Below, in pieces: positions 1 to 59,086 of a stretch of DNA of 59,086 nucleotides. The notes below the pieces were generated by a model, which saw only the letters and a list, made by a program, of their open reading frames with translations, made no database searches and was not told the DNA's origin. The stretch's first letter is position 1; every line of letters begins with the position of its first letter. Both the position numbers and the translations under genes were made by a program. The stretch spans positions 1 through 59,086 of the IMG/VR virus record IMGVR_UViG_3300034100_000010; one strand, given 5' to 3'. The stretch is from a virus (Duplodnaviria > Caudoviricetes).

Positions 1-1
1 A

Positions 2-490
2 AAAGGCAATAATAACATTACAGTAGTATTCTTGGGCGATGGTGCCTGTGAGCAGGGAGTCTGGTACGAAGCATTAAATTTTGCAAGTCTTCACAAACTA
101 CCTATACTGTTTGTGGTTGAAAACAACGGTCTTGCCGTCACAACACCACTACAAGACCGTCAAGGTAATCGAGGAATACACCTAATCGCAGCGGCACATG
201 GACTTGGTTGGGAGAACGTAAACGGTCAAGACATCGAAGCGGTTTATAGAATTACAGACCATCTTGTAACTCATGTGCGACAAGGACAACCAATGCTGCT
301 TCAAGCATTCACCGAACGACAAAGGGTACACTGCGGAATCGAGCATGAGTTTGGACTTCGAGACGATCCCGTACAACCAGGGACAGTTGAAGAAGAGTTA
401 GCTATACAACAGGAAATCGAGGCGGCTTTTGGGTTTGCTGAAGAATCTCCAGAACCTACCAATCCAGAGCGAGGCGTATATGCTACTTGA
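2..490 (+). CDS. TPP-dependent dehydrogenase E1 alpha-like subunit (5'-truncated by window edge)
   Basis: Frame is open from base 2 (KGNNNITVVFLGDGACEQG...LFVVENN), containing the GDG-x26-NN TPP-binding motif; an E1 beta-like gene follows. Confidence 0.85.
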   Translation, partial: KGNNNITVVFLGDGACEQGVWYEALNFASLHKLPILFVVENNGLAVTTPLQDRQGNRGIHLIAAAHGLGWENVNGQDIEAVYRITDHLVTHVRQGQPMLLQAFTERQRVHCGIEHEFGLRDDPVQPGTVEEELAIQQEIEAAFGFAEESPEPTNPERGVYAT

Positions 491-515
491 CAAAGTTAAT
501 TGGTTATGATACCTT
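487..515 (+). promoter_or_regulatory. sigma70-type promoter overlapping the E1 alpha stop codon
   Basis: TTGACA (487-492), 17-bp spacer ending TGa, then TACCTT (510-515). Confidence 0.55.
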
Positions 516-517
516 TC

Positions 518-624
518 TACTATAAAACTCTTGGCGGAGTTAGATAGTAAGGTTTGTAAGATTCTGTGCTGGTACTATCCCAGTCCGCCAACACCTGAAA
601 GGGTGACAGAATCTTACAAACCTT
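518..624 (+). ncRNA. C4-antisense-like RNA element (target hairpin plus cloverleaf)
   Basis: Perfect 19-bp inverted repeat 549-567/606-624 encloses two small hairpins. Internal TACTATC (573-579) and TCCGCCAA (584-591) are exact complements of upstream GATAGTA (543-549) and TTGGCGGA (531-538). Confidence 0.6.
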
Positions 625-646
625 TTGTTATTCTGGAAGGTGTATT

Positions 647-1858
647 ATGACTAAGCGTATTAAATGGACTGACGAGATGTTATTTGAGGCTGCGGCTAAG
701 TTTGATAGTCGAAAGGCCTTTGAGAAAGGGAATTCTAAGGCATACGGAGTGGCTAGACACCGGGATATTTTGGATCAGGTTTGCTCACACATGCAGAAAC
801 AACATACCCAATGGACTTACGAAATGATACGCGATGCAGCACTTGAATTTAATACACGAAGAGATTTCGAGAAGGGTAATAGCAAGGCTTACGACGCATC
901 GCGTAATTGGGGTATAAGGGATGAGGTTTGTTCTCATATGAAACCGCAGCTTACAACATGGACTGATGAAATGTTGTTTGATTATGCATCTCAATTTGAT
1001 ACACGTAAGGATTTTGAGAGAGGGGCGTATGGGGCTTATCAGTCAGCATATTATCGTGGCATATTAGACCAAGTATGCGCTCATATGAAATTTCAACAAA
1101 CTCAATGGTCCGATGAAATGTTGTTTAAGGCAGCTTCTGAATTTGATACTCGTCAAGAGTTTAAGAAAGGTAATGGTTTAGCATATCAAGCATCCCGCCA
1201 TCGTGGACTACTGGACCAAGTTTGCTCTCATATGGACCTCCAACACATAGAATGGACGAATCAGATGATACACGATGCTGCGGCTGAGTTTCAGACTCGT
1301 GTGGAATTTAAGAACGGTAATAGGAACGCCTACGCATCAGCTAAACGTAGAGGCATTTTTGATGAGGTTTGTGCTCATATGGATATGCAGATTATACTAT
1401 GGACTGACGAAATGATACATGCGGCTGCTGCCGGGTTTAGTACTCGTAAGGAATTTGAGAAAGGAAATAGGAAGGCTTATAAAGCGGCAAGAGGTCGTGG
1501 TATACTAGACCAAGTATGTGTTCATATGAAACGAGGTGCCAAAGGATTCAAACCAAATAAACCCGGACAACTTTATGTAGTTCGACTAGACAGTCCAATA
1601 CAATCCTACATAGGATTCGGTATATCCAACGACCACAAAGAAAGATTTAAAGATCATATCAGCAATATGAACCGACAGGGATTCTCTTTTACAGTTCTAA
1701 AAGTTATGGAGTTTGAAAATGGTAAAGACGCCTCCAACCTTGAAAGCAAACTGAAGTAGAATCTACCTATCGTCAATACTGGTGTTGATGGTTTCCGAAC
1801 AGAAGCGATACTACTTTCAGATCACCATAAACTAGAAGAACTTATCTATGCCAACTAA
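647..1858 (+). pseudogene. Repeat-containing GIY-YIG-like homing endonuclease with internal TAG at 1757-1759
   Basis: Six ~49-aa repeats (WTDEM...ILDQVCSHM) precede a GIY-YIG-like domain (GQLYVVRL...YIGFGIS). The frame continues past TAG as NLPIVNTGVDGFRTEAIL, matching paralog 6300-7370 (LPCYNTGVEGFKTEAIL). Confidence 0.7.
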
Positions 1859-2879
1859 AACATACGCTCAAGCAATCAATGAAGCAACAGATCAACTTCT
1901 AGCCTCAGATAAGACTGTAATTGTCATAGGAGAAGGCGTCCCATCAGGTATCTTTGGTACCACAAGAAACCTAAAAGAGCGGTATGGTGATAGGGTTTGG
2001 GACAGTCCCCTTGCTGAGAACGGTACGGTGGGCTTCTGTGTGGGAGCAACCATTAGCGGCCTAAAACCTATTAACATTCACATGAGAAACGACTTTTTAT
2101 TTTTGGCGGCTGACCAGATCATAAATAATGCTGCGAAATGGAGTCACACTTTTGGAAAACCCTGCCCATTAGTTATCAGGTCTCTTGCGGGCAGAGGCTG
2201 GGGAAACGGTCCTACACACACGCAGAGCATACAACAATTGTTCTCCTCAATTTCCGGTCTCAAGGTCGTAATGCCAACTTCAGCGTATTCTGCGAAAGGA
2301 CTACTAATCGCCGCAGTACGTGATCCCAACCCGGTGCTGTTTCTCGAACATAGATGGCTTTACGATATACCATCAGAAGTCCCAGACGAAATGTATGAGT
2401 GCAACCTAGACAAGTCTAATGTAGTCCGAACTGGTGAGGACATCACAATAGTTGCACTATCATACTCAACAGTAGAGTCTATCAAAGCCGTAGATCTTCT
2501 GAAACCCTTTAACATACAACCCGAAGTAATTGACTTAATCTCATGCCATCACATTGACTTGGAAACTATCGGCGAGTCAGTGCGTAAAACAGGTAGACTG
2601 CTCGTGGTAGATACAGCGCGTCCTCAAGGTTCGGTAGGTGCTGAAGTTGTGCGCCAAGTGACTGAGAACTATTTTAATGTGCTTAGTGCAGCGCCAAAAG
2701 TTATCGGAACTAAGGACTATCCGTGTCCAACCTCTCACTTCCTAACAGAAGATTACTATGCTGATGACGCAGACATAGCTAACGAATGTTTTAAGATGTG
2801 TAATAGTAGTGAGCGGATTGAAAAGAAACCTAAGAAAGACCACGATATCCCACACAAAAACTACTCAATAACTTTCTAA
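1848..2879 (+). CDS. TPP-dependent dehydrogenase E1 beta-like subunit
   Basis: Typical E1 beta segments: TYAQAINEA, VIGEGV, DSPLAENG, GPTHTQS, DPNPVLFLEH, SVRKTGRLLVVD. Confidence 0.9.
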   Translation: MPTKTYAQAINEATDQLLASDKTVIVIGEGVPSGIFGTTRNLKERYGDRVWDSPLAENGTVGFCVGATISGLKPINIHMRNDFLFLAADQIINNAAKWSHTFGKPCPLVIRSLAGRGWGNGPTHTQSIQQLFSSISGLKVVMPTSAYSAKGLLIAAVRDPNPVLFLEHRWLYDIPSEVPDEMYECNLDKSNVVRTGEDITIVALSYSTVESIKAVDLLKPFNIQPEVIDLISCHHIDLETIGESVRKTGRLLVVDTARPQGSVGAEVVRQVTENYFNVLSAAPKVIGTKDYPCPTSHFLTEDYYADDADIANECFKMCNSSERIEKKPKKDHDIPHKNYSITF

Positions 2880-2939
2880 CTATTGACATAACCCAAAACT
2901 TGTGCTACATACATAAAACTACTCATGGAGAATCCTGAC

Positions 2940-3257
2940 ATGCAAGAATACAAACTCGTAGGTGCACTACCTAACTCTGCCCCCGGTTCTACCGAAGACC
3001 ACTATGGCTACAAATGTGAAGTTCGTCAAGATGGTATCTATATCAAATTAGATGACATCACTGCAAAGAACTGGGCTGCTGGCGGACGTATTACCAAGTC
3101 GGTATCGTTTGAGGTTACTCCAGAACCAGTCATTGTCGAGGATGAACCTACACCCCCTATCGCGGAAGTTCAAGAAGCTGAGAAACCTCAATCAATGACT
3201 GACGTTATTGAGAATGGCATTCGCAAGCCGGGTCGTCCTGCTAAAAAGGCTGAATAA
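2940..3257 (+). CDS. Hypothetical phage protein with basic C-terminal KPGRPAKK tail
   Basis: ORF with GGAG RBS and an upstream TTGACA at 2883; it is coupled to the next gene. Confidence 0.55.
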   Translation: MQEYKLVGALPNSAPGSTEDHYGYKCEVRQDGIYIKLDDITAKNWAAGGRITKSVSFEVTPEPVIVEDEPTPPIAEVQEAEKPQSMTDVIENGIRKPGRPAKKAE

Positions 3258-3613
3258 TGAGTTCGGTATGGGGTGGTCTAAACAATTCTGAGAGTTTTGA
3301 TATTACGCTATCTGCGGATCGTACTACAGGTGTTATTACCAATCCTGTACCAAACCCGACAGGAACCGTAATTGGTTTGGATTTGTTGGCTGCTTCTGGG
3401 CGTACTACAGGTGCTCTAAACAATAAAGTATTTCATATTGCCAATACGGTTGCATGTCACATGAATTTTGGTGATGGTTCTGTAACTGCTACTGCTGCTG
3501 ATATGTTGCTTATGCCGGGTGAGCGCCTAATGGTGTTACCGAATCAATATGTAGCTGTTATTAAATCTGCTGGTAGTGCCGATGGTATTTTACGTCTTAC
3601 GGAGTGTGTATAA
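3257..3613 (+). CDS. Putative virion accessory protein
   Basis: TAATG-coupled ORF, G/T/A/V-rich, in a structural context. Confidence 0.5.
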   Translation: MSSVWGGLNNSESFDITLSADRTTGVITNPVPNPTGTVIGLDLLAASGRTTGALNNKVFHIANTVACHMNFGDGSVTATAADMLLMPGERLMVLPNQYVAVIKSAGSADGILRLTECV

Positions 3614-3999
3614 TGTTTAGCAGAGCACAACAAGCACTTCAACTCATCGCGATCAAAGCGAACTCACTGGAGTTGGCGCTTTATTCGACAGACCCAACCG
3701 CTTCCGACACAGGTACAGAATGCTCAGGTGGTTCTTATGCGCGTCAAGCAATCACCTTCGGAGCTAACACCGTAGTTGCCGGAGGTACACAAATCGCTAA
3801 TACTAACCTGATTACTTTCCCACAAGCGTCTGCTGACTGGACTGGCACTGTAGCCTATTGGGGTGTCAGGATTGTTGGGGGTGCTTTAGTTGGTTCTGGG
3901 CAGATTTCTTCTGGCGGAACACCAACAACCCGTGTGGTACGCTCTGGGGATACCTACCAACAGGCTATAGGTTCTGTTGTACTAAAAGTGAATGACTAA
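3613..3999 (+). CDS. Putative virion fibre/decoration protein
   Basis: ALYSTDPT...GGSYARQAITF...ITFPQASADW pattern is common in phage structural modules. Confidence 0.6.
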   Translation: MFSRAQQALQLIAIKANSLELALYSTDPTASDTGTECSGGSYARQAITFGANTVVAGGTQIANTNLITFPQASADWTGTVAYWGVRIVGGALVGSGQISSGGTPTTRVVRSGDTYQQAIGSVVLKVND

Positions 4000-4526
4000 T
4001 GTGGTCATGGTCTCCAGCCACAGTAAACCCTGATGGTGGGGGAATCAGTGATGGTGATACATTTACACAAGACTGTATGGGTGTTGCTACAAGTATAGGT
4101 TACGCCACACCATCTGTAATATTTCAAGCAACCTCTTCAGCATTCAACACAAGTTCAGGCACAGTTGACATTTATGCTTATGGTTCTTTGTCAACCGTAA
4201 TATCCACAGGTGCGCCTGTATTGGTAGCCTTCTTCAAAAACCCAACATTGACTGGAGCAACGTGGGCGCTATCTCCAGACTCTCTAAGTAGTGTTGAGGG
4301 TGATACAGCGGCCACTGCAATGTCTGGTGGAAGGATTGTTTGCAGTCGTGTTATCAATGCTGGAGACTCGCACACGTTTGACCTCCAGCGAATTTTTAAT
4401 AATCGTGGCGAAGCAATGAGGCGTCATGCTGATGTTACTGTGTATGACCACTATAGCGTAGGTATTAAATTGTTGTCAGGTTCTACAACTGATATTAGTT
4501 GTACAATGGGCTGGCGTGAGTCATAA
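3999..4526 (+). CDS. Putative virion protein
   Basis: Translationally coupled ORF, S/T/G-rich. Confidence 0.5.
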   Translation: MWSWSPATVNPDGGGISDGDTFTQDCMGVATSIGYATPSVIFQATSSAFNTSSGTVDIYAYGSLSTVISTGAPVLVAFFKNPTLTGATWALSPDSLSSVEGDTAATAMSGGRIVCSRVINAGDSHTFDLQRIFNNRGEAMRRHADVTVYDHYSVGIKLLSGSTTDISCTMGWRES

Positions 4527-5032
4527 TGTACTACGGTAACTTTTGGGACTATTGGAACTTAGGTGCCAAAGTTACCTTTGATGGTACGTCAAAACTCATA
4601 TATGTGAACCCTGATGTAACAGCATTAGATATTCGTGCTGACGTATACACTACTTGGGTTAAGTGGATAGAACTGTACGAGAATACAGTATTTACTTTTG
4701 CTATTGAATACTCTGGACTTGATCCAATCCCGGGTGGTAACACAGGCGATATTTACTTTTTGAAAAACGGTTGGAAGCTGATTATTGATCTGACCAAAGT
4801 TGCTGTTAGTGGTGTACTGTATTCACGAGACTATTCTACCGCATATTACAGCTCAACACTAACACCACAATATCCTGCGACTGTTGCGGCTTTGGTAAAT
4901 ACGGTAACAAATTATCAGAATGTAGTTACGGGCGATGTAGGTAGTATTGTAGTCCCAACAGCACAACAAAACGCTGATGCTGTAATAGCTTCTGGTGTCT
5001 TGACTAAGCCGCAATTCATAGCACTAAAATAG
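4526..5032 (+). CDS. Hypothetical phage protein
   Basis: Translationally coupled 168-aa ORF. Confidence 0.55.
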   Translation: MYYGNFWDYWNLGAKVTFDGTSKLIYVNPDVTALDIRADVYTTWVKWIELYENTVFTFAIEYSGLDPIPGGNTGDIYFLKNGWKLIIDLTKVAVSGVLYSRDYSTAYYSSTLTPQYPATVAALVNTVTNYQNVVTGDVGSIVVPTAQQNADAVIASGVLTKPQFIALK

Positions 5033-5041
5033 AGGTACTAT

Positions 5042-5350
5042 ATGCCAGTCTATAAACTTCTCAAAGACGCTACTACTGTCATAAATGGCACACCTATAAG
5101 CCTAGAAGCGGTTCAAGAGTCACTGGCTGTTCAGGTTATTATTTCTGGTACAGGTACTTTGACAGCTACCTTGGTTACTAAAGGTAGTGCTAACGGTATA
5201 GACTTCTTTACGCTTGCAACGACTAAAATTTCCGGTACAGATAGTGCTACCGAAGGGTTTACAATCAAAGACCCTTGGCAATATATTAGAAGTGATATAA
5301 CCGCGCTCACAGGCACTTCTGCAACAATTAACGTATTGATGGTGGCTTAA
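5042..5350 (+). CDS. Putative virion accessory protein
   Basis: GAGG RBS; beta-rich sequence (GSANGIDF, PWQYIR). Confidence 0.55.
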   Translation: MPVYKLLKDATTVINGTPISLEAVQESLAVQVIISGTGTLTATLVTKGSANGIDFFTLATTKISGTDSATEGFTIKDPWQYIRSDITALTGTSATINVLMVA

Positions 5351-5351
5351 T

Positions 5352-5882
5352 ATGACTACTTTATTGACTCAAGAATCTGGTCATGGGCCAATAGAACAGT
5401 ATTCCGGCGCATATAGATCAATAGAAGTTGAGCATGCAAAAATACATGACGGTAAAGGATTTTTATCTAACGGCAAAGCCACAATAGCTTCGGCAGCGTC
5501 TCAAACAAGGTTATTTAAAAATCCTGCTGGGAATTATCCACATCTAAGGATGCTACTGGTTGATGCTACGTCTGCTCCAATAGAACTAGCATTTTATGAA
5601 TCGCCTGTGACTACCGCTGATGGTACACCGTCGGTAGTGCACAACTATAATCGCGCATCTACAAACACACCAAATCTTTTGCTGTACGGGTCTCCGACTG
5701 TAACATCTAACGGAACACTGCTAGAAACTATACTTGTTGGGGGTACTAGGAACTCTGGCGGAATGGGCATAGATATCCCAACTGAGTGGGTACTAAAACC
5801 AGCAACAAATTATCTGTTGATAGCTACAAATATATCAACAGGTTCATCAGACACTTACGCGCACATATTCTGGTATGAATAG
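5352..5882 (+). CDS. Putative virion accessory protein
   Basis: 176-aa ORF ending EWVLKPATNYLL...FWYE. Confidence 0.55.
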   Translation: MTTLLTQESGHGPIEQYSGAYRSIEVEHAKIHDGKGFLSNGKATIASAASQTRLFKNPAGNYPHLRMLLVDATSAPIELAFYESPVTTADGTPSVVHNYNRASTNTPNLLLYGSPTVTSNGTLLETILVGGTRNSGGMGIDIPTEWVLKPATNYLLIATNISTGSSDTYAHIFWYE

Positions 5883-6264
5883 AATCTGGCAACTCTTAAT
5901 ATCTTTTGATCAGTTCCTAAACTGTCTGGCAAGCATCATAATTGGTGGTGGTTGGGCTGATGAGACATTCTCAGCAAGGTGCTGGCGTCAAGGTAAGTAT
6001 AGTGCTGTTTGGAATAGTGTAAGAATCTTTGTTGACACATTACTATTCTTTGATAAACAACATTGCTTTACATCTTACATCTCAGAGTACGAGCGCAAAC
6101 ATCTACCAAACACATACAGTGTTGTTGACAGTGTTCTAGATGCTGTTAAAACTCATCGAATTACTTCTTGCACCACTTGTAGTTCTTGCTGTAGTGTGTA
6201 CGCTGCTTTGGGATTGGTTGCGTGGGAATCCAATATAGCACTTGACACTTCTACGATAGTCTAG
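5875..6264 (+). CDS. Conserved small phage protein (DQFLN...DETFSAR type)
   Basis: LISFDQFLN...GWADETFSARCW...FFDKQHC pattern. Confidence 0.55.
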   Translation: MNRIWQLLISFDQFLNCLASIIIGGGWADETFSARCWRQGKYSAVWNSVRIFVDTLLFFDKQHCFTSYISEYERKHLPNTYSVVDSVLDAVKTHRITSCTTCSSCCSVYAALGLVAWESNIALDTSTIV

Positions 6265-6299
6265 TATCATTACGCCTTTCGGATGTAAAAGGTTCCTCT

Positions 6300-7370
6300 G
6301 TGCAAAGAAACACTGCCAATGATAGACTCGTAAGTAAACTAAGACTTTATAACTTAAAGGTTTTAGGTAAGTACGCAGGTTATAATAAAGAAGTGCTTAT
6401 ACGCTGTCTAACATGTAATCATGAGTGGTCTGTTACCCCGAAGAATATAACTAGAAGCCTAAAATGCCCTGATTGTGGTAGACACAAGTCACACGAACAA
6501 TTTATCGAGGAAGCAAAAGTAAATAAAAAAGTAACGGTGATCGGTAAATATGTGCCATATAATGGTCCAATATTAGTTAAGTGTAATACTTGTGGCAAAG
6601 AGTTCCAAAGCAACTCTAACAGAATATTACGAGGGCATGGGTGTTTTACTTGTGGTAAACTATCAATTACATTAGGAACCGACAAACTATTGGCACGTTT
6701 AACTAAGTATAGACCTACTATGGAAATCCTAGACACACCTAAACTTATCACAGATTTGGTACGGTGTAGATGCTCAGTATGCAACTTAGAAAATAAACGC
6801 ACAGTTTCTGTGATATTGAGATCTGGTTGTAAACGATGCAATCATCTAAGACAAAGAAAGTCGAATGAAAAATTCTTAGCCGATTTAAAAAGAGTGTTGC
6901 CTGATGTCACAGCTTTAACTACTTACGATGGTGCTAAGAATAATATAAGTGTGCGGTGCGATATTGACGGTTACGAGTGGGACACCACTCCTGATGAACT
7001 ACTGTGTAGCTACGGATGTAAGCAATGTACTAAAACAGGTTTTAATGTTGGTAAAACTGGCTACTTGTATGTGTACTCATTTCAAGAGTATTGCGGGTTT
7101 GGTATTACAACAAATGTACGTCAAAGACATTTATACCATACCAAAACATTTAAATCGCACAAAATAGAGGCTACGTTAGACTTTGTGTATTCAGGTGATG
7201 GTCAGGTTGTCTGGGACGTAGAAAGACATTTGAAGGTCGCTCTACCTTGTTATAACACAGGCGTAGAGGGTTTTAAAACAGAAGCTATACTCGATACACA
7301 TAAAATGTTACTATTAGAAATCCTAAATAGTTACATAAAGTCAGGAGTATTGACAATTGAAAAAGTGTGA
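6300..7370 (+). CDS. Zinc-ribbon-repeat GIY-YIG-like homing endonuclease
   Basis: Repeated CxxC units and C-terminal GYLYVY...GFGIT; own promoter TTGACA-17-TATCAT at 6242-6270. Confidence 0.7.
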   Translation: MQRNTANDRLVSKLRLYNLKVLGKYAGYNKEVLIRCLTCNHEWSVTPKNITRSLKCPDCGRHKSHEQFIEEAKVNKKVTVIGKYVPYNGPILVKCNTCGKEFQSNSNRILRGHGCFTCGKLSITLGTDKLLARLTKYRPTMEILDTPKLITDLVRCRCSVCNLENKRTVSVILRSGCKRCNHLRQRKSNEKFLADLKRVLPDVTALTTYDGAKNNISVRCDIDGYEWDTTPDELLCSYGCKQCTKTGFNVGKTGYLYVYSFQEYCGFGITTNVRQRHLYHTKTFKSHKIEATLDFVYSGDGQVVWDVERHLKVALPCYNTGVEGFKTEAILDTHKMLLLEILNSYIKSGVLTIEKV

Positions 7371-7704
7371 ACCTGTGGAAGCCCATCTCGAAAAAACTAC
7401 AAAAACACTCATTAAGACTTGGGCTAAGAAGCGCGACATCTGGCTTTTCATGCCAATCCCCAGCGCGTTCGGCGCTTCTACAGGATGTAGTGATTTTCTA
7501 GGTTGCTTAAACGATGGTACTATGCTTTGTATAGAGGCTAAAAAGGCTGGTGCAAAGGCTAAAGTTACTGCAAACCAACAAAAGTTTATTGATAACGTGA
7601 ATGAGCGTGGTGGTATTGGTGTGGTTGTATCTTGCCAAGAAGACCTAGATGAACTTGATATGTTGATTGCTGCTAGGACTCATGTGGTGATGTATGACAA
7701 CTAA
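7357..7704 (+). CDS. VRR-NUC family nuclease (resolvase-like)
   Basis: GCSDFLG...CIEAK...TANQQKF...GG pattern of VRR-NUC PD-(D/E)xK nucleases. Confidence 0.8.
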   Translation: MKKCEPVEAHLEKTTKTLIKTWAKKRDIWLFMPIPSAFGASTGCSDFLGCLNDGTMLCIEAKKAGAKAKVTANQQKFIDNVNERGGIGVVVSCQEDLDELDMLIAARTHVVMYDN

Positions 7705-8179
7705 TCTTCCAGCAACAAAACTTAAGTTTGCTCCCACATTAGCCTTCGACGAGGCTATGACAATCATCAACCGTTTGTCAGGTAAACCTGATGCTTGGAC
7801 AGATGAAGACCTTTTTGCAATCTACGGTTATACACCAGAACAACTAGAGCAGTTCAGAACCGATACCGAATTCACCAAAGCGGTTCACGCTGCAATTCAA
7901 GAACTAAAAGAAACTGGTGGGTCACTAAAACAAAAATCCAGAATGCAGTTGGACTATTACATAGATTCTGTGGTACCTCAGATGATGAGTGAACCAAACG
8001 AACTAGTTCCCGCAAAAGATAAAATAGCATTGCTTCAATTCCTCTCGAAGCTAAGTGGCATGGATACAGAAAAACCCAAAGAAGGTCAAGGCGGTTCACA
8101 AACTAACAGTCCGGTGTTCAACCTCATCCTCACGCAAGCACCAGAACAGCAACCAAAACTTATCGTAGATCAACAATAG
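7694..8179 (+). CDS. Putative terminase small subunit
   Basis: Size and helical character, C-terminal FNLIL strand and position next to VRR-NUC; function is inferred. Confidence 0.45.
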   Translation: MTTNLPATKLKFAPTLAFDEAMTIINRLSGKPDAWTDEDLFAIYGYTPEQLEQFRTDTEFTKAVHAAIQELKETGGSLKQKSRMQLDYYIDSVVPQMMSEPNELVPAKDKIALLQFLSKLSGMDTEKPKEGQGGSQTNSPVFNLILTQAPEQQPKLIVDQQ

Positions 8180-8211
8180 CTTTCGCTTTTTGCGAATAGC
8201 GAAAGGAACTA

Positions 8212-9486
8212 ATGGCAAACCGATACCAAGAACCATCACAAGAACTCCTTCAATCAGTATTCAAAAACTACGAATTATTAGGTAGCAAGAAGGCAACAGC
8301 AAGGGTTCTAGGACTGGCTGAGACTACTGTAAGGCGTTGGTTGAAGCGTTACTATGCTACAGGGACTATGGGTGTGTTTAAGATGGTTAATGTTCCGGGT
8401 GGTGAGGGGGTTGATGAGATTGTCGATACCTTAAAACATTGTGAAACCGATATTCTTAAAGATAAGATCAAAACACTTGAGTCTGTTATAGCTGCATCAA
8501 AGAAAGAGTCACTGACAGACCATTATGTTCGTGAGAAGATTTTTGGATTGTCGGAAGTACCTGTAGAACCTCCGAAGTGGCTAACCTCAGACAACGATTT
8601 TCCTGAGTGGGAAGCAGTACCTACTGTATTCTTGTCAGACCTCCACTGGGGTGAGGTAGTTGATCCAAACCAGATAGGTGGTGTAAATTCTTACGATCTT
8701 GAGATTGCTTCAGAACGCCTAAAGTCTGTTGTTAATACTTCGTGTAGTTTGCTCGATATGGTTGATGGTAGATACCCAGGCATTGTAGTTGCCTTGGGCG
8801 GAGATCTTCTTTCGGGGGACATCCACGAAGAATTATCAGAGACGAATGCCGCGCCAATGATGCCTGTACTACTAAATCTACTAGAAAATCTAATAGCTAC
8901 GTTAAACGTATACGCTGATAAGTTTGGTAAAGTTTTTGTTCCTTGCGTCACGGGCAACCATTCCAGAACATCTAAGAAGCCTCGTGCCAAATCTCGCAAT
9001 TTTACTAACTTTGATTGGCTACTATATACTCTATTAGATCGGCATTTCAAATCTGATAACCGTATTACGTTTCAGATTCCGGATGGGTCTGATGCACTTT
9101 ATAAGGTGTATAATACTCGTTATCTGCTTACTCACGGGGATCAGATGCGCAGTTCTGGGGAAGCTATGATTGGAGCTATTGGGAGCATTATTCGTGGGGA
9201 CCATCGGAAACGTAGCCGCAACGGGCAGATCAATATGTCCTATGACTGTATGCTACTAGGCCACTGGCATCAACTGATACAGATGCAGCGGCTAATTGTT
9301 AACGGAAGTCTCAAAGGCTACGATGAATACGCATATGTCAACAATTTTGGTTACGAACCACCACGACAAGCCATGTGGCTTACACATAAAGAACATGGTA
9401 TAATTATGTCTATGCCTGTTAATGCTGATAGGCATCATGATGAAAACAAATATCAACCTGCGGAGTGGGTATCTTGGAAGCCTTGA
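8212..9486 (+). CDS. HTH-fused calcineurin-like metallophosphoesterase
   Basis: N-terminal HTH (KATARVLGLAETTVRRW); motifs DLH, GD, GNH, HGD, GHWH. Confidence 0.85.
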   Translation: MANRYQEPSQELLQSVFKNYELLGSKKATARVLGLAETTVRRWLKRYYATGTMGVFKMVNVPGGEGVDEIVDTLKHCETDILKDKIKTLESVIAASKKESLTDHYVREKIFGLSEVPVEPPKWLTSDNDFPEWEAVPTVFLSDLHWGEVVDPNQIGGVNSYDLEIASERLKSVVNTSCSLLDMVDGRYPGIVVALGGDLLSGDIHEELSETNAAPMMPVLLNLLENLIATLNVYADKFGKVFVPCVTGNHSRTSKKPRAKSRNFTNFDWLLYTLLDRHFKSDNRITFQIPDGSDALYKVYNTRYLLTHGDQMRSSGEAMIGAIGSIIRGDHRKRSRNGQINMSYDCMLLGHWHQLIQMQRLIVNGSLKGYDEYAYVNNFGYEPPRQAMWLTHKEHGIIMSMPVNADRHHDENKYQPAEWVSWKP

Positions 9487-9547
9487 CACAACCCTAAACT
9501 TATGGTAGAACCATAACACCTTAAAACTTCCTCGGAGATTAACCAAA

Positions 9548-9595
9548 ATGGCCTGTAAACCTAAAAAGACCAAGATACCTCCGAAGAAGAAATAA
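9548..9595 (+). CDS. 15-aa basic micropeptide MACKPKKTKIPPKKK
   Basis: GGAG upstream, first ORF after the 9483 promoter, and stop lies 2 nt before the next ATG. Confidence 0.4.
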   Translation: MACKPKKTKIPPKKK

Positions 9596-9597
9596 TC

Positions 9598-9918
9598 ATG
9601 TTGGACGAACGCAGAGCAACAGACCAAGTATTCTTGGACATGATTAAGGGACTTAAACAGGATTTAGACATTCATGCCGAACAAGAGACACTGCTGATTG
9701 ACCAATTGCAGAGGACGGTAGAAGCTTTCTCAAGTGGTGCTTCCCCGGAAGTCCAACGTAAGCGTAATGAGTATCTTGATTTCCTTATAGAGCGTGAAAA
9801 GACCCGTGCAGAATTTAGACGCGCTGTTATTGAAAAGACTACAGCGTCTTTGATCTGGTCTTTACTTGTAGGTTTAGGTTATTCTGTGTTACACTATTTA
9901 TTCCCTGGTAGGTGGTAA
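9598..9918 (+). CDS. Hypothetical protein with C-terminal transmembrane helix
   Basis: Coiled-coil-like N-terminus and hydrophobic SLIWSLLVGLGYSVLHYLF. Confidence 0.6.
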   Translation: MLDERRATDQVFLDMIKGLKQDLDIHAEQETLLIDQLQRTVEAFSSGASPEVQRKRNEYLDFLIEREKTRAEFRRAVIEKTTASLIWSLLVGLGYSVLHYLFPGRW

Positions 9919-9919
9919 G

Positions 9920-10201
9920 ATGAAAAGTAAATTTTTTGTAGACGAGCAAGACCAAGACCAAGACGAAATCCCTGAACTTGTTGAGGAGATTGAAAATGCC
10001 GAACCAGTTGTGGTTGAAACGCCAGTCACAGCAATCGAAGAACGATCAATCGCTAAACAACTTGAAGGAAACCCTCACCCATTTGATGCTGCTTCAGTCA
10101 GGGTACTCAAATGCCTTGCCGAACGCAACATTGCAGCAGACTTCGGGGATAGTGGTTGGGCAAGGGGTTGTAACTGGAAAACGTATATGCGTTCAGTCTG
10201 A
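9920..10201 (+). CDS. Hypothetical acidic protein
   Basis: 93-aa ORF tightly packed in the operon. Confidence 0.5.
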   Translation: MKSKFFVDEQDQDQDEIPELVEEIENAEPVVVETPVTAIEERSIAKQLEGNPHPFDAASVRVLKCLAERNIAADFGDSGWARGCNWKTYMRSV

Positions 10202-10253
10202 TCACGGACGGATTATATTTCTTGATCAAGAATATTCAATCTGATTAACAACC

Positions 10254-10277
10254 AAGGACACTTCACGGTGTCCTTTT
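10254..10277 (+). terminator. Probable intrinsic terminator
   Basis: AAGGACAC-ttcacg-GTGTCCTT-TT. Confidence 0.5.
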
Positions 10278-10296
10278 GCATTTAATGGAGCATTAT

Positions 10297-10998
10297 ATGG
10301 CGCGGCAACCTAAGTCTGTAGAACCTAGAAAGCGTGAGAATCCTGAGAAGGAGTTTGTGAATACGCAGTTTAAGCCTATTGGTGCTAAGAACGAAACACA
10401 AAAGAAATATCTCAGTGCTATGGGGAATTTTTCAATTGTATTTGGGCTTGGTCCAGCAGGTACTGGCAAAAGTATTTGCTCTATGGGTTGGGCGCTTGGT
10501 GAGTTGTTCTTTGGTCGTACAGAGCGTATTATCATCACCAGACCCGCTGTAGAGGTTGGGGTTGGTTTGGGATTCCTACCAGGTACACAGGATGAGAAGT
10601 TTGGTCCTTGGATTCAGCCTCTTAGAGATATTTCAGAACGGTGTATGGGTAAGTCGCATACAGAGATGCTTATGAAAGAAGGTAGGCTTGAGGCAGTACC
10701 AATACCCTACTGTCGCGGTCGCTCATGGGATGATGCTATCATACTTGTCGATGAAGCTCAGAACACCACACCCGCTGAGATGAAGATGCTGCTAACTCGC
10801 ATAGGTCATGGTAGCAAGATGATCGTATCTGGAGATGTGTCACAAAAGGATATTCAAGGCATTTCAGGACTCGAAGAAGCAATTGATATAATTGGGTTTA
10901 TCCCGAGCGTTAAAATCATTGAGTTCGGTGTTAGCGATGTTGTGCGTTCTGGAATTTGCAGTGAGATTGTTCAAGCATACTACCATCGCGGACGTTGA
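10297..10998 (+). CDS. phoH: PhoH family ATPase
   Basis: GPAGTGKS Walker A, ITRPAVE, LGFLPG, RGRSW, DEAQN, GDVSQKD, DVVRSG. Confidence 0.95.
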   Translation: MARQPKSVEPRKRENPEKEFVNTQFKPIGAKNETQKKYLSAMGNFSIVFGLGPAGTGKSICSMGWALGELFFGRTERIIITRPAVEVGVGLGFLPGTQDEKFGPWIQPLRDISERCMGKSHTEMLMKEGRLEAVPIPYCRGRSWDDAIILVDEAQNTTPAEMKMLLTRIGHGSKMIVSGDVSQKDIQGISGLEEAIDIIGFIPSVKIIEFGVSDVVRSGICSEIVQAYYHRGR

Positions 10999-11046
10999 CA
11001 ATTCCTAAAACTTGTGATATTTTTAAGAAAATTATGAGGTGATACT

Positions 11047-11574
11047 ATGGCTGTAGTTTTCAATAGCACCGTTGGCACTGTCGGATTTAATGCGTACTGC
11101 ACTGTTGCGGAGGCTACCGACTACGCAACAACCAAAAACAATACTGCGTTTGCATTGCTGACTACACCAGTTAAGGAAGCCTCTATAATCTGGGCTACGA
11201 GACAGTTGAATACACTTCAGTGGGTAGGAAGTCTTACAGTAGCCACACAGCCTAATGAATGGCCTAGAACGGGTGTGTGGCGTGATGGCGGTACACATGA
11301 TGTCGATTACTACTCAGCAACTCAGTTTGATCCCACAACGATCCCCCAGTTTTTGAAAGACGCAACAGCAGATTTGGCTTTACAGCTATCAGCGGGTGAT
11401 ACTACTGCACCCACGGGTACTGAGGGATTTTCTCGGATCAAAGTTTCAGAAATTGAGCTAGTCATGAATGCTAAAGACCGTCTAGCATGGTTTACAGATT
11501 CGACACGTAACTTGTGCTGGCGGTATCTATTGAACAGTTCCAAATATAATACGCCAGTAGTTAGGGTAGGTTGA
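11047..11574 (+). CDS. Head-tail adaptor (DnaT-like phage family)
   Basis: NAYCTVAEA..Y, QPNEWPR, IPQFLKDATADLA pattern; lies before head-closure genes. Confidence 0.7.
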   Translation: MAVVFNSTVGTVGFNAYCTVAEATDYATTKNNTAFALLTTPVKEASIIWATRQLNTLQWVGSLTVATQPNEWPRTGVWRDGGTHDVDYYSATQFDPTTIPQFLKDATADLALQLSAGDTTAPTGTEGFSRIKVSEIELVMNAKDRLAWFTDSTRNLCWRYLLNSSKYNTPVVRVG

Positions 11575-11575
11575 G

Positions 11576-12682
11576 ATGAACGCAAAAACACTGACAAATA
11601 AGCAGATAGATTTATGGTTATCCGCAAACAGGTCAGACATAGTTCGTATCGGCGATTATACCGGAAGCACCAATAGAATAGAATTTAGATGTGAGCACCA
11701 CCAAACGCCATTGACACCTTGGATAGTCTCTTACGCTAGTCTAAAAACTGGTACAAAGTGTCCAGAATGTTATCCATCACATCGTAAAACCATCAATAAC
11801 GAATATATTGACAATTGGTTATTACAACAAAACTTAGAATATAAAAGAATTTCTGATTTTGTCAACGCAAAAAATAAAATGGTATTCGAGTGTGCCAAGC
11901 ATGGTAGGTTTGAAACGACTTGGGATAAATTTGTGCATATTAGACGGTGCTCTAAATGTTACTTAGACGCTAAGAGTACACCTAGGAAAGTGGATAATGA
12001 ATTTTTCGATAATTTCATACTGACAAACAGTTTTGACTTTACTAGGTTGTCAGATTGTATAGGTGCTGACAAGAAGGTTTTAGTGCGGTGCAATAAAGAC
12101 GGGTACGAGTGGTACACCATGTATAACATACTAGTTATATCTCTGAAGAACGGTGCTTCAGGATGCCCTAAGTGCTCTGGGACTAATAAAAAAACAAACC
12201 ATGATATAGATGAATATCTAGTTCAAGACGGTAGAGGGTATAAACGTGCATCAGAATACGAACAAATGTTTAAGCATATCGAAGTTACTTGCCCTATACA
12301 CGGTTCGTGGGCTGTACAGCCTGTGAATCTAATGCGTGGTAGAGGTTGTCCTAAATGTGCTACCAATGGTTTTAAGAAAGGGCAACCTGCGTTTTTATAT
12401 TACGCTAAGCTCGGTGATGTCTACAAAATAGGTATCACCAAAAACAAAGTTGCGTACAGAATAAAGAGACAGCATCAAAACGCCAGAATATTAGCCACTG
12501 CTTATTTCAGAAGTGGTCAAGATGCTTTAAATGTAGAGCAACTTATACTGGATAAGTATAAACTAGACCTTGTTGATGGAAGGTCGTATGGTGTCGTTGA
12601 GGGTTGGACAGAAACCTTCGCGCATGACATTCTAAATTCAGACCTCAATGCAATTACTGATGAATATTGGGGGTTTATATAA
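11576..12682 (+). CDS. Zinc-ribbon-repeat GIY-YIG-like homing endonuclease
   Basis: Repeated CPxC/CxxH units; C-terminal AFLYY...YKIGIT...GWTETF. Confidence 0.75.
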   Translation: MNAKTLTNKQIDLWLSANRSDIVRIGDYTGSTNRIEFRCEHHQTPLTPWIVSYASLKTGTKCPECYPSHRKTINNEYIDNWLLQQNLEYKRISDFVNAKNKMVFECAKHGRFETTWDKFVHIRRCSKCYLDAKSTPRKVDNEFFDNFILTNSFDFTRLSDCIGADKKVLVRCNKDGYEWYTMYNILVISLKNGASGCPKCSGTNKKTNHDIDEYLVQDGRGYKRASEYEQMFKHIEVTCPIHGSWAVQPVNLMRGRGCPKCATNGFKKGQPAFLYYAKLGDVYKIGITKNKVAYRIKRQHQNARILATAYFRSGQDALNVEQLILDKYKLDLVDGRSYGVVEGWTETFAHDILNSDLNAITDEYWGFI

Positions 12683-13053
12683 TGGGATTACGATCTACAC
12701 TAGCCAAAGCCGTAGGAAGTGCCTTTATAGCGGTAGGTGATATAGCGGAGTCAGGTACCTACCGTAGAACAGCAAGCGTCTACAACACCTCCACAGGCAC
12801 TAACGTAATCACTAACACCGACTATATAATAGATAAGGTTGTCTGGACAAAATTTGATAACTTCGAGATTGACCGCATCAGCATACTCGGCTCAGACGTT
12901 AAGGTATTATTCCAAACATCCAAACTCTCTATAACACCAAACATCGCTACAGACCAAATGGTTCGCGCTGATGGGAAAATCTACAATATATTACGTGTAT
13001 CAAAAGACCCAGCAGGTGCGGTTTACACACTACAACTAAGAAGCCCGTCATGA
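12682..13053 (+). CDS. Head closure / head-tail joining protein
   Basis: Size, synteny and the ending DPAGAVYTLQLR. Confidence 0.65.
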   Translation: MGLRSTLAKAVGSAFIAVGDIAESGTYRRTASVYNTSTGTNVITNTDYIIDKVVWTKFDNFEIDRISILGSDVKVLFQTSKLSITPNIATDQMVRADGKIYNILRVSKDPAGAVYTLQLRSPS

Positions 13054-13141
13054 GCCTAAAAGACAAACTAAACTTACTATGGTTCTGGATTTTCTACCAC
13101 ACCGAAGAGACTTGGCAGGGGCATACTAAGGTTGTTCCGAG

Positions 13142-13558
13142 ATGGTCACGATAGGTTTCAGAATACCTCAAGGTGCGTTAGAAGCCTGTCGTAAACAGAT
13201 TGAATCTAAGTTAGCTAGGGTTGTAGCCGATGTTGCTGTAAAAACGTACAACAACCTGCTGCATCAAGATTTCCCTTATTGGTCAGGGTCGTATATTTCA
13301 AGCTGGAATATATCAGCAGGTTCTCCTGATACTAATTATAATACGCCTTTGTGGACTAGAGGAGTTTACATTGCACCTAGAGAGTCTAGAGGCATTACAG
13401 TTCCTTCTGCATACACTAAAGTCTATATCAGTAACTATACACCCCATGCTTCTTTGGTCGAATATAGCGGTACAAAGACCTCAAACTTCCAACCTTGGTA
13501 TATCGCCACATCCGCCAGAAACAATACTGTACTAACTTACAAGTACAAGATGTTCTAG
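13142..13558 (+). CDS. Neck / tail completion protein (HK97 gp10-like)
   Basis: PYWSGSYISSW...YISNYTPHA..VEY pattern; synteny. Confidence 0.6.
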   Translation: MVTIGFRIPQGALEACRKQIESKLARVVADVAVKTYNNLLHQDFPYWSGSYISSWNISAGSPDTNYNTPLWTRGVYIAPRESRGITVPSAYTKVYISNYTPHASLVEYSGTKTSNFQPWYIATSARNNTVLTYKYKMF

Positions 13559-13734
13559 TGTTTGAAGAACACAGTTACAGTGCCCGTAATATTGGTTCTC
13601 CTATAGTATGCAATTCGCCCTACGTAGGTATACACCTTACCAGTCTCTAAACACTCTTCTTGAAAAGTATAAGATTTTCCAGACTTAAACAAGTTGGCAA
13701 TGTCTTTACTGACGGTTATATGTTCTCTAAGCAT
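13555..13734 (-). CDS. Small antisense moron gene with own promoter
   Basis: GGAGGAGA RBS before ATG 13734; minus-strand TTTACA-17-TATAAT at 13787-13759. Confidence 0.55.
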   Translation of the reverse strand: MLREHITVSKDIANLFKSGKSYTFQEECLETGKVYTYVGRIAYYRRTNITGTVTVFFKH

Positions 13735-13825
13735 TGTTTCTCCTCCATAAGTAAAATCATTATACGCAATCTGAATCTGTTTGTAAACACTTGACAAATA
13801 ATACTACTTATGTTAGATACCTAAT

Positions 13826-14260
13826 ATGAGTCACGTTACCTTAAATACCGTCATTGAGTCAACTTTCGCAACCGCGTGGGGGTCTACGACTTCCTTGGCT
13901 TTTGACAACGTACCTTTTACGCCTCCAGCTTCCGCAAGCTGGGTGAAGATTACAGTACGTGAAGGCGATTCAGAAAAAATTACGCTGGGGTCAAGTCCAC
14001 AAAGGCGTAGAACAGTTGGTACAGTGTTTGTAGATATTTTTACAGTAGTCGGTCAAGGTTCTAAACCAGTAAGAACACTTGCTGACAGCATCAAAACAGT
14101 ATTTAGGGATTTGCGTGTTAGTGGTGTTCAGTTTTTTGAAGGTGATGTGATGATTCATGGTGAACGCTACTATACAAATTCTGGTACTGGTGTGCCTGCG
14201 ACATCGCAGTGGTATCAGGCAACTGTAGCGCTGCCCTTTAAATATGATGTGGTAGTTTAA
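13826..14260 (+). CDS. Tail terminator protein
   Basis: AFDNVPFTPP..WV...GTVFVDIF..G.G pattern; directly precedes the tail tube. Confidence 0.7.
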   Translation: MSHVTLNTVIESTFATAWGSTTSLAFDNVPFTPPASASWVKITVREGDSEKITLGSSPQRRRTVGTVFVDIFTVVGQGSKPVRTLADSIKTVFRDLRVSGVQFFEGDVMIHGERYYTNSGTGVPATSQWYQATVALPFKYDVVV

Positions 14261-14367
14261 TCCATCCCGCACCCGGTCTGTAGAGTCGGTAAATGCTGGA
14301 ATTGTTTGTAGTAACCTAATGGCGTGATGAACGCTTGTAGTCTTTAATTTAATATGAGGAGTTTATC

Positions 14368-15540
14368 ATGGCATCAGGAGATTTAGTAATTCACAAGTAT
14401 GTGGCCGAAGTGACACTTGGCGTAACCCCAACAACACCTGCACTAACTAAGATGAATGTGGTGTCTAGTTCTATTGATGCTCAGATTTCTACTACTGTTA
14501 GTAATCAGATTTCAGCAACTGGTGATGAAGCTGATATTATCCAAACTGAAGGTTCGACTTCAGGCGACATCGCAATTGAATGGCAGTACGCAGCGTACGA
14601 CGATTTTATTGCATCGGCCGTTCGTAATACTTGGTCAACGGCTGTATCTGTAACAGGTACGGACATCTCTGCCGCAGCTACAGATAATTCAATCAACTCT
14701 GTTGGTGCAGCTTTCTCGACAACAAACATTCTACCAGGTCATTGGGTTGTAGCTGAAGGGTTTACAGGGGGTAACATTGCGAATAACGGTGTGCCGATGC
14801 GTGTTGTGTCTGTAACAACTTCCAAAATTGTTGTCAGCGGCGTAACACTTGTTGATGATGCTGCCGGTGAATCAATTACAGTAAAAGGTAAGTCTATTCG
14901 TAATGGTACGACTCGCAAATCGTTTACAATTGAGAAAGAGTTCCCTGATCTTGCCACCACATTTGTCAGTCACAAGGGTATGGTCGCTAATACGATGAAT
15001 ATCTCGGCGGCGGTTGGGTCAATCGTTACGGGTTCCTTCGGATTCAACGGTATGACTACCACATACGCAGCAACTACCGTTGGTACTGGTACTGAGATTG
15101 CAGCGGTCAGCAACGAGGTGTTTAGCCCTGTTTCTAGCATTGGTACTATTTATGAAAACGGCACAGCACTTGCCGGTACGTGTATTCGTAGTATCAACCT
15201 GACTACTACCTCGAACACACGAAACAATCAATGCTTAGGTAGCATGTATCCATCTGCAATTAACCTCGGTACAATAAACGTATCGGGTACTCTGGAAATT
15301 TATTTCAATAGCACTACACTACTTGACAAGTTCATCAATGCTACAGCAACTTCACTCGCATTTTGGTTTGATGACGCTGCTGGAAATCACTTTGTAGTTG
15401 ACATGCCGCAAGTCAAGTTCACAACTGGAAGCGTTTCTGGCATTAGTAAGAACTCTGACTGCATGGTATCCCTAGGCTTCACGGCAGTTCGTGATTCTGT
15501 AGAAGGGTTTACCATCCAGATTTCTTCTATAGCAACCTAA
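14368..15540 (+). CDS. Major tail tube protein
   Basis: YVAEVTLGVTP N-terminus, SFTIEKEF, VSGTLEIYF; strong GAGGAG RBS; followed by a terminator. Confidence 0.85.
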   Translation: MASGDLVIHKYVAEVTLGVTPTTPALTKMNVVSSSIDAQISTTVSNQISATGDEADIIQTEGSTSGDIAIEWQYAAYDDFIASAVRNTWSTAVSVTGTDISAAATDNSINSVGAAFSTTNILPGHWVVAEGFTGGNIANNGVPMRVVSVTTSKIVVSGVTLVDDAAGESITVKGKSIRNGTTRKSFTIEKEFPDLATTFVSHKGMVANTMNISAAVGSIVTGSFGFNGMTTTYAATTVGTGTEIAAVSNEVFSPVSSIGTIYENGTALAGTCIRSINLTTTSNTRNNQCLGSMYPSAINLGTINVSGTLEIYFNSTTLLDKFINATATSLAFWFDDAAGNHFVVDMPQVKFTTGSVSGISKNSDCMVSLGFTAVRDSVEGFTIQISSIAT

Positions 15541-15556
15541 AGTAACCTAAGAAGTT

Positions 15557-15587
15557 AAAAGCCCCTCAAGTTCTGAGGGGCTTTGTT
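15557..15587. terminator. Bidirectional intrinsic terminator
   Basis: AAAAGCCCCTCA-agttc-TGAGGGGCTTTGTT between convergent genes. Confidence 0.8.
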
Positions 15588-16413
15588 ATTTGGAGCGTCT
15601 TAAGACTATGCTTCCACCGTCATAGACTTTTGTATAACCTGTTGTGTCAAGATCGGTATTAGATGGAAGCATTCTTGACGCTTGTAAATAATAGAAATTA
15701 GGTTCAGTTACATAAGCAACCTCAAACCCATTCTTAATGAGCGTGTGCGGGTAAAGTCTTCCATGATCTGTTGAGAAACTTACTAAGGTGTCTACACCCT
15801 TATCATTTATAAAAGCATTGGTTAGTTCAACAACACCTCTAAATATGTGGACACCGTTTCGTTCTATGTACTTACTACATACCGCTATACCATCTCGCCC
15901 CATATACACTCCCATGATAGCAGCAAGACCTTTCTTGTCTTTCATACCTATAAATTCAGTACCTCCCTTAATCGGTGCAAACGTGTGATTACGCAAGAAA
16001 TTATCTAGTTCAGCTTGATCTATTGAAGTTTGTTTCACTTGTGAGAGGTGTAGTTTATAACACTTCAACATCTCACGCTCTATCATAGCCTTAGCTAACG
16101 TAGGATTACTTTTAATTTCCCAGTCATAGAATGACAGTAGGTTTATACCAACACTACGAGCTTCAAGGAATTTCTCTTGGTGGTAATACTTAGTTCTTCC
16201 AGCAGCTTCAGAATGCCACATAGCACCATTAACTTCTACACCAATCTTATACTTTGGAAAGTATAGGTCTACCTCTTGCTTAGATGGTAGCAGCTTTTTA
16301 GAGTTAACTACACACGTATCAGAAGAAAACCATGAACGTATTAACTTCTCGTATTTTGATTGTCGTGACATTATGTACTGCTCGTATTCGAAAGACACGT
16401 TATACCATACCAA
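15586..16413 (-). CDS. Hef-like / Vsr-type putative homing endonuclease (start uncertain)
   Basis: EVDLYFP..KIGVEVNGAMWHSE...KF..A...GINL; paralogous to the C-terminal half of 18924-20549. Confidence 0.65.
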   Translation of the reverse strand: MVWYNVSFEYEQYIMSRQSKYEKLIRSWFSSDTCVVNSKKLLPSKQEVDLYFPKYKIGVEVNGAMWHSEAAGRTKYYHQEKFLEARSVGINLLSFYDWEIKSNPTLAKAMIEREMLKCYKLHLSQVKQTSIDQAELDNFLRNHTFAPIKGGTEFIGMKDKKGLAAIMGVYMGRDGIAVCSKYIERNGVHIFRGVVELTNAFINDKGVDTLVSFSTDHGRLYPHTLIKNGFEVAYVTEPNFYYLQASRMLPSNTDLDTTGYTKVYDGGSIVLRRSK

Positions 16414-16448
16414 AAATAAATAGCCAACCTAAGTCAGCCCTTTGTTTA

Positions 16449-16649
16449 CTACACCTTCACAACATGCCCAGAAGAACTATCAAACCGATACAACTTTTCA
16501 CCTGCCTTCCGGTTTGCGGCAAACACTAACTGCCTACCTGTACTACGCTTATCTTCAGGAACTAGAAAGGAATCGCCACTGTTCACCAATTCTTCCCAAG
16601 GATAAACCTCTCGCTTCCACCGTTTCTCCTTAACTTCTGTATCACGCAT
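16449..16649 (-). CDS. Small phage protein (YPW...GDSFLVP type)
   Basis: GAGG RBS before ATG 16649; motif recurrent in phage small proteins. Confidence 0.55.
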   Translation of the reverse strand: MRDTEVKEKRWKREVYPWEELVNSGDSFLVPEDKRSTGRQLVFAANRKAGEKLYRFDSSSGHVVKV

Positions 16650-16656
16650 AACCACC

Positions 16657-17013
16657 TCATTTCTTCTTAGGGTTCTTTGCTTCCTGTTTAGCATTATACT
16701 CGGTTAGATATGCGTTGTCACACTTTTGCATAATATACAAGAATAACTCTGGTTCAGAAACTTCAAAGAACTTACAATATGCCAGAATTTCGCTAAGTGG
16801 GATTGGTCCTACACCCATCCCAGATTGCCTGGAACTTGTAATGGTGTAGAACGCTGTTACATACGGTGCTTCCCACGGCATTAATTCCGGCATTTCTTTA
16901 ATGGCTGTTGGAGTTTCCCAATTTGGGTTGTTTGAGTTTTCCTCGTCCATCTTTTGAAGAAACTCCAACTGATCGCCATACTTAGACTGCCAAGAAATGT
17001 AAGCACTAACTTT
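16657..17013 (-). CDS. Tail assembly chaperone C-terminal extension (gpT-like; probable frameshift product)
   Basis: FYTITSSRQSGMGVGPIPLSEILAY motif; frame is open across the stop of the upstream chaperone and lacks a good own start. Confidence 0.7.
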   Translation of the reverse strand, partial: KVSAYISWQSKYGDQLEFLQKMDEENSNNPNWETPTAIKEMPELMPWEAPYVTAFYTITSSRQSGMGVGPIPLSEILAYCKFFEVSEPELFLYIMQKCDNAYLTEYNAKQEAKNPKKK

Positions 17014-17416
17014 TGGTGGCTAGTTCGTCTGCAACCTCTTTACGGAAAACCTCATTCTCGGCAGCAAGCGACATAATCAGATCGCGGAACTCTTTGTTCT
17101 CCGGGTCTTTCAGAAGGGTATAAGCGGCGGCTTCGGAGTACTCAAGGGTTGTACCGTCATCGTTCTGCATATTCTTCCAATCCAGCAAAATAGCCTTAGC
17201 CATTGCTTTATTCTGAATATCCGTAAAGATGTCATTAAAACTAGGGTTGTTCTTGTATGACTTCTGATGTGGCTTCATCAAACGCTGAATTTCGTCGGTG
17301 TAACGCTTGTTGTTTTCAGCAGCTACTTTTACGCAGATGTCATCAATTACGCAGTTAACCCACACCCCGTTCTCTGCTGCATTTGCGTCACGTTTGATTT
17401 TAGAAAGTTTAGCCAT
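17006..17416 (-). CDS. Tail assembly chaperone (gpG-like)
   Basis: ENGVWV...NNKRY...ILLDWKN...YS...LL pattern; GAGG RBS before ATG 17416. Confidence 0.75.
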   Translation of the reverse strand: MAKLSKIKRDANAAENGVWVNCVIDDICVKVAAENNKRYTDEIQRLMKPHQKSYKNNPSFNDIFTDIQNKAMAKAILLDWKNMQNDDGTTLEYSEAAAYTLLKDPENKEFRDLIMSLAAENEVFRKEVADELATKS

Positions 17417-17505
17417 TGTTAACCTCGTGTAATATTTAAGATATGAACCGATTACATAAATCGGAAGCAGTACAATAACACATATTTTATACATGTCAAG
17501 TGATT

Positions 17506-17883
17506 TTACCAGCCCTTGTAACTATAAAACCCTTTGGCTTCATGCATCACCATCGGACTATGAACATCGTATTGGTTTACAACACGCATAATCTTCAAGC
17601 AAGTCTCACCACCTGCCATATACCAATCCCTATGTGTTGTCAGGATCGAGTTGTCTGTCTGAGCAAACGCTGCCAACATGATAGCTTTGAAATTATCAAC
17701 AGGTGCACCTTGCAAGATGATCTTATCTACAACTTCACGCTCTGTCATTTTACCATCTACCACTTGTTTGCGTGAATCTGCTGCTATTGTACCAACGTTG
17801 ATACATATTTTAGTTTGTGCGTAATCAGCGTAGGCTGTGCAAGAACTCAACATAATTACGGTTGCTGCGATTAGGCGTTTCAT
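17506..17883 (-). CDS. Hypothetical exported protein
   Basis: Signal-peptide-like N-terminus MKRLIAATVIMLSSCTAYA. Confidence 0.55.
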   Translation of the reverse strand: MKRLIAATVIMLSSCTAYADYAQTKICINVGTIAADSRKQVVDGKMTEREVVDKIILQGAPVDNFKAIMLAAFAQTDNSILTTHRDWYMAGGETCLKIMRVVNQYDVHSPMVMHEAKGFYSYKGW

Positions 17884-17898
17884 TTTAGGACTCCTTGG

Positions 17899-18105
17899 TT
17901 ATTTAGCTACAGATTCGCCAACATTCAAAAACGCGATGCTAGGTACTTCTTTGCGCAATGCAGAGTAAGCCATCTGAAGTTTTACAGTAGAGCCGACTTT
18001 ACCAAGGGTATTATTACATTCGGCAAGGTCTCTAAGTTCCAATGTACCTGCTTTAAAGGCTTCGTAGTTTTTAATCATTTCGTTACGTACGTCTAGGATG
18101 TTCAT
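17899..18105 (-). CDS. Hypothetical phage protein
   Basis: 68-aa ORF overlapping the upstream gene, with RBS. Confidence 0.55.
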   Translation of the reverse strand: MNILDVRNEMIKNYEAFKAGTLELRDLAECNNTLGKVGSTVKLQMAYSALRKEVPSIAFLNVGESVAK

Positions 18106-18784
18106 TATTTGCTTCCTTTATAAGTCGTTTGGTGAGGATATTATACTTCAAGATTTCTAGTAGTGCAAGTTCTCCTTCTGGTGTGTCTGGGGTTGGTTTT
18201 GGTAGATTATGGCGTTTGGCAACATAGGTTAGTGGTAAAGACCGGATATACTCTTTTTGCTGCTTACGAATCTTCTCCTTGTTAGCTTTACGATACTGCC
18301 TGTTCATTTCAAGAAGCATATCTTTGTTAGCTTTACGATACTGCCTGTTCATTTCAAGAAGCATATCTTTGTTTGCCTGATAGTACGTCTTACCGCGAGC
18401 AAGAATCTTCTCCTTATTATCTTTACGATACTGCTGGTTTTTAGCAGCCAAAGCATCCTTGTTAACTTCATGATATTGCTTTTGATACTCAGCAACTCTA
18501 TCCTTATTTGCTGCAACATATGCTTTCTTGGCATCTAACACCTTCTCCTTGTTAGCCTCGTAATACGCTTTCTTAGCTTCTTTGATCTTCTCCTTATTAG
18601 CTTCACGATATACTTTCCGTGCTTTGGAGATTTTCTCTTTATTAGCTGCGTTATATGCTTTCTTGTAATCTGCAATTCTAGCTTTATTGGTTTCTTGGTA
18701 GACTTTTTTGTAAACAGAAAGCTTATCTTTGTTAGCATCGCGATAAGCTTTCTGTTTTTCTTTACTGCTCCTAGCCACTTTCAA
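18083..18784 (-). CDS. Basic protein of 15-aa tandem repeats (KxYxEANKEK)
   Basis: About 11 repeats; own promoter TTTACA-17-TAGAAT near 18807-18837; no nuclease motif seen. Confidence 0.7.
   Translation of the reverse strand: MKVARSSKEKQKAYRDANKDKLSVYKKVYQETNKARIADYKKAYNAANKEKISKARKVYREANKEKIKEAKKAYYEANKEKVLDAKKAYVAANKDRVAEYQKQYHEVNKDALAAKNQQYRKDNKEKILARGKTYYQANKDMLLEMNRQYRKANKDMLLEMNRQYRKANKEKIRKQQKEYIRSLPLTYVAKRHNLPKPTPDTPEGELALLEILKYNILTKRLIKEANNEHPRRT
18279..18368. repeat. Exact 45-bp tandem duplication in the repeat-protein gene
   Basis: TTGTTAGCTTTACGATACTGCCTGTTCATTTCAAGAAGCATATCT twice. Confidence 0.9.
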
Positions 18785-18923
18785 ACCCTCTTAAACAAGT
18801 AACGACCATTCTATACCCATTTTACGATGTTGTAAAGTATTTTTCTAGGGTTGACTAAATTGGAGCGTCCTTGACAAGCTATCTTATTTCTTGTATAGTA
18901 CGCGAACTAATTGGAGAAAATGT

Positions 18924-20549
18924 ATGCCGCGCAAGATGACTAATGAAGAATTTATAACCAAAGCAAAATTGATACATGATAGTAAGCCTTATGATTACAG
19001 CGAAACTATCTATAACGGTAACAACAAATCCGTAAACATAGTATGCTTGTTACATGGCGAATTCACCCCGCTTGCAAATGATCATCTTAGCAAGAAAGCA
19101 GGGTGCCCAAAGTGTGCTGGTGTAAAAAAACTAACCTTGGATGAGTTTGTTACCCGTTCAAACATTACACACAAAAACAAGTTCGACTACTCTAAAGTAA
19201 TTTACAAAAACGTAGAGACGCGAGTAATCATCGGATGTCCAAACGGTCATGATTTCAAGCAAACACCTCATGCACATATGAGCGGTCAAGGATGCAATAC
19301 TTGCAGCAAGACAGCTAAAAAGAGTACAGAAAAATTCATTGCTGATGCACGTGCAAAATACGGCGACAAGTTCGATTACTCTAAAGTGGATTATCAAGAT
19401 TCCAAAATTCCAGTAACTATTATTTGCCCTATCAAGGGTGAGTTTCAGCAAACACCAGTAGTTCATCTGACTTGTAAGACTGGGTATCCGCTTTGGATGA
19501 TTAACGAACCTTCGTCTAAGGAGGAGTTTGTTGCTAAATCGCAGGAAGCCCATGGACTGTTATATGATTATTCAAAATCTGTGTATGTTGCAAACAAGAA
19601 GCCAATTGAAATATCCTGTAAGGAGCACGGGCCATTTTGGATGCTTGTACATAACCATTATAAAGGTTCGGGTTGTCCTACATGTGCGCTAGGTCGTACA
19701 GAGTCTAAGCCTGAGAAGATACTTAAAGAGGCATTACAAGACTTCAACCCTATTAAGACAATATCAGTTATTCCGGGTGGGCGTGAATTAGATATTTACT
19801 TCGAACAACACAAATTAGCGGTTGAAGTGAATGGTATTTATTTTCATTCTGATATAATGGAGAAACACAAAACATCTCATCGTAGGAAGTATGAGGATTG
19901 TTTAAGTCTTGGTATCAGGTTAATGCAGTTCACCGACAAAGAAATACTTAAGCGTGAACCAATCGTTATTAGTATGATTAAGAACGGCTTGGGTATTTCC
20001 AAAAAGTTGTATGCTAGAAAATGTGAAGTCAAAGAAGTTAGTTACGAGGAGTACACAACTTTTTTCAAAGCCAACCATATATCGGGTTCGGTATCATCTA
20101 AAACAGCTTTTGGTTTGTATTACGAAGATGTCTTGGTTTCTTGTATGTCTTTCAATAAACCAAGATTCTCTAAAGAAGCTGAATGGGAGATTATCAGATT
20201 TGCCACAGTTCTAGGACATTCAGTTGTTGGTGGTGCGTCAAAACTATTTAACGCTTTTAAGGTTAGATATGCGCCAACTTCTGTATTGAGTTATGCCGAT
20301 CTTAGGTTTGGTACGGGAGGAGTTTATGAAAAACTTGAGTTTATCAAGACTCATACTTCCGATATTGGCTTTTCATATCATCACGGAAGCGGTACTATAT
20401 TGAGCAGGTATCAAGCACAAAGGCATAAACTACCAAAACTTCTGGGTGATAAGTTCGATGAATCTAAATCGGCCTATGCTAACATGATTTCAGCGGGTTA
20501 TTACAAACTTCATGATTGTGGGAACAATGTATATTTATGGAAATCTTAA
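18924..20549 (+). CDS. Zinc-ribbon-repeat Hef-like homing endonuclease
   Basis: Four YDYS...I.C..HG.F repeats, mostly ending GCPxC, then ELDIY...AVEVNGIYFHS; promoter TTGACA-17-TATAGT at 18871. Confidence 0.75.
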   Translation: MPRKMTNEEFITKAKLIHDSKPYDYSETIYNGNNKSVNIVCLLHGEFTPLANDHLSKKAGCPKCAGVKKLTLDEFVTRSNITHKNKFDYSKVIYKNVETRVIIGCPNGHDFKQTPHAHMSGQGCNTCSKTAKKSTEKFIADARAKYGDKFDYSKVDYQDSKIPVTIICPIKGEFQQTPVVHLTCKTGYPLWMINEPSSKEEFVAKSQEAHGLLYDYSKSVYVANKKPIEISCKEHGPFWMLVHNHYKGSGCPTCALGRTESKPEKILKEALQDFNPIKTISVIPGGRELDIYFEQHKLAVEVNGIYFHSDIMEKHKTSHRRKYEDCLSLGIRLMQFTDKEILKREPIVISMIKNGLGISKKLYARKCEVKEVSYEEYTTFFKANHISGSVSSKTAFGLYYEDVLVSCMSFNKPRFSKEAEWEIIRFATVLGHSVVGGASKLFNAFKVRYAPTSVLSYADLRFGTGGVYEKLEFIKTHTSDIGFSYHHGSGTILSRYQAQRHKLPKLLGDKFDESKSAYANMISAGYYKLHDCGNNVYLWKS

Positions 20550-20611
20550 CCTTGACTAAAAGTTAAAACTGTGCTAAACACTTTAGGATACCATATCCCT
20601 AGAGTGATGCC

Positions 20612-23600
20612 ATGTCTGAGAACTCCACGCTACCTATCGAAATTGAGGTACGGTTAGACCGTAGTAGTGTAGAACGCTCGTTTGCTGATCTTGAGGCTAA
20701 AGCGGCTTCAGCGGGCCGTAAGATTGGTGATAGCATGTCTAAGGCGATGTCTCAGGAACGCCAGATAGACAAGCAACTTAATACCGATAGATACTTCAAA
20801 CAAGCACAAGCTATTGATTCTGTAACAGCAGCAATGCAGAAACAGAACGAAGTATTTAAAGCAGCAGGTATCCGAAGCCCTCAAGCAATATCAAATGAAC
20901 TCAAAGCTTTACGCGATTCCAAAGCCGCTTGGGAGGCTCTTGGTCCTGCTACAGAAGGCTACAATGGTGCTTTAGCAGAAATCACTCGAAAAACTAATAT
21001 ACTTACTGAAGGTAATGCTCGTGCTCGTGGTTCATTTCATAAGATGACAGCAGCGTTAGCATCACTGACATTCGAGGTTACTGGAGCTGTTTATGGTTTG
21101 GCGGCTATTGGTGGTGCAATTGCTAGTGGTGCTATCTTCGGTATTAAGTTCCTGAAAGATATTGAAGATGCCAAGATGGGTATCTCAGGAACTGTATTAT
21201 CTATGAATTTATTGGCCGGTGAAGCTATGACTACTTCGCAGGCTATGGGTGTTGCTGATGGCGTTATATCTAAACTAGAGCAAGATTCACTTAAATATAA
21301 TGTCTCATTAGCAGATACAGCAAAGTTGTTTCAGGCAATTGTTGGTCCAGGTACAGCAGCCCGTATGACTATGGATGAAATAGGAAAGACTGCTGTTATT
21401 GGTGCTGTTGCTGTTAAGTCAATGGGACTTAACAGTATGCAAGTTGTCCAGGAGGTGAGAGACTTAGTACAGGGAGGTATCCAAGCAGCTTCAAGTACTT
21501 TGGCTACAGCTCTAGGGCTAAATGACAAACAAATCAAAGCAGCTAAGGAGTCATCTCAAGGACTGTTTGCATTCCTAGAAGAACGTATGGCTGGTTTTGC
21601 TATGATGTCGATGGAGCGTAATAACACCCTGTCCGGTTCATGGGACATGTTGTGGATGAAAGTTCAGAGATTGTTTGCAGACCCACAAGTATTTTCAGCA
21701 CTTGTTGAGGGTATAAAAGAAATATCTAACGCTATTGGTACAATAGAAACTGACTCTGAAGGTAATTTCAAGGGTCTTAAACTAAACCCTGATCTTGTTA
21801 GCGCGGTAAAACTTTACTCGGAAGCAATCACAGGTACAATAAAAGTTTTGGCGGCTGTCGCAGAATATACAATCAAGTGGTATGATGCTATTTCGTTGGT
21901 TGCAGGGTTTTTTGTAGCAAATAAATTATTCGGTACAATACTACCCTTGTTTGCAACCTATATAGTACGTCTGGAAGCTGCTGCTGTAGCAACCATAGCA
22001 TTAGGCACTGCTTCGGAGGTGATGGCAGCTAAGTCTGTTGCATCTGCCGAAGTTGTAGCTGCTGCTGGTGGGACTCTTGCTAAAGGTTCGTTGGCGGCTA
22101 GAGGTGGTTTATATGGTATGTTGCTTTGGGGTGTTTATGAGTTGGCAGACTTCGCGTTTCATTCAAAGTGGGTAGAAGACAATATATTTGCAACCATGAT
22201 GCAAATAGGTAACTGGTGGGACGAAACAAAGAAGAAAATGGGCATGGGTTCCCAGCAGGAGGTTATTCAAGGGCGTATAGCGAAGTTACAATCGCTTAAG
22301 CCTGCTGATTTCAAAACTGACATGTTCGGTTCAGGTGAAGATAAGTGGAAAGCTAATTTAGCAGCTATAGAGTCATATAAAAAACAATTAGAAACCGTAG
22401 CACCTGTTGAGAAAAAAGTCACCACTGTTATTGATACTGAACAGGCATATCGAGTTGCAACTATTCAACAAGGTCTAAAAGCCCAAAATAAATTACGTGA
22501 AGACTATGAAAAATCTGACCCAACGGCAAAGCGCAATAAAGCTATAGAACAAGCTAACGAGTCTTTAAAGTTATCTTTGATGGCCGTTGGTGAACAAATG
22601 AAACAAGGTAAATTGACAGAGGAAGAATCCAAAAGCAAACAGTTAGAAATTGTAAAACACTACAATGCTGCTATTGCTGAAGCCGAAAAGTCTACAGAAT
22701 CAAAACGGTCGTCTGTACGTAGCACAGCAGCCAAAGAAGCCCGAGACCTACTAAAACAATCTGTAGATGACTACAAAGCTATCGAAAGCGCCCTAAATGA
22801 ATCTGTTACAAACGGTTCGATAACTTATATCGAAGGATATAACGCACGAATTGCTGCGCTAAACTCCTACATCGCGGTAAACGGCACTAATAACAAACTT
22901 GTCACAGAACGCAATAAGACAGAAACAGAACTTGTAAAATTTACCGATGACTTGTTGAAGAAATCAGTTGATCTAAAAATCAAATATTACGGCGATACTA
23001 TGTCTGCCGGTGATGCATATATGGCTGAATTTGAAGCTAACTCGTCCAAAGAACGTAAGATTGTTGAAGATACGATTGCAGGTATAGAGAGTCTTAAACG
23101 TGAATTAGACCCATCTGAGTTGGCAGCTCTGGCAAAAGCTAAAGAATATTTGCTTAATTTTGATAAAGCTGAAAAGGCTGCTAAAAGCATTTCTGTACTC
23201 AAGACAGCACTGCAACAACTAGAAGTTATTGCTGCAAAAACACAATCTAAATTATCAGATATTGATATGGGTGTGGCTCGGTCTGGTGGGTATCAGTCAG
23301 CTATTGACGCTTCTGAAATAACGAAACTTGAAGAACTGCGTTTAAGTTATGAAGCATCAAAAACAGCATTGGATTCGTACAATATATCCTTAGATGTTAC
23401 TGGTGAAGCAGCGTCTAAACAGGCTGAAGAAATATTAAAACTAAAAGCCGCTGTTGACAAATCTGAAAAATCCTACCTTGATTTAAAAAACGCAATGGAC
23501 AAAACCTTCGGCAGAGGTATGGATAAAGCCGTAGCAGATTATATTAAATCAGCTAACGACATGGCTACACAATCCAACAACCTATTCAGCAACATGTTCA

Positions 23601-26335
23601 AAAACCTTGAAGATGCCTTCACCAACTTCATCATGACCGGCAAGATGGATTTCAAATCGTTTGTCAACAGCATGATTGCTGACCTTGCTAGGATGGCTGC
23701 TAAACAGATTGTACTGTCGTTCGCTGGAAGTTTTGGAGGTATGTTTGGGGTTGCGGGTGCAGCAGGTAGTGCTGGATCGTCTATGTTATCTAGCGCTGCT
23801 GGTTCGGCAGCAGGAAACCTATTAGGAAGTACGATCAGTGGTGCTGGTATAGGTGCTATAGCATCAGGCGCTGCTTACGGTACAGGTTTTATGTCTCAAC
23901 AAAGTCTAATGCTCTTAGCCCAAGAGTCTACAGGTGTTGTTGCTAGTTTGGCAGAAGTTGGTTCTACAATATCTGGAGCTCTATCAGCAATTCCTGGATG
24001 GGGTTGGGCTTTGGCTGGAGGTGCGTTATTGGCTGACAGTCTCGGTCTGTTCGGTGAAGCTGGCGGTCCAAAAGTTGGAGGTCTAGGACTTGTTAACACT
24101 GCCGGTGTTGGTCAGACAATGCAGTACGAACAAGAAACATATACGCATGGCGGAACATCTAGTGGGGGTGATCCATTTCACGTTGCAGATATTACCACAG
24201 CATCAATGACTCAAATTAAAGACCTTGCTGGTAAATTTGGGAAAACATTAAGTGAGGAATTTACTTTCGGACTCGCTGCCGAATTTGATCCAGAAGGAAC
24301 AGCTTCGGGATGGTTAAGGTACATTGTAAATGGCGAAGTAACTAGTAAAGAAGTTGGTGGTCAAGATGTCGAGGCAGGGGCAAAAGAATTTTTGATTACT
24401 GCACAACGCGGTATGATTGCTTCGCTTGCAGAGATCGACCTATCGCCTGTTGTTGATCCGTTGTTAGATAGCATCCCTGACATCGCTTCACTGACAGAAC
24501 AACAAGCAGCGAACATTCTTAAAATTGTTTCTGACTTGTCTGAGACAAGTGCTCAATCATTAGATGATTTGTTTGGTGAAGCGTTTGATATTAGTAAGTT
24601 TGAACCGTTTAAACAAGAGGGCGAACTTACTATCGAAACATTCGGCAGGTTGGCGAATGTGTTTAGTAGTACAAATGTCATTGCAGAAATGCTAGGGCAG
24701 GACACAGCTACTGCATTTGGTGAAATAGGGTTAGCATCTTCGGAGATGCGCCAATCCTTGATTGATGGTGCTGGTGGGCTAGAGAACCTTGGGAATCAAG
24801 CTACATTCTTTTATCAAAACTTCTACACTGAAGCTGAAAGGGCGTCTATCGACATAAAGAAAGCTTCGGATCAAGTCAGTTACGCTTTTGCAGAAATGGG
24901 TATTGCGATACCTGAATCGGATAAAGCGTTCAGAGATTTGGTAAAGGGGCTTGATCTAGGTACGGAAGCAGGTCAGAAAATGTACCAGTCTCTTATGGAT
25001 ATAGCGCCAGCATTCGCAAAAGTAGAACAGGCGAGTAAAGCAGCACTTCAAAGCATTGCAGGGTCTTTAGACAAATTAAAGGGGGGTCAAGCTAATACTA
25101 AATTTTTGGCAGAACAGGAAGCCGCTTCTACTTTCAGCGCTGTGCAAGCCGCGATGCCTTGGATCACCTCGATTGAACAACTAGCAACGATAACTCTTGA
25201 AGATGCTGCAAACTACTCATCTGCTAATCAGCAACTTATCGCTGCTGCTCTGGAAGCCGAAGCTGCTGTAAACGGATTCTCTGAAAGCGTTGCAGAGACC
25301 GCCAAAGCTATAACAGAGAATAGCAACGTATTTATCACGTCAATCGGAGAGGTGTGGGATTCAGCCCGTCAGAAAGTTGACGAAATTGCGAACACCGCTG
25401 CAAACATCGTCGGGGAATCCCCAACAAGCACGGTATCCGATAAATATATGGCTCAAATAGCTGCAATCCAACAAGTTCTTGAGCAAGCTAAAACAACATA
25501 CGCTGCTGGCACCACCCTCAAGCAAGGTTCAAATACCTACGAACTATATTTGTCGCAAGCACAAAAAACAGAACTTGAGGAACTGATACGCTACAGTAAC
25601 GAGCGTATTGTAGCACTTAAAGGCGAACTAGAACAGTATGTGGCCTTGGAGGCCGCGTACCCAGGACATGGTGAGGCACTACAAGATTTGGAGAAGTGGT
25701 ATAAAACACAAAAAGAAACTTTGATGTCAACTGGCGAATCTGTCGAACAAAATATGTTGTTGATGGAAATGTTGGAAAAAACTTATCAAGAGAAGCGTAA
25801 CGCCATTCTGAATGACGGTATCAGCGAAGGTCTGGAAAACGCTAAAACTGCGTTGCGTAAGTGGATAGATAGCATGTATTTCAACGAGCAACTATCTCCG
25901 CTGACGGCACAACAAAAATTTGAGGAATCGCAGTCGCAATATGTTGAAAATTTGATGAAAGCCCAAGGTGGTGATGTTGAGGCTATATCAAACTTCCAAA
26001 AATATGCCGAAGAATATCTAAAACAAGCTAAAAACATGTACGGGTTTGGTGGGGATTACAGCGCTATTTGGAAGAGTATTATGGAACAAGCAGGCATTCT
26101 ATCTCCAGAACTTGTGATCCCTGAGAATACTATAAGCCAACCTGCTACAACCAATGACATTGCTGAACTTACTAGCCAAGTAAATGAACTTAAAGAAGTT
26201 TTGGCAAGGGTCATGGAAAAAGGCAATACGATTACGCAAGAACAAACAACACAATTGGTATCAGCGATACGTGATGGTAGTGCTACACAGGCTAGGGCCA
26301 CAACAAATGCTGTAACAGTGCAGTCAAGAACTTGA
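20612..26335 (+). CDS. Tail tape measure protein
   Basis: 1907 aa, Ala-rich and helical, with a lambda-type segment LEDAFTNFIMTGKMDFKSFVNSMIADLARM. Confidence 0.95.
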   Translation: MSENSTLPIEIEVRLDRSSVERSFADLEAKAASAGRKIGDSMSKAMSQERQIDKQLNTDRYFKQAQAIDSVTAAMQKQNEVFKAAGIRSPQAISNELKALRDSKAAWEALGPATEGYNGALAEITRKTNILTEGNARARGSFHKMTAALASLTFEVTGAVYGLAAIGGAIASGAIFGIKFLKDIEDAKMGISGTVLSMNLLAGEAMTTSQAMGVADGVISKLEQDSLKYNVSLADTAKLFQAIVGPGTAARMTMDEIGKTAVIGAVAVKSMGLNSMQVVQEVRDLVQGGIQAASSTLATALGLNDKQIKAAKESSQGLFAFLEERMAGFAMMSMERNNTLSGSWDMLWMKVQRLFADPQVFSALVEGIKEISNAIGTIETDSEGNFKGLKLNPDLVSAVKLYSEAITGTIKVLAAVAEYTIKWYDAISLVAGFFVANKLFGTILPLFATYIVRLEAAAVATIALGTASEVMAAKSVASAEVVAAAGGTLAKGSLAARGGLYGMLLWGVYELADFAFHSKWVEDNIFATMMQIGNWWDETKKKMGMGSQQEVIQGRIAKLQSLKPADFKTDMFGSGEDKWKANLAAIESYKKQLETVAPVEKKVTTVIDTEQAYRVATIQQGLKAQNKLREDYEKSDPTAKRNKAIEQANESLKLSLMAVGEQMKQGKLTEEESKSKQLEIVKHYNAAIAEAEKSTESKRSSVRSTAAKEARDLLKQSVDDYKAIESALNESVTNGSITYIEGYNARIAALNSYIAVNGTNNKLVTERNKTETELVKFTDDLLKKSVDLKIKYYGDTMSAGDAYMAEFEANSSKERKIVEDTIAGIESLKRELDPSELAALAKAKEYLLNFDKAEKAAKSISVLKTALQQLEVIAAKTQSKLSDIDMGVARSGGYQSAIDASEITKLEELRLSYEASKTALDSYNISLDVTGEAASKQAEEILKLKAAVDKSEKSYLDLKNAMDKTFGRGMDKAVADYIKSANDMATQSNNLFSNMFKNLEDAFTNFIMTGKMDFKSFVNSMIADLARMAAKQIVLSFAGSFGGMFGVAGAAGSAGSSMLSSAAGSAAGNLLGSTISGAGIGAIASGAAYGTGFMSQQSLMLLAQESTGVVASLAEVGSTISGALSAIPGWGWALAGGALLADSLGLFGEAGGPKVGGLGLVNTAGVGQTMQYEQETYTHGGTSSGGDPFHVADITTASMTQIKDLAGKFGKTLSEEFTFGLAAEFDPEGTASGWLRYIVNGEVTSKEVGGQDVEAGAKEFLITAQRGMIASLAEIDLSPVVDPLLDSIPDIASLTEQQAANILKIVSDLSETSAQSLDDLFGEAFDISKFEPFKQEGELTIETFGRLANVFSSTNVIAEMLGQDTATAFGEIGLASSEMRQSLIDGAGGLENLGNQATFFYQNFYTEAERASIDIKKASDQVSYAFAEMGIAIPESDKAFRDLVKGLDLGTEAGQKMYQSLMDIAPAFAKVEQASKAALQSIAGSLDKLKGGQANTKFLAEQEAASTFSAVQAAMPWITSIEQLATITLEDAANYSSANQQLIAAALEAEAAVNGFSESVAETAKAITENSNVFITSIGEVWDSARQKVDEIANTAANIVGESPTSTVSDKYMAQIAAIQQVLEQAKTTYAAGTTLKQGSNTYELYLSQAQKTELEELIRYSNERIVALKGELEQYVALEAAYPGHGEALQDLEKWYKTQKETLMSTGESVEQNMLLMEMLEKTYQEKRNAILNDGISEGLENAKTALRKWIDSMYFNEQLSPLTAQQKFEESQSQYVENLMKAQGGDVEAISNFQKYAEEYLKQAKNMYGFGGDYSAIWKSIMEQAGILSPELVIPENTISQPATTNDIAELTSQVNELKEVLARVMEKGNTITQEQTTQLVSAIRDGSATQARATTNAVTVQSRT

Positions 26336-26388
26336 CAACGTAGCTGATATGTGCAATAACAAGACACTTATAAATAAAAGAGTACCTG

Positions 26389-28173
26389 ATGAGCATTAAC
26401 GGATATAATATAAACGGTTCTGAGGCGCTTGACGAAGAAGCCTACCAATTGTGGTTGCGTGACCCAAACGCTTCTGTTATGCATCTTGTAGAGATAGATT
26501 ACAAGAATGATCAAGTGCTTGCTGATGTTGGTACTCAATTACCACTAATCTACACGGTAAAACTCTCTGACTCACCTTATCCGCCATATTATGACATCGT
26601 AAAGTCTATACCTTCTGTTAGTAGGAGGATCGGCGAAAACTTCACTGGTGTTGTATCAGCCAGTATAGGTACATTAGAACTTCACAACGTAACAGGTGTT
26701 ATAGACAGTTGGTTAAATCTAAATATATCGGGGCGTGAGGTAAGGATTTTTCACGGGTCTCCTGATTGGCCTGTAGAACGATTTAGGCGTGTTATGACGT
26801 GCATTGCTGAGAGGGTGTCTAGTGCTGATGATATGTCGGTAACTATAATGTTGCGAGGTCGGGAAGTAGTAGCAAATACCTCGTTAAATACAGCTACTTT
26901 TGGCTCTGGCACTACATCTGAAGGTGCTGTAATACCTCTTGCTTATGGTACTGTTTTTAATGCAGAACCAAAATTATACGATTCTACTACATCAACGTAT
27001 CAGTGGCATAACGGCGTTGTCAGCGCGGTAACGGCTGTTAGGGATAATGGTTATAAATTCGAAACGGACAGTTTAACCGTAACAGCAGTAGATTCTACTA
27101 CAAACACACTAACAATAACAGATCATGGTTTCTTTGAAAATACTAGGGTCGTGTTCAGCGGTACTCCGCCGACACCTCTAGCGGCTTCAACTGATTATTG
27201 GGTGATTTCAGGGGGTCTTACCACTTCTGATTTTAGATTAAGCTTAACTAGAGGTGGTTCTGAAATAGATATAACCAGCACCACTACAGGCGCTACATGC
27301 ATAGGTTATCATTGGACTGCTGAAATATCTACTGGAAAGATTCTGATGGATAGTAAGCCGTCAGGACAAGTAACTTTGGATGGGTCTGGTTATGCCTCCG
27401 GTGGTTTCATAAATTTGGCGGCAGACATACTACCGATTATTATGGGTATTTCATCTTCGCAATTTAACAAGCAATCACAAGATGCTTTCAGAACAACTTG
27501 CCCACAACCTATAGGTTATTATGCTCATGAACGAACTAACCGGATGAGCGCTGTTGACGACATCATGCGTGGACTCGGGGCTTGGTATGGGCAGAATCGA
27601 TATGGCCAGATTATACTTGGGAGATTGGAGCAATCTCCTGTAACAGCTACAAACTTGTATGAATCCGAAATGTTGTCTCCACTAAAACTAGAACGGATGA
27701 TAATGCCGCGTGTAGGACAACGTATAGGTTATGCAAAGAATTGGACAATCCAAAAGAGTGGATTGGCGGCGGCTGTAACAGAAGATAACGCAGCTTTGTA
27801 TGGTGGTGAGTGTTCATATACTATTCCAGGTGCTGTGGTAAGTATATTGCCTGCCGATCACCCATATTACGTAACGCTTGTAGAAAAACCTGACGCACTT
27901 GTATCACATATGACTACTGAATCTGATGCGATAACAGAACGTGGTCGCATAGACCAGTTATACTATGGTTATTCAGGTATATTTCAAACCACTGTAGGTA
28001 TGATAGGTTTCGAATATGAGATAGGGCAGCCGATCACTGTGTACCATTCGCGCTATGGGTTTTCATCAGGGTTGCAAAGCACTATAGTTGGGCTTGACGA
28101 TAACATAACTGCTGGGGTTGTTACTGTGTCTTTCTACACCTATTTAGGTACTTACACGCCGGGACAGTTATGA
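26389..28173 (+). CDS. Tail tip / baseplate hub protein
   Basis: Follows the tape measure; IPLAYGTVFNAEP motif. Confidence 0.7.
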   Translation: MSINGYNINGSEALDEEAYQLWLRDPNASVMHLVEIDYKNDQVLADVGTQLPLIYTVKLSDSPYPPYYDIVKSIPSVSRRIGENFTGVVSASIGTLELHNVTGVIDSWLNLNISGREVRIFHGSPDWPVERFRRVMTCIAERVSSADDMSVTIMLRGREVVANTSLNTATFGSGTTSEGAVIPLAYGTVFNAEPKLYDSTTSTYQWHNGVVSAVTAVRDNGYKFETDSLTVTAVDSTTNTLTITDHGFFENTRVVFSGTPPTPLAASTDYWVISGGLTTSDFRLSLTRGGSEIDITSTTTGATCIGYHWTAEISTGKILMDSKPSGQVTLDGSGYASGGFINLAADILPIIMGISSSQFNKQSQDAFRTTCPQPIGYYAHERTNRMSAVDDIMRGLGAWYGQNRYGQIILGRLEQSPVTATNLYESEMLSPLKLERMIMPRVGQRIGYAKNWTIQKSGLAAAVTEDNAALYGGECSYTIPGAVVSILPADHPYYVTLVEKPDALVSHMTTESDAITERGRIDQLYYGYSGIFQTTVGMIGFEYEIGQPITVYHSRYGFSSGLQSTIVGLDDNITAGVVTVSFYTYLGTYTPGQL

Positions 28174-28967
28174 GTAATCTTAGAATAGCTTATGTAAACC
28201 GCGCTGATACCGCAACGCTAACTGCTAACCCTGTAGTAGAATCCACTATGCCTGTAACATATTTGCAAAACGATTCGCGCGGTTATGTGATGCGTTCGAC
28301 AAGCACTACAGCTCAAGAAATTAAAGGTGAGTGGGGAGGTACAGGTTATACCCTAGGGTGTTGTTCTTTATATAGGCATAATCTGATTACGAATGATACA
28401 TGGCGGTTGCAGCTTTATAGCGATACTACATGGACTACAAGCGTATATGATTCTGGCACAATTGACGCATTTTCTGATAATACATTTGATGACTGGGATT
28501 TTGAATTTTCTGTCATGTGGTTTACTGCTGTATCTGGCGTTAAATCTTTCAAATTAACTATAACATCTTCAACGAACCCTGATGGATATGTTGAGGCATC
28601 CAGGCTTTTTCTAGGCGCTTATACGGAAGCTGAATATAACCCTAAATATGGTATGAGCTTAGGCTACGAAAGCTCCGCTAATGTGGTAAGGTCTGACGGT
28701 GGCTCGCTGTACGGAGGTGCCAAATCTAGATGGAGGACATTGTCTTTTGATATAGAGATTACGAGTGAATCACAGCGCGCTACATGGGCTGAGATTGGTA
28801 GGTTTTGTGGGATAGACAAGACGGTGCTTGTATCTGTATATCCTGGTAACGCAACAGCAGCTTTGGAACGTGACTATACGTTACTTGGGAAGTTCGAAAA
28901 ATCACCAGAACAGGTTGCTAGTAGTTTTAATCTGTTTGATCATAGTATTAAATTATTGGAGATATAA
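28170..28967 (+). CDS. Tail tip protein (distal-tail-like)
   Basis: Synteny; NPDGYVEASRLFLG...NPKYG pattern. Confidence 0.6.
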   Translation: MSNLRIAYVNRADTATLTANPVVESTMPVTYLQNDSRGYVMRSTSTTAQEIKGEWGGTGYTLGCCSLYRHNLITNDTWRLQLYSDTTWTTSVYDSGTIDAFSDNTFDDWDFEFSVMWFTAVSGVKSFKLTITSSTNPDGYVEASRLFLGAYTEAEYNPKYGMSLGYESSANVVRSDGGSLYGGAKSRWRTLSFDIEITSESQRATWAEIGRFCGIDKTVLVSVYPGNATAALERDYTLLGKFEKSPEQVASSFNLFDHSIKLLEI

Positions 28968-30008
28968 ATGGCTAGGATTTATCTAAATAATGTAAAGACA
29001 AAATTGACGGCAGCACTGACTGTTGGTGGTGGAACGTGTACTGTAACCGCAGGAGATGGTGCGCTGTTTGCAGCAGCTACTGGCGGTGACTATATCCGCG
29101 CAACATTGGTCAAAGTGTCTGGATATAAAGAGATTGACTGGGAAATCGTAGATATTACAGCAAGGTCAACTGATACACTGACTATTACACGTGCTAGAGA
29201 GGGCACTACAGCCCTTGCGTTCGCCATAGGTGATGTTCTGGATGTGCGCTGGACAGCAGAAGTACCTGGGTCATCTACACAAGCTTTCGAAACAGCGGCA
29301 CTAAACGTGTTTGGTGTAGAGACAATTAATCTCAACTCTGATACAACACTAGCGGCCCCAACTACAGGAACGGTTTTACATCTGGCAAGCGCAGATTCCG
29401 TAGCAACAATCCAGACATTTGATGCGTTTGGTAACGCAAACCAAATCATCCACCGCCGCGCAAATGGCACATCAGCAGCGCCGACAGCGTTGCTTGCGAA
29501 TCAGATCATAGCGCAATTTGCGACATCTGGATATGGTGCGACTGCATATAGTACCCCGCGAAACAAGATGGTTGTATATGCGTCCGAAAACTGGACCGAT
29601 ACCGCACAAGGCACATACACAAGATTCAGTACCACTTTAGATGGAGCAACTACCAACACAGCAGTAATGGATTTGAGGAGTAATGGTGTTGTTTTCGCTA
29701 ATTATGGTTTTGCAGACACACTAGATATGTCAGCAACAACAGCAACATATACTGTTCCAGCAACGTCTTCCTCTTTGATTGTTAATTACGCTGGCACATG
29801 TACCTTAACTTTACCTTCGGCTTCTTCGTACACACACAAGAAGATCACTATTAAGACAGTCACAGCGAATGCTGTGGTGTCTGCATCAAGTAATGTCACC
29901 CCTCTTGCTGGTGGTGTTGCTGGTACTGCGATCTTGTCGGCAACGGCTGGTAAATGGGTTGAGTTGCAATCAGACGGTACAAACTGGATCATAATGAAGG
30001 GGAATTGA
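28968..30008 (+). CDS. Tail fibre protein
   Basis: N-terminal attachment-type module (EIVDITARSTDTLTITRAREGT); C-terminal TLTLPSA...LQSDGTNW. Confidence 0.75.
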   Translation: MARIYLNNVKTKLTAALTVGGGTCTVTAGDGALFAAATGGDYIRATLVKVSGYKEIDWEIVDITARSTDTLTITRAREGTTALAFAIGDVLDVRWTAEVPGSSTQAFETAALNVFGVETINLNSDTTLAAPTTGTVLHLASADSVATIQTFDAFGNANQIIHRRANGTSAAPTALLANQIIAQFATSGYGATAYSTPRNKMVVYASENWTDTAQGTYTRFSTTLDGATTNTAVMDLRSNGVVFANYGFADTLDMSATTATYTVPATSSSLIVNYAGTCTLTLPSASSYTHKKITIKTVTANAVVSASSNVTPLAGGVAGTAILSATAGKWVELQSDGTNWIIMKGN

Positions 30009-30009
30009 T

Positions 30010-30840
30010 ATGAGGTATTTTTTGGCGTTGATGTTGTTTTCTGGTTCCTGCATGGCTGATATTTCGTGGATACCGGCATTTGCACCAGAAGCTGCTGTTA
30101 TCCCAGGTCAGGTTATGTACCTGAGCGCAGACGGTATGGCGAATCCTATTATTGGTGGCGTCCAAAACACAAGGGCGGCGAATACACTAGCGTTCCCAAC
30201 AGGTGTAACGGGTTATGGTCGCACCAACAATCCCGGCAATCAGGCGTTCGGTTTGTTTGGGCGTGCTGATCTATACAACTCTGGTGTCGCGACAAACGAA
30301 CTGAATAGTTTCAATTTTTCGGGGTATCCGGCAAGTGGAACTGTACCACCTAACCGAAGTATCGGAACGTCAGAATATCACCCAATACCTCTTACCGTTG
30401 CAGCCGGTGGAACGAGTTCTAGCTCGATTGGGATTCATGTCAGTCGAGAGGGGAGCGCACCCGCAAATTTCATACGCGGGATATATTTTAGCCCTGGGTC
30501 TGTTTCTGATTCTGCCATTCACGTTGGGGCAGACGGTGTCAGCGGTGGTCCCGCAAACGGTATCGTCATCGAACATAACGGGGCAACAGGGCAGGGCTTA
30601 AAGCTGCGTGCTGTTGGTGTTGCGTACCCAACACTCCCCATGTTGCGGGTGACAGATACAAACGGTACGGATGTCATGTCAATACGCCAGAACGGGACAA
30701 TGAGTTTCAATTCCAGTTTGGTGCAATCGACTCACGGTGTTGCGGGTGCGGCGCAGCCATTACCATCGAACCCAACCGGGTATTTGCGTATTGACATCGG
30801 CGGCTCTGTTAAGGTAATTCCATATTATGAAGCATATTAG
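30010..30840 (+). CDS. Fibre-like protein with signal-peptide-like N-terminus
   Basis: N-terminus MRYFLALMLFSGSCMA; G/S/N-rich body; C-terminal LPSNPTGYLRIDIGG..KVIPYY. Confidence 0.55.
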   Translation: MRYFLALMLFSGSCMADISWIPAFAPEAAVIPGQVMYLSADGMANPIIGGVQNTRAANTLAFPTGVTGYGRTNNPGNQAFGLFGRADLYNSGVATNELNSFNFSGYPASGTVPPNRSIGTSEYHPIPLTVAAGGTSSSSIGIHVSREGSAPANFIRGIYFSPGSVSDSAIHVGADGVSGGPANGIVIEHNGATGQGLKLRAVGVAYPTLPMLRVTDTNGTDVMSIRQNGTMSFNSSLVQSTHGVAGAAQPLPSNPTGYLRIDIGGSVKVIPYYEAY

Positions 30841-31897
30841 CCTACTTCTTCTAGCGATTACTATCTCAAATCAGTGTATAGCTGGTCAAAATGTGGTCTC
30901 TGGTAGAACATTTTATGATGCTACCGACACTTACGATCAAAACGTCTACACACTAGCTATAACTTCTAAATATACACGCGGTACAGGTATAAGCATCCCA
31001 GCAAACAAAGAATTGGATTCCATAAGGCAGCAGGATACCATAACTTTGGGTAGTGGTAGTATTTACAAGTTCGTAAGTTCCGAAAACACCTCTTCGCAAA
31101 CTTCAGATATAAATAGTTCGATGTATGGTGCAGTGCATACAGTATATAATTCTGGTGCTGGCACAACTAAGGCTGTGTACGGTGCAGCAATAGCTAATTC
31201 TGGAAGTTATGGGGTTCTAGGCGCGATAATAGGTCGTGTACATACGGTTAGTACATCTGGTGAAAGTTTTGGTTTACAATTGGGGTTTAATACATACGCA
31301 ACTGCCGCAAGACCGATAGATCAGGCTGTTCGTATCGAAGGTGACTATGCTGGTACATCAATAAACTACGGAATACTTATAAATAATTCAATTGCTGTAA
31401 ACAATTCAGGTCTTCAAATGTATGCTGCCGGTTCCGGAGACTTTCTAACACTAAAAGACAGTTCTGGCTATTCAAATTTGTTTAGAGTTAAACCAAACGG
31501 TAAGACCGAAATTGGTTCTAATGCTGCATTTGGTTTGGGCGAAAAACTTTCGGTTGCAGGGTTCGCAGCTATTGGGACTACTTATGGACCGGTTGGCGTT
31601 ATTGGTGATACTGGCGCTGGTAGATTGGTGATAGGCAGCACCAGCCAACATAATGTAGAGGTTCGGGCAGGTAATGTAGAAATTATGAGTATTGCAACAT
31701 CCAAGAATGTTATTGTTGGTACAAATCAGTTACCTGCTGATGCGTCTAATGGCTACTTGTGGATACCTTCATTTGCGGGTGCTCCAACTGGCGCTCCGCT
31801 ACCACCATACCAAGGCGCTGTACCTTTAACATTTGATCAAGCGAACTCTAAGTTCTGTGTGTACTCAGGCACGTGGAAATGTGTTCAGTTACAATAA
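30827..31897 (+). CDS. Fibre-like protein with signal-peptide-like N-terminus
   Basis: N-terminus MKHISLLLLAITISNQCIA; beta-helix-like body; C-terminal NGYLWIPSFAGAPTG...FCVYSGTW. Confidence 0.55.
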   Translation: MKHISLLLLAITISNQCIAGQNVVSGRTFYDATDTYDQNVYTLAITSKYTRGTGISIPANKELDSIRQQDTITLGSGSIYKFVSSENTSSQTSDINSSMYGAVHTVYNSGAGTTKAVYGAAIANSGSYGVLGAIIGRVHTVSTSGESFGLQLGFNTYATAARPIDQAVRIEGDYAGTSINYGILINNSIAVNNSGLQMYAAGSGDFLTLKDSSGYSNLFRVKPNGKTEIGSNAAFGLGEKLSVAGFAAIGTTYGPVGVIGDTGAGRLVIGSTSQHNVEVRAGNVEIMSIATSKNVIVGTNQLPADASNGYLWIPSFAGAPTGAPLPPYQGAVPLTFDQANSKFCVYSGTWKCVQLQ

Positions 31898-31906
31898 GGA
31901 TGTATA

Positions 31907-32305
31907 ATGGCTTCAAGAAAACTATCAGACCTTCATCCAGAATTATTTCCGATTGCTGAAAAGTTCTTGGACAATTGCCACACTGCTGGAATAGATATTT
32001 TAGTTACTTGTACACATAGGTCGTATAAAGAACAAGACGAACTTTATGCTATCAGCCGAACTATTCCAGGTAAAAAAGTGACTAACGCTAAAGCAGGTCA
32101 ATCTAAACACAACTTTATGCTTAATGGTAAACCAGCTTCCAAAGCCTTTGATGTTGTACCACTCGTAAATGGTAAGGCTGTATGGGATGCTTCCAATCCT
32201 ATTTGGCAAAAGATTGGTGTTATTGGAGAGTCTTTAGGATTGTCTTGGGCAGGTCGGTGGAAAAGCTCTATGCGCGAGTACCCCCACTTTGAATTAAAGG
32301 AGTAA
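31907..32305 (+). CDS. Endolysin, M15 family peptidase
   Basis: RSYKEQDELY, VTNAKAGQSKHN, AFDVV, WAGRW, EYPHFEL. Confidence 0.9.
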   Translation: MASRKLSDLHPELFPIAEKFLDNCHTAGIDILVTCTHRSYKEQDELYAISRTIPGKKVTNAKAGQSKHNFMLNGKPASKAFDVVPLVNGKAVWDASNPIWQKIGVIGESLGLSWAGRWKSSMREYPHFELKE

Positions 32306-32307
32306 TT

Positions 32308-32628
32308 ATGAAATGGTTCCTAACGCTACTTAAAATCGGTAATGATGTCCAACAAAAGGGGTGGTATGCTTCAAAAACTGTCTGGTTCAATATTCTGTCA
32401 CTTATTGCTGCTCTGGCAGCTTTAAAAGGGTTTAACTTAAATGCAGAAGATATTGTTACGCTTGCTGCCGGTATCTCTACTGTTGGTAACATCTTCTTGC
32501 GCTTTGCAACAGAAACCCCAATTGGTTCAAAGACCGTTCCAGCAGAAGTGCCAACTGTTACTGAAGCCGTTGATAATTCTACCACAAACACAGACAAGCC
32601 ATTTGACACCAGAACAATTATGGGGTAG
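32308..32628 (+). CDS. Putative holin
   Basis: WYASKTVWFN...NIFLRFAT pattern with two hydrophobic segments, next to the endolysin. Confidence 0.65.
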   Translation: MKWFLTLLKIGNDVQQKGWYASKTVWFNILSLIAALAALKGFNLNAEDIVTLAAGISTVGNIFLRFATETPIGSKTVPAEVPTVTEAVDNSTTNTDKPFDTRTIMG

Positions 32629-32672
32629 TATTGACGGGCTGTATTTGTCCATAACTTGCAAGGAGATTTAAG

Positions 32673-32900
32673 ATGAACTACGTAGTCACAATCTTTCAAC
32701 TAATTCCAGCCATTATTGCAGCACTTAAAGCAATTGAGGAGGCTATTCCTGGTACTGGCCAAGGCGAACAAAAACTTGCTGCTGTACGGGGTATGCTTGA
32801 AGCTGTTGATGGGTCTTACAAAACCATGTGGCCTCAGATTTCGGGTGTTATCACAGTGCTTGTAAACCTGTTTAACACTACCGGAGTATTCAAAAAATGA
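32673..32900 (+). CDS. Small membrane-associated protein in the lysis module
   Basis: AGGAG RBS; amphipathic helices. Confidence 0.55.
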   Translation: MNYVVTIFQLIPAIIAALKAIEEAIPGTGQGEQKLAAVRGMLEAVDGSYKTMWPQISGVITVLVNLFNTTGVFKK

Positions 32901-33490
32901 AACGCTTATTTTTAGTTGTTGCGGTAGCTGCAACACTCAGTGGTTGCGCTTCAGCAGATTATGGGCGTTACATAGACGCTCATATTGCTTCGCAAACAGC
33001 GAAGTCTAATGCCGATGCTGCAAAGTATAGGGCTATGGCAGATATTGCACAGTCTGGGGATACCACAGCTAAGGTAGCTGCCATGATGGCAATGCAGGTG
33101 CATAACAATCAAAACACTCAACAAATTGTAGCGCCTAAATCACCAACTGATACTGTTATGCAGGCGTTGGGTATTTTTGTCCCGGCAATCGTTCAGGGTT
33201 ATGGTATTCATGCAAACCAAAATATCGCTACCACGCAGTCTAACAATAGTCGTGATGTCGCTATAAGCACTAACTCGGCGTTTGTTGGAATTGCAAGTCA
33301 GATTCAAGCGCCTGCTGCTAATATGACTATTAACGGTTCTGGTACTATTGGATCAGGTAGTTATGCTACTGATACGCACGCCATTACAAATAGTTACAAT
33401 CCTGTCGATAACTCGAACCAAGGTAATCCGGTTGACAACTCAAATCAGGGAAACCCAATCACATACCCAACTGTGATAGCGATTCCGTAA
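32897..33490 (+). CDS. Lipoprotein
   Basis: Lipobox LSGC after a hydrophobic signal; duplicated NPVDNSNQG near the C-terminus. Confidence 0.7.
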   Translation: MKRLFLVVAVAATLSGCASADYGRYIDAHIASQTAKSNADAAKYRAMADIAQSGDTTAKVAAMMAMQVHNNQNTQQIVAPKSPTDTVMQALGIFVPAIVQGYGIHANQNIATTQSNNSRDVAISTNSAFVGIASQIQAPAANMTINGSGTIGSGSYATDTHAITNSYNPVDNSNQGNPVDNSNQGNPITYPTVIAIP

Positions 33491-33507
33491 TATAAATCCA
33501 GTGCAAT

Positions 33508-33535
33508 AAAAAGAAGCCCTCTTACGAGGGCTTTA
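33508..33535. terminator. Bidirectional terminator at the arm junction
   Basis: AAAAAG-AAGCCCTC-ttac-GAGGGCTT-T. Confidence 0.8.
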
Positions 33536-33601
33536 AAATACCTGTCAGAAAAGGGAGAGAAAGCTGACAAGTTTGAAGGAGTAGTTAAACCCAACTTCAA
33601 G
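33508..33601 (-). ncRNA. Candidate small RNA with C/U-rich loops
   Basis: Promoter TTGACA-17-TATACT (33635-33607), two hairpins, then the terminator; no ORF. Confidence 0.55.
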
Positions 33602-33631
33602 ATTTAAGTATAAGACTATTTTGGGCGTTTG

Positions 33632-33868
33632 TCAAGCGTTCTTGTTTTGTTGTGAACCTAATATCCCACCGGGTGCGTATATTTCTTCAAAATCACCATC
33701 CCACGGCACGAAAGAGCGTGTCCAATCGTGCATTGCCCAGTACATATGGCAGTGAGTACAACCTACTTTGCGCGCACCGTAGTTAAGTGTTCTCTCTACA
33801 ACATAACGGTGTCCGAATATAGCACAAAGAAGTCGTTCAAGCACTTGCACCCTCCTTACTCTCCACAA
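33632..33868 (-). CDS. Small hypothetical protein (LLCAIFGH...CxxC)
   Basis: Cys/His motif ORF overlapping the primase end; start uncertain. Confidence 0.5.
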   Translation of the reverse strand: MWRVRRVQVLERLLCAIFGHRYVVERTLNYGARKVGCTHCHMYWAMHDWTRSFVPWDGDFEEIYAPGGILGSQQNKNA

Positions 33869-36773
33869 CCTTCAACACAACTCCAGACATCGCCTGATGC
33901 CCGACATTAACCTGCCAGCAGTCTACTTGACCAGTCTTTGTGGTATTGCTGTTAGCACTTAATACTTTACGCATGTCAGCGTTTACCAAGATACCTGCAT
34001 TCATCAAATCGCGCTTGACTGCTGAGTAGTCACCAGAGTTTTTGGTGATCCATTGTTTGATTGCAGACCTTGAGATGTATGCAAAGTTGGTATCAACTTC
34101 GTTACGGATCATCAGGCTTCCGCGTGGTTCCCCGTTTGCATCTACCCAGAACGGTGTTTTCTTGTCACCTTGACCATTTACAATCAGTGTTGAACTGATA
34201 TGGTTGTTCATGAACTCGGTCAGAATGCCTGTTGAATCGTATTTAGCTTCCACTACAGAACCTCTCATTGATTTAAGTTGGTTTACAGCCCATTGAAACA
34301 CGTTTTCAATATTGAATGTGTTGAGTTCTAGTTTACGGCAAATCTCGCCTGCCACAATACAGCAAGACGCAATGTTAGACCAGTAGCGTTCAGGGATGCT
34401 AATTTGTGCAGCTTCTTCAAACCTGACATCCATTTCGTGAAGCCGTTGCTTAATTTCATCTTTATGCTCTATAACATACTTGACAAAAATTTCGCCAGCG
34501 TGGCCGTAGTTATCAAAAAGTTTGCCGAAGATACGTTTAGACTCACTTAAACTCATAAACTTCTGAGGGTCAATGCGGAACTCAAACACGCGCATTGACT
34601 GACCTGACATATTGAATCCACCAGTACCCAGAATGTCGTACATAGACTTGTTGGCTGTACAGGCCATAATCATTTTCCAGTGTGTATGATTGTCCCTGAT
34701 GTTGCCAGATTTGTCTGCACGGTCTTTACCACGACCTTGTGAGATGTTGTAGCAGAGTGCTGATAGGTCATCGCGCGGAATGTCTGTAATTTCGTCATAG
34801 GTGGCTGAAATACTGTTGTAAATGCCAACTCGTTCCATTCTGGAAATCATTGTATCCACTTGGATACTTAACATATCTTCAGGGTGCCCAAAGATGCTGT
34901 TGATAGTGTGTAGCACGGTTGTCTTACCACTACCTGAACCACCCATCATATTGACAATAGCACCATTATACTGAGTGAAATTGAACAGTAGTGAACCAAA
35001 ACCTACAAGGTGTCCGAAGGCATAATGTTCATATTCGGGTTTTGCGTAGGTGTTGACGGTTTCTTTCCAAGCCTCAAGTGTGCCTTTCTTGTGGAAATTC
35101 TTGGCAGTTGCTCTGAGTGCTGTACTCACACCACAATTTTCAACAACCCCGCCTTCACCAATAACCACTTCTGGTAACACGAACTTTGTGGAGTCATCCT
35201 GCCATCCAAGTTGTGCATAGTTGGTGGTAGCCTTAAAGTATTTCTGTAGTTCTCTGATGTAGTTAGACATATATCCTGACAACATGGTTAGTTTTTCTTG
35301 ACTACCCGGAATGACACCATTTCGGGTAAAAAGTTTTGATAGTGCCTTGGTGTCAGCAAGGGCTTCGGTAGGTACTATAAATTCTCGGATACCATCATGG
35401 GGCAAGTGAACTTTAGCTTTAACCATTTCTTCACAGTTGCGGTGATCCCACATACGTTCCAACGGATACATCTCATATTCATAAACTGTCTCAAGGGTAG
35501 ACCCGAAATCTGTAGGTAATGAAATGTGTACACCGTTTGCAGCACACTTGTACGGTTCTGGTGGTGGTATCTGCTGGTTTGGTGGTGCGGGTTGTTCTTC
35601 AGGTTCAACAAGCCTTTCTTGGGTATCTTCATTACCGATTTGAGTATGTTCGTTAATTGGTACACTAACCGGCTTAATGCTTGATTTAAGATACGGTCTG
35701 CCTAAGACTGCCGGACTACCAATCTTACCTTGATAGTCACAACCTCTACAACCACCTTGATTTTCGGATTCAAAACGCTCACAAGTATGTGGGTTGTTGG
35801 TGATACTGTCACGCAACATCATTTCAGTTTGTGCTTCAACTGTTTCAGGTGCTGCATCGTTCTCAAGCAATATCGAATAATCTGGATTTTCAGCCAGTTT
35901 CATAATACTAACCGCCGAAGCTCTGATGTTATACCCAGCAGGCCCACCAACTTCCTTGACATAAGCCATTTGTTTACACTTGGCAAACACCATATCAATG
36001 TTGATAGGTTCTCTTAGGTCTGATCCAACACCATCAAACATTGCTAGAATCTCAGATTCAACTTTAGGTTCGTGTTTCTTCTGTACGGATAGCCCATAGA
36101 AAGCTATAGACTTGTCTAGGATGGCTTCAATATCTTCTGACGGTGTATGTTCCCCATAACGGATAACTTTGACTTCTAGGGGGTTTGTGGGGTCTTTATA
36201 GTGGTGTGTACCAGCAACTCTTAGAACACTAGAGCGATCTTTCGCTCGTGAGGGGTCAAATTTCAACCCAAAGTGGTTGTAAACTGCTACAGCTTTAAGC
36301 GACAATTCAAACCATCTCTCGGCATCTATACTTTCTGTAAATGTCCAGTAAACATGTAGTCCACGACCCGAATTCACAACCGTAGGTATTGGCATACCTG
36401 AATCAGATACAAACTTCTTGACCGCCGATAACCCTTCTGCTTGGTTTAGATACTCATATTTTTTTACGCCATTACAATCCAAATCCAAGATCAGCGTTTT
36501 GTATTGATCCACGTTATCGCGTGTACGAACCTCGTAACCGCCTACGGTTTTATCGTAGTTTACCTTCTTAGGATTCCATACTTGTCTTTCCTTTAGCGTA
36601 GCAATGCCAAAATAAGTGTCAACATCCTCAGAATCACTATTCTCACAAAACTTTGTAGCGTGTTCGATAGACGTCACAACTTTTTGTTTCCAACCTACTT
36701 GCGCTGGTGTAGCAAGACAGAACAGTCCTGAATCTGGCAAAACATGTGTCAAAAACTTCTCGATGGCGACCAT
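33837..36773 (-). CDS. Primase-helicase (DUF927-type)
   Basis: LDLD and SGRGLHVYW primase motifs, Cys cluster, QLGWQ, Walker A GGSGSGKTT, DE, NYGHAG. Confidence 0.85.
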   Translation of the reverse strand: MVAIEKFLTHVLPDSGLFCLATPAQVGWKQKVVTSIEHATKFCENSDSEDVDTYFGIATLKERQVWNPKKVNYDKTVGGYEVRTRDNVDQYKTLILDLDCNGVKKYEYLNQAEGLSAVKKFVSDSGMPIPTVVNSGRGLHVYWTFTESIDAERWFELSLKAVAVYNHFGLKFDPSRAKDRSSVLRVAGTHHYKDPTNPLEVKVIRYGEHTPSEDIEAILDKSIAFYGLSVQKKHEPKVESEILAMFDGVGSDLREPINIDMVFAKCKQMAYVKEVGGPAGYNIRASAVSIMKLAENPDYSILLENDAAPETVEAQTEMMLRDSITNNPHTCERFESENQGGCRGCDYQGKIGSPAVLGRPYLKSSIKPVSVPINEHTQIGNEDTQERLVEPEEQPAPPNQQIPPPEPYKCAANGVHISLPTDFGSTLETVYEYEMYPLERMWDHRNCEEMVKAKVHLPHDGIREFIVPTEALADTKALSKLFTRNGVIPGSQEKLTMLSGYMSNYIRELQKYFKATTNYAQLGWQDDSTKFVLPEVVIGEGGVVENCGVSTALRATAKNFHKKGTLEAWKETVNTYAKPEYEHYAFGHLVGFGSLLFNFTQYNGAIVNMMGGSGSGKTTVLHTINSIFGHPEDMLSIQVDTMISRMERVGIYNSISATYDEITDIPRDDLSALCYNISQGRGKDRADKSGNIRDNHTHWKMIMACTANKSMYDILGTGGFNMSGQSMRVFEFRIDPQKFMSLSESKRIFGKLFDNYGHAGEIFVKYVIEHKDEIKQRLHEMDVRFEEAAQISIPERYWSNIASCCIVAGEICRKLELNTFNIENVFQWAVNQLKSMRGSVVEAKYDSTGILTEFMNNHISSTLIVNGQGDKKTPFWVDANGEPRGSLMIRNEVDTNFAYISRSAIKQWITKNSGDYSAVKRDLMNAGILVNADMRKVLSANSNTTKTGQVDCWQVNVGHQAMSGVVLKVVESKEGASA

Positions 36774-36833
36774 TGTACGCTCTTATGTAAATTTTATTTA
36801 AGCCGTAGACACTACACTAGATTGTGGTTTTCG

Positions 36834-37121
36834 TCAATCGCTAGATGTTGTGGTTTTCCTAATACTAAACCGAAGAGTAGTTAAGTCGTATCCTCGTGTC
36901 TTTAACTCCTCAAGCAAACTAGGTAACATCTTGCTGTATAATGGTGAGGCCGATGGGTCTGGACGCTGGGTTGCTATGTGATAGTGTAGCATTGCGCTGT
37001 CACGTTTCATGCTAGGTTCACCTCTCCACTCAAACACAATATCTGGGTTATCGTATGGTAATTTACCCCAATATACTCGAAGTTCATTATCTTTTAGGTT
37101 ATGTCTACGAAAGCGTTTCAT
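36834..37121 (-). CDS. Hypothetical phage protein
   Basis: 95-aa ORF ending SLLEELKTRGYDLTTLRFSI. Confidence 0.6.
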   Translation of the reverse strand: MKRFRRHNLKDNELRVYWGKLPYDNPDIVFEWRGEPSMKRDSAMLHYHIATQRPDPSASPLYSKMLPSLLEELKTRGYDLTTLRFSIRKTTTSSD

Positions 37122-37131
37122 TTGATAAACC

Positions 37132-37233
37132 CTAGTATTTTAAGGGTTTATGATAATTGCTGCAAGCCTCACAAGGCTGCATTGGTCGTAACATTGCACA
37201 TTCAGCGCAAGACATCCAGTATACTTTATTCAT
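37132..37233 (-). CDS. 33-aa CxxC-CxxC microprotein
   Basis: GGAG RBS; MNKVYWMSCAECAMLRPMQPCEACSNYHKPLKY. Confidence 0.45.
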   Translation of the reverse strand: MNKVYWMSCAECAMLRPMQPCEACSNYHKPLKY

Positions 37234-37246
37234 TTAGAAACTCCTA

Positions 37247-37280
37247 AATAAATCGGCGGAGCCGAAACCCCGCCGAAAAT
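37247..37280 (-). terminator. Intrinsic terminator
   Basis: GC-rich hairpin (TCGGCGG...CCGCCGA) followed on the minus strand by TTTATTT. Confidence 0.65.
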
Positions 37281-37298
37281 TTCAAACACTAACTTACA

Positions 37299-38360
37299 TC
37301 AATCCCATGCCAAGCTGAGGGCATCACCTAAATCTTCAGTCTCAATAACCTGTACCGGCTTAGGTTTAGCAGCTTTAGGCTTCTCAACCTTCTGCTCAAC
37401 CGGCTTAGGCTGTTCAACTTCTACCGCTTGTTCAGGTTGTGTGAACACGGCGGTTTCCTGAACCGACGTTGACGTCTCAACTTCATGAACAGCCTCTACA
37501 GGTGCTTGTACCGCTTGAACTGGTGCAACAGGTTTAGGTGCTGCAATCTGTGTACCATCACCTTTGTATAGCCCAATAAGTTTTAGCACTTCCTCACTGT
37601 TGATACGTGGTACGATAGTCTTCACTGTATCACGGTCAAGGAACTTGAACACTGGCTTGCCTTCTACCATCGTCCCAGACTTGAACAACAATCGTGGGTA
37701 GTTGGAGCTACTTGCAAACTTGATAGATGTTACAACAGCAGCAGGGTTATTGATACCGTTGGCAGCGAGGTGTTTCATATAGGAATCAAACGACCGCCAG
37801 TTGTCTTTCTCTTCTACCAAGGCATTCTCAGGCGGTTGCCAGAGACTTGTCACTTTCATACGCAGTTCGAGTGCCGGGAAGGTCGGCTTGTTACTTGGAA
37901 TTACGCACACAACTTTACCAGATTTACAAGCTACAGTCTCATTGCCCTGATCATCAGGCTTACCAGAACCCTTAACAGACATCTTGCATCCGGTACAAGT
38001 GGTTGAGTAGGGTTCTTTAACGTCTGGGTGCGGTGTTACGCTATCGTCAGACCAGCACAGCGGTGCTTTGTTAGTACCCTCTTCATAAGTCTCAAACATT
38101 GCACGGTTACGTTGACGTGGGTTGCCGATGTTTAGCAGAATCACATCCACCATAGGTGCTGGCATACGATCACCGTTGACATCCATAGTAATTTCGACAG
38201 TTTTACCCTCAACGGTCATTGCCCATACTTTACCGGCATAACGTAGACTGTTGTGTTTTTCTACAGGTTTCAGAACAGGCTCAATCTGCCCGAACATTGC
38301 TGCAATATCATCAGGCATTCCAAGATTATTTTTGTTAGTTGTTGTGACTTCATTAGACAT
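37299..38360 (-). CDS. Putative ssDNA-binding / annealing protein
   Basis: PLCWSDD..TP, CxxC..GSG..AC pattern and acidic aromatic C-terminus; adjacent to the exonuclease. Confidence 0.55.
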   Translation of the reverse strand: MSNEVTTTNKNNLGMPDDIAAMFGQIEPVLKPVEKHNSLRYAGKVWAMTVEGKTVEITMDVNGDRMPAPMVDVILLNIGNPRQRNRAMFETYEEGTNKAPLCWSDDSVTPHPDVKEPYSTTCTGCKMSVKGSGKPDDQGNETVACKSGKVVCVIPSNKPTFPALELRMKVTSLWQPPENALVEEKDNWRSFDSYMKHLAANGINNPAAVVTSIKFASSSNYPRLLFKSGTMVEGKPVFKFLDRDTVKTIVPRINSEEVLKLIGLYKGDGTQIAAPKPVAPVQAVQAPVEAVHEVETSTSVQETAVFTQPEQAVEVEQPKPVEQKVEKPKAAKPKPVQVIETEDLGDALSLAWD

Positions 38361-38509
38361 TTTGTGATTCTCCTTGAGTTTTAGACTTCTTGCTTACACT
38401 ACGATTATTTGAATCTCCTACCTGCCACCAAGCCTTTGTTTTGGTCAAGTTCTTGCGACCTTTGATACAAAACGGCTGGTGTGACGGATAACATTTTGCT
38501 TCTGACATT

Positions 38510-39196
38510 TTACTTCTCCTTAGCTTTCAAAACATCTACAATTTCCTGAACTTCTACTAAAAACTTTTTGATTTCTGTTTCAAGTTTTGCAATGTATTCT
38601 TCATCACGTTCGACTTTAACCACAAACAATCTCAAGTGCTCATCTTCAAACCTTGGGTCATAACTGATGAAGTAACAAAACTTTCGTTTAGTAACCATTA
38701 ACTGCATCTGAACCTGTGGAATATGTTCGTCAGGCATTTTACCAGATAAAATGATCTCTAAGTGGTTTTCTGAGTGCTTGCATTTTACCTCAACTGTTGC
38801 ATCTTGTCCAACAAAACCGTCAGGGCTTACACCAGATTCAGAACCGTCAGGGTTTGCCACAAAAGTTACAGGTTCAACCTTGACATTATACAGGAGCTCA
38901 AACTCTTTCAGTGCAGACTCTTCTTGTTCACGACCATGTATCATTGCCGCCGTACACACAGAGTCTGATGGTTTTCCGCTCAAGCGCTCAGAGGCCAATT
39001 TAACTGCATAAGTCCTGCGTGTCTTGGATGATTCACCTTTACGACCGTTGGTTAGAACCTTGAATACTTCAGACGCTGTGACCTTTCCACGTCGTTGCTC
39101 AAACCAGAAGTCCGAGCGTTGTCCTGTGTCGGTCTGTAGTTGTCCAAAAGATTCTTGGATGTAATCTGGAATTTGCACTTCTCGTCTCCTTTTCAA
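38510..39196 (-). CDS. YqaJ / lambda-exonuclease family protein
   Basis: QRSDFWFEQRRGKVTAS, AMIHGREQE, SPDG, EVKC, QVQMQL. Confidence 0.9.
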   Translation of the reverse strand: MKRRREVQIPDYIQESFGQLQTDTGQRSDFWFEQRRGKVTASEVFKVLTNGRKGESSKTRRTYAVKLASERLSGKPSDSVCTAAMIHGREQEESALKEFELLYNVKVEPVTFVANPDGSESGVSPDGFVGQDATVEVKCKHSENHLEIILSGKMPDEHIPQVQMQLMVTKRKFCYFISYDPRFEDEHLRLFVVKVERDEEYIAKLETEIKKFLVEVQEIVDVLKAKEK

Positions 39197-39232
39197 ACTG
39201 TACGGCTATTTTATACTTTATATTTTACAGTG

Positions 39233-40831
39233 TCAAGATTTCTTTAACCCCAATTTAAACCATTCAGGAATGTTCTTCCAAGTCTTTCGGATCAGATTGT
39301 TGAACCTGGAATCCAAAAGATGCGTAAATCCTACATCATCTTTACTTCTTACAACCCTGCCACATTGCTGTAGAAAAACTATCAGTGCTTGTGTATTATA
39401 CCAGTGCCAGAGTCCTTTAGCAAGATTATTTTTAGTTAGTGGGTCATCTATATTACCGTAAGACGGTGTAATAATAATCTGGAACTCTGCAAGATCACCG
39501 TCAAAACTCATACCCTGTGCTACTGAAGGGCTAATAAACACCGCACCTTCAGTTTTCAGAAATTTATCCATTTTGATATGTAAATCTTCGGGTTCGTGTG
39601 AGATAACCCTGTTTGACTTCAAGCACTCTACAACTTGTCTAGCCTTGGCGTAGGAAGGTGTGTGAATGATCCCGCGTTTATTTGGATAAATTTTAAGAAT
39701 GCGTTCAATCTCTTTACAAGCTATCGGTAGGTTCTTGTTCCAGTTCTTGTGGGATAAGTCAATATCTCTAGTAGGTAAGAACACTGTACGGTTTTCCACG
39801 GGGAAGTCTGACGGTACTCTAAGAAAATCTACATCATCTTCTGGAATACCCAAGCCTTGACAAAACATTTTGTAATCTGGGATTGTGCCAGACATCATGA
39901 CAACCTTCTTACCTAGATTCAACAACAGTTCGTTTGCCAAACCACCGATAAACTCAGGGATGAAGGTGACTGTGAAAGTTTGCTTTTCGTGGTCATGGAA
40001 CACTTTAGTAATTGCCTTGTTACCGTAAGCTGACTCAGACTTCTCAAACTTTTCTAATTTGGCTAAGTATTTTTCAAGTTCTGATTTGTCCTTGAAAGTG
40101 TCTGTTTGTTCGTTGCGTTTGAGCCAAGCTATCCAGTGAGTTGGGCTTGACAAATGCTCAATTTCTTTGGTGTATACGGTGCGTTTGATTACAATGTTCA
40201 GTGTTGCAATAGACCTGATGACTTTCTCAAGATCGTGGGCCTCATCGACAACTAGAAGATTGCGAGGTGAGAGATGTCCTCCGAAATAACTGATATAAAT
40301 CAACGAGTATGGGTTAGCGATAACTAGTTTATGTTTCTGGCACTCTTCAATCATGGTTGTGTAAGGACATGAACCGCTGGTGCGTTCGCATTCTTCGATA
40401 AACGCCTTACGCTTGCCGTTTCTAAGGGGTATACAAGGCGCTGCCGCACATGATGAATACTTGTCAGGCATGGGGAAACTCTGACCTTGTTTAATCATGT
40501 GTATGACAGCGCGATTCTGTTGAGGCTTGTTGTAGGTGCATGGATAGTTTACACGTCCTCTGAGCTGTACTGAATCACCGTGGAAATCTTGGCTGTACTG
40601 CGATTGCAACGCCTTCGTGGGAGTAATCACATACGATTCGCCATAGGCGTTACAAGCCGTTACAGCCAAGAAAGACTTACCCGCACCTGTAGGCAGTTCG
40701 ATGATGCTGAAACGCTTCTTGGACTGTTCAAGAAAGTTAAGAGCCAGACGTTGCTGGCCCCGAATTTCCCCTAAGTGTGTTGGGAAGTGGCTAAGGATGG
40801 TCACTTGTTCCTTTATATCGTCAATTGTCAA
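39233..40831 (-). CDS. DinG/Rad3-like SF2 helicase
   Basis: LPTGAGKS, Cys cluster, DEAH, MSGT, QQCGRVVRSKDD. Confidence 0.85.
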   Translation of the reverse strand: MTIDDIKEQVTILSHFPTHLGEIRGQQRLALNFLEQSKKRFSIIELPTGAGKSFLAVTACNAYGESYVITPTKALQSQYSQDFHGDSVQLRGRVNYPCTYNKPQQNRAVIHMIKQGQSFPMPDKYSSCAAAPCIPLRNGKRKAFIEECERTSGSCPYTTMIEECQKHKLVIANPYSLIYISYFGGHLSPRNLLVVDEAHDLEKVIRSIATLNIVIKRTVYTKEIEHLSSPTHWIAWLKRNEQTDTFKDKSELEKYLAKLEKFEKSESAYGNKAITKVFHDHEKQTFTVTFIPEFIGGLANELLLNLGKKVVMMSGTIPDYKMFCQGLGIPEDDVDFLRVPSDFPVENRTVFLPTRDIDLSHKNWNKNLPIACKEIERILKIYPNKRGIIHTPSYAKARQVVECLKSNRVISHEPEDLHIKMDKFLKTEGAVFISPSVAQGMSFDGDLAEFQIIITPSYGNIDDPLTKNNLAKGLWHWYNTQALIVFLQQCGRVVRSKDDVGFTHLLDSRFNNLIRKTWKNIPEWFKLGLKKS

Positions 40832-40848
40832 TAACTACCGAAGATTTG

Positions 40849-41247
40849 TTACAAACGACTCAAACAGTTAAGTTCTTGAATCTGTTCAAACTTGTGCTGG
40901 ATAATTTCCTCAAGTTCTGAATCACCAAACTCAAAATTGTCTGGGATGTTTAGGTTGTATAAATCTTTGTCGAATCCGGCAACGGTCTAACGCTGCTTTA
41001 ACAAATTCAAAGTGGTCTGAATCAGCGCACAAGATCAAATCAGCCCAAAACAAATGTACTTTGTCAAGAGGAATCAAGGCGTATTCTTGAGAGATGCCTA
41101 CAGCCCTTGGATTTACATAAGAGTATCTACTTGTCAACACTCTCGCCATTGTCGGGCTGCGTAGAAGTCCTGCTGAACAGACACATAAGACTCTAAGGTC
41201 TGAACCTTGGAACATATTTTTGGCATTGCTAGGCGGTTATTGCTCAT
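40849..41247 (-). pseudogene. Low-molecular-weight PTP-like phosphatase with two frameshifts
   Basis: CSAGLLRS (CX5R) loop. The RBS-preceded ATG at 41247 and the C-terminal LNIPDNFEFGDSEL are in a different frame from the catalytic core. Confidence 0.65.
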
Positions 41248-41298
41248 TTTGTTCTCTCCTATTTATGTAACCTATTATACGTTTGTTACTGCCATGAG

Positions 41299-42909
41299 TC
41301 AAACCTTTTCATCAATAATTGACTGGTACATCTCCAAAACGCTGTCCTGAGATTCTTTCTTACCCGTCATGATGTCGTAACGCTGGTTTTCTAGGTTGGT
41401 TGAGGTTATGTAATATATCATCATGGGTGAGTCCTGTTTGATAGAGTTCATGCGTTCTAGGCTCTGAATGAACTGCCGACCGGATGCTATCGGTCCAGCG
41501 TAAATTGTTGTGTCCGCTACAGAAAATTCACAACCATGTGCGATAACTTTAGGGTGTGCTAACAGAATGTAAGGGTCTTTTCCGGTCTGATACTCTGTAA
41601 AAATCCTAGCACGTTCATCCTTAGATGTACTGCCATCAACCATTTCACAAGTATAGTGTTTCTTCAGTTCCTCATAATAAGCACGTAACGCACCAGTATA
41701 CGGTACGAGCACCAAGATTTTCTTGGACGCTGACTTAATACATTCTCTGATAGCCTCTAGGCGTGGTGAAAAGTCAATTGTCTGATAGTCACCTTCTGGG
41801 GTCTTGTACGCGCCCAAACACACCTGGATGCACTTGGCTAACTTGTCAGCACCGTTGATCGCGTTTAGGTTTCCGCCTTTATATTCAGTAGCCATGTCTT
41901 TCTGGAGTTCTTTGAACATCCTGCGCTGTTCGTCAGATAGCTCGGCATGTATGCGCTCGTGTGACATAGGCGGTAGGTCTTTAAGTACATCTTTTTTAAG
42001 AAAACAAATGGCCGGTTGTAGAATTTCATGGACTCTTTGTTTGGCCGTACTCTTGGCAATCCAGCGAAAAAGTGAAATTTGTATCATGGTTTCGTTACGG
42101 AAAGCCCCGAAATACTTAGGTGCTTTAGTCTTGTCTACCAGTTTTGACAGCGCAAAAGCATCTGTAGGCTTCTCTCCAGTTGGTGTTGCACCCGCTAAGA
42201 TAACCCTGAGATTTTGTCCTGTTGTGACTTTATTGAAACTCTTCCACATAGCAGTGCCAGCAACGCACAAGTTGTCTGACTCATCCCACACAAACATATC
42301 AATGTCAGTACGTTTCAGGATTTCGGCCTCCATCGTCTTGACACCGTTATGATTCAGGATGTATATATCTACATCACACGATAACTGCTCATTACGCTTC
42401 TTCTTGGTTGCGTGATGTACAACAGAGTAAGTCAGGTTATGATAGGTGTCGGCTATACTCTGCGCCCATACAGTTTCAATGGTTGAGAGTGTTCCGAAGA
42501 TCATGGCTTTCTTGATCTTACCAATAGACTTTAGGTAGTCTAGCGTCATCAGGATTGAGTGCGTCTTACCAGTTCTAGGTTCGCTTAGATTATGACATCG
42601 TTTATGTGCTGCCTGAAACCCGACAGACACCTTCTGGTGTGTCATAGGCTCATACTTACCTTCGATTTTAGGCCACGCATAATAGACTTCTGCCGGGAAC
42701 GGAACATCAGGATACCCGTTAGCACGTAACCATAAAACTTCATCTTCCCCATGAAAAACGCAAGTCACATCTCTACCACCAACCACCAAAGCCTTAGACC
42801 TTGGGATGTGGTCAAGGATTTGTGGAAGATGGTTTTGGAAGAGGAGTGACTTACTAGACTTGTGTATAATAGGTTGTGTTAGCATACAGATTTCATAGCT
42901 CAATATCAA
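41299..42909 (-). CDS. SNF2-like SF2 helicase
   Basis: EPRTGKT, WDES, GATP, VDGST, QSLERM; start probably near 42885. Confidence 0.85.
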   Translation of the reverse strand: MILSYEICMLTQPIIHKSSKSLLFQNHLPQILDHIPRSKALVVGGRDVTCVFHGEDEVLWLRANGYPDVPFPAEVYYAWPKIEGKYEPMTHQKVSVGFQAAHKRCHNLSEPRTGKTHSILMTLDYLKSIGKIKKAMIFGTLSTIETVWAQSIADTYHNLTYSVVHHATKKKRNEQLSCDVDIYILNHNGVKTMEAEILKRTDIDMFVWDESDNLCVAGTAMWKSFNKVTTGQNLRVILAGATPTGEKPTDAFALSKLVDKTKAPKYFGAFRNETMIQISLFRWIAKSTAKQRVHEILQPAICFLKKDVLKDLPPMSHERIHAELSDEQRRMFKELQKDMATEYKGGNLNAINGADKLAKCIQVCLGAYKTPEGDYQTIDFSPRLEAIRECIKSASKKILVLVPYTGALRAYYEELKKHYTCEMVDGSTSKDERARIFTEYQTGKDPYILLAHPKVIAHGCEFSVADTTIYAGPIASGRQFIQSLERMNSIKQDSPMMIYYITSTNLENQRYDIMTGKKESQDSVLEMYQSIIDEKV

Positions 42910-43171
42910 CCTTTACACAAACCATAACTCGTTCTTTAAGTTGTTTGACAAGTTCGGATTTCTTCAAGTCTGCCATGTCTTCAAAATCATCATCGTCACT
43001 ATAGACAGTTTCCCAGATATGCTCACCATACCTAAGATCAACACCGTTTTCGAAGTCGATATAGGTTACTATATCACCGTCAAAGGTAACTCTGTAGCCA
43101 TTGTCAATACATCCCTGAATCTTTGTAAAGTAGGCTTTCAAAAGGTCTTTGCGTTTTTGGCGGTTATTCAT
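42893..43171 (-). CDS. Hypothetical protein
   Basis: Packed 92-aa ORF. Confidence 0.55.
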   Translation of the reverse strand: MNNRQKRKDLLKAYFTKIQGCIDNGYRVTFDGDIVTYIDFENGVDLRYGEHIWETVYSDDDDFEDMADLKKSELVKQLKERVMVCVKVDIEL

Positions 43172-43174
43172 AAT

Positions 43175-44209
43175 TTAATCACGTTCTTTGAGTAAGAAGT
43201 TATTAGCGATAGTCTTAAAACTGAATTTGCCATCAAGTCGTTTGTAAACTAAACCTTCACGTACAGCATGATTTAGTGACTTACCCTCCGCCGCTAACAG
43301 CAAATCATCAATTGACTTTGATTCTAAACAAGTTGCATCAGCTAGTATAGGACAATGATCCCCAGTAAACCCTAAGTCCTCAAGTTGACTAACTAGCTTT
43401 ACCCTATCAGAAGGTGTTAAATATACCTGCTCATCAATATCAAAAATGTCAAACACATATATCTGATGTTCTTTTAAACCTTCTCGATTACCCTGAATCC
43501 CTTCACCCATTAGTTCGCCTTGGACTGCTAGGTTTCTACCCAGAATCTTTAAGGCTTCAAGCAAGTTTGTTTTTACACAAGTCTTAATGAAAATATTACC
43601 AGCGTTTTCCTCATTAAGTTTTAGTTCAAGATTCCTTGAACACACCCCAATCTCGCCATTATTATAGTACGCTGTTAGGCTACTACCATCGAGCTTAATA
43701 GTAATCTCAAATTGCTCGTCGTTATCAAAGCTATCTGCAATTTCCATTACGAGGTTCTGAGCGCGTTCCTGATCTGTCTTGCGTAAAAACTGTGGGAAAT
43801 ATCCTTTTGCTTGACCTTGCATTTGAGCAGGTAGTGGGCGTTCCCATTTCTTAATACCTAGAACCTCAGTTAGATCAAGACCTTCCATAATATTGCAGTG
43901 TTCTAAACCTGTGATAGGTAGAATCAAACCTTGACTAAGCATTTTGCGTAACTTTACAGTCCTCAACCGTTCTCCAAGAATACCCTCAAATTCGTGAGGC
44001 TCTTTACCTTCTTTGGTCAGGAATGGTGCAAGCTTTGTAGGTAGCCAAGAATCAATCTCAAAATATACTACAAGTTCGCCAACATTGAATTCATTCTTCT
44101 TAACAACAACCTGCCAACCATCAACTTTTGCAAGTTCAATGTTATCAGCATCCGGGATTTCCAAGATCGAAGAAATCTTACGAACTGATGCTAGTTTACG
44201 TTCACTCAT
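43175..44209 (-). CDS. RNA ligase (DRB0094/Rnl2-like)
   Basis: N-terminal RKLASV..I..IPDADNIE OB-type domain, KTDQER, KLDGSS, VCSRN, QGELMG, FDI, EGLVYK, SFK. Confidence 0.9.
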   Translation of the reverse strand: MSERKLASVRKISSILEIPDADNIELAKVDGWQVVVKKNEFNVGELVVYFEIDSWLPTKLAPFLTKEGKEPHEFEGILGERLRTVKLRKMLSQGLILPITGLEHCNIMEGLDLTEVLGIKKWERPLPAQMQGQAKGYFPQFLRKTDQERAQNLVMEIADSFDNDEQFEITIKLDGSSLTAYYNNGEIGVCSRNLELKLNEENAGNIFIKTCVKTNLLEALKILGRNLAVQGELMGEGIQGNREGLKEHQIYVFDIFDIDEQVYLTPSDRVKLVSQLEDLGFTGDHCPILADATCLESKSIDDLLLAAEGKSLNHAVREGLVYKRLDGKFSFKTIANNFLLKERD

Positions 44210-44571
44210 AACCGAATCTCCGATATTCCCGAATTAGTTGTAAAAACTATGCGTTTAATTTGGAATTTTTGTAGTAATTCAAAACAATCCGCGCAGGGTA
44301 ACGCAAGCCCAGAACTACCATCTTTCTTGATACGTGCTACAAACATGGTGGAACCTTTAATATCTTCGATACTGACTCGTTTTAAGGCTACTAGAAGCGC
44401 GTGAGTTTCTGCGTGTAGGGCGTTATCCCAATGGTTACTCCGAAGGCTTCTATGACCTCTTAGTTGGTTGTATCCGGTTGCTAGGACTCTGTTGCCTTTT
44501 GTCAGGACAGCGCCGACCCTTTGCTTGTAGGAGGAATTTTCGGCATTCTTTATGGCTTTTTGGATTGTCAT
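44206..44571 (-). CDS. Zinc-dependent cytidine/deoxycytidylate deaminase family protein
   Basis: HAE and PCxxC motifs. Confidence 0.85.
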   Translation of the reverse strand: MTIQKAIKNAENSSYKQRVGAVLTKGNRVLATGYNQLRGHRSLRSNHWDNALHAETHALLVALKRVSIEDIKGSTMFVARIKKDGSSGLALPCADCFELLQKFQIKRIVFTTNSGISEIRL

Positions 44572-44933
44572 GATTTTCTAACTGATAATCTTCTATTATA
44601 AGTCCTTACCGCATGGCAATTTACACATACCAGATCGCATTTTGCAATCTCCGCAAGAATGACCTTCTTACTATAACCTAACTTTACTAAATCAGATATA
44701 TTGTTGTTTTTGTCATTTGATATGTGATCGAAATGCATTGCTTCTGGATGAAAAATATTGTTACAATCAGTACACGGTTTATCTTTTAGTGTGTTAACCC
44801 AAACTAACAAACTGTCTCTACGTTCCTTAACCTGTTTGTATCTTTCTGATTTTATCTTCTGAAATCGCTTAGCATCATATAATTTAGTGCATTGTTTGCA
44901 CCAACACTTATCAGGTAATTTACAAATATTCAT
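44568..44933 (-). CDS. HNH endonuclease
   Basis: CTDC...FDH...KCDLVCVNCH. Confidence 0.8.
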   Translation of the reverse strand: MNICKLPDKCWCKQCTKLYDAKRFQKIKSERYKQVKERRDSLLVWVNTLKDKPCTDCNNIFHPEAMHFDHISNDKNNNISDLVKLGYSKKVILAEIAKCDLVCVNCHAVRTYNRRLSVRKS

Positions 44934-45046
44934 TTCGTTTCTCTAATTTGGAAAACTATTGTGTACTCCAAATTATAGGCCGTGTCAACCCTTAATATTA
45001 ATACTCGGCTTCGTGTATGTTTTAGATTTACCACCTAAATACCGCA

Positions 45047-45274
45047 TTATCCAAATATCCCTTTAAAGAAGTCAGGCATTTCCGCCGAAGGTTTAGCACT
45101 ATTAGCACTATTAGCACTATTAGCACTGTGATGCAAAGTTTCAGGTTGTTTTGTTGCGCTGTAGTGCTTCAAAATGTTGATTACATCACGCGCGTTCTGT
45201 TCGGATGGGCGTTTGGTCCCATCGACAACTGCTTTAGCTCTCGCATAGGTGGCCTGGATTTGTTCGGGTGTCAT
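45047..45274 (-). CDS. Hypothetical protein with SAN tandem repeat
   Basis: 9-bp tandem TTAGCACTA about three times near 45093-45127. Confidence 0.5.
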   Translation of the reverse strand: MTPEQIQATYARAKAVVDGTKRPSEQNARDVINILKHYSATKQPETLHHSANSANSANSAKPSAEMPDFFKGIFG

Positions 45275-45434
45275 TGGTCAGTGTCATCGTTTGATATTGA
45301 ACCTAATGCGTCACTGATCGCTTGAAGAAGTTCAAAGTTTGTCATTTGGTTTATAGTTTTCTCAACATAACCTTCACCAAGTTCGTGCTTGTATTGTTGG
45401 GCATATAGCCATCCAGTTACTTCCTGAAATAGTG

Positions 45435-45809
45435 TCATTTCTTTAAACTCCTAGATTTATAGCAGGCTTCTTGGGCATTATATTCCTTAATCTGATTAGC
45501 AATGTTCTCGCTAATATCACAACACATGTTCAAGTCTTGAACTGCCATATACAACCCACCACAAGTCTCACACATATACCAAGGTGCTAGAGGTACTTCA
45601 TCACCGTAGATTGACTCCTCGATATAATTACACCGTTCTGTTGTCGGTCTCCAACGTCTGAAGCGTAGAACTTCGGAACCTACAGGTAGTTTAACTCCGC
45701 ACGAACAACATTTGCGGCTACGTTTGGTATCTAGGATGCTGAAATTCTCTGAAGTGTCATAATACCAAGCTGGCGCATCATCGTACTCGCAGTTACATGA
45801 AAGACTCAT
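45435..45809 (-). CDS. Cys-rich zinc-finger hypothetical protein
   Basis: CCSC and CETC motifs. Confidence 0.55.
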   Translation of the reverse strand: MSLSCNCEYDDAPAWYYDTSENFSILDTKRSRKCCSCGVKLPVGSEVLRFRRWRPTTERCNYIEESIYGDEVPLAPWYMCETCGGLYMAVQDLNMCCDISENIANQIKEYNAQEACYKSRSLKK

Positions 45810-45988
45810 GATTGCATAACCTCATGCGCCAGTCGTTCTAGTTCAGCAGCCTCACGAAAAAACTCAGTATCTGTATAAGCCATACTCTGACCGAGCGATT
45901 CGCGTATCATATTTTCAGCTTTCATGCCCTCTATACGAGCATTACACATTGAAATAAGTGCAAAGTACCTTACAGTATTGTTATCCAT
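45806..45988 (-). CDS. Hypothetical protein
   Basis: Translationally coupled on both sides. Confidence 0.5.
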   Translation of the reverse strand: MDNNTVRYFALISMCNARIEGMKAENMIRESLGQSMAYTDTEFFREAAELERLAHEVMQS

Positions 45989-46884
45989 TACATGTCCCCC
46001 TCAAACCGTTGTCCAAGCGATACAGGAAATCTAGGTTTGTCTTTAACTCCGCATTCCTGAAACTTATACTTCCAAGTCACACCAACTAATTCTTCACGAC
46101 TATTCCAGATGGCTTTACGCTGTTCGTCAGTAAACCCAGTACCAATTTTGAACGGTTCTTCAAACGCAGGGTCTTTCACGATTAGCGATCCCAGCGTATC
46201 CATAGGCATCATGTTCTCTTGGTGGCTGCTGCGTTCTGTATGACCTAGTGCATTCTTAGTGGCTTCGTTGGCGTTGTGCATACGCTCTTCAAAGCCTATA
46301 ATTCTGCACTCAGAATCTTTGAAGCGTTTGATTTTTAACAGAATCTGATCGTTCGCTGTACTTCTGCCGTGCTTATAAACACCTTCTGTACAGCGCGTCA
46401 TCACTCCTTCGTAACCTTTTGAAACATATTTTGATTCCCACCGATCTAGCTGTTCTAACCCTTCTATAAGCGCTTGGTCTACAAATCGAACAAACTCAGG
46501 GTAATCTACCACAAACGTACCTAAATTGACATTATATACCCAACGATTTTCATAAGTGCCTTCAGCAATCCTATCAAACACATGGTACTGAAACTCAGGC
46601 GCACCATCAAACGACATTACAGCACTTGAAGTTTTATTAAAACAGTCCGAAGCTGTTGGCGAACCTACGATCAACTCACCGTCAAACCCTTCCAGAATAT
46701 CAGCGTGGGCTTCCAAAATCTCCCTGATATACTTGTTAGGGATTGGCTTCAGGTTGCGTGTAACAGCCTTTCCGTTTAGGATAAGTGTGCGAATTCCATC
46801 TAGTTTTGGGCTCAAGTATAGTGGGAATCTGAGTTTGCTCAGGTCGGCTTCTACTGCTAGAAGTGGTTTGAATGTTTTAGTCAT
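45988..46884 (-). CDS. ATP-dependent DNA ligase
   Basis: KLDGIR, DGEL, FD, EGVM, LLKIK, GTGF, PRFP. Confidence 0.95.
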   Translation of the reverse strand: MTKTFKPLLAVEADLSKLRFPLYLSPKLDGIRTLILNGKAVTRNLKPIPNKYIREILEAHADILEGFDGELIVGSPTASDCFNKTSSAVMSFDGAPEFQYHVFDRIAEGTYENRWVYNVNLGTFVVDYPEFVRFVDQALIEGLEQLDRWESKYVSKGYEGVMTRCTEGVYKHGRSTANDQILLKIKRFKDSECRIIGFEERMHNANEATKNALGHTERSSHQENMMPMDTLGSLIVKDPAFEEPFKIGTGFTDEQRKAIWNSREELVGVTWKYKFQECGVKDKPRFPVSLGQRFEGDM

Positions 46885-47071
46885 TTTGATCTTTCAACTT
46901 TATAAGAAGATCTTTTTTGAGTTCTTGACGGTATATCTTTTTCCAAAGCGTCCGCGATGCTACCTTTTTAGCAGTGTTGTGGAAACGTGCTCCCTTCAGC
47001 GCATACAGCATGAGGTCAGCCTTATCAGGATTTGCTACATCATCGTTTCTAGGAATTCCGAAAGCTCTCAT
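46877..47071 (-). CDS. Small basic hypothetical protein
   Basis: ORF overlapping the ligase start. Confidence 0.5.
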   Translation of the reverse strand: MRAFGIPRNDDVANPDKADLMLYALKGARFHNTAKKVASRTLWKKIYRQELKKDLLIKLKDQND

Positions 47072-47130
47072 TTCATAAATCCTTAGTAAATGTAGGAGTT
47101 ATTTTACAAGGAATCTTTGGTTGTGTCAAT

Positions 47131-47805
47131 CTATTTAAACGGTTTGTATGAGGGGCAGTTCTTAGCGCTGCACCAACCTTGGCAGAGGCCGCTCTTGGTC
47201 ATCTTGAACTCTTCTGTTGCTACAGCCTCTTCAATACGCTCAATTTTGCTCAAGATGTCTGCTTCAAGGTCTGCAACTTGTTCGCGCTTATATGTTCGTT
47301 TTGATTCTGGTCCACGAGTCTTCAACCACACTAAACCTGTGTCAATCCGTTCAAGTTCTGGATGTTGTTTGAAATGAAGCAATGAAAACATATCCATCTC
47401 TAGTTTGTATTTTGACGGATCGACTTTTCCGGCAAATTTCCAGTCCTTGATGATAACCCTCGGTTCTGTTGGATGGAAGATCGTCAAATCCGATTTCCCC
47501 TTCAACCAAGCTAAACGGTCAGACCAGTCTATAGGTTCCCAACCTTCCTTGAAACTAATGGGGTATTCAGTGATAACTTTACCTTCAGCAGCCTTGACAG
47601 CGGTTACAATTGGGCGCAAGAACTCGTAACGGCCTGAGAAATCCCTAGTGCCTTTTACGGCACCGTCGATAAAATCGTGCATCTCGGACCCATAGGCCGC
47701 TGCTTCGGACTGCTCATATTTAACGTCTTTAAGGATGTACTGGTGGTAGTATGCCATAGGACATTGTAGAAATTTTGAGATGCTGCTATAGGAGTAAGCC
47801 ATCAA
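47131..47805 (-). CDS. PD-(D/E)xK RecB/Cas4-like exonuclease
   Basis: SYSSISKFLQCP, GKSD, DWK, LCQGWC..C. Confidence 0.85.
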   Translation of the reverse strand: MMAYSYSSISKFLQCPMAYYHQYILKDVKYEQSEAAAYGSEMHDFIDGAVKGTRDFSGRYEFLRPIVTAVKAAEGKVITEYPISFKEGWEPIDWSDRLAWLKGKSDLTIFHPTEPRVIIKDWKFAGKVDPSKYKLEMDMFSLLHFKQHPELERIDTGLVWLKTRGPESKRTYKREQVADLEADILSKIERIEEAVATEEFKMTKSGLCQGWCSAKNCPSYKPFK

Positions 47806-47984
47806 ATCTCAACTTTAATGTTGCAAGAAACGACCCTATTAATACGCTCACCAATAAACACATCGGTGTTAACGTCAACTCTGTTTATAGAAACTTTATA
47901 TTCATCCTGAAATTTCCTAAGTAATTCCAGAATATCGAGTTCAAGGCGAAATTTAGTGTCTTTAAATTCTTCTAGTGTACTCAT
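47802..47984 (-). CDS. Hypothetical protein
   Basis: Coupled small ORF. Confidence 0.5.
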   Translation of the reverse strand: MSTLEEFKDTKFRLELDILELLRKFQDEYKVSINRVDVNTDVFIGERINRVVSCNIKVEI

Positions 47985-48143
47985 GGTAGTGTCCTGTCGT
48001 GCCAGTAATAAGGGTCAAAATAATCGTCAGGGTCTTCGGAATCTTCATCCCAAACTTGAAGTGTGCCATATTCGGAAGCCATAATAACAACCCCATGTAG
48101 TTTACAAAGGTCTGTAAGAGCAATCCTAAAATCGTCGTATTTC

Positions 48144-48326
48144 TTAGTCATAGTAAACCTCCAATCTTTCCCAAGCCCACTGCATCACACACGCTTCTCG
48201 ATCTTCTTCACGCATAGTTTCCAACTCACCCTCGTCAAGTCCTAAATCTTTAACGGTGTCAACCTCTTGCTTCCTACAGGAGTGTATGTTTGCACCACTA
48301 TTGCAGTAGAACGTAACTTTAGCCAT
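48144..48326 (-). CDS. Hypothetical protein
   Basis: AGGAG RBS; 60-aa ORF. Confidence 0.55.
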   Translation of the reverse strand: MAKVTFYCNSGANIHSCRKQEVDTVKDLGLDEGELETMREEDREACVMQWAWERLEVYYD

Positions 48327-48337
48327 TTTTGTTTCTC

Positions 48338-48763
48338 CTAAACACCAGAACTCCCGAAACCCCCGTCACCGCGATCTGTTTCCGTAAGTTCAGAAACTTC
48401 TTCAAATTGTACGGAAAAATGCTGTTGAATTACCAACTGCCCAATCCGCATACCCTTCTCAACCAGGAAACGGTCATCTTGATTACTCGTAAGCAACACA
48501 CAAATTTCCCCAATGTAGTCCGAATCCACGATTCCAGGCGCGTTGTATACCGTTACGCCTTTTACAGCAAGTCCTGAACGTGGGCAGACAGCACCGAAAT
48601 ATCCTTCAGGTAGTTGAATAGCGATGCCTGTATGAACCTTCAACACTTGGTCTTTGTGGAGGTGTGCGTTCTCTAATGCATAAAGATCATAACCGGCGGC
48701 ATGTTCTGAACCTTGTGTTGGTGTGATAGCATCTTCGTGTAACTTTTTGAATTTTAGGATCAT
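48338..48763 (-). CDS. dut: dUTPase
   Basis: AGYDL, PRSG, GIVDSDY.GE, RIGQL, RGDGGFGSSG. Confidence 0.95.
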   Translation of the reverse strand: MILKFKKLHEDAITPTQGSEHAAGYDLYALENAHLHKDQVLKVHTGIAIQLPEGYFGAVCPRSGLAVKGVTVYNAPGIVDSDYIGEICVLLTSNQDDRFLVEKGMRIGQLVIQQHFSVQFEEVSELTETDRGDGGFGSSGV

Positions 48764-49107
48764 GATGATCTCATCTGTTTAAGCAACAATTCAAGACAAA
48801 CAATATTAGCAGACTTGACAGTATTCAACAACCAATACAGATATTCTCGAATACTCAAACCGCTATCAATAAATTCTTCAAGTGTGAATATGATAAATTC
48901 GCGTTTCTGAAATCTATCATAAGCCAATTGCTGACCAACAACCTTGTTGAAGTTGTCACCATTGCATACAGAAAACGAAGCTGCCACAAGGCGGCTTTCG
49001 TAGTCAATACGAACAAATGCAGTCACACCTTGATCTGACTTTACATGACAGCGCTGGTGGTCATAAGGTCGGTAATAACGGTAAAAGTCAATGTGGTTTG
49101 TGCTCAT
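48760..49107 (-). CDS. Hypothetical phage protein
   Basis: SVCNGDNFNKVVG..LA.DR pattern; RBS. Confidence 0.55.
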   Translation of the reverse strand: MSTNHIDFYRYYRPYDHQRCHVKSDQGVTAFVRIDYESRLVAASFSVCNGDNFNKVVGQQLAYDRFQKREFIIFTLEEFIDSGLSIREYLYWLLNTVKSANIVCLELLLKQMRSS

Positions 49108-49118
49108 TTTAAAAGTCC

Positions 49119-49451
49119 TTATTTATACTCAGTTATAACACGATCAGACCTTGTAACTAAACCATATTCCTGAAGCAAGTCTAACCACATAACATCAGGG
49201 TTTTTCCAATCCGCTGAACGATCTTTAGACCGCTGCCACCAATCATAGTTAATGTCAACTAGGGTTTGTACTAGGTCGTTATTACAGATGCTGTATTCTT
49301 CATCATACCGAGCTACGATAGTACCTTCGTCTACATTAACTTTCACTGTACCTGATTTGTAAAATCCCGAAAGCTCAAAAATAGACCTTGAGTTCTTGGT
49401 TATGAGAATCCCACGTTCTGCAAGGATTCCAAGTTGTTCAATATAGGTCAT
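49119..49451 (-). CDS. Hypothetical phage protein
   Basis: 110-aa ORF containing GFYKSG. Confidence 0.55.
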   Translation of the reverse strand: MTYIEQLGILAERGILITKNSRSIFELSGFYKSGTVKVNVDEGTIVARYDEEYSICNNDLVQTLVDINYDWWQRSKDRSADWKNPDVMWLDLLQEYGLVTRSDRVITEYK

Positions 49452-49573
49452 TTCAAACTGTCCTTAGTGTATGCCTGTGATTCCAAACGAGTCAACCAAG
49501 CAATATGTGTATGTGCTTCAGTACCCCTTGATAGGGTTCGCAAGAAGCGTAGGCGTTCGTAATAGTTACTCAT

Positions 49574-49774
49574 TCAAAGATTCTCCACAATAAATGCAGC
49601 TAAGCGCTTTGCTTCGCAAATACTCAAATTGAAAGAACTCTTTGTCACAGTATTATCATCAGATTTACGTTCAAAATCAAACCCAAACGGTGCTACAGAA
49701 GCACGACTTCCGAAATAAATGTTAAGTTCGCCGCGCCCGATTACATCGTTTGCTATGAGATCAATAGTGTTCAT
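49574..49774 (-). CDS. Hypothetical protein
   Basis: Packed ORF with AGGAG RBS. Confidence 0.5.
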   Translation of the reverse strand: MNTIDLIANDVIGRGELNIYFGSRASVAPFGFDFERKSDDNTVTKSSFNLSICEAKRLAAFIVENL

Positions 49775-50041
49775 TCAAGTCTCCTGTTCGACAATCAGAT
49801 CGTAAATTCCATCAAATGCATACTCTGTGACAAACTTTGGATCAATCTTGACGCCCCAAGGAACTACAAATAGTTCTGTAATATCTACTTCAGCAGGATC
49901 AGCCGGATAACCTGGATCACCATTTGAAAGATACTGGCGCTCTGGACGACCTTTAGTGTAGTCGTATTGTATTACACATTCGACATCTTCACCAAGGTCT
50001 CCGCACTGTAGGAATACTGTGATTTCGCCTTGTTTTGACAT
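49775..50041 (-). CDS. Hypothetical phage protein (GDPGYPADPAEV)
   Basis: Acidic small early-type ORF. Confidence 0.55.
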   Translation of the reverse strand: MSKQGEITVFLQCGDLGEDVECVIQYDYTKGRPERQYLSNGDPGYPADPAEVDITELFVVPWGVKIDPKFVTEYAFDGIYDLIVEQET

Positions 50042-50093
50042 TTTTAGTTCTACTTTTATTTGGCTCAGTAAGAGCTATTATACACCAACTGGT

Positions 50094-50351
50094 TTATATG
50101 TAAACAATATTCTGTAACTCAATGTTCACAGTCTGACAAATATCAGCTTCCAAAATGTCTATGACTTCCACATCATCGGCGTCAAGATACTTGTCAGTCG
50201 GTACGTCATCAAATACACCTTCTTGGAGTACTATGTAGCGTTTAGAGTATGTGTTAGCATTGTAATAAACAACGAACACTTCACCAATATGTTTGGCATA
50301 CCAATAGGATGGTCGTGTTGCTTTAAGGACTTTTACTTGTTTTAGTAGCAT
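50094..50351 (-). CDS. Hypothetical protein
   Basis: AGGAG RBS inside the duplicated leader. Confidence 0.55.
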   Translation of the reverse strand: MLLKQVKVLKATRPSYWYAKHIGEVFVVYYNANTYSKRYIVLQEGVFDDVPTDKYLDADDVEVIDILEADICQTVNIELQNIVYI

Positions 50352-50438
50352 TTTAGTTCTCCTTTTGTTTTACAACTTGAGGACTATTAAATTCGTTGCC
50401 TCTGGCCGGTCTTTAAATAATCATAAACATCTGATAGC

Positions 50439-50678
50439 CTACTCACGATTAAATACCTCGTTTGGCACTTCTATATTCATGCTACCACTCTCAAATTTCA
50501 TGCCGTGTTCTTCGGCCCAAGTGTATGCGTGGTAGAGTTCATAACTGTCATACTGCTGATAGTTGCCATTTGAGTCATAACCGCCAATACAGCCGTCATC
50601 TGATAGGTCATTTACAACTGTAACTGTTACATTACCTTTTGCATCAGTAAGTTTATATAAGTATATCTTTTTGAACAT
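50439..50678 (-). CDS. Hypothetical protein
   Basis: AGGAGG RBS. Confidence 0.55.
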   Translation of the reverse strand: MFKKIYLYKLTDAKGNVTVTVVNDLSDDGCIGGYDSNGNYQQYDSYELYHAYTWAEEHGMKFESGSMNIEVPNEVFNRE

Positions 50679-50708
50679 ATCAACCTCCTACCAGAATAAC
50701 TTCTTGCA

Positions 50709-50870
50709 TTATTGCAAAGTGATAACCGCCTTTAACATTCTTCCACCACCACTCGAAATAGGTTCTACACGCAGTATCTCTTTCGATGTTGTTAGTAAAT
50801 CAAGTTCGTCGTCGGTCAAGAATTCTTTAGATACATGCGTAAGGTTTTCTGATGCTGGCTGAAATATCAT
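50709..50870 (-). CDS. Hypothetical protein
   Basis: ATG at 50870 follows the duplicated leader and promoter TTGACC-17-TAAAAT. Confidence 0.5.
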   Translation of the reverse strand: MIFQPASENLTHVSKEFLTDDELDLLTTSKEILRVEPISSGGGRMLKAVITLQ

Positions 50871-50929
50871 TTTAGTTCTCCTTTTGTTTTGCAACTTGAT
50901 GACTATTTTACATGGTGTTTTTGGTTTGG

Positions 50930-52816
50930 TCAAGCTATTTCTGTGTACCAGACATAATCTTCACCTTGTTGGATCAGATACCCTTTCTCGACTAGCTCTA
51001 ACCAAGCCTTGCAGTTTTTACGTGGTATCTTTGTTGGTTTGGGTCTGCGTACAAGCCCAACATCCATAAGCATGTCATTAGCCTCACGGATGTACCAAGT
51101 ATAGTCAATGTCATCTGGTAATGTTTCGGGGAGCAACATACAGGGTTTAGCGCCTTCTGTGCGAGGTACAGTATTGCCGTTAGACTTGTAATTGATAGTT
51201 CCAGTGGTTTCAGTTGAATAATACCAGCGTATCGCTTTTCCAAGATATGTTTCGTCTTTAACAGCACCACCTTTAACAGTTCTGATACTTAGGAATTGTG
51301 TAATGTCATCACAAGCATAAATCGTATCTTCGATTAACGTACCATTTTTTAGGTATTCTACAAATGCCTTAGAACATATTTCATTGGTTGGTGATTTTGA
51401 CAATCCACCAGTTGCAAAGAACCCTTTGGTTTTAACTTCACCAGAAGGTTTAACTGCACAGTAAGAGTTTACATCCCTTGAATATAACCCAGAGTACCGT
51501 GTTCCCTCCATTTGGAAGCCTGTATGGTTCTCCCAAGACTTAATGATATAGCGCATACGTTGCTCAAAATGTCTATGACATTTCAGAACAATGCCGTCAG
51601 TATTTCCGCTGACTGCTTCAATCCCGTATTTATACAACATCTCAATCAGCATAAGAAGATATAGTTGTCCGCTAATTGTAGTCTGGATAAGTAAGTTTGG
51701 TGCATACAAGATAGAATAGATTGATCCTAGTTTGCCAAATGTCCCATTGATCATAATCTTCATGGAAGTGTCCACTAACTTATCTTTGTTCTTTTTAGCC
51801 AATAGACGTTTTTCTGTAATCCCTCTAAAAACAGTGATAAATTCACTTCCTAATGATTCTGGATATAACCCCAATTGTAAAATAATGTTAGGGTAATATG
51901 CACCAACGTCATTATCCTCAAGGAAGTATTCGTCATTTTCTTGATGATAACACTCATTTTCTTGAGAGTGCAAGCCACCAAGACCCAATTGATAAGTTGT
52001 TGAACCAATTATAACTTTAGGCGGTTCTTGTGAGAATGAGATAACGCCATTAGATTCGGCTGTAATCTCTACATTTTCAAAGAAACGCAAAACATTTTTA
52101 AGTTGCTCTGATTCAAATTTAATGTTGTCTGGCTTCTGATAGAAAAATGTACGTTTTGACACTGAACCTTTACGGACTTTTTGACCTAGAATCTTTTCGA
52201 CTTCTTGTTTGATTACTGCTTCAGCAATCTGTGCATCACTCTTGCTCCGCAAATCCATTCCATATTCTTTAGACATACTTCGACGCAACTCAATGCGATC
52301 TTCAATCGCATGTAACAAGTCAATAGTAGTGTCCAAGTCATTGCGACAATACAAGATTAGTTCTTTGCGTTGTTCTGGTGTTATTAGAGCGTCTGGTTCA
52401 ATAGGAAGGTCTTGGAGGCGCTTGCTGTGTAGGCGACCACCATATAGCTTGAGTGAAATCTTAACCGCTGGCGCTGGCTCTATGAGGTCAATGTGATTCC
52501 ATTTAGGTTGTTCGAGTCTATATTTCTTGTAAAAATTCCAACTTTTAATACCTTCGACAATAATCTCATCTGACGCTCGTTTAAGTTCTTCGTTGGTTGC
52601 ACCAGACATTGCTAGTGCAAGTATAGGCATATCATAGTTCATACCGTTGAAGGTAATGACTTCAGCAGCGTTAAGGACAGTCTTGATGCCGTCAACATCC
52701 AGTGGATGATCTTCATACATTTCAAAATGTTTAGACTTTCCTTGAGCGTTTACGAACATGACAAGTAGATAGTTAGAATAATTTTCTATGTCCATTACTA
52801 CTTGGTTTGGCTTCAT
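50930..52816 (-). CDS. Family B DNA polymerase with 3'-5' exonuclease domain
   Basis: DIE, FNGMNYD, YCRND exonuclease motifs; DVGAYYP, KIMINGTFG, NTDG polymerase motifs. Confidence 0.9.
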   Translation of the reverse strand: MKPNQVVMDIENYSNYLLVMFVNAQGKSKHFEMYEDHPLDVDGIKTVLNAAEVITFNGMNYDMPILALAMSGATNEELKRASDEIIVEGIKSWNFYKKYRLEQPKWNHIDLIEPAPAVKISLKLYGGRLHSKRLQDLPIEPDALITPEQRKELILYCRNDLDTTIDLLHAIEDRIELRRSMSKEYGMDLRSKSDAQIAEAVIKQEVEKILGQKVRKGSVSKRTFFYQKPDNIKFESEQLKNVLRFFENVEITAESNGVISFSQEPPKVIIGSTTYQLGLGGLHSQENECYHQENDEYFLEDNDVGAYYPNIILQLGLYPESLGSEFITVFRGITEKRLLAKKNKDKLVDTSMKIMINGTFGKLGSIYSILYAPNLLIQTTISGQLYLLMLIEMLYKYGIEAVSGNTDGIVLKCHRHFEQRMRYIIKSWENHTGFQMEGTRYSGLYSRDVNSYCAVKPSGEVKTKGFFATGGLSKSPTNEICSKAFVEYLKNGTLIEDTIYACDDITQFLSIRTVKGGAVKDETYLGKAIRWYYSTETTGTINYKSNGNTVPRTEGAKPCMLLPETLPDDIDYTWYIREANDMLMDVGLVRRPKPTKIPRKNCKAWLELVEKGYLIQQGEDYVWYTEIA

Positions 52817-53030
52817 CCCACACCTCAAAAAGAATTATCGCGTGGTATGCCCTACCACGACTAACATATAACGAATGTTTCAAACGGGCGACCCCTAGGG
52901 TGCAATCTTTGGAGTTCTATGGTCGTCTGCTATTGTTATTTATTTCTTTGGAAACTCAAATGCCGCCACTAATAGCTAGGCAGTAAACGAAACAACCACA
53001 ACCAACAGTGTGTAACACTGCTATACCGAC

Positions 53031-54395
53031 TTACAAGGTATTCTTTTCAAACTCTCGGAGGTACTCAATAACAGATTCAGACCAACCGTTGATTCTGAAC
53101 CAAGAATCTTGTGCAATACCACGCTGGTATGATGCTACATTTATTATATAGCCGATACCTTTTGGATTGGGTATACGATCACTCGATTGCTCATCAGTAA
53201 TAACAATAGTACGACAATCTAGTTCTTGTTTGTCGTAAACAGTGTTAAGTGCCTTCCCAAGATATGTACTAGAGTGTGTTTGACTTGAATCAACAGCGTC
53301 CCGTAAAGCAAACCCACGACGAGGCGGTACTTGCACAACATCTTGTGAAAAACTATAAATTTCGACATCTTCACAGATTTCACGCAATAACACAGCCAGA
53401 CCATAAGCAGCATCAAGTCGTTTCATGTCGGATTTACTTGAAATCTGATCATTCATACTTCCAGACACATCAACTAGCAAAATTGTTTTACCACTAAGTT
53501 TTTCAGAACCTTCCAAACACTTTAACATCATAGGTTCAATTACATCCTCCCAAGCAGGGATAGCCCTAGCCGCTGCAATGAACCTGAAAGGGAGAGCACG
53601 CTCAACATGCACACGTTCTGAATATTCCTTAACCCTTTGTTTGTCGATACCACACTCAGACATCAAGCGCATATTTCTGATAAACGCAAGCACACCTAAC
53701 TGGTTCTCATCCATAAGACGTTCAAATGCTTGCTTCTTGTCTGCACCACCAGACAATGCAACTTCCCATGTATCAGGTGTAGCCAGTTCGTTATTCACAA
53801 GTTTGCGATAAAGTTCTTCTGTTTCCGTCAATTCTTTAGTCTTGAAAATCTTGCGTTCTTGGGCAGTCCAACGGGATTCAACATCTTTTGGTTTTGCATG
53901 AACCATAAACATTACATCGCGCAATTTAATAGCTTCGCTGCGATTGTACTTAGCCATCTGATATTCGTTAAATTTCGTGAAAGCGAGCGACAGACCTTTC
54001 TTCACCTGCATAGCAATTGGGCACTTACCATTTTTCCAGTAAATCGCCATGAACTCAGTGATTTCGTCAGGGCGTTGGATGGCCTGAAACAGTGTTTGAG
54101 CGACAAACGGTTTATGTGAGGCGTGTCGTACCATTTCACGCACAAGCAACAAAGGAACGTGACGCAGTTTCATCTTGTTACGCGCTTCTATAGCAATAAT
54201 CTGTACCTTCTCTGGTACGACTTTAGGTACAAGGTAGGCAATACGATCTGCAATAGCTACACCAGATTCATAAAACTGGTCTTCCCAAAGCATACACGCC
54301 ATCACCGAACGGCGTAGTTCCATTTCAGGCGTGATACTGGAAGTCTTAGCGCCTTCGTGGGTGTAAACAGATTCAACAGGTTTGTTAAGTTTCAT
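53031..54395 (-). CDS. Ro60/Rsr-like TROVE-vWA RNA-binding protein
   Basis: TROVE segments (LRRSVMACMLWEDQFYE, KFNEYQMAKY, TWEVALS) and vWA MIDAS DVSGSM...ITDEQ; GGAGA RBS before ATG 54395. Confidence 0.9.
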   Translation of the reverse strand: MKLNKPVESVYTHEGAKTSSITPEMELRRSVMACMLWEDQFYESGVAIADRIAYLVPKVVPEKVQIIAIEARNKMKLRHVPLLLVREMVRHASHKPFVAQTLFQAIQRPDEITEFMAIYWKNGKCPIAMQVKKGLSLAFTKFNEYQMAKYNRSEAIKLRDVMFMVHAKPKDVESRWTAQERKIFKTKELTETEELYRKLVNNELATPDTWEVALSGGADKKQAFERLMDENQLGVLAFIRNMRLMSECGIDKQRVKEYSERVHVERALPFRFIAAARAIPAWEDVIEPMMLKCLEGSEKLSGKTILLVDVSGSMNDQISSKSDMKRLDAAYGLAVLLREICEDVEIYSFSQDVVQVPPRRGFALRDAVDSSQTHSSTYLGKALNTVYDKQELDCRTIVITDEQSSDRIPNPKGIGYIINVASYQRGIAQDSWFRINGWSESVIEYLREFEKNTL

Positions 54396-54406
54396 TACTT
54401 TCTCCA

Positions 54407-54477
54407 AATTTAAGGGAACAAACGCTTACGAGGGTTTATCTCCGTATGATGAACTCGTAAACAACACCACTCAAATC
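54407..54477 (-). ncRNA. Candidate minimal Y RNA, gene-proximal copy
   Basis: 57-nt core 54414-54470, closed by the stem GAUUUGAG/CUUAAAUU; adjacent to the Ro60 RBS. Confidence 0.65.
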
Positions 54478-54480
54478 TTT

Positions 54481-54547
54481 TAGATGGGAACAAACGCTTA
54501 CGAGGGTTTATCTCCGTATGATGAACTCGTAAACAACACCACATCCA
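54481..54547 (-). ncRNA. Candidate minimal Y RNA, promoter-proximal copy
   Basis: Identical 57-nt core 54486-54542, closed by a different stem UGGAUG/CAUCUA; begins at the predicted transcription start. Confidence 0.65.
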
Positions 54548-54555
54548 TAACAAAC

Positions 54556-54584
54556 ATTATAAACGTAAAATACTACTAAGTCAA
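54556..54584 (-). promoter_or_regulatory. Consensus sigma70 promoter for the repeat-Ro60 unit
   Basis: TTGACT (54584-54579), 17 bp, TATAAT (54561-54556). Confidence 0.85.
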
Positions 54585-54603
54585 TACTAAATTTAAAATA
54601 TTA

Positions 54604-54849
54604 TCAGCCTTCTGTATGTACGCTGTCAAATTCCTGCAACGCCAACAGCAATAGTTCTGCCTGATTATAGTCAAGCGACATGAAAATGTCAGGGTGCACC
54701 GCACCATTACCATAAAACTTCACGGTATAGCCATTACCGTTATCAGTTACCTTACACAACTTATCGACACCGGCAACATAACCTGAGTGTTCAGCGGCTT
54801 TGATAATGACATTATTACCTTTACGTTTTACAATATGCTCTCCACTCAT
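54604..54849 (-). CDS. Hypothetical protein
   Basis: ORF in an early gene string; start uncertain. Confidence 0.5.
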   Translation of the reverse strand: MSGEHIVKRKGNNVIIKAAEHSGYVAGVDKLCKVTDNGNGYTVKFYGNGAVHPDIFMSLDYNQAELLLLALQEFDSVHTEG

Positions 54850-55227
54850 TTCTTGCACTCCTCGATAATTTCTAAGCGTAAAATATACCTGACGTGTTCA
54901 GACCAATCCTTGTTGATTGCAAAAGCATCCATTGCTGCAAGTTTGTAGTTAATCATTTTGTTCTTCCTCTGAAATATCTAGTTTACGGGCTTTGACAGCA
55001 GCTACAATTTTCTGAACGATCTGGGTGATGTCTTGCTTCTTTTCTACATTTTCAGCGAGGTATCGGCAAAGTACATAAAATTGGATCATGCTAATTCCAA
55101 TCCTCATTCAAAGTAAATGACTCAATCAATTCGGCATAACTAGAAATTTTAGCCTTAACACGCGCTGACAATTCGTTTTCAGCAATTACAAAGACTTCTT
55201 TGCCGTCTTGGAGGAATTTGTACATTT

Positions 55228-55479
55228 TCATTGATAGCCTTCGCGCATCTTACCAAGCCTGCTATGTTTCCTATGCCAGTCTGCACATTGTCCGCAAAGT
55301 GGTTCTGGTGCTTCATGACGAGCTTTAGACATGATGGTGATAGGTACCCCACAATCCGAACACTCCCAATCACCAGAAACAAACTCAATGTCTTTGAATG
55401 ACTCAAGACGTACTTTATCTAGTGCGTCTTGGTTGCGTTCGTCGTTGTAGTCCTGTAGGTGATCCATTTCGTCAGGCAC
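55228..55479 (-). CDS. TraR/DksA-like C4 zinc-finger protein
   Basis: GGAG then GTG start gives MPDEMDHLQ (DxxD tip), a helix, then CSDCGVPI...AR.EA...LCGQC. Confidence 0.6.
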   Translation of the reverse strand: MPDEMDHLQDYNDERNQDALDKVRLESFKDIEFVSGDWECSDCGVPITIMSKARHEAPEPLCGQCADWHRKHSRLGKMREGYQ

Positions 55480-55647
55480 TTGATAACTCCAAATTTTCAA
55501 AAGTGGTGTTTATTCTACACAAATTATATTTTGTTGTCAATAAATGTGGTGTAAAACTTGTCCAATATCATTTAGCACACCAAAAGTTGGGTCTAATATT
55601 AGTTAGAGGGCTTGTTCTTCGCCCTCGGAAATATTTTCAAAACCCTA

Positions 55648-55675
55648 TTGCACTTACACGGAATCCGTGTATAAT
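55648..55675 (+). promoter_or_regulatory. sigma70 promoter with palindromic operator
   Basis: TTGCAC-16-TATAAT; TACACGGA-A-TCCGTGTA at 55655-55671. Confidence 0.7.
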
Positions 55676-55736
55676 TTGAATCGTAGACAGATCGTTTACA
55701 CCGCACCTCGGGATCGGGGCTACCAGGAGAAACAAA

Positions 55737-55931
55737 ATGATTATCAAAGCAAAAACTGCCCGCCAATTGATCGCCGCCGGAAAAGCAGGGAATGCGTCGT
55801 TTGTTTGGGATGACGGGGTAGACCATCAACTTACGCAACCGAAATTTGTATCCATCGACAGATACGACCTCCAGCGCACAGATCATTTCGAGGCCGATGA
55901 AATCGCAATTAGCGAATGGAAAAATGCCTAA
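55737..55931 (+). CDS. Hypothetical cassette protein
   Basis: AGGAG RBS; directly downstream of the cassette promoter. Confidence 0.65.
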   Translation: MIIKAKTARQLIAAGKAGNASFVWDDGVDHQLTQPKFVSIDRYDLQRTDHFEADEIAISEWKNA

Positions 55932-56053
55932 CCACCCAAACCGCCGCCGAACTGATCCACTCAACCCTGCGCACATGGCAGGATTGGGAGGCCGGTAAAG
56001 CCCGAATGCACCCCGGTCTGTGGGAGTTATTCCGCATAAAATGCGCCCTCTAA
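55924..56053 (+). pseudogene. XRE-type HTH regulator with internal deletion
   Basis: MPNHPNR start is joined out of frame to QTAAELIHSTLRTWQDWEAGKARMHPGLWELFRIK. Confidence 0.65.
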
Positions 56054-56109
56054 CCCTACGGTGCAGGCGACATGGCGCAAACAGCCGCGCCAGGCTCCTG
56101 ACCTCCATC

Positions 56110-56747
56110 TTGGGCGTCAGCGGGTAATACATTCGTGTTCGTCACGTATCGGGCCAATTCCAAGGTCATCCGCCTCGGAACGGCTATACGCCACAAGCTC
56201 GAATGTAACGGTGCTGATTTTTCCAATTGGAACGGAAGACCTACAGCAACCGGTTGCGATGTCCAGCTTGAGTTCGTTTGCAAGTCCAGCCATCTTCTCG
56301 ACGTCGATCTTCATGTTTTTCCTTTCTTCGGTTCGCGCCATCTCGTATATCTGCCCGGTTTCCATGTCAGCCCTAAACCATCGTCCAGTTCCAACAACCT
56401 GCGTTTCCACGGTGTCATCCCGCATGCAGACGGTAATATGTTCCCTCCTTCGGTTTCAAGCACAAGTCCGCTGAACACTTCTTTTACCAACAACCCACCT
56501 TCGCTGTTCACTCCAATTCGCATGCCAGTTTCCTTTCGTTGTAGTTGCATCGTCAAACCAACAGAGAGCGGTATCCGTTAACAACCTCTTCGCTTTGGCT
56601 AATAATCTGCAAGCCAATCTTCTCAGCCATTGCGGAAGCCTTTTTAATGGCGCTTTCTTTCCAGCTCGTCACTACAATGGCATTGTGTCTCATGTATCCC
56701 ATGTTTCCTCCAAAGACGCCAAACACGTCATTTAACTGGACGCGCCG
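56110..56747 (+). mobile_element. Degenerate integron-type cassette 2 with truncated attC-like site
   Basis: Begins TTGGGCGTC; near-complement GACGCCAAAC at 56715-56724 is followed by attC-like ACGTCATTTAACTGGACGCG; contains broken minus-strand ORFs. Confidence 0.45.
56553..56702 (-). pseudogene. Apparently truncated phage protein (MGYMRHNAIVVTSW)
   Basis: GGAGG RBS; ends abruptly after NGYRSLLV. Confidence 0.4.
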
Positions 56748-56769
56748 TAGGTCATGTTGAATAAACATA

Positions 56770-57516
56770 TTATACACCGCCTAACAAAAACTTCAACTCT
56801 TTTAATGCTTTTTTCTCGATCTGCTCCACCCTGGCAGCGGAAATGTTAAAACGCTCACCAAGTTCACGAAGTGGTACAGGGTTATTAGTGAGATGTCTGG
56901 ATTCTAGTATAACCCTTGTGCGCTCATCCAAGGCGGCTACAGCGGCTTTCAGTGCTTCGACTTGTCGTTGTTCGTCACGTTCTTGTAAGGCTTCTTCTGG
57001 ACCTTTGTACGGGCTTGGAAGTTGTAGGATGGTTGTGTCATCATCGATTGATGATTCCTTACCAGCGTAACGTGCTTCGAAGTCCTCTAACTGTGCTTGG
57101 GTTATATTCAAGGCTTCGAGTGTATCCACGTCGCTATTGACTACTTCGCGGTTCCAGAACAGACGTAGTGCTGCCTTGGTGGTGGCAATCTTTACCATCC
57201 GGTAATTCTTTACAACATACTCACCAATATGATACTTGATGTCATATACAGCAAATGCCGATAACCTGATACCCAGGAATGGGTCAAACTTCTGGATAGC
57301 CTTCAGAAGTCCGATGAACCCTTCCTGAACCAGATCATTAACGTCAATACCATAGTTTTTGTAGCGATTGGCAACCTTCATACACAAAGGGATGTGGTGC
57401 ATTGCAAGTTTGTGTGCTGCTTCGATATTGTTGTTTAACTTGTAGTCTTTAGCCAGTTCAAATTCTTGGTCTTCTGTCAGGATTGGGTATTGGTTTGCAA
57501 TCGTACTTAAATACAT
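56770..57516 (-). CDS. RpoH (sigma32)-like RNA polymerase sigma factor
   Basis: Region 1.2 YPILT..QE, region 2 DLVQEGFIGLLKAIQKFDP..G.RLS.FA, RpoH-box-like VKIATTKAALRLFWN, region 4 LRELGERFNISAARVEQIE. Confidence 0.85.
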   Translation of the reverse strand: MYLSTIANQYPILTEDQEFELAKDYKLNNNIEAAHKLAMHHIPLCMKVANRYKNYGIDVNDLVQEGFIGLLKAIQKFDPFLGIRLSAFAVYDIKYHIGEYVVKNYRMVKIATTKAALRLFWNREVVNSDVDTLEALNITQAQLEDFEARYAGKESSIDDDTTILQLPSPYKGPEEALQERDEQRQVEALKAAVAALDERTRVILESRHLTNNPVPLRELGERFNISAARVEQIEKKALKELKFLLGGV

Positions 57517-57517
57517 A

Positions 57518-57781
57518 TTACTTAACCTCAGTTTCAAAACTAAATATTGCTGTACAACAAGTACAGTAAATAACCTTGAATTTCTTACCACCATAGAATT
57601 CTGTAAATGACTGAACATACGCCGCGTCTTTGATTATCTCTGTGTCTTCATTCTTGCAGTATAAGCACATTTCATTTTTGTCGCGGTGTGGGTTGGTGTA
57701 ACCATAAGGAGATTCCCACCGATCATTTGGTATCGTCTTAAATGAAGTTCTTGCTATTTCGTTTTTTGTTAGCGTTCTCAT
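57518..57781 (-). CDS. Zinc-ribbon hypothetical protein
   Basis: CLYC and CTCC motifs. Confidence 0.5.
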   Translation of the reverse strand: MRTLTKNEIARTSFKTIPNDRWESPYGYTNPHRDKNEMCLYCKNEDTEIIKDAAYVQSFTEFYGGKKFKVIYCTCCTAIFSFETEVK

Positions 57782-57867
57782 TTACTTGTCTTTATATACA
57801 ATATACGCAAAAACCCCGAAAATGCAAATTGGGAACACTATATACTTTCCAATAGCCTCTATGATTT

Positions 57868-58239
57868 CTACTGACATTTCAGTTTCTCCAATCGTTTAAG
57901 CTCTGCTTGAGCATAGTAAATGATCTTTTTAATGTCACGAATTTCTGGTGAATGTTTGACCAACCCATAACGATAACACGCTCTGAACACCTCGCCAATT
58001 TGTGCATTCATGTTGCGATGGCTAATCAAATCCTGAAGTTCTTTAGCGCCTTCTGGTAGTTCGTAGTAACCCGCTGTTGAACCGTCTGATTCTTGCTTCA
58101 CAACATCTTGAGGTTTATGGTGTTCTTCGGCAGCAGACTTTTTAATCAAACCTTTGAGTTTCTCAGCAAGTTTTGGTGTTACCACAAACGCTGAGTCAGG
58201 TAATTCGTATTCGTAAGGTTTGTATTGGTGCTCGATCAT
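57868..58239 (-). CDS. DUF3310-like phage protein
   Basis: SDGSTAGYY...DLI...G.VF.ACYR.G...DIKKIIYY pattern. Confidence 0.55.
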   Translation of the reverse strand: MIEHQYKPYEYELPDSAFVVTPKLAEKLKGLIKKSAAEEHHKPQDVVKQESDGSTAGYYELPEGAKELQDLISHRNMNAQIGEVFRACYRYGLVKHSPEIRDIKKIIYYAQAELKRLEKLKCQ

Positions 58240-58448
58240 TTCAAATCTTCCTTGATCATCGCAGCCGTTGCACGTTTGTCATAGACTCCGCGACACTCTT
58301 TCCAGTAGTCGTTAAACATTGCCTCAAATCGTTTGGTGCTAGAGGTAGGTACAATCTTGACTTTCTTGTCGATTACCCACACGCCAACAGGTGATTTCAG
58401 TGCTGCTTCCATGATGCGTGTTACGTTATCAAATGTTGCGGTTGTCAT
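58236..58448 (-). CDS. Hypothetical protein
   Basis: AGGA RBS; coupled to the next gene. Confidence 0.55.
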   Translation of the reverse strand: MTTATFDNVTRIMEAALKSPVGVWVIDKKVKIVPTSSTKRFEAMFNDYWKECRGVYDKRATAAMIKEDLK

Positions 58449-58457
58449 TTTAGTTCC

Positions 58458-58772
58458 TTAATGTATATAATCTTTACTTGGTGGTACCAGCTTTTTGGCT
58501 TTCACGAACGCCTGAATATCGGTAATGTCTTCTTCTGTCAAATTTTCAGCTTCTGCGTATAAATCGATAAAGAACCAACACAAATTCATCAGTTGTCCGG
58601 CGTTGATATTTACATTCAACAAAACGTCAAACGGGTCTTCATCTTCTTGGAGGTTGTTCTCCAAGTCCATTGCAACTCCCAAGGCCCAGTCCAAAGTTTC
58701 ACGGCCTGTCGGAAGACCATCTAGGTCGTCTTCTTCGTTTGGTTCTTCAAAGTTGTCTTGTTTGTCTGGCAT
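58458..58772 (-). CDS. Acidic hypothetical protein
   Basis: D/E-rich 104-aa ORF. Confidence 0.55.
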   Translation of the reverse strand: MPDKQDNFEEPNEEDDLDGLPTGRETLDWALGVAMDLENNLQEDEDPFDVLLNVNINAGQLMNLCWFFIDLYAEAENLTEEDITDIQAFVKAKKLVPPSKDYIH

Positions 58773-58773
58773 T

Positions 58774-58998
58774 TTATACCTTCATATGTATCCATTCAAT
58801 CAACAATGTGCGAAATTCAGTAATTGTTGGTGGTGAAACTAAACAAAGTTCGTCGAAGTCCATAGACTTAACACATATTTCAGGCAACCAGTACCCATAA
58901 CCATCAAACTCTAGGTTATCGCATAACCATTCTAAGATTTGTGTGTCTGTCATACTACAGCAGCTTTCATAAGGATTTCTTTCTTGTGTTTGCGCCAA
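58774..58998 (-). CDS. Hypothetical protein
   Basis: Packed ORF; start uncertain. Confidence 0.4.
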   Translation of the reverse strand: MAQTQERNPYESCCSMTDTQILEWLCDNLEFDGYGYWLPEICVKSMDFDELCLVSPPTITEFRTLLIEWIHMKV

Positions 58999-59086
58999 AA
59001 TTTAAGCGCATTAATGTCCATAGAGTTAATCTCGTCATCGCTAAACCCAGCCCAAGCCTCCTTAGTGTGGCGCTGGCAGCCGATGC

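What the first reader, a model, noticed from the sequence alone, without database searches (positions are those of the whole stretch)
55602..56747. Two integron-type gene cassettes captured by a phage with no integron integrase in the window
Seen: a visibly GC-richer 1.15-kb island starts at GTTAGAGGGC (55602-55611). Its exact reverse complement GCCCTCTAAC (56045-56054) contains the stop codon of the last + strand gene and opens a ~70-bp imperfect palindrome (TAACCCTACGGTGCAGGCGAC..TGGCGC..GCGCCA..CCTGACCTCCATC-TTGGGC). The next unit starts TTGGGCGTC and has a near-complement GACGCCAAAC at 56715, followed by an attC-like left arm that breaks off. Established: an integrated cassette begins with TTRRRY complementary to the RYYYAAC of its own attC, and stop codons often lie in that site. 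Inference: host IntI inserted cassettes into the phage, or an array fragment was recombined in, and they are now decaying; the G of the second GTT core is absent.
Basis: partly seen in the sequence, partly recalled or inferred. Interest (0 to 1): 0.72.

Follow-up and report, generated by a model that had tools for sequence, protein, structure and literature searches.

The report
Decaying integron cassettes inside a phage
An uncultivated sediment phage carries a decaying piece of a bacterial integron cassette array, and its first cassette is a self-regulated operon of the kind that usually controls anti-CRISPR genes; phage-borne cassettes are already known but rare.

Summary
55603-56109 is a genuine integron gene cassette. 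A cassette of the same family sits in a MAG contig (L004) with 8 attC hits on one strand. Homology to the window starts exactly at the G of the left core and runs through the attC, and L004 keeps the G that the window lacks. A solo copy (L015) and a second viral contig (L087) show the same boundaries. Joined as an excised circle, the attC bottom strand folds as expected for an attC. No tyrosine recombinase is in the 59-kb contig. The cargo is a conserved promoter with a 13-bp palindrome, a 64-aa protein of unknown fold, and a homologue of Aca10 (PDB 7XI5, E 1.8e-15) broken by an 86-nt deletion. The second unit (56110-56724) is probably (about 0.65) another cassette with genes on the opposite strand. 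Its start equals two L004 cassette starts, a 9/10 complement lies 615 bp on, and an attC left arm follows and breaks off. One of its genes is frameshifted, and that gene family lies in a cassette array elsewhere (L053). My attC covariance model gave only 11 bits (E 3.2). No empty site was found. Phage-borne attC clusters were published in 2023.

The parts
55547..55601 (.). AT-rich left flank. It holds a second GTTRRRY-like word (GTTGGGT, 55587-55593) and ends in the G of the crossover site.
   Evidence: In one search a roughly 60-nt relative of 55547-55606 (8 differences) lies in another contig of X1, with unlike sequence on both sides; X3 shows the same loose end on the left side only. In X2 a contig matches up to 55604 and then continues with a different cassette-like start. 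No similar stretch was found in any fetched locus.
55602..55611 (+). Left core G|TTAGAGGGC: the cassette 1 start, 10/10 complementary to its own attC R'' region.
   Evidence: Homology to L004 begins at 55602.
55603..56109 (+). Cassette 1 (507 bp, GC 51.9%).
55648..55675 (+). Promoter: TTGCAC (55648-55653), 16 nt, TATAAT (55670-55675), with the palindrome CACGGAATCCGTG (55657-55669) between the hexamers.
   Evidence: The palindrome is present in all 10 loci aligned (exact in 5, with one changed letter in the other 5). The consensus scanner does not flag the promoter because the -35 hexamer matches only 3 of 6. The layout is the same as the Aca10 operator described in PMC9410881.
55737..55931 (+). 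p64: a 64-aa protein of unknown function, in the variable first-gene slot of the operon.
   Evidence: 11 proteins at E<=0.001 in 1.84 billion. AlphaFold pLDDT 92.4. No fold match at E<=0.001 in PDB or BFVD.
55916..56053 (+). Remnant of an Aca10-family helix-turn-helix gene. The ancestral ATG is at 55924 in another frame, and 86 nt are lost between 55939 and 55940.
   Evidence: 7XI5_A, E 1.8e-15.
56048..56115 (+). attC of cassette 1: R'' CTCTAAC, unpaired spacers, an L stem with a bulged base, a 6-bp terminal stem, and an R' core that lacks its G (C-TTGGGC).
56110..56724 (+). Unit 2: a probable second cassette (615 bp, GC 49.4%) with its genes on the minus strand.
56117..56314 (-). Gene D (65 aa). 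Its TGA stop lies inside the cassette-start word TTGGGCGTCA.
56315..56524 (-). Gene B, frameshifted near 56436 (one base lost relative to its family). Its C-terminal part runs on in frame into gene D.
   Evidence: The frameshift region is covered without differences by an X2 contig.
56553..56702 (-). Gene A (49 aa), which matches only the first 49 of 116 positions of phrog_11375.
56715..56745 (+). Truncated attC of unit 2: R''-like GACGCCAAAC (9/10 complement of the unit's start), a spacer, and an L''-like TTTAACTGGAC. No right arm follows.
   Evidence: A covariance-model search of 56700-56752 found nothing.
56769..56796 (-). Promoter-like site (TTGAAG, 16 nt, TATAAT) in phage DNA, pointing into genes A-B-D.
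   Evidence: 10 of 12 matches.

Best explanation
The island is a decaying fragment of an integron cassette array lodged in the genome of an uncultivated, probably virulent, sediment phage. Cassette 1 (55603-56109) is a bona fide cassette (my odds 0.93). It begins at G|TT, and it ends in an attC whose R'' region is the exact complement of its start and holds the stop codon of its last gene. Its cargo is a self-contained operon: a promoter with a 13-bp palindromic operator, a variable first gene (here p64), and an Aca10-family repressor. Unit 2 (56110-56724) is probably the next cassette of the same array (0.65), with genes on the opposite strand, as in several L004 cassettes. Inferred history: during infection of a host that carries an integron, IntI joined a folded attC bottom strand to a G|TT site of the phage (0.6). 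Otherwise an array fragment entered by illegitimate recombination. Afterwards the elements needed for mobility and regulation eroded. The G of the R' core of attC1 was lost, so the AAC cleavage triplet of the bottom strand is gone. The right half of attC2 was lost. The repressor gene lost 86 nt. Gene B lost one base. The cassettes are therefore fixed in place. p64 should be transcribed constitutively from its own, now unrepressed, promoter. A-B-D should be read from a phage promoter at the end of the sigma-factor gene. What p64 does is unknown. By its position in an Aca10-type operon, an anti-defence role is the leading guess (about 0.35).
For: Shown: (1) Local blastn of the island against L004: 55602-55740 matches L004 931-1072 (83.6% of 146), and 55941-56119 matches L004 1401-1580 (87.8% of 180). 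In L004 the unit is preceded by another attC ending in GTT and is followed by GTT with the G intact. (2) L004 has 8 covariance-model hits on one strand in 4.4 kb. The one homologous to the window's site was held out of the model and scores 26.2 bits (E 0.004). The rule that a cassette start complements its own R'' holds at 8-10 of 10 positions in 6 of 7 L004 cassettes; the window gives 10/10 and 9/10. (3) L015, a solo copy in AT-rich DNA, and L087, an IMG/VR contig, show the same start and end rule. (4) Integron integrase (TIGR02249) scores above its cut-off in 3 of 5 genomes that hold relatives of the regulator gene, and in 0 of 14 control genomes. (5) The excised-circle form, joined by coordinates in a script, folds on the bottom strand into a 10-bp R stem, unpaired spacers, an L stem with a bulge and a terminal hairpin, at -20.5 kcal/mol. 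(6) Arm matrices trained on 16 attCs from class-1 plasmids, Thiodictyon and Kovacikia called orientation correctly in 16 of 16 leave-one-out tests. They favour the + strand for attC1 (22.8 against 4.4) and for all 8 L004 sites. (7) The best covariance-model hit in the whole window is 56048-56115. (8) There is no tyrosine recombinase in the window. Phage identity rests on DNA polymerase, primase/helicase, exonuclease, RNA ligase and tail protein matches. (9) Contigs of a second run span both junctions, the missing G and the frameshift with 0 differences. (10) Unit 2: its first 10 nt equal the starts of 2 of 8 L004 cassettes. A B-family gene lies in a cassette array in L053. L004 holds a C5 methylase gene on the strand opposite to its attCs. 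(11) The regulator matches 7XI5_A at E 1.8e-15 for the window remnant and 4.3e-21 for the full-length L004 form. 7XI5 is Aca10.
Against: The covariance model I built scores the window's attC at only 11 bits (E 3.2). That is the top of 6 hits at E<=10 and is not significant by itself. As found, the bottom strand folds no better than shuffles (z -0.31). I had no IntegronFinder or HattCI model. No related phage and no empty site were found. L004 is a 4.4-kb contig binned into a MAG, so its bacterial origin is not certain. Against unit 2: in 44 of 45 metagenome loci the B family lies among phage-like genes with no covariance-model hit. Gene A matches a phage family. Genes B and D were not found in 401 genomes of L004's phylum or in the 5 MAGs. 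The attC2 remnant gives no covariance-model hit, and its matrix score of 11.2 bits is within the range of shuffled maxima. A 600-bp GC of 49% is about 2.8 SD above the mean but is exceeded elsewhere in the contig (52.3%). Nothing shows what p64 does.
Confidence: 0.8

Rival explanations
1. Only cassette 1 is foreign. Unit 2 (genes A, B, D) is native phage DNA, and the single cassette was inserted next to it. The cassette-like words at 56110 and 56715 are then target sequence or coincidence.
For: Genes A, B and D run in the same direction as the flanking phage genes and sit directly downstream of the sigma-factor gene and its promoter-like site. Gene A matches phrog_11375. In 44 of 45 loci the B family lies among phage-like genes with no attC hit. 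No unit-2 gene was found in the MAGs or in 401 genomes. The attC2 remnant gives no covariance-model hit.
Against: The first 10 nt of unit 2 are identical to 2 of 8 cassette starts in L004. The only match with at most 1 mismatch to their complement on the + strand of the 59-kb window lies 615 bp on, inside the L004 cassette size range of 304-831 bp. It is followed at canonical spacing by an L''-like arm that ranks third of all positions. The genes fill the interval exactly, with gene D's stop inside the start word. GC is 49.4%. A B-family gene is cassette-borne in L053.
Confidence: 0.25
2. The left flank 55547-55606 is itself a recombination site (attI-like, or a reused attG-type hot spot). In that case either the phage took up the attI-proximal part of an integron, or this phage site repeatedly receives different cassettes.
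For: In one search a roughly 60-nt relative of 55547-55606 occurs in another contig of X1 with unlike sequence on both sides; X3 shows the same left-side loose end. After GTTAG the X1 contig continues with GC-rich sequence that weakly resembles the start of the cassette 1 family. In X2 a contig matches up to 55604 (the GTT) and continues with a word that equals an L004 cassette start over its first 11 nt. The flank holds a second GTTRRRY word 15 nt upstream of the crossover core.
Against: Only 30 nt of each loose end can be seen, and the matched lengths and identities for X2 are not listed. No integrase lies beside the flank. No similar stretch exists in the fetched integrase loci. The other contigs may simply be diverged relatives of the phage that inherited the insertion. 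Two exact-word scans of IMG/VR found nothing.
Confidence: 0.12
3. The island is an ordinary phage moron (a regulator operon with a hairpin terminator) gained by illegitimate recombination, and the likeness to an attC is chance.
For: The same promoter-operator-regulator module also exists without any attC in L005-L010 and L012 and on plasmids and phages. 10-bp inverted repeats are common in this contig. The covariance-model score is weak.
Against: The same unit sits between attC sites in an 8-site array, with boundaries at the same cores. Orientation and fold match attC sites from unrelated integrons.
Confidence: 0.03
4. The contig is an assembly chimera joining phage and bacterial integron reads.
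For: It is a metagenome assembly, with a GC step at the left junction.
Against: Logan contigs of three runs cover the junctions with 0 differences. X1 has one 4,682-nt contig across 54513-58000. X2 has 55558-55836, 56009-56361 and 56356-56907. X3 has 55507-55657 and 56594-56999. X1 may be the source sample, and the runs may belong to one campaign.
Confidence: 0.02

Closest known systems
Clusters of attC sites lacking an integrase (CALIN) in phage genomes (Qi et al. 2023, PMC9892861; I read the abstract and sections 2.1 and 3.4, plus word-search passages from sections 1, 3.1 and 3.2)
   Same: Cassettes with attC sites in a phage that has no integron integrase. That paper also notes GTTRRRY words at the boundaries. 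It found integron parts in 21 phages out of 10,705 genomes screened, 17 of them CALINs, some in virulent phages.
   Different: Here the sites are damaged: one lacks the G of its core and one is cut in half. The paper's criterion (two sites of at least 20 bits) would probably miss this island. The phage is an uncultivated metagenome contig. A cassette of the same family is identified in an array elsewhere. The cargo is an Aca10-type operon, not a methyltransferase.
Cassette insertion at non-classical genomic (attG) sites (Loot et al. preprint 10.1101/2022.09.11.507474; I read passages found by word search)
   Same: Insertion outside attI and attC at a G|WT word. The left junction here is G|TT. 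The preprint notes that folded attC sites of such inserted cassettes are easily deleted by replication slippage, leaving 'domesticated' cassettes, which fits the eroded sites here.
   Different: That work was done in E. coli chromosomes with IntI1-3. Here the target is phage DNA and the event is inferred, not observed. The right junction is not a clean attC-G|TT.
acr-aca10 operon of Pseudomonas citronellolis (Lee et al. 2022, PMC9410881; I read passages found by word search; structure 7XI5)
   Same: The second gene is a close homologue of Aca10 (E 4.3e-21 for the full-length L004 form, 1.8e-15 for the window remnant). Small variable genes lie upstream. A strong promoter has an inverted repeat between the -35 and -10 hexamers.
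   Different: The operator sequence differs (a 13-bp palindrome here, a 21-bp one there). No first gene here is a known anti-CRISPR. The window's copy of the regulator is broken. The operon is packaged as an integron cassette; in 2 library searches I found no paper that links the two.
Toxin-antitoxin cassettes of chromosomal integrons (from my own knowledge)
   Same: Two-gene cassettes with their own promoter, and an HTH second gene with weak likeness to HigA-2 and MqsA (E 0.02-0.5; TIGR03830 at 26.5 bits against a cut-off of 61.8).
   Different: No toxin family matches any of the first genes tested. By eye, several of them (L006, L015) are rich in acidic residues, which is unlike typical toxins; I did not compute this.

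Membership tests
Integron gene cassette / attC site | Inverse core R'' (RYYYAAC) at the 5' end of the site, often overlapping the stop codon | tested here: met
   CTCTAAC at 56048-56054, with the TAA stop at 56051-56053. The first letter is C, not R; the L004 and L015 homologues are the same.
Integron gene cassette / attC site | Core R' (G|TTRRRY) at the 3' end | tested here: not met
   The window reads C-TTGGGC: TTRRRY is present but the G is absent. The same is seen in a second run. The L004 homologue has CGTTGTGC. The site as found therefore fails a defining feature and is best called a damaged attC.
Integron gene cassette / attC site | The cassette starts with TTRRRY complementary to the R'' of its own attC | tested here: met
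   10/10 for cassette 1 and 9/10 for unit 2. As a control, 6 of 7 L004 cassettes give 8-10 of 10.
Integron gene cassette / attC site | The bottom strand folds into an R stem, unpaired central spacers, an L stem with an extrahelical base and a variable terminal hairpin | tested here: met
   Met in the excised-circle form (-20.5 kcal/mol). As found, the R stem cannot form and the fold is no better than shuffles (z -0.31). The bulged base is C on the bottom strand, where I recall G as the usual letter.
Integron gene cassette / attC site | Significant score with an attC covariance model | tested here: inconclusive
   Own model R1 (20 sites, 18 pairs): 11 bits, E 3.2, the best hit in the window. 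The intact L004 homologue, held out of the model, scores 26.2 bits (E 0.004); the held-out aadA16 site scores 40.8 bits. The IntegronFinder and HattCI models were not available.
Integron gene cassette / attC site | The same unit occurs in a cassette array between attC sites | tested here: met
   L004: 8 sites on one strand, with the unit at 932-1570.
Complete integron | An intI gene with an adjacent attI | tested here: not met
   No match to TIGR02249 or PF00589 in the 59-kb contig at E<=1. The contig is estimated 61% complete.
CALIN (at least two attC sites, no integrase) | Two recognisable attC sites within a few kb | tested here: inconclusive
   One damaged site and one half site. Neither reaches significance with R1.
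Aca10 family regulator | Sequence homology to Aca10 over the HTH and the dimer region | tested here: met
   7XI5_A: E 1.8e-15 for window residues 6-44 and E 4.3e-21 for L004 residues 14-70. 7XI5 is identified as Aca10 in PMC9410881. The window copy lacks the residues N-terminal of helix 2.
acr-aca operon | The upstream gene inhibits a CRISPR-Cas or other defence system | not testable with these tools
   p64 has no match in Pfam, PHROGs or NCBIfam and no fold match. No anti-CRISPR library was on hand.
acr-aca operon | An inverted repeat within the promoter, bound by the Aca protein | tested here: inconclusive
   The palindrome lies between the -35 and -10 hexamers in all 10 loci aligned (exact in 5, one changed letter in 5). 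Binding was not tested.
Type II toxin-antitoxin cassette | A first gene that belongs to a toxin family | tested here: not met
   0 toxin families matched among the window's p64 and 8 first genes from relatives in Pfam at E<=0.1. The only hit was DUF7699 in L005. NCBIfam (5 of the 8 and p64) and PHROGs (10 first genes, 5 of them the same) likewise named none.

The most novel reading that the evidence does not exclude
Integrons circulate anti-defence operons as well as defence genes, and phages draw on that pool. Cassette 1 would be an Aca10-controlled anti-CRISPR (or other anti-defence) operon packaged as an integron cassette. Its first-gene slot is swapped between copies: 4 different first genes in the 4 cassette-form copies, and a fifth seen at the same promoter in run X4. 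A virulent phage would have taken it up through a G|TT site that, judging from loose contig ends in the same sediments, also carries other cassette starts. That would make the site a phage-borne cassette docking site that works without a phage integrase.
Probability: 0.2. Interest if true: 0.8.

Novelty: new member of a known kind. Interest (0 to 1): 0.55.

Why it matters
The island shows, with a matching cassette in an array elsewhere, that a phage without an integrase can pick up integron cassettes and then fix them in place by losing the recombination sites. Standard attC screens would miss such worn copies, so published counts of phage-borne cassettes (21 phages out of 10,705 genomes screened) may be underestimates. 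The cargo links two fields. An Aca10-type operon, the architecture used to find anti-CRISPR genes, is here a mobile integron cassette. It occurs in a cassette array, as a solo insertion and in two viral contigs. That yields a short list of small first-slot proteins (p64 and its counterparts) to test for anti-defence activity.

Tried and rejected
- Related phages or an empty site. Nothing came from blastn of 55400-56900 or megablast of 40000-55600 against 50,697 phage records. The sigma factor gave one IMG/VR locus at 29% identity. Two exact-word scans of IMG/VR, one of a loose-end word and one of the left flank, found nothing.
- Rfam on 54000-58000 gave 2 chance-level hits and nothing relevant.
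- My first attC finder demanded R''/R' complementarity, which integrated arrays do not keep. The second demanded GTT and so missed the window's site.
- A second, fully independent covariance model was dropped because MAFFT misaligned the 3' ends. Arm matrices in a script replaced it.
- A covariance-model search cut at 56752, meant to allow a truncated hit, found nothing.
- Genes B and D were not found with these queries in 5 MAGs or in 401 genomes of L004's phylum. Genes B and m102 were not found in IMG/VR.
- Fold search of p64 gave no match at E<=0.001 in PDB or BFVD. A profile search of PDB sequences gave only a short repeat match.
- Run X3 has no contig over 55658-56593, and X4 covers only parts of cassette 1. 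Such gaps at depth 2-3 prove nothing.
- A TA reading of cassette 1 was considered and ranked below the Aca reading.
- Earlier findings were not open.
- Supplementary tables of Qi et al., which hold the CALIN boundaries, could not be seen and may contain similar worn sites.
Full report
**What the window is.** The window is a whole IMG/VR record: linear, 59,086 bp, estimated 61% complete. It is a phage. PHROG matches include DNA polymerase (E 6e-195), primase/helicase, helicases, exonuclease, RNA ligase, a minor tail protein and HNH endonucleases. Next to the island lie a sigma factor, a DksA-like zinc-finger protein and a Ro60/TROVE protein. No tyrosine recombinase matches at E<=1 (PF00589, TIGR02249). 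It has no near relative among 50,697 phage records. The sigma factor gave only one distant IMG/VR relative, at 29% identity.

**The observation.**
- The island has 50.7% GC against 41.9% for the contig. It is the richest 1146-bp stretch; the maximum of 5,566 windows outside it is 49.1%.
- The exact 10-bp inverted repeat is not remarkable on its own. The contig holds 112 such pairs lying 50-1200 bp apart.
- It becomes meaningful through position and comparison, set out below.

**Cassette 1 is a real cassette.** The small second gene has 172 relatives at E<=0.001. A scan of species genomes gave 17 loci.
- L004 is a 4.4-kb contig of a MAG labelled Omnitrophota. Similarity to the window starts exactly at the G of the left core: 55602-55740 matches L004 931-1072 (83.6% of 146).
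- Similarity resumes in the second gene and runs through the palindrome to ten bases beyond it: 55941-56119 matches L004 1401-1580 (87.8% of 180).
- In L004 the unit is preceded by another palindromic site ending in GTT. Its own site ends CGTT, with the G that the window lacks.
- L015 is a MAG labelled Epsilonproteobacteria. It holds a single copy with the same start and end rule inside AT-rich DNA, which shows that the site downstream of the second gene travels with the unit.
- L087, a second IMG/VR contig, was found through the operator word. It again has a start complementary to the R'' of its site (11 of 12 by my reading), and its 3' core reads GGT instead of GTT.
- So both viral copies have a damaged core and both MAG copies have an intact one. 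With 2 and 2 this is an anecdote, not a statistic.
- Integron integrase scores above the curated cut-off in 3 of the 5 genomes that hold relatives of the gene, and in 0 of 14 control genomes.

**Is the palindrome an attC?** I had no IntegronFinder, so I collected reference sites.
- Sources were class 1 arrays on plasmids, a Thiodictyon and a Kovacikia integron found with an IntI query, and L004 and L015.
- I built a covariance model from 20 sites, leaving out the L004 site homologous to the window's. On the alignment 75.5% of cells pair, against 61.3% in shuffles (0 of 500 shuffles reach the observed value).
- The model finds 8 sites on one strand of L004. The held-out homologue scores 26.2 bits (E 0.004), and the held-out aadA16 site scores 40.8 bits.
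- In the window, searched with filters off on both strands, the best of 6 hits at E<=10 is 56048-56115 on the + strand. It aligns full length but scores only 11 bits (E 3.2). The alignment shows the missing G breaking the invariant C-G pair. By itself this is not significant.
- As found, the bottom strand folds no better than shuffles (z -0.31). The L004 and L015 sites give z -2.36 and -4.97.
- I joined 56045-56109 to 55602-55611 in a script, which is the form an excised circle would have. The bottom strand then gives a 10-bp R stem, unpaired spacers of 5-6 nt, an L stem with one bulged base and a terminal hairpin (-20.5 kcal/mol).
- Matrices of the two arms, trained on 16 sites that exclude L004 and L015, call orientation correctly in 16 of 16 leave-one-out tests. 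They favour the + strand for the window's site (22.8 against 4.4), for all 8 L004 sites, and for L015 and L053.

**The cargo of cassette 1.**
- *Promoter and operator.* Upstream of the first gene lies TTGCAC, 16 nt, TATAAT, with the palindrome CACGGAATCCGTG between the hexamers. All 10 aligned loci that carry the second gene have the palindrome (exact in 5, with one changed letter in the other 5). This holds whether the locus is a cassette (window, L004, L015) or not (L005-L010, L012). The consensus scanner does not flag the promoter because the -35 hexamer matches only 3 of 6.
- *The regulator.* The second gene is a close homologue of PDB 7XI5 chain A: E 4.3e-21 for the L004 protein and 1.8e-15 for the window's remnant. 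PMC9410881 names 7XI5 as Aca10, the repressor of the acrIC7-acrIC6-aca10 operon of Pseudomonas citronellolis. Aca10 binds an inverted repeat placed between the -35 and -10 hexamers (I read passages found by word search).
- *The variable first slot.* It holds a 64-aa protein in the window, unrelated proteins of 81, 73 and 70 aa in L004, L015 and L087, two genes in L005, and another in L006. In run X4 a contig shares the promoter up to 55740 and then diverges. None of these proteins matches a toxin family or any named family except DUF7699 in L005.
- *p64.* It folds with confidence (pLDDT 92.4, from 9 sequences) into helix, three strands, helix. It has no structural neighbour at E<=0.001 in PDB or BFVD. 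Only 11 proteins in 1.84 billion match it at E<=0.001.
- *Where the regulator family occurs.* It is found in 4 phage records and 92 plasmid records, 65 of them conjugative.
- *Reading.* The architecture is that of an acr-aca operon, but the function of p64 is not shown.

**Decay.**
- Against L004 and L015 the window's regulator gene lacks 86 nt between 55939 and 55940. This shifts the frame: the ancestral start MPNHPNR at 55924 now reads into a stop. It also removes the residues N-terminal of helix 2.
- The R' core has lost its G.
- Gene B of unit 2 has lost one base near 56436, judged against a family of 64-132-aa proteins that are 57-94% identical to its C-terminal part.
- The second attC is cut after its left arm.
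- Contigs of a second run (other sample and study codes) cover 55558-55836, 56009-56361 and 56356-56907 with 0 differences. The tables list no indels for any run. These are therefore features of the phage population, not of one assembly. The runs may belong to one campaign.

**Unit 2.**

For a cassette:
- Its first ten bases equal the starts of 2 of 8 L004 cassettes.
- The only match with at most 1 mismatch to their complement on the + strand of the contig is at 56715. That is 615 bp on, within the L004 cassette size range of 304-831 bp.
- The match is followed, after a 6-7-nt spacer, by TTTAACTGGAC, the canonical L'' shape. A left-arm matrix ranks this place third, and attC1 first, among all positions on both strands.
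- The three genes fill the interval exactly, and gene D's stop lies inside the start word.
- GC is 49.4%.
- L004 carries a C5 methylase gene on the strand opposite to its attCs, so opposite-strand genes are not odd in this array type.
- In L053 a B-family gene lies in a run of short cassettes downstream of two Dam-type methylase genes. One site scores 27.7 bits and I read three more by eye.

Against a cassette:
- The matrix scores are within the range of shuffled maxima, and no covariance-model hit covers the remnant.
- 44 of 45 B-family loci have no attC hit and look like strings of phage genes.
- Gene A matches a phage family.
- Genes B and D were not found in the 5 MAGs or in 401 genomes of L004's phylum.

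I put unit 2 as a cassette at about 0.65.

**How the island got there.**
- The left junction is a clean G|TT. This is the crossover point of IntI and of the GWT words at which cassettes enter genomes outside att sites (preprint 10.1101/2022.09.11.507474, passages read).
- The right end is not clean. Either a two-cassette circle was inserted and its terminal attC later lost its right half, or an array fragment came in by other means. That preprint notes such sites are easily deleted by slippage.

**Open hints from the run contigs.**
- A roughly 60-nt relative of 55547-55606 occurs in another contig of X1 with different sequence on both sides; X3 shows the same loose end on the left side only.
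- In X2 a contig follows the flank up to the GTT and then continues with a word that equals another L004 cassette start.
- I could not recover these contigs. They may be diverged relatives of the phage, or signs that this site takes up different cassettes.

**Novelty.** Integron parts in phages are in print. Qi et al. 2023 found them in 21 phages out of 10,705 genomes screened, including 17 CALINs. They showed that five of six attC sites from virulent phages recombine with attI1 (PMC9892861; I read the abstract and sections 2.1 and 3.4, plus word-search passages from sections 1, 3.1 and 3.2; I did not see the supplements). That paper mentions anti-CRISPR genes only in its introduction.
- A search for Aca10 with integron gave 2 papers. 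In the one I opened, the words occur only in the reference list; the other I did not open.
- A search for anti-CRISPR, attC and integron gave 12 papers. None of the titles or abstract openings listed describes an acr-type cassette.
- The phage-borne cassette is therefore a new member of a known kind. The Aca10-type operon as a cassette is, as far as these searches go, not described.

Noticed in passing
window 54414-54542: Two exact 57-nt direct repeats lie 72 nt apart (54414-54470 and 54486-54542), just upstream of the start of the Ro60/TROVE-vWA gene (53031-54407, minus strand). A contig of run X2 lacks one copy (it skips 72 nt). There is no Rfam match at E<=10, no tRNA, and nothing from Tandem Repeats Finder. 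Bacterial Ro60 genes usually sit beside Y RNAs (recalled), so this could be an unrecognised partner RNA.
   Followed up: partly
L053 1913-3060: This 3.8-kb metagenome contig (33% GC) has two Dam-type N6 methylase genes followed by a run of short cassettes. One attC scores 27.7 bits at 1913-1999, and three more can be read by eye at about 2236-2290, 2748-2800 and 2960-3050. One cassette holds a homologue of the window's gene B.
   Followed up: partly
L087 9860-10420: This IMG/VR contig (62% GC) carries the same cassette family: a start complementary to its R'', the same operator, another first gene, an Aca10-like gene and an attC closely similar by eye to the window's. Its 3' core reads GGT instead of GTT. 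My covariance model did not detect the site.
   Followed up: partly
L004 1-4399: The array has 8 attC hits on the + strand, yet several cassette genes lie on the minus strand: a C5 cytosine methylase (1516-2322) and a methyltransferase-domain protein (2789-3301). The Aca10-type cassette is the one with + strand genes.
   Followed up: partly
window 29661-30800: This is the second GC-rich stretch of the contig (up to 52-53% in 500-600-bp windows). It lies within the structural gene block. No attC-like hit was found there.
   Followed up: no
window 55916-55931: The remnant regulator ORF now starts at an ATG inside the 3' end of p64. I saw no ribosome-binding site before it, so it may not be translated at all.
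   Followed up: no
L089 9215-10300: In this IMG/VR contig the same operator precedes two small genes and an Aca10-like gene. This block lies directly upstream of an ORF that, by eye, looks like a P4-type integrase; I ran no search on it. That would place the module at the edge of an integrated element.
   Followed up: no
phage records: An IntI query at 39-45% identity hits a P1-like phage-plasmid, a Salmonella record, Virus Rctr41k, Shewanella phage M16-3, two Vibrio anguillarum phages and fragments of an Acinetobacter phage. This overlaps with the cases described by Qi et al. 2023.
   Followed up: no
window 55737-55800 (p64 residues 3-18): The N-terminal helix of p64 (the KxARxLIAxGKAG type) matches repeated stretches in very long proteins (4-7 stretches in proteins of 656-4,294 aa) and a PDB chain named CAP REPEAT. 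It may be a common helical repeat word rather than a sign of homology.
   Followed up: no
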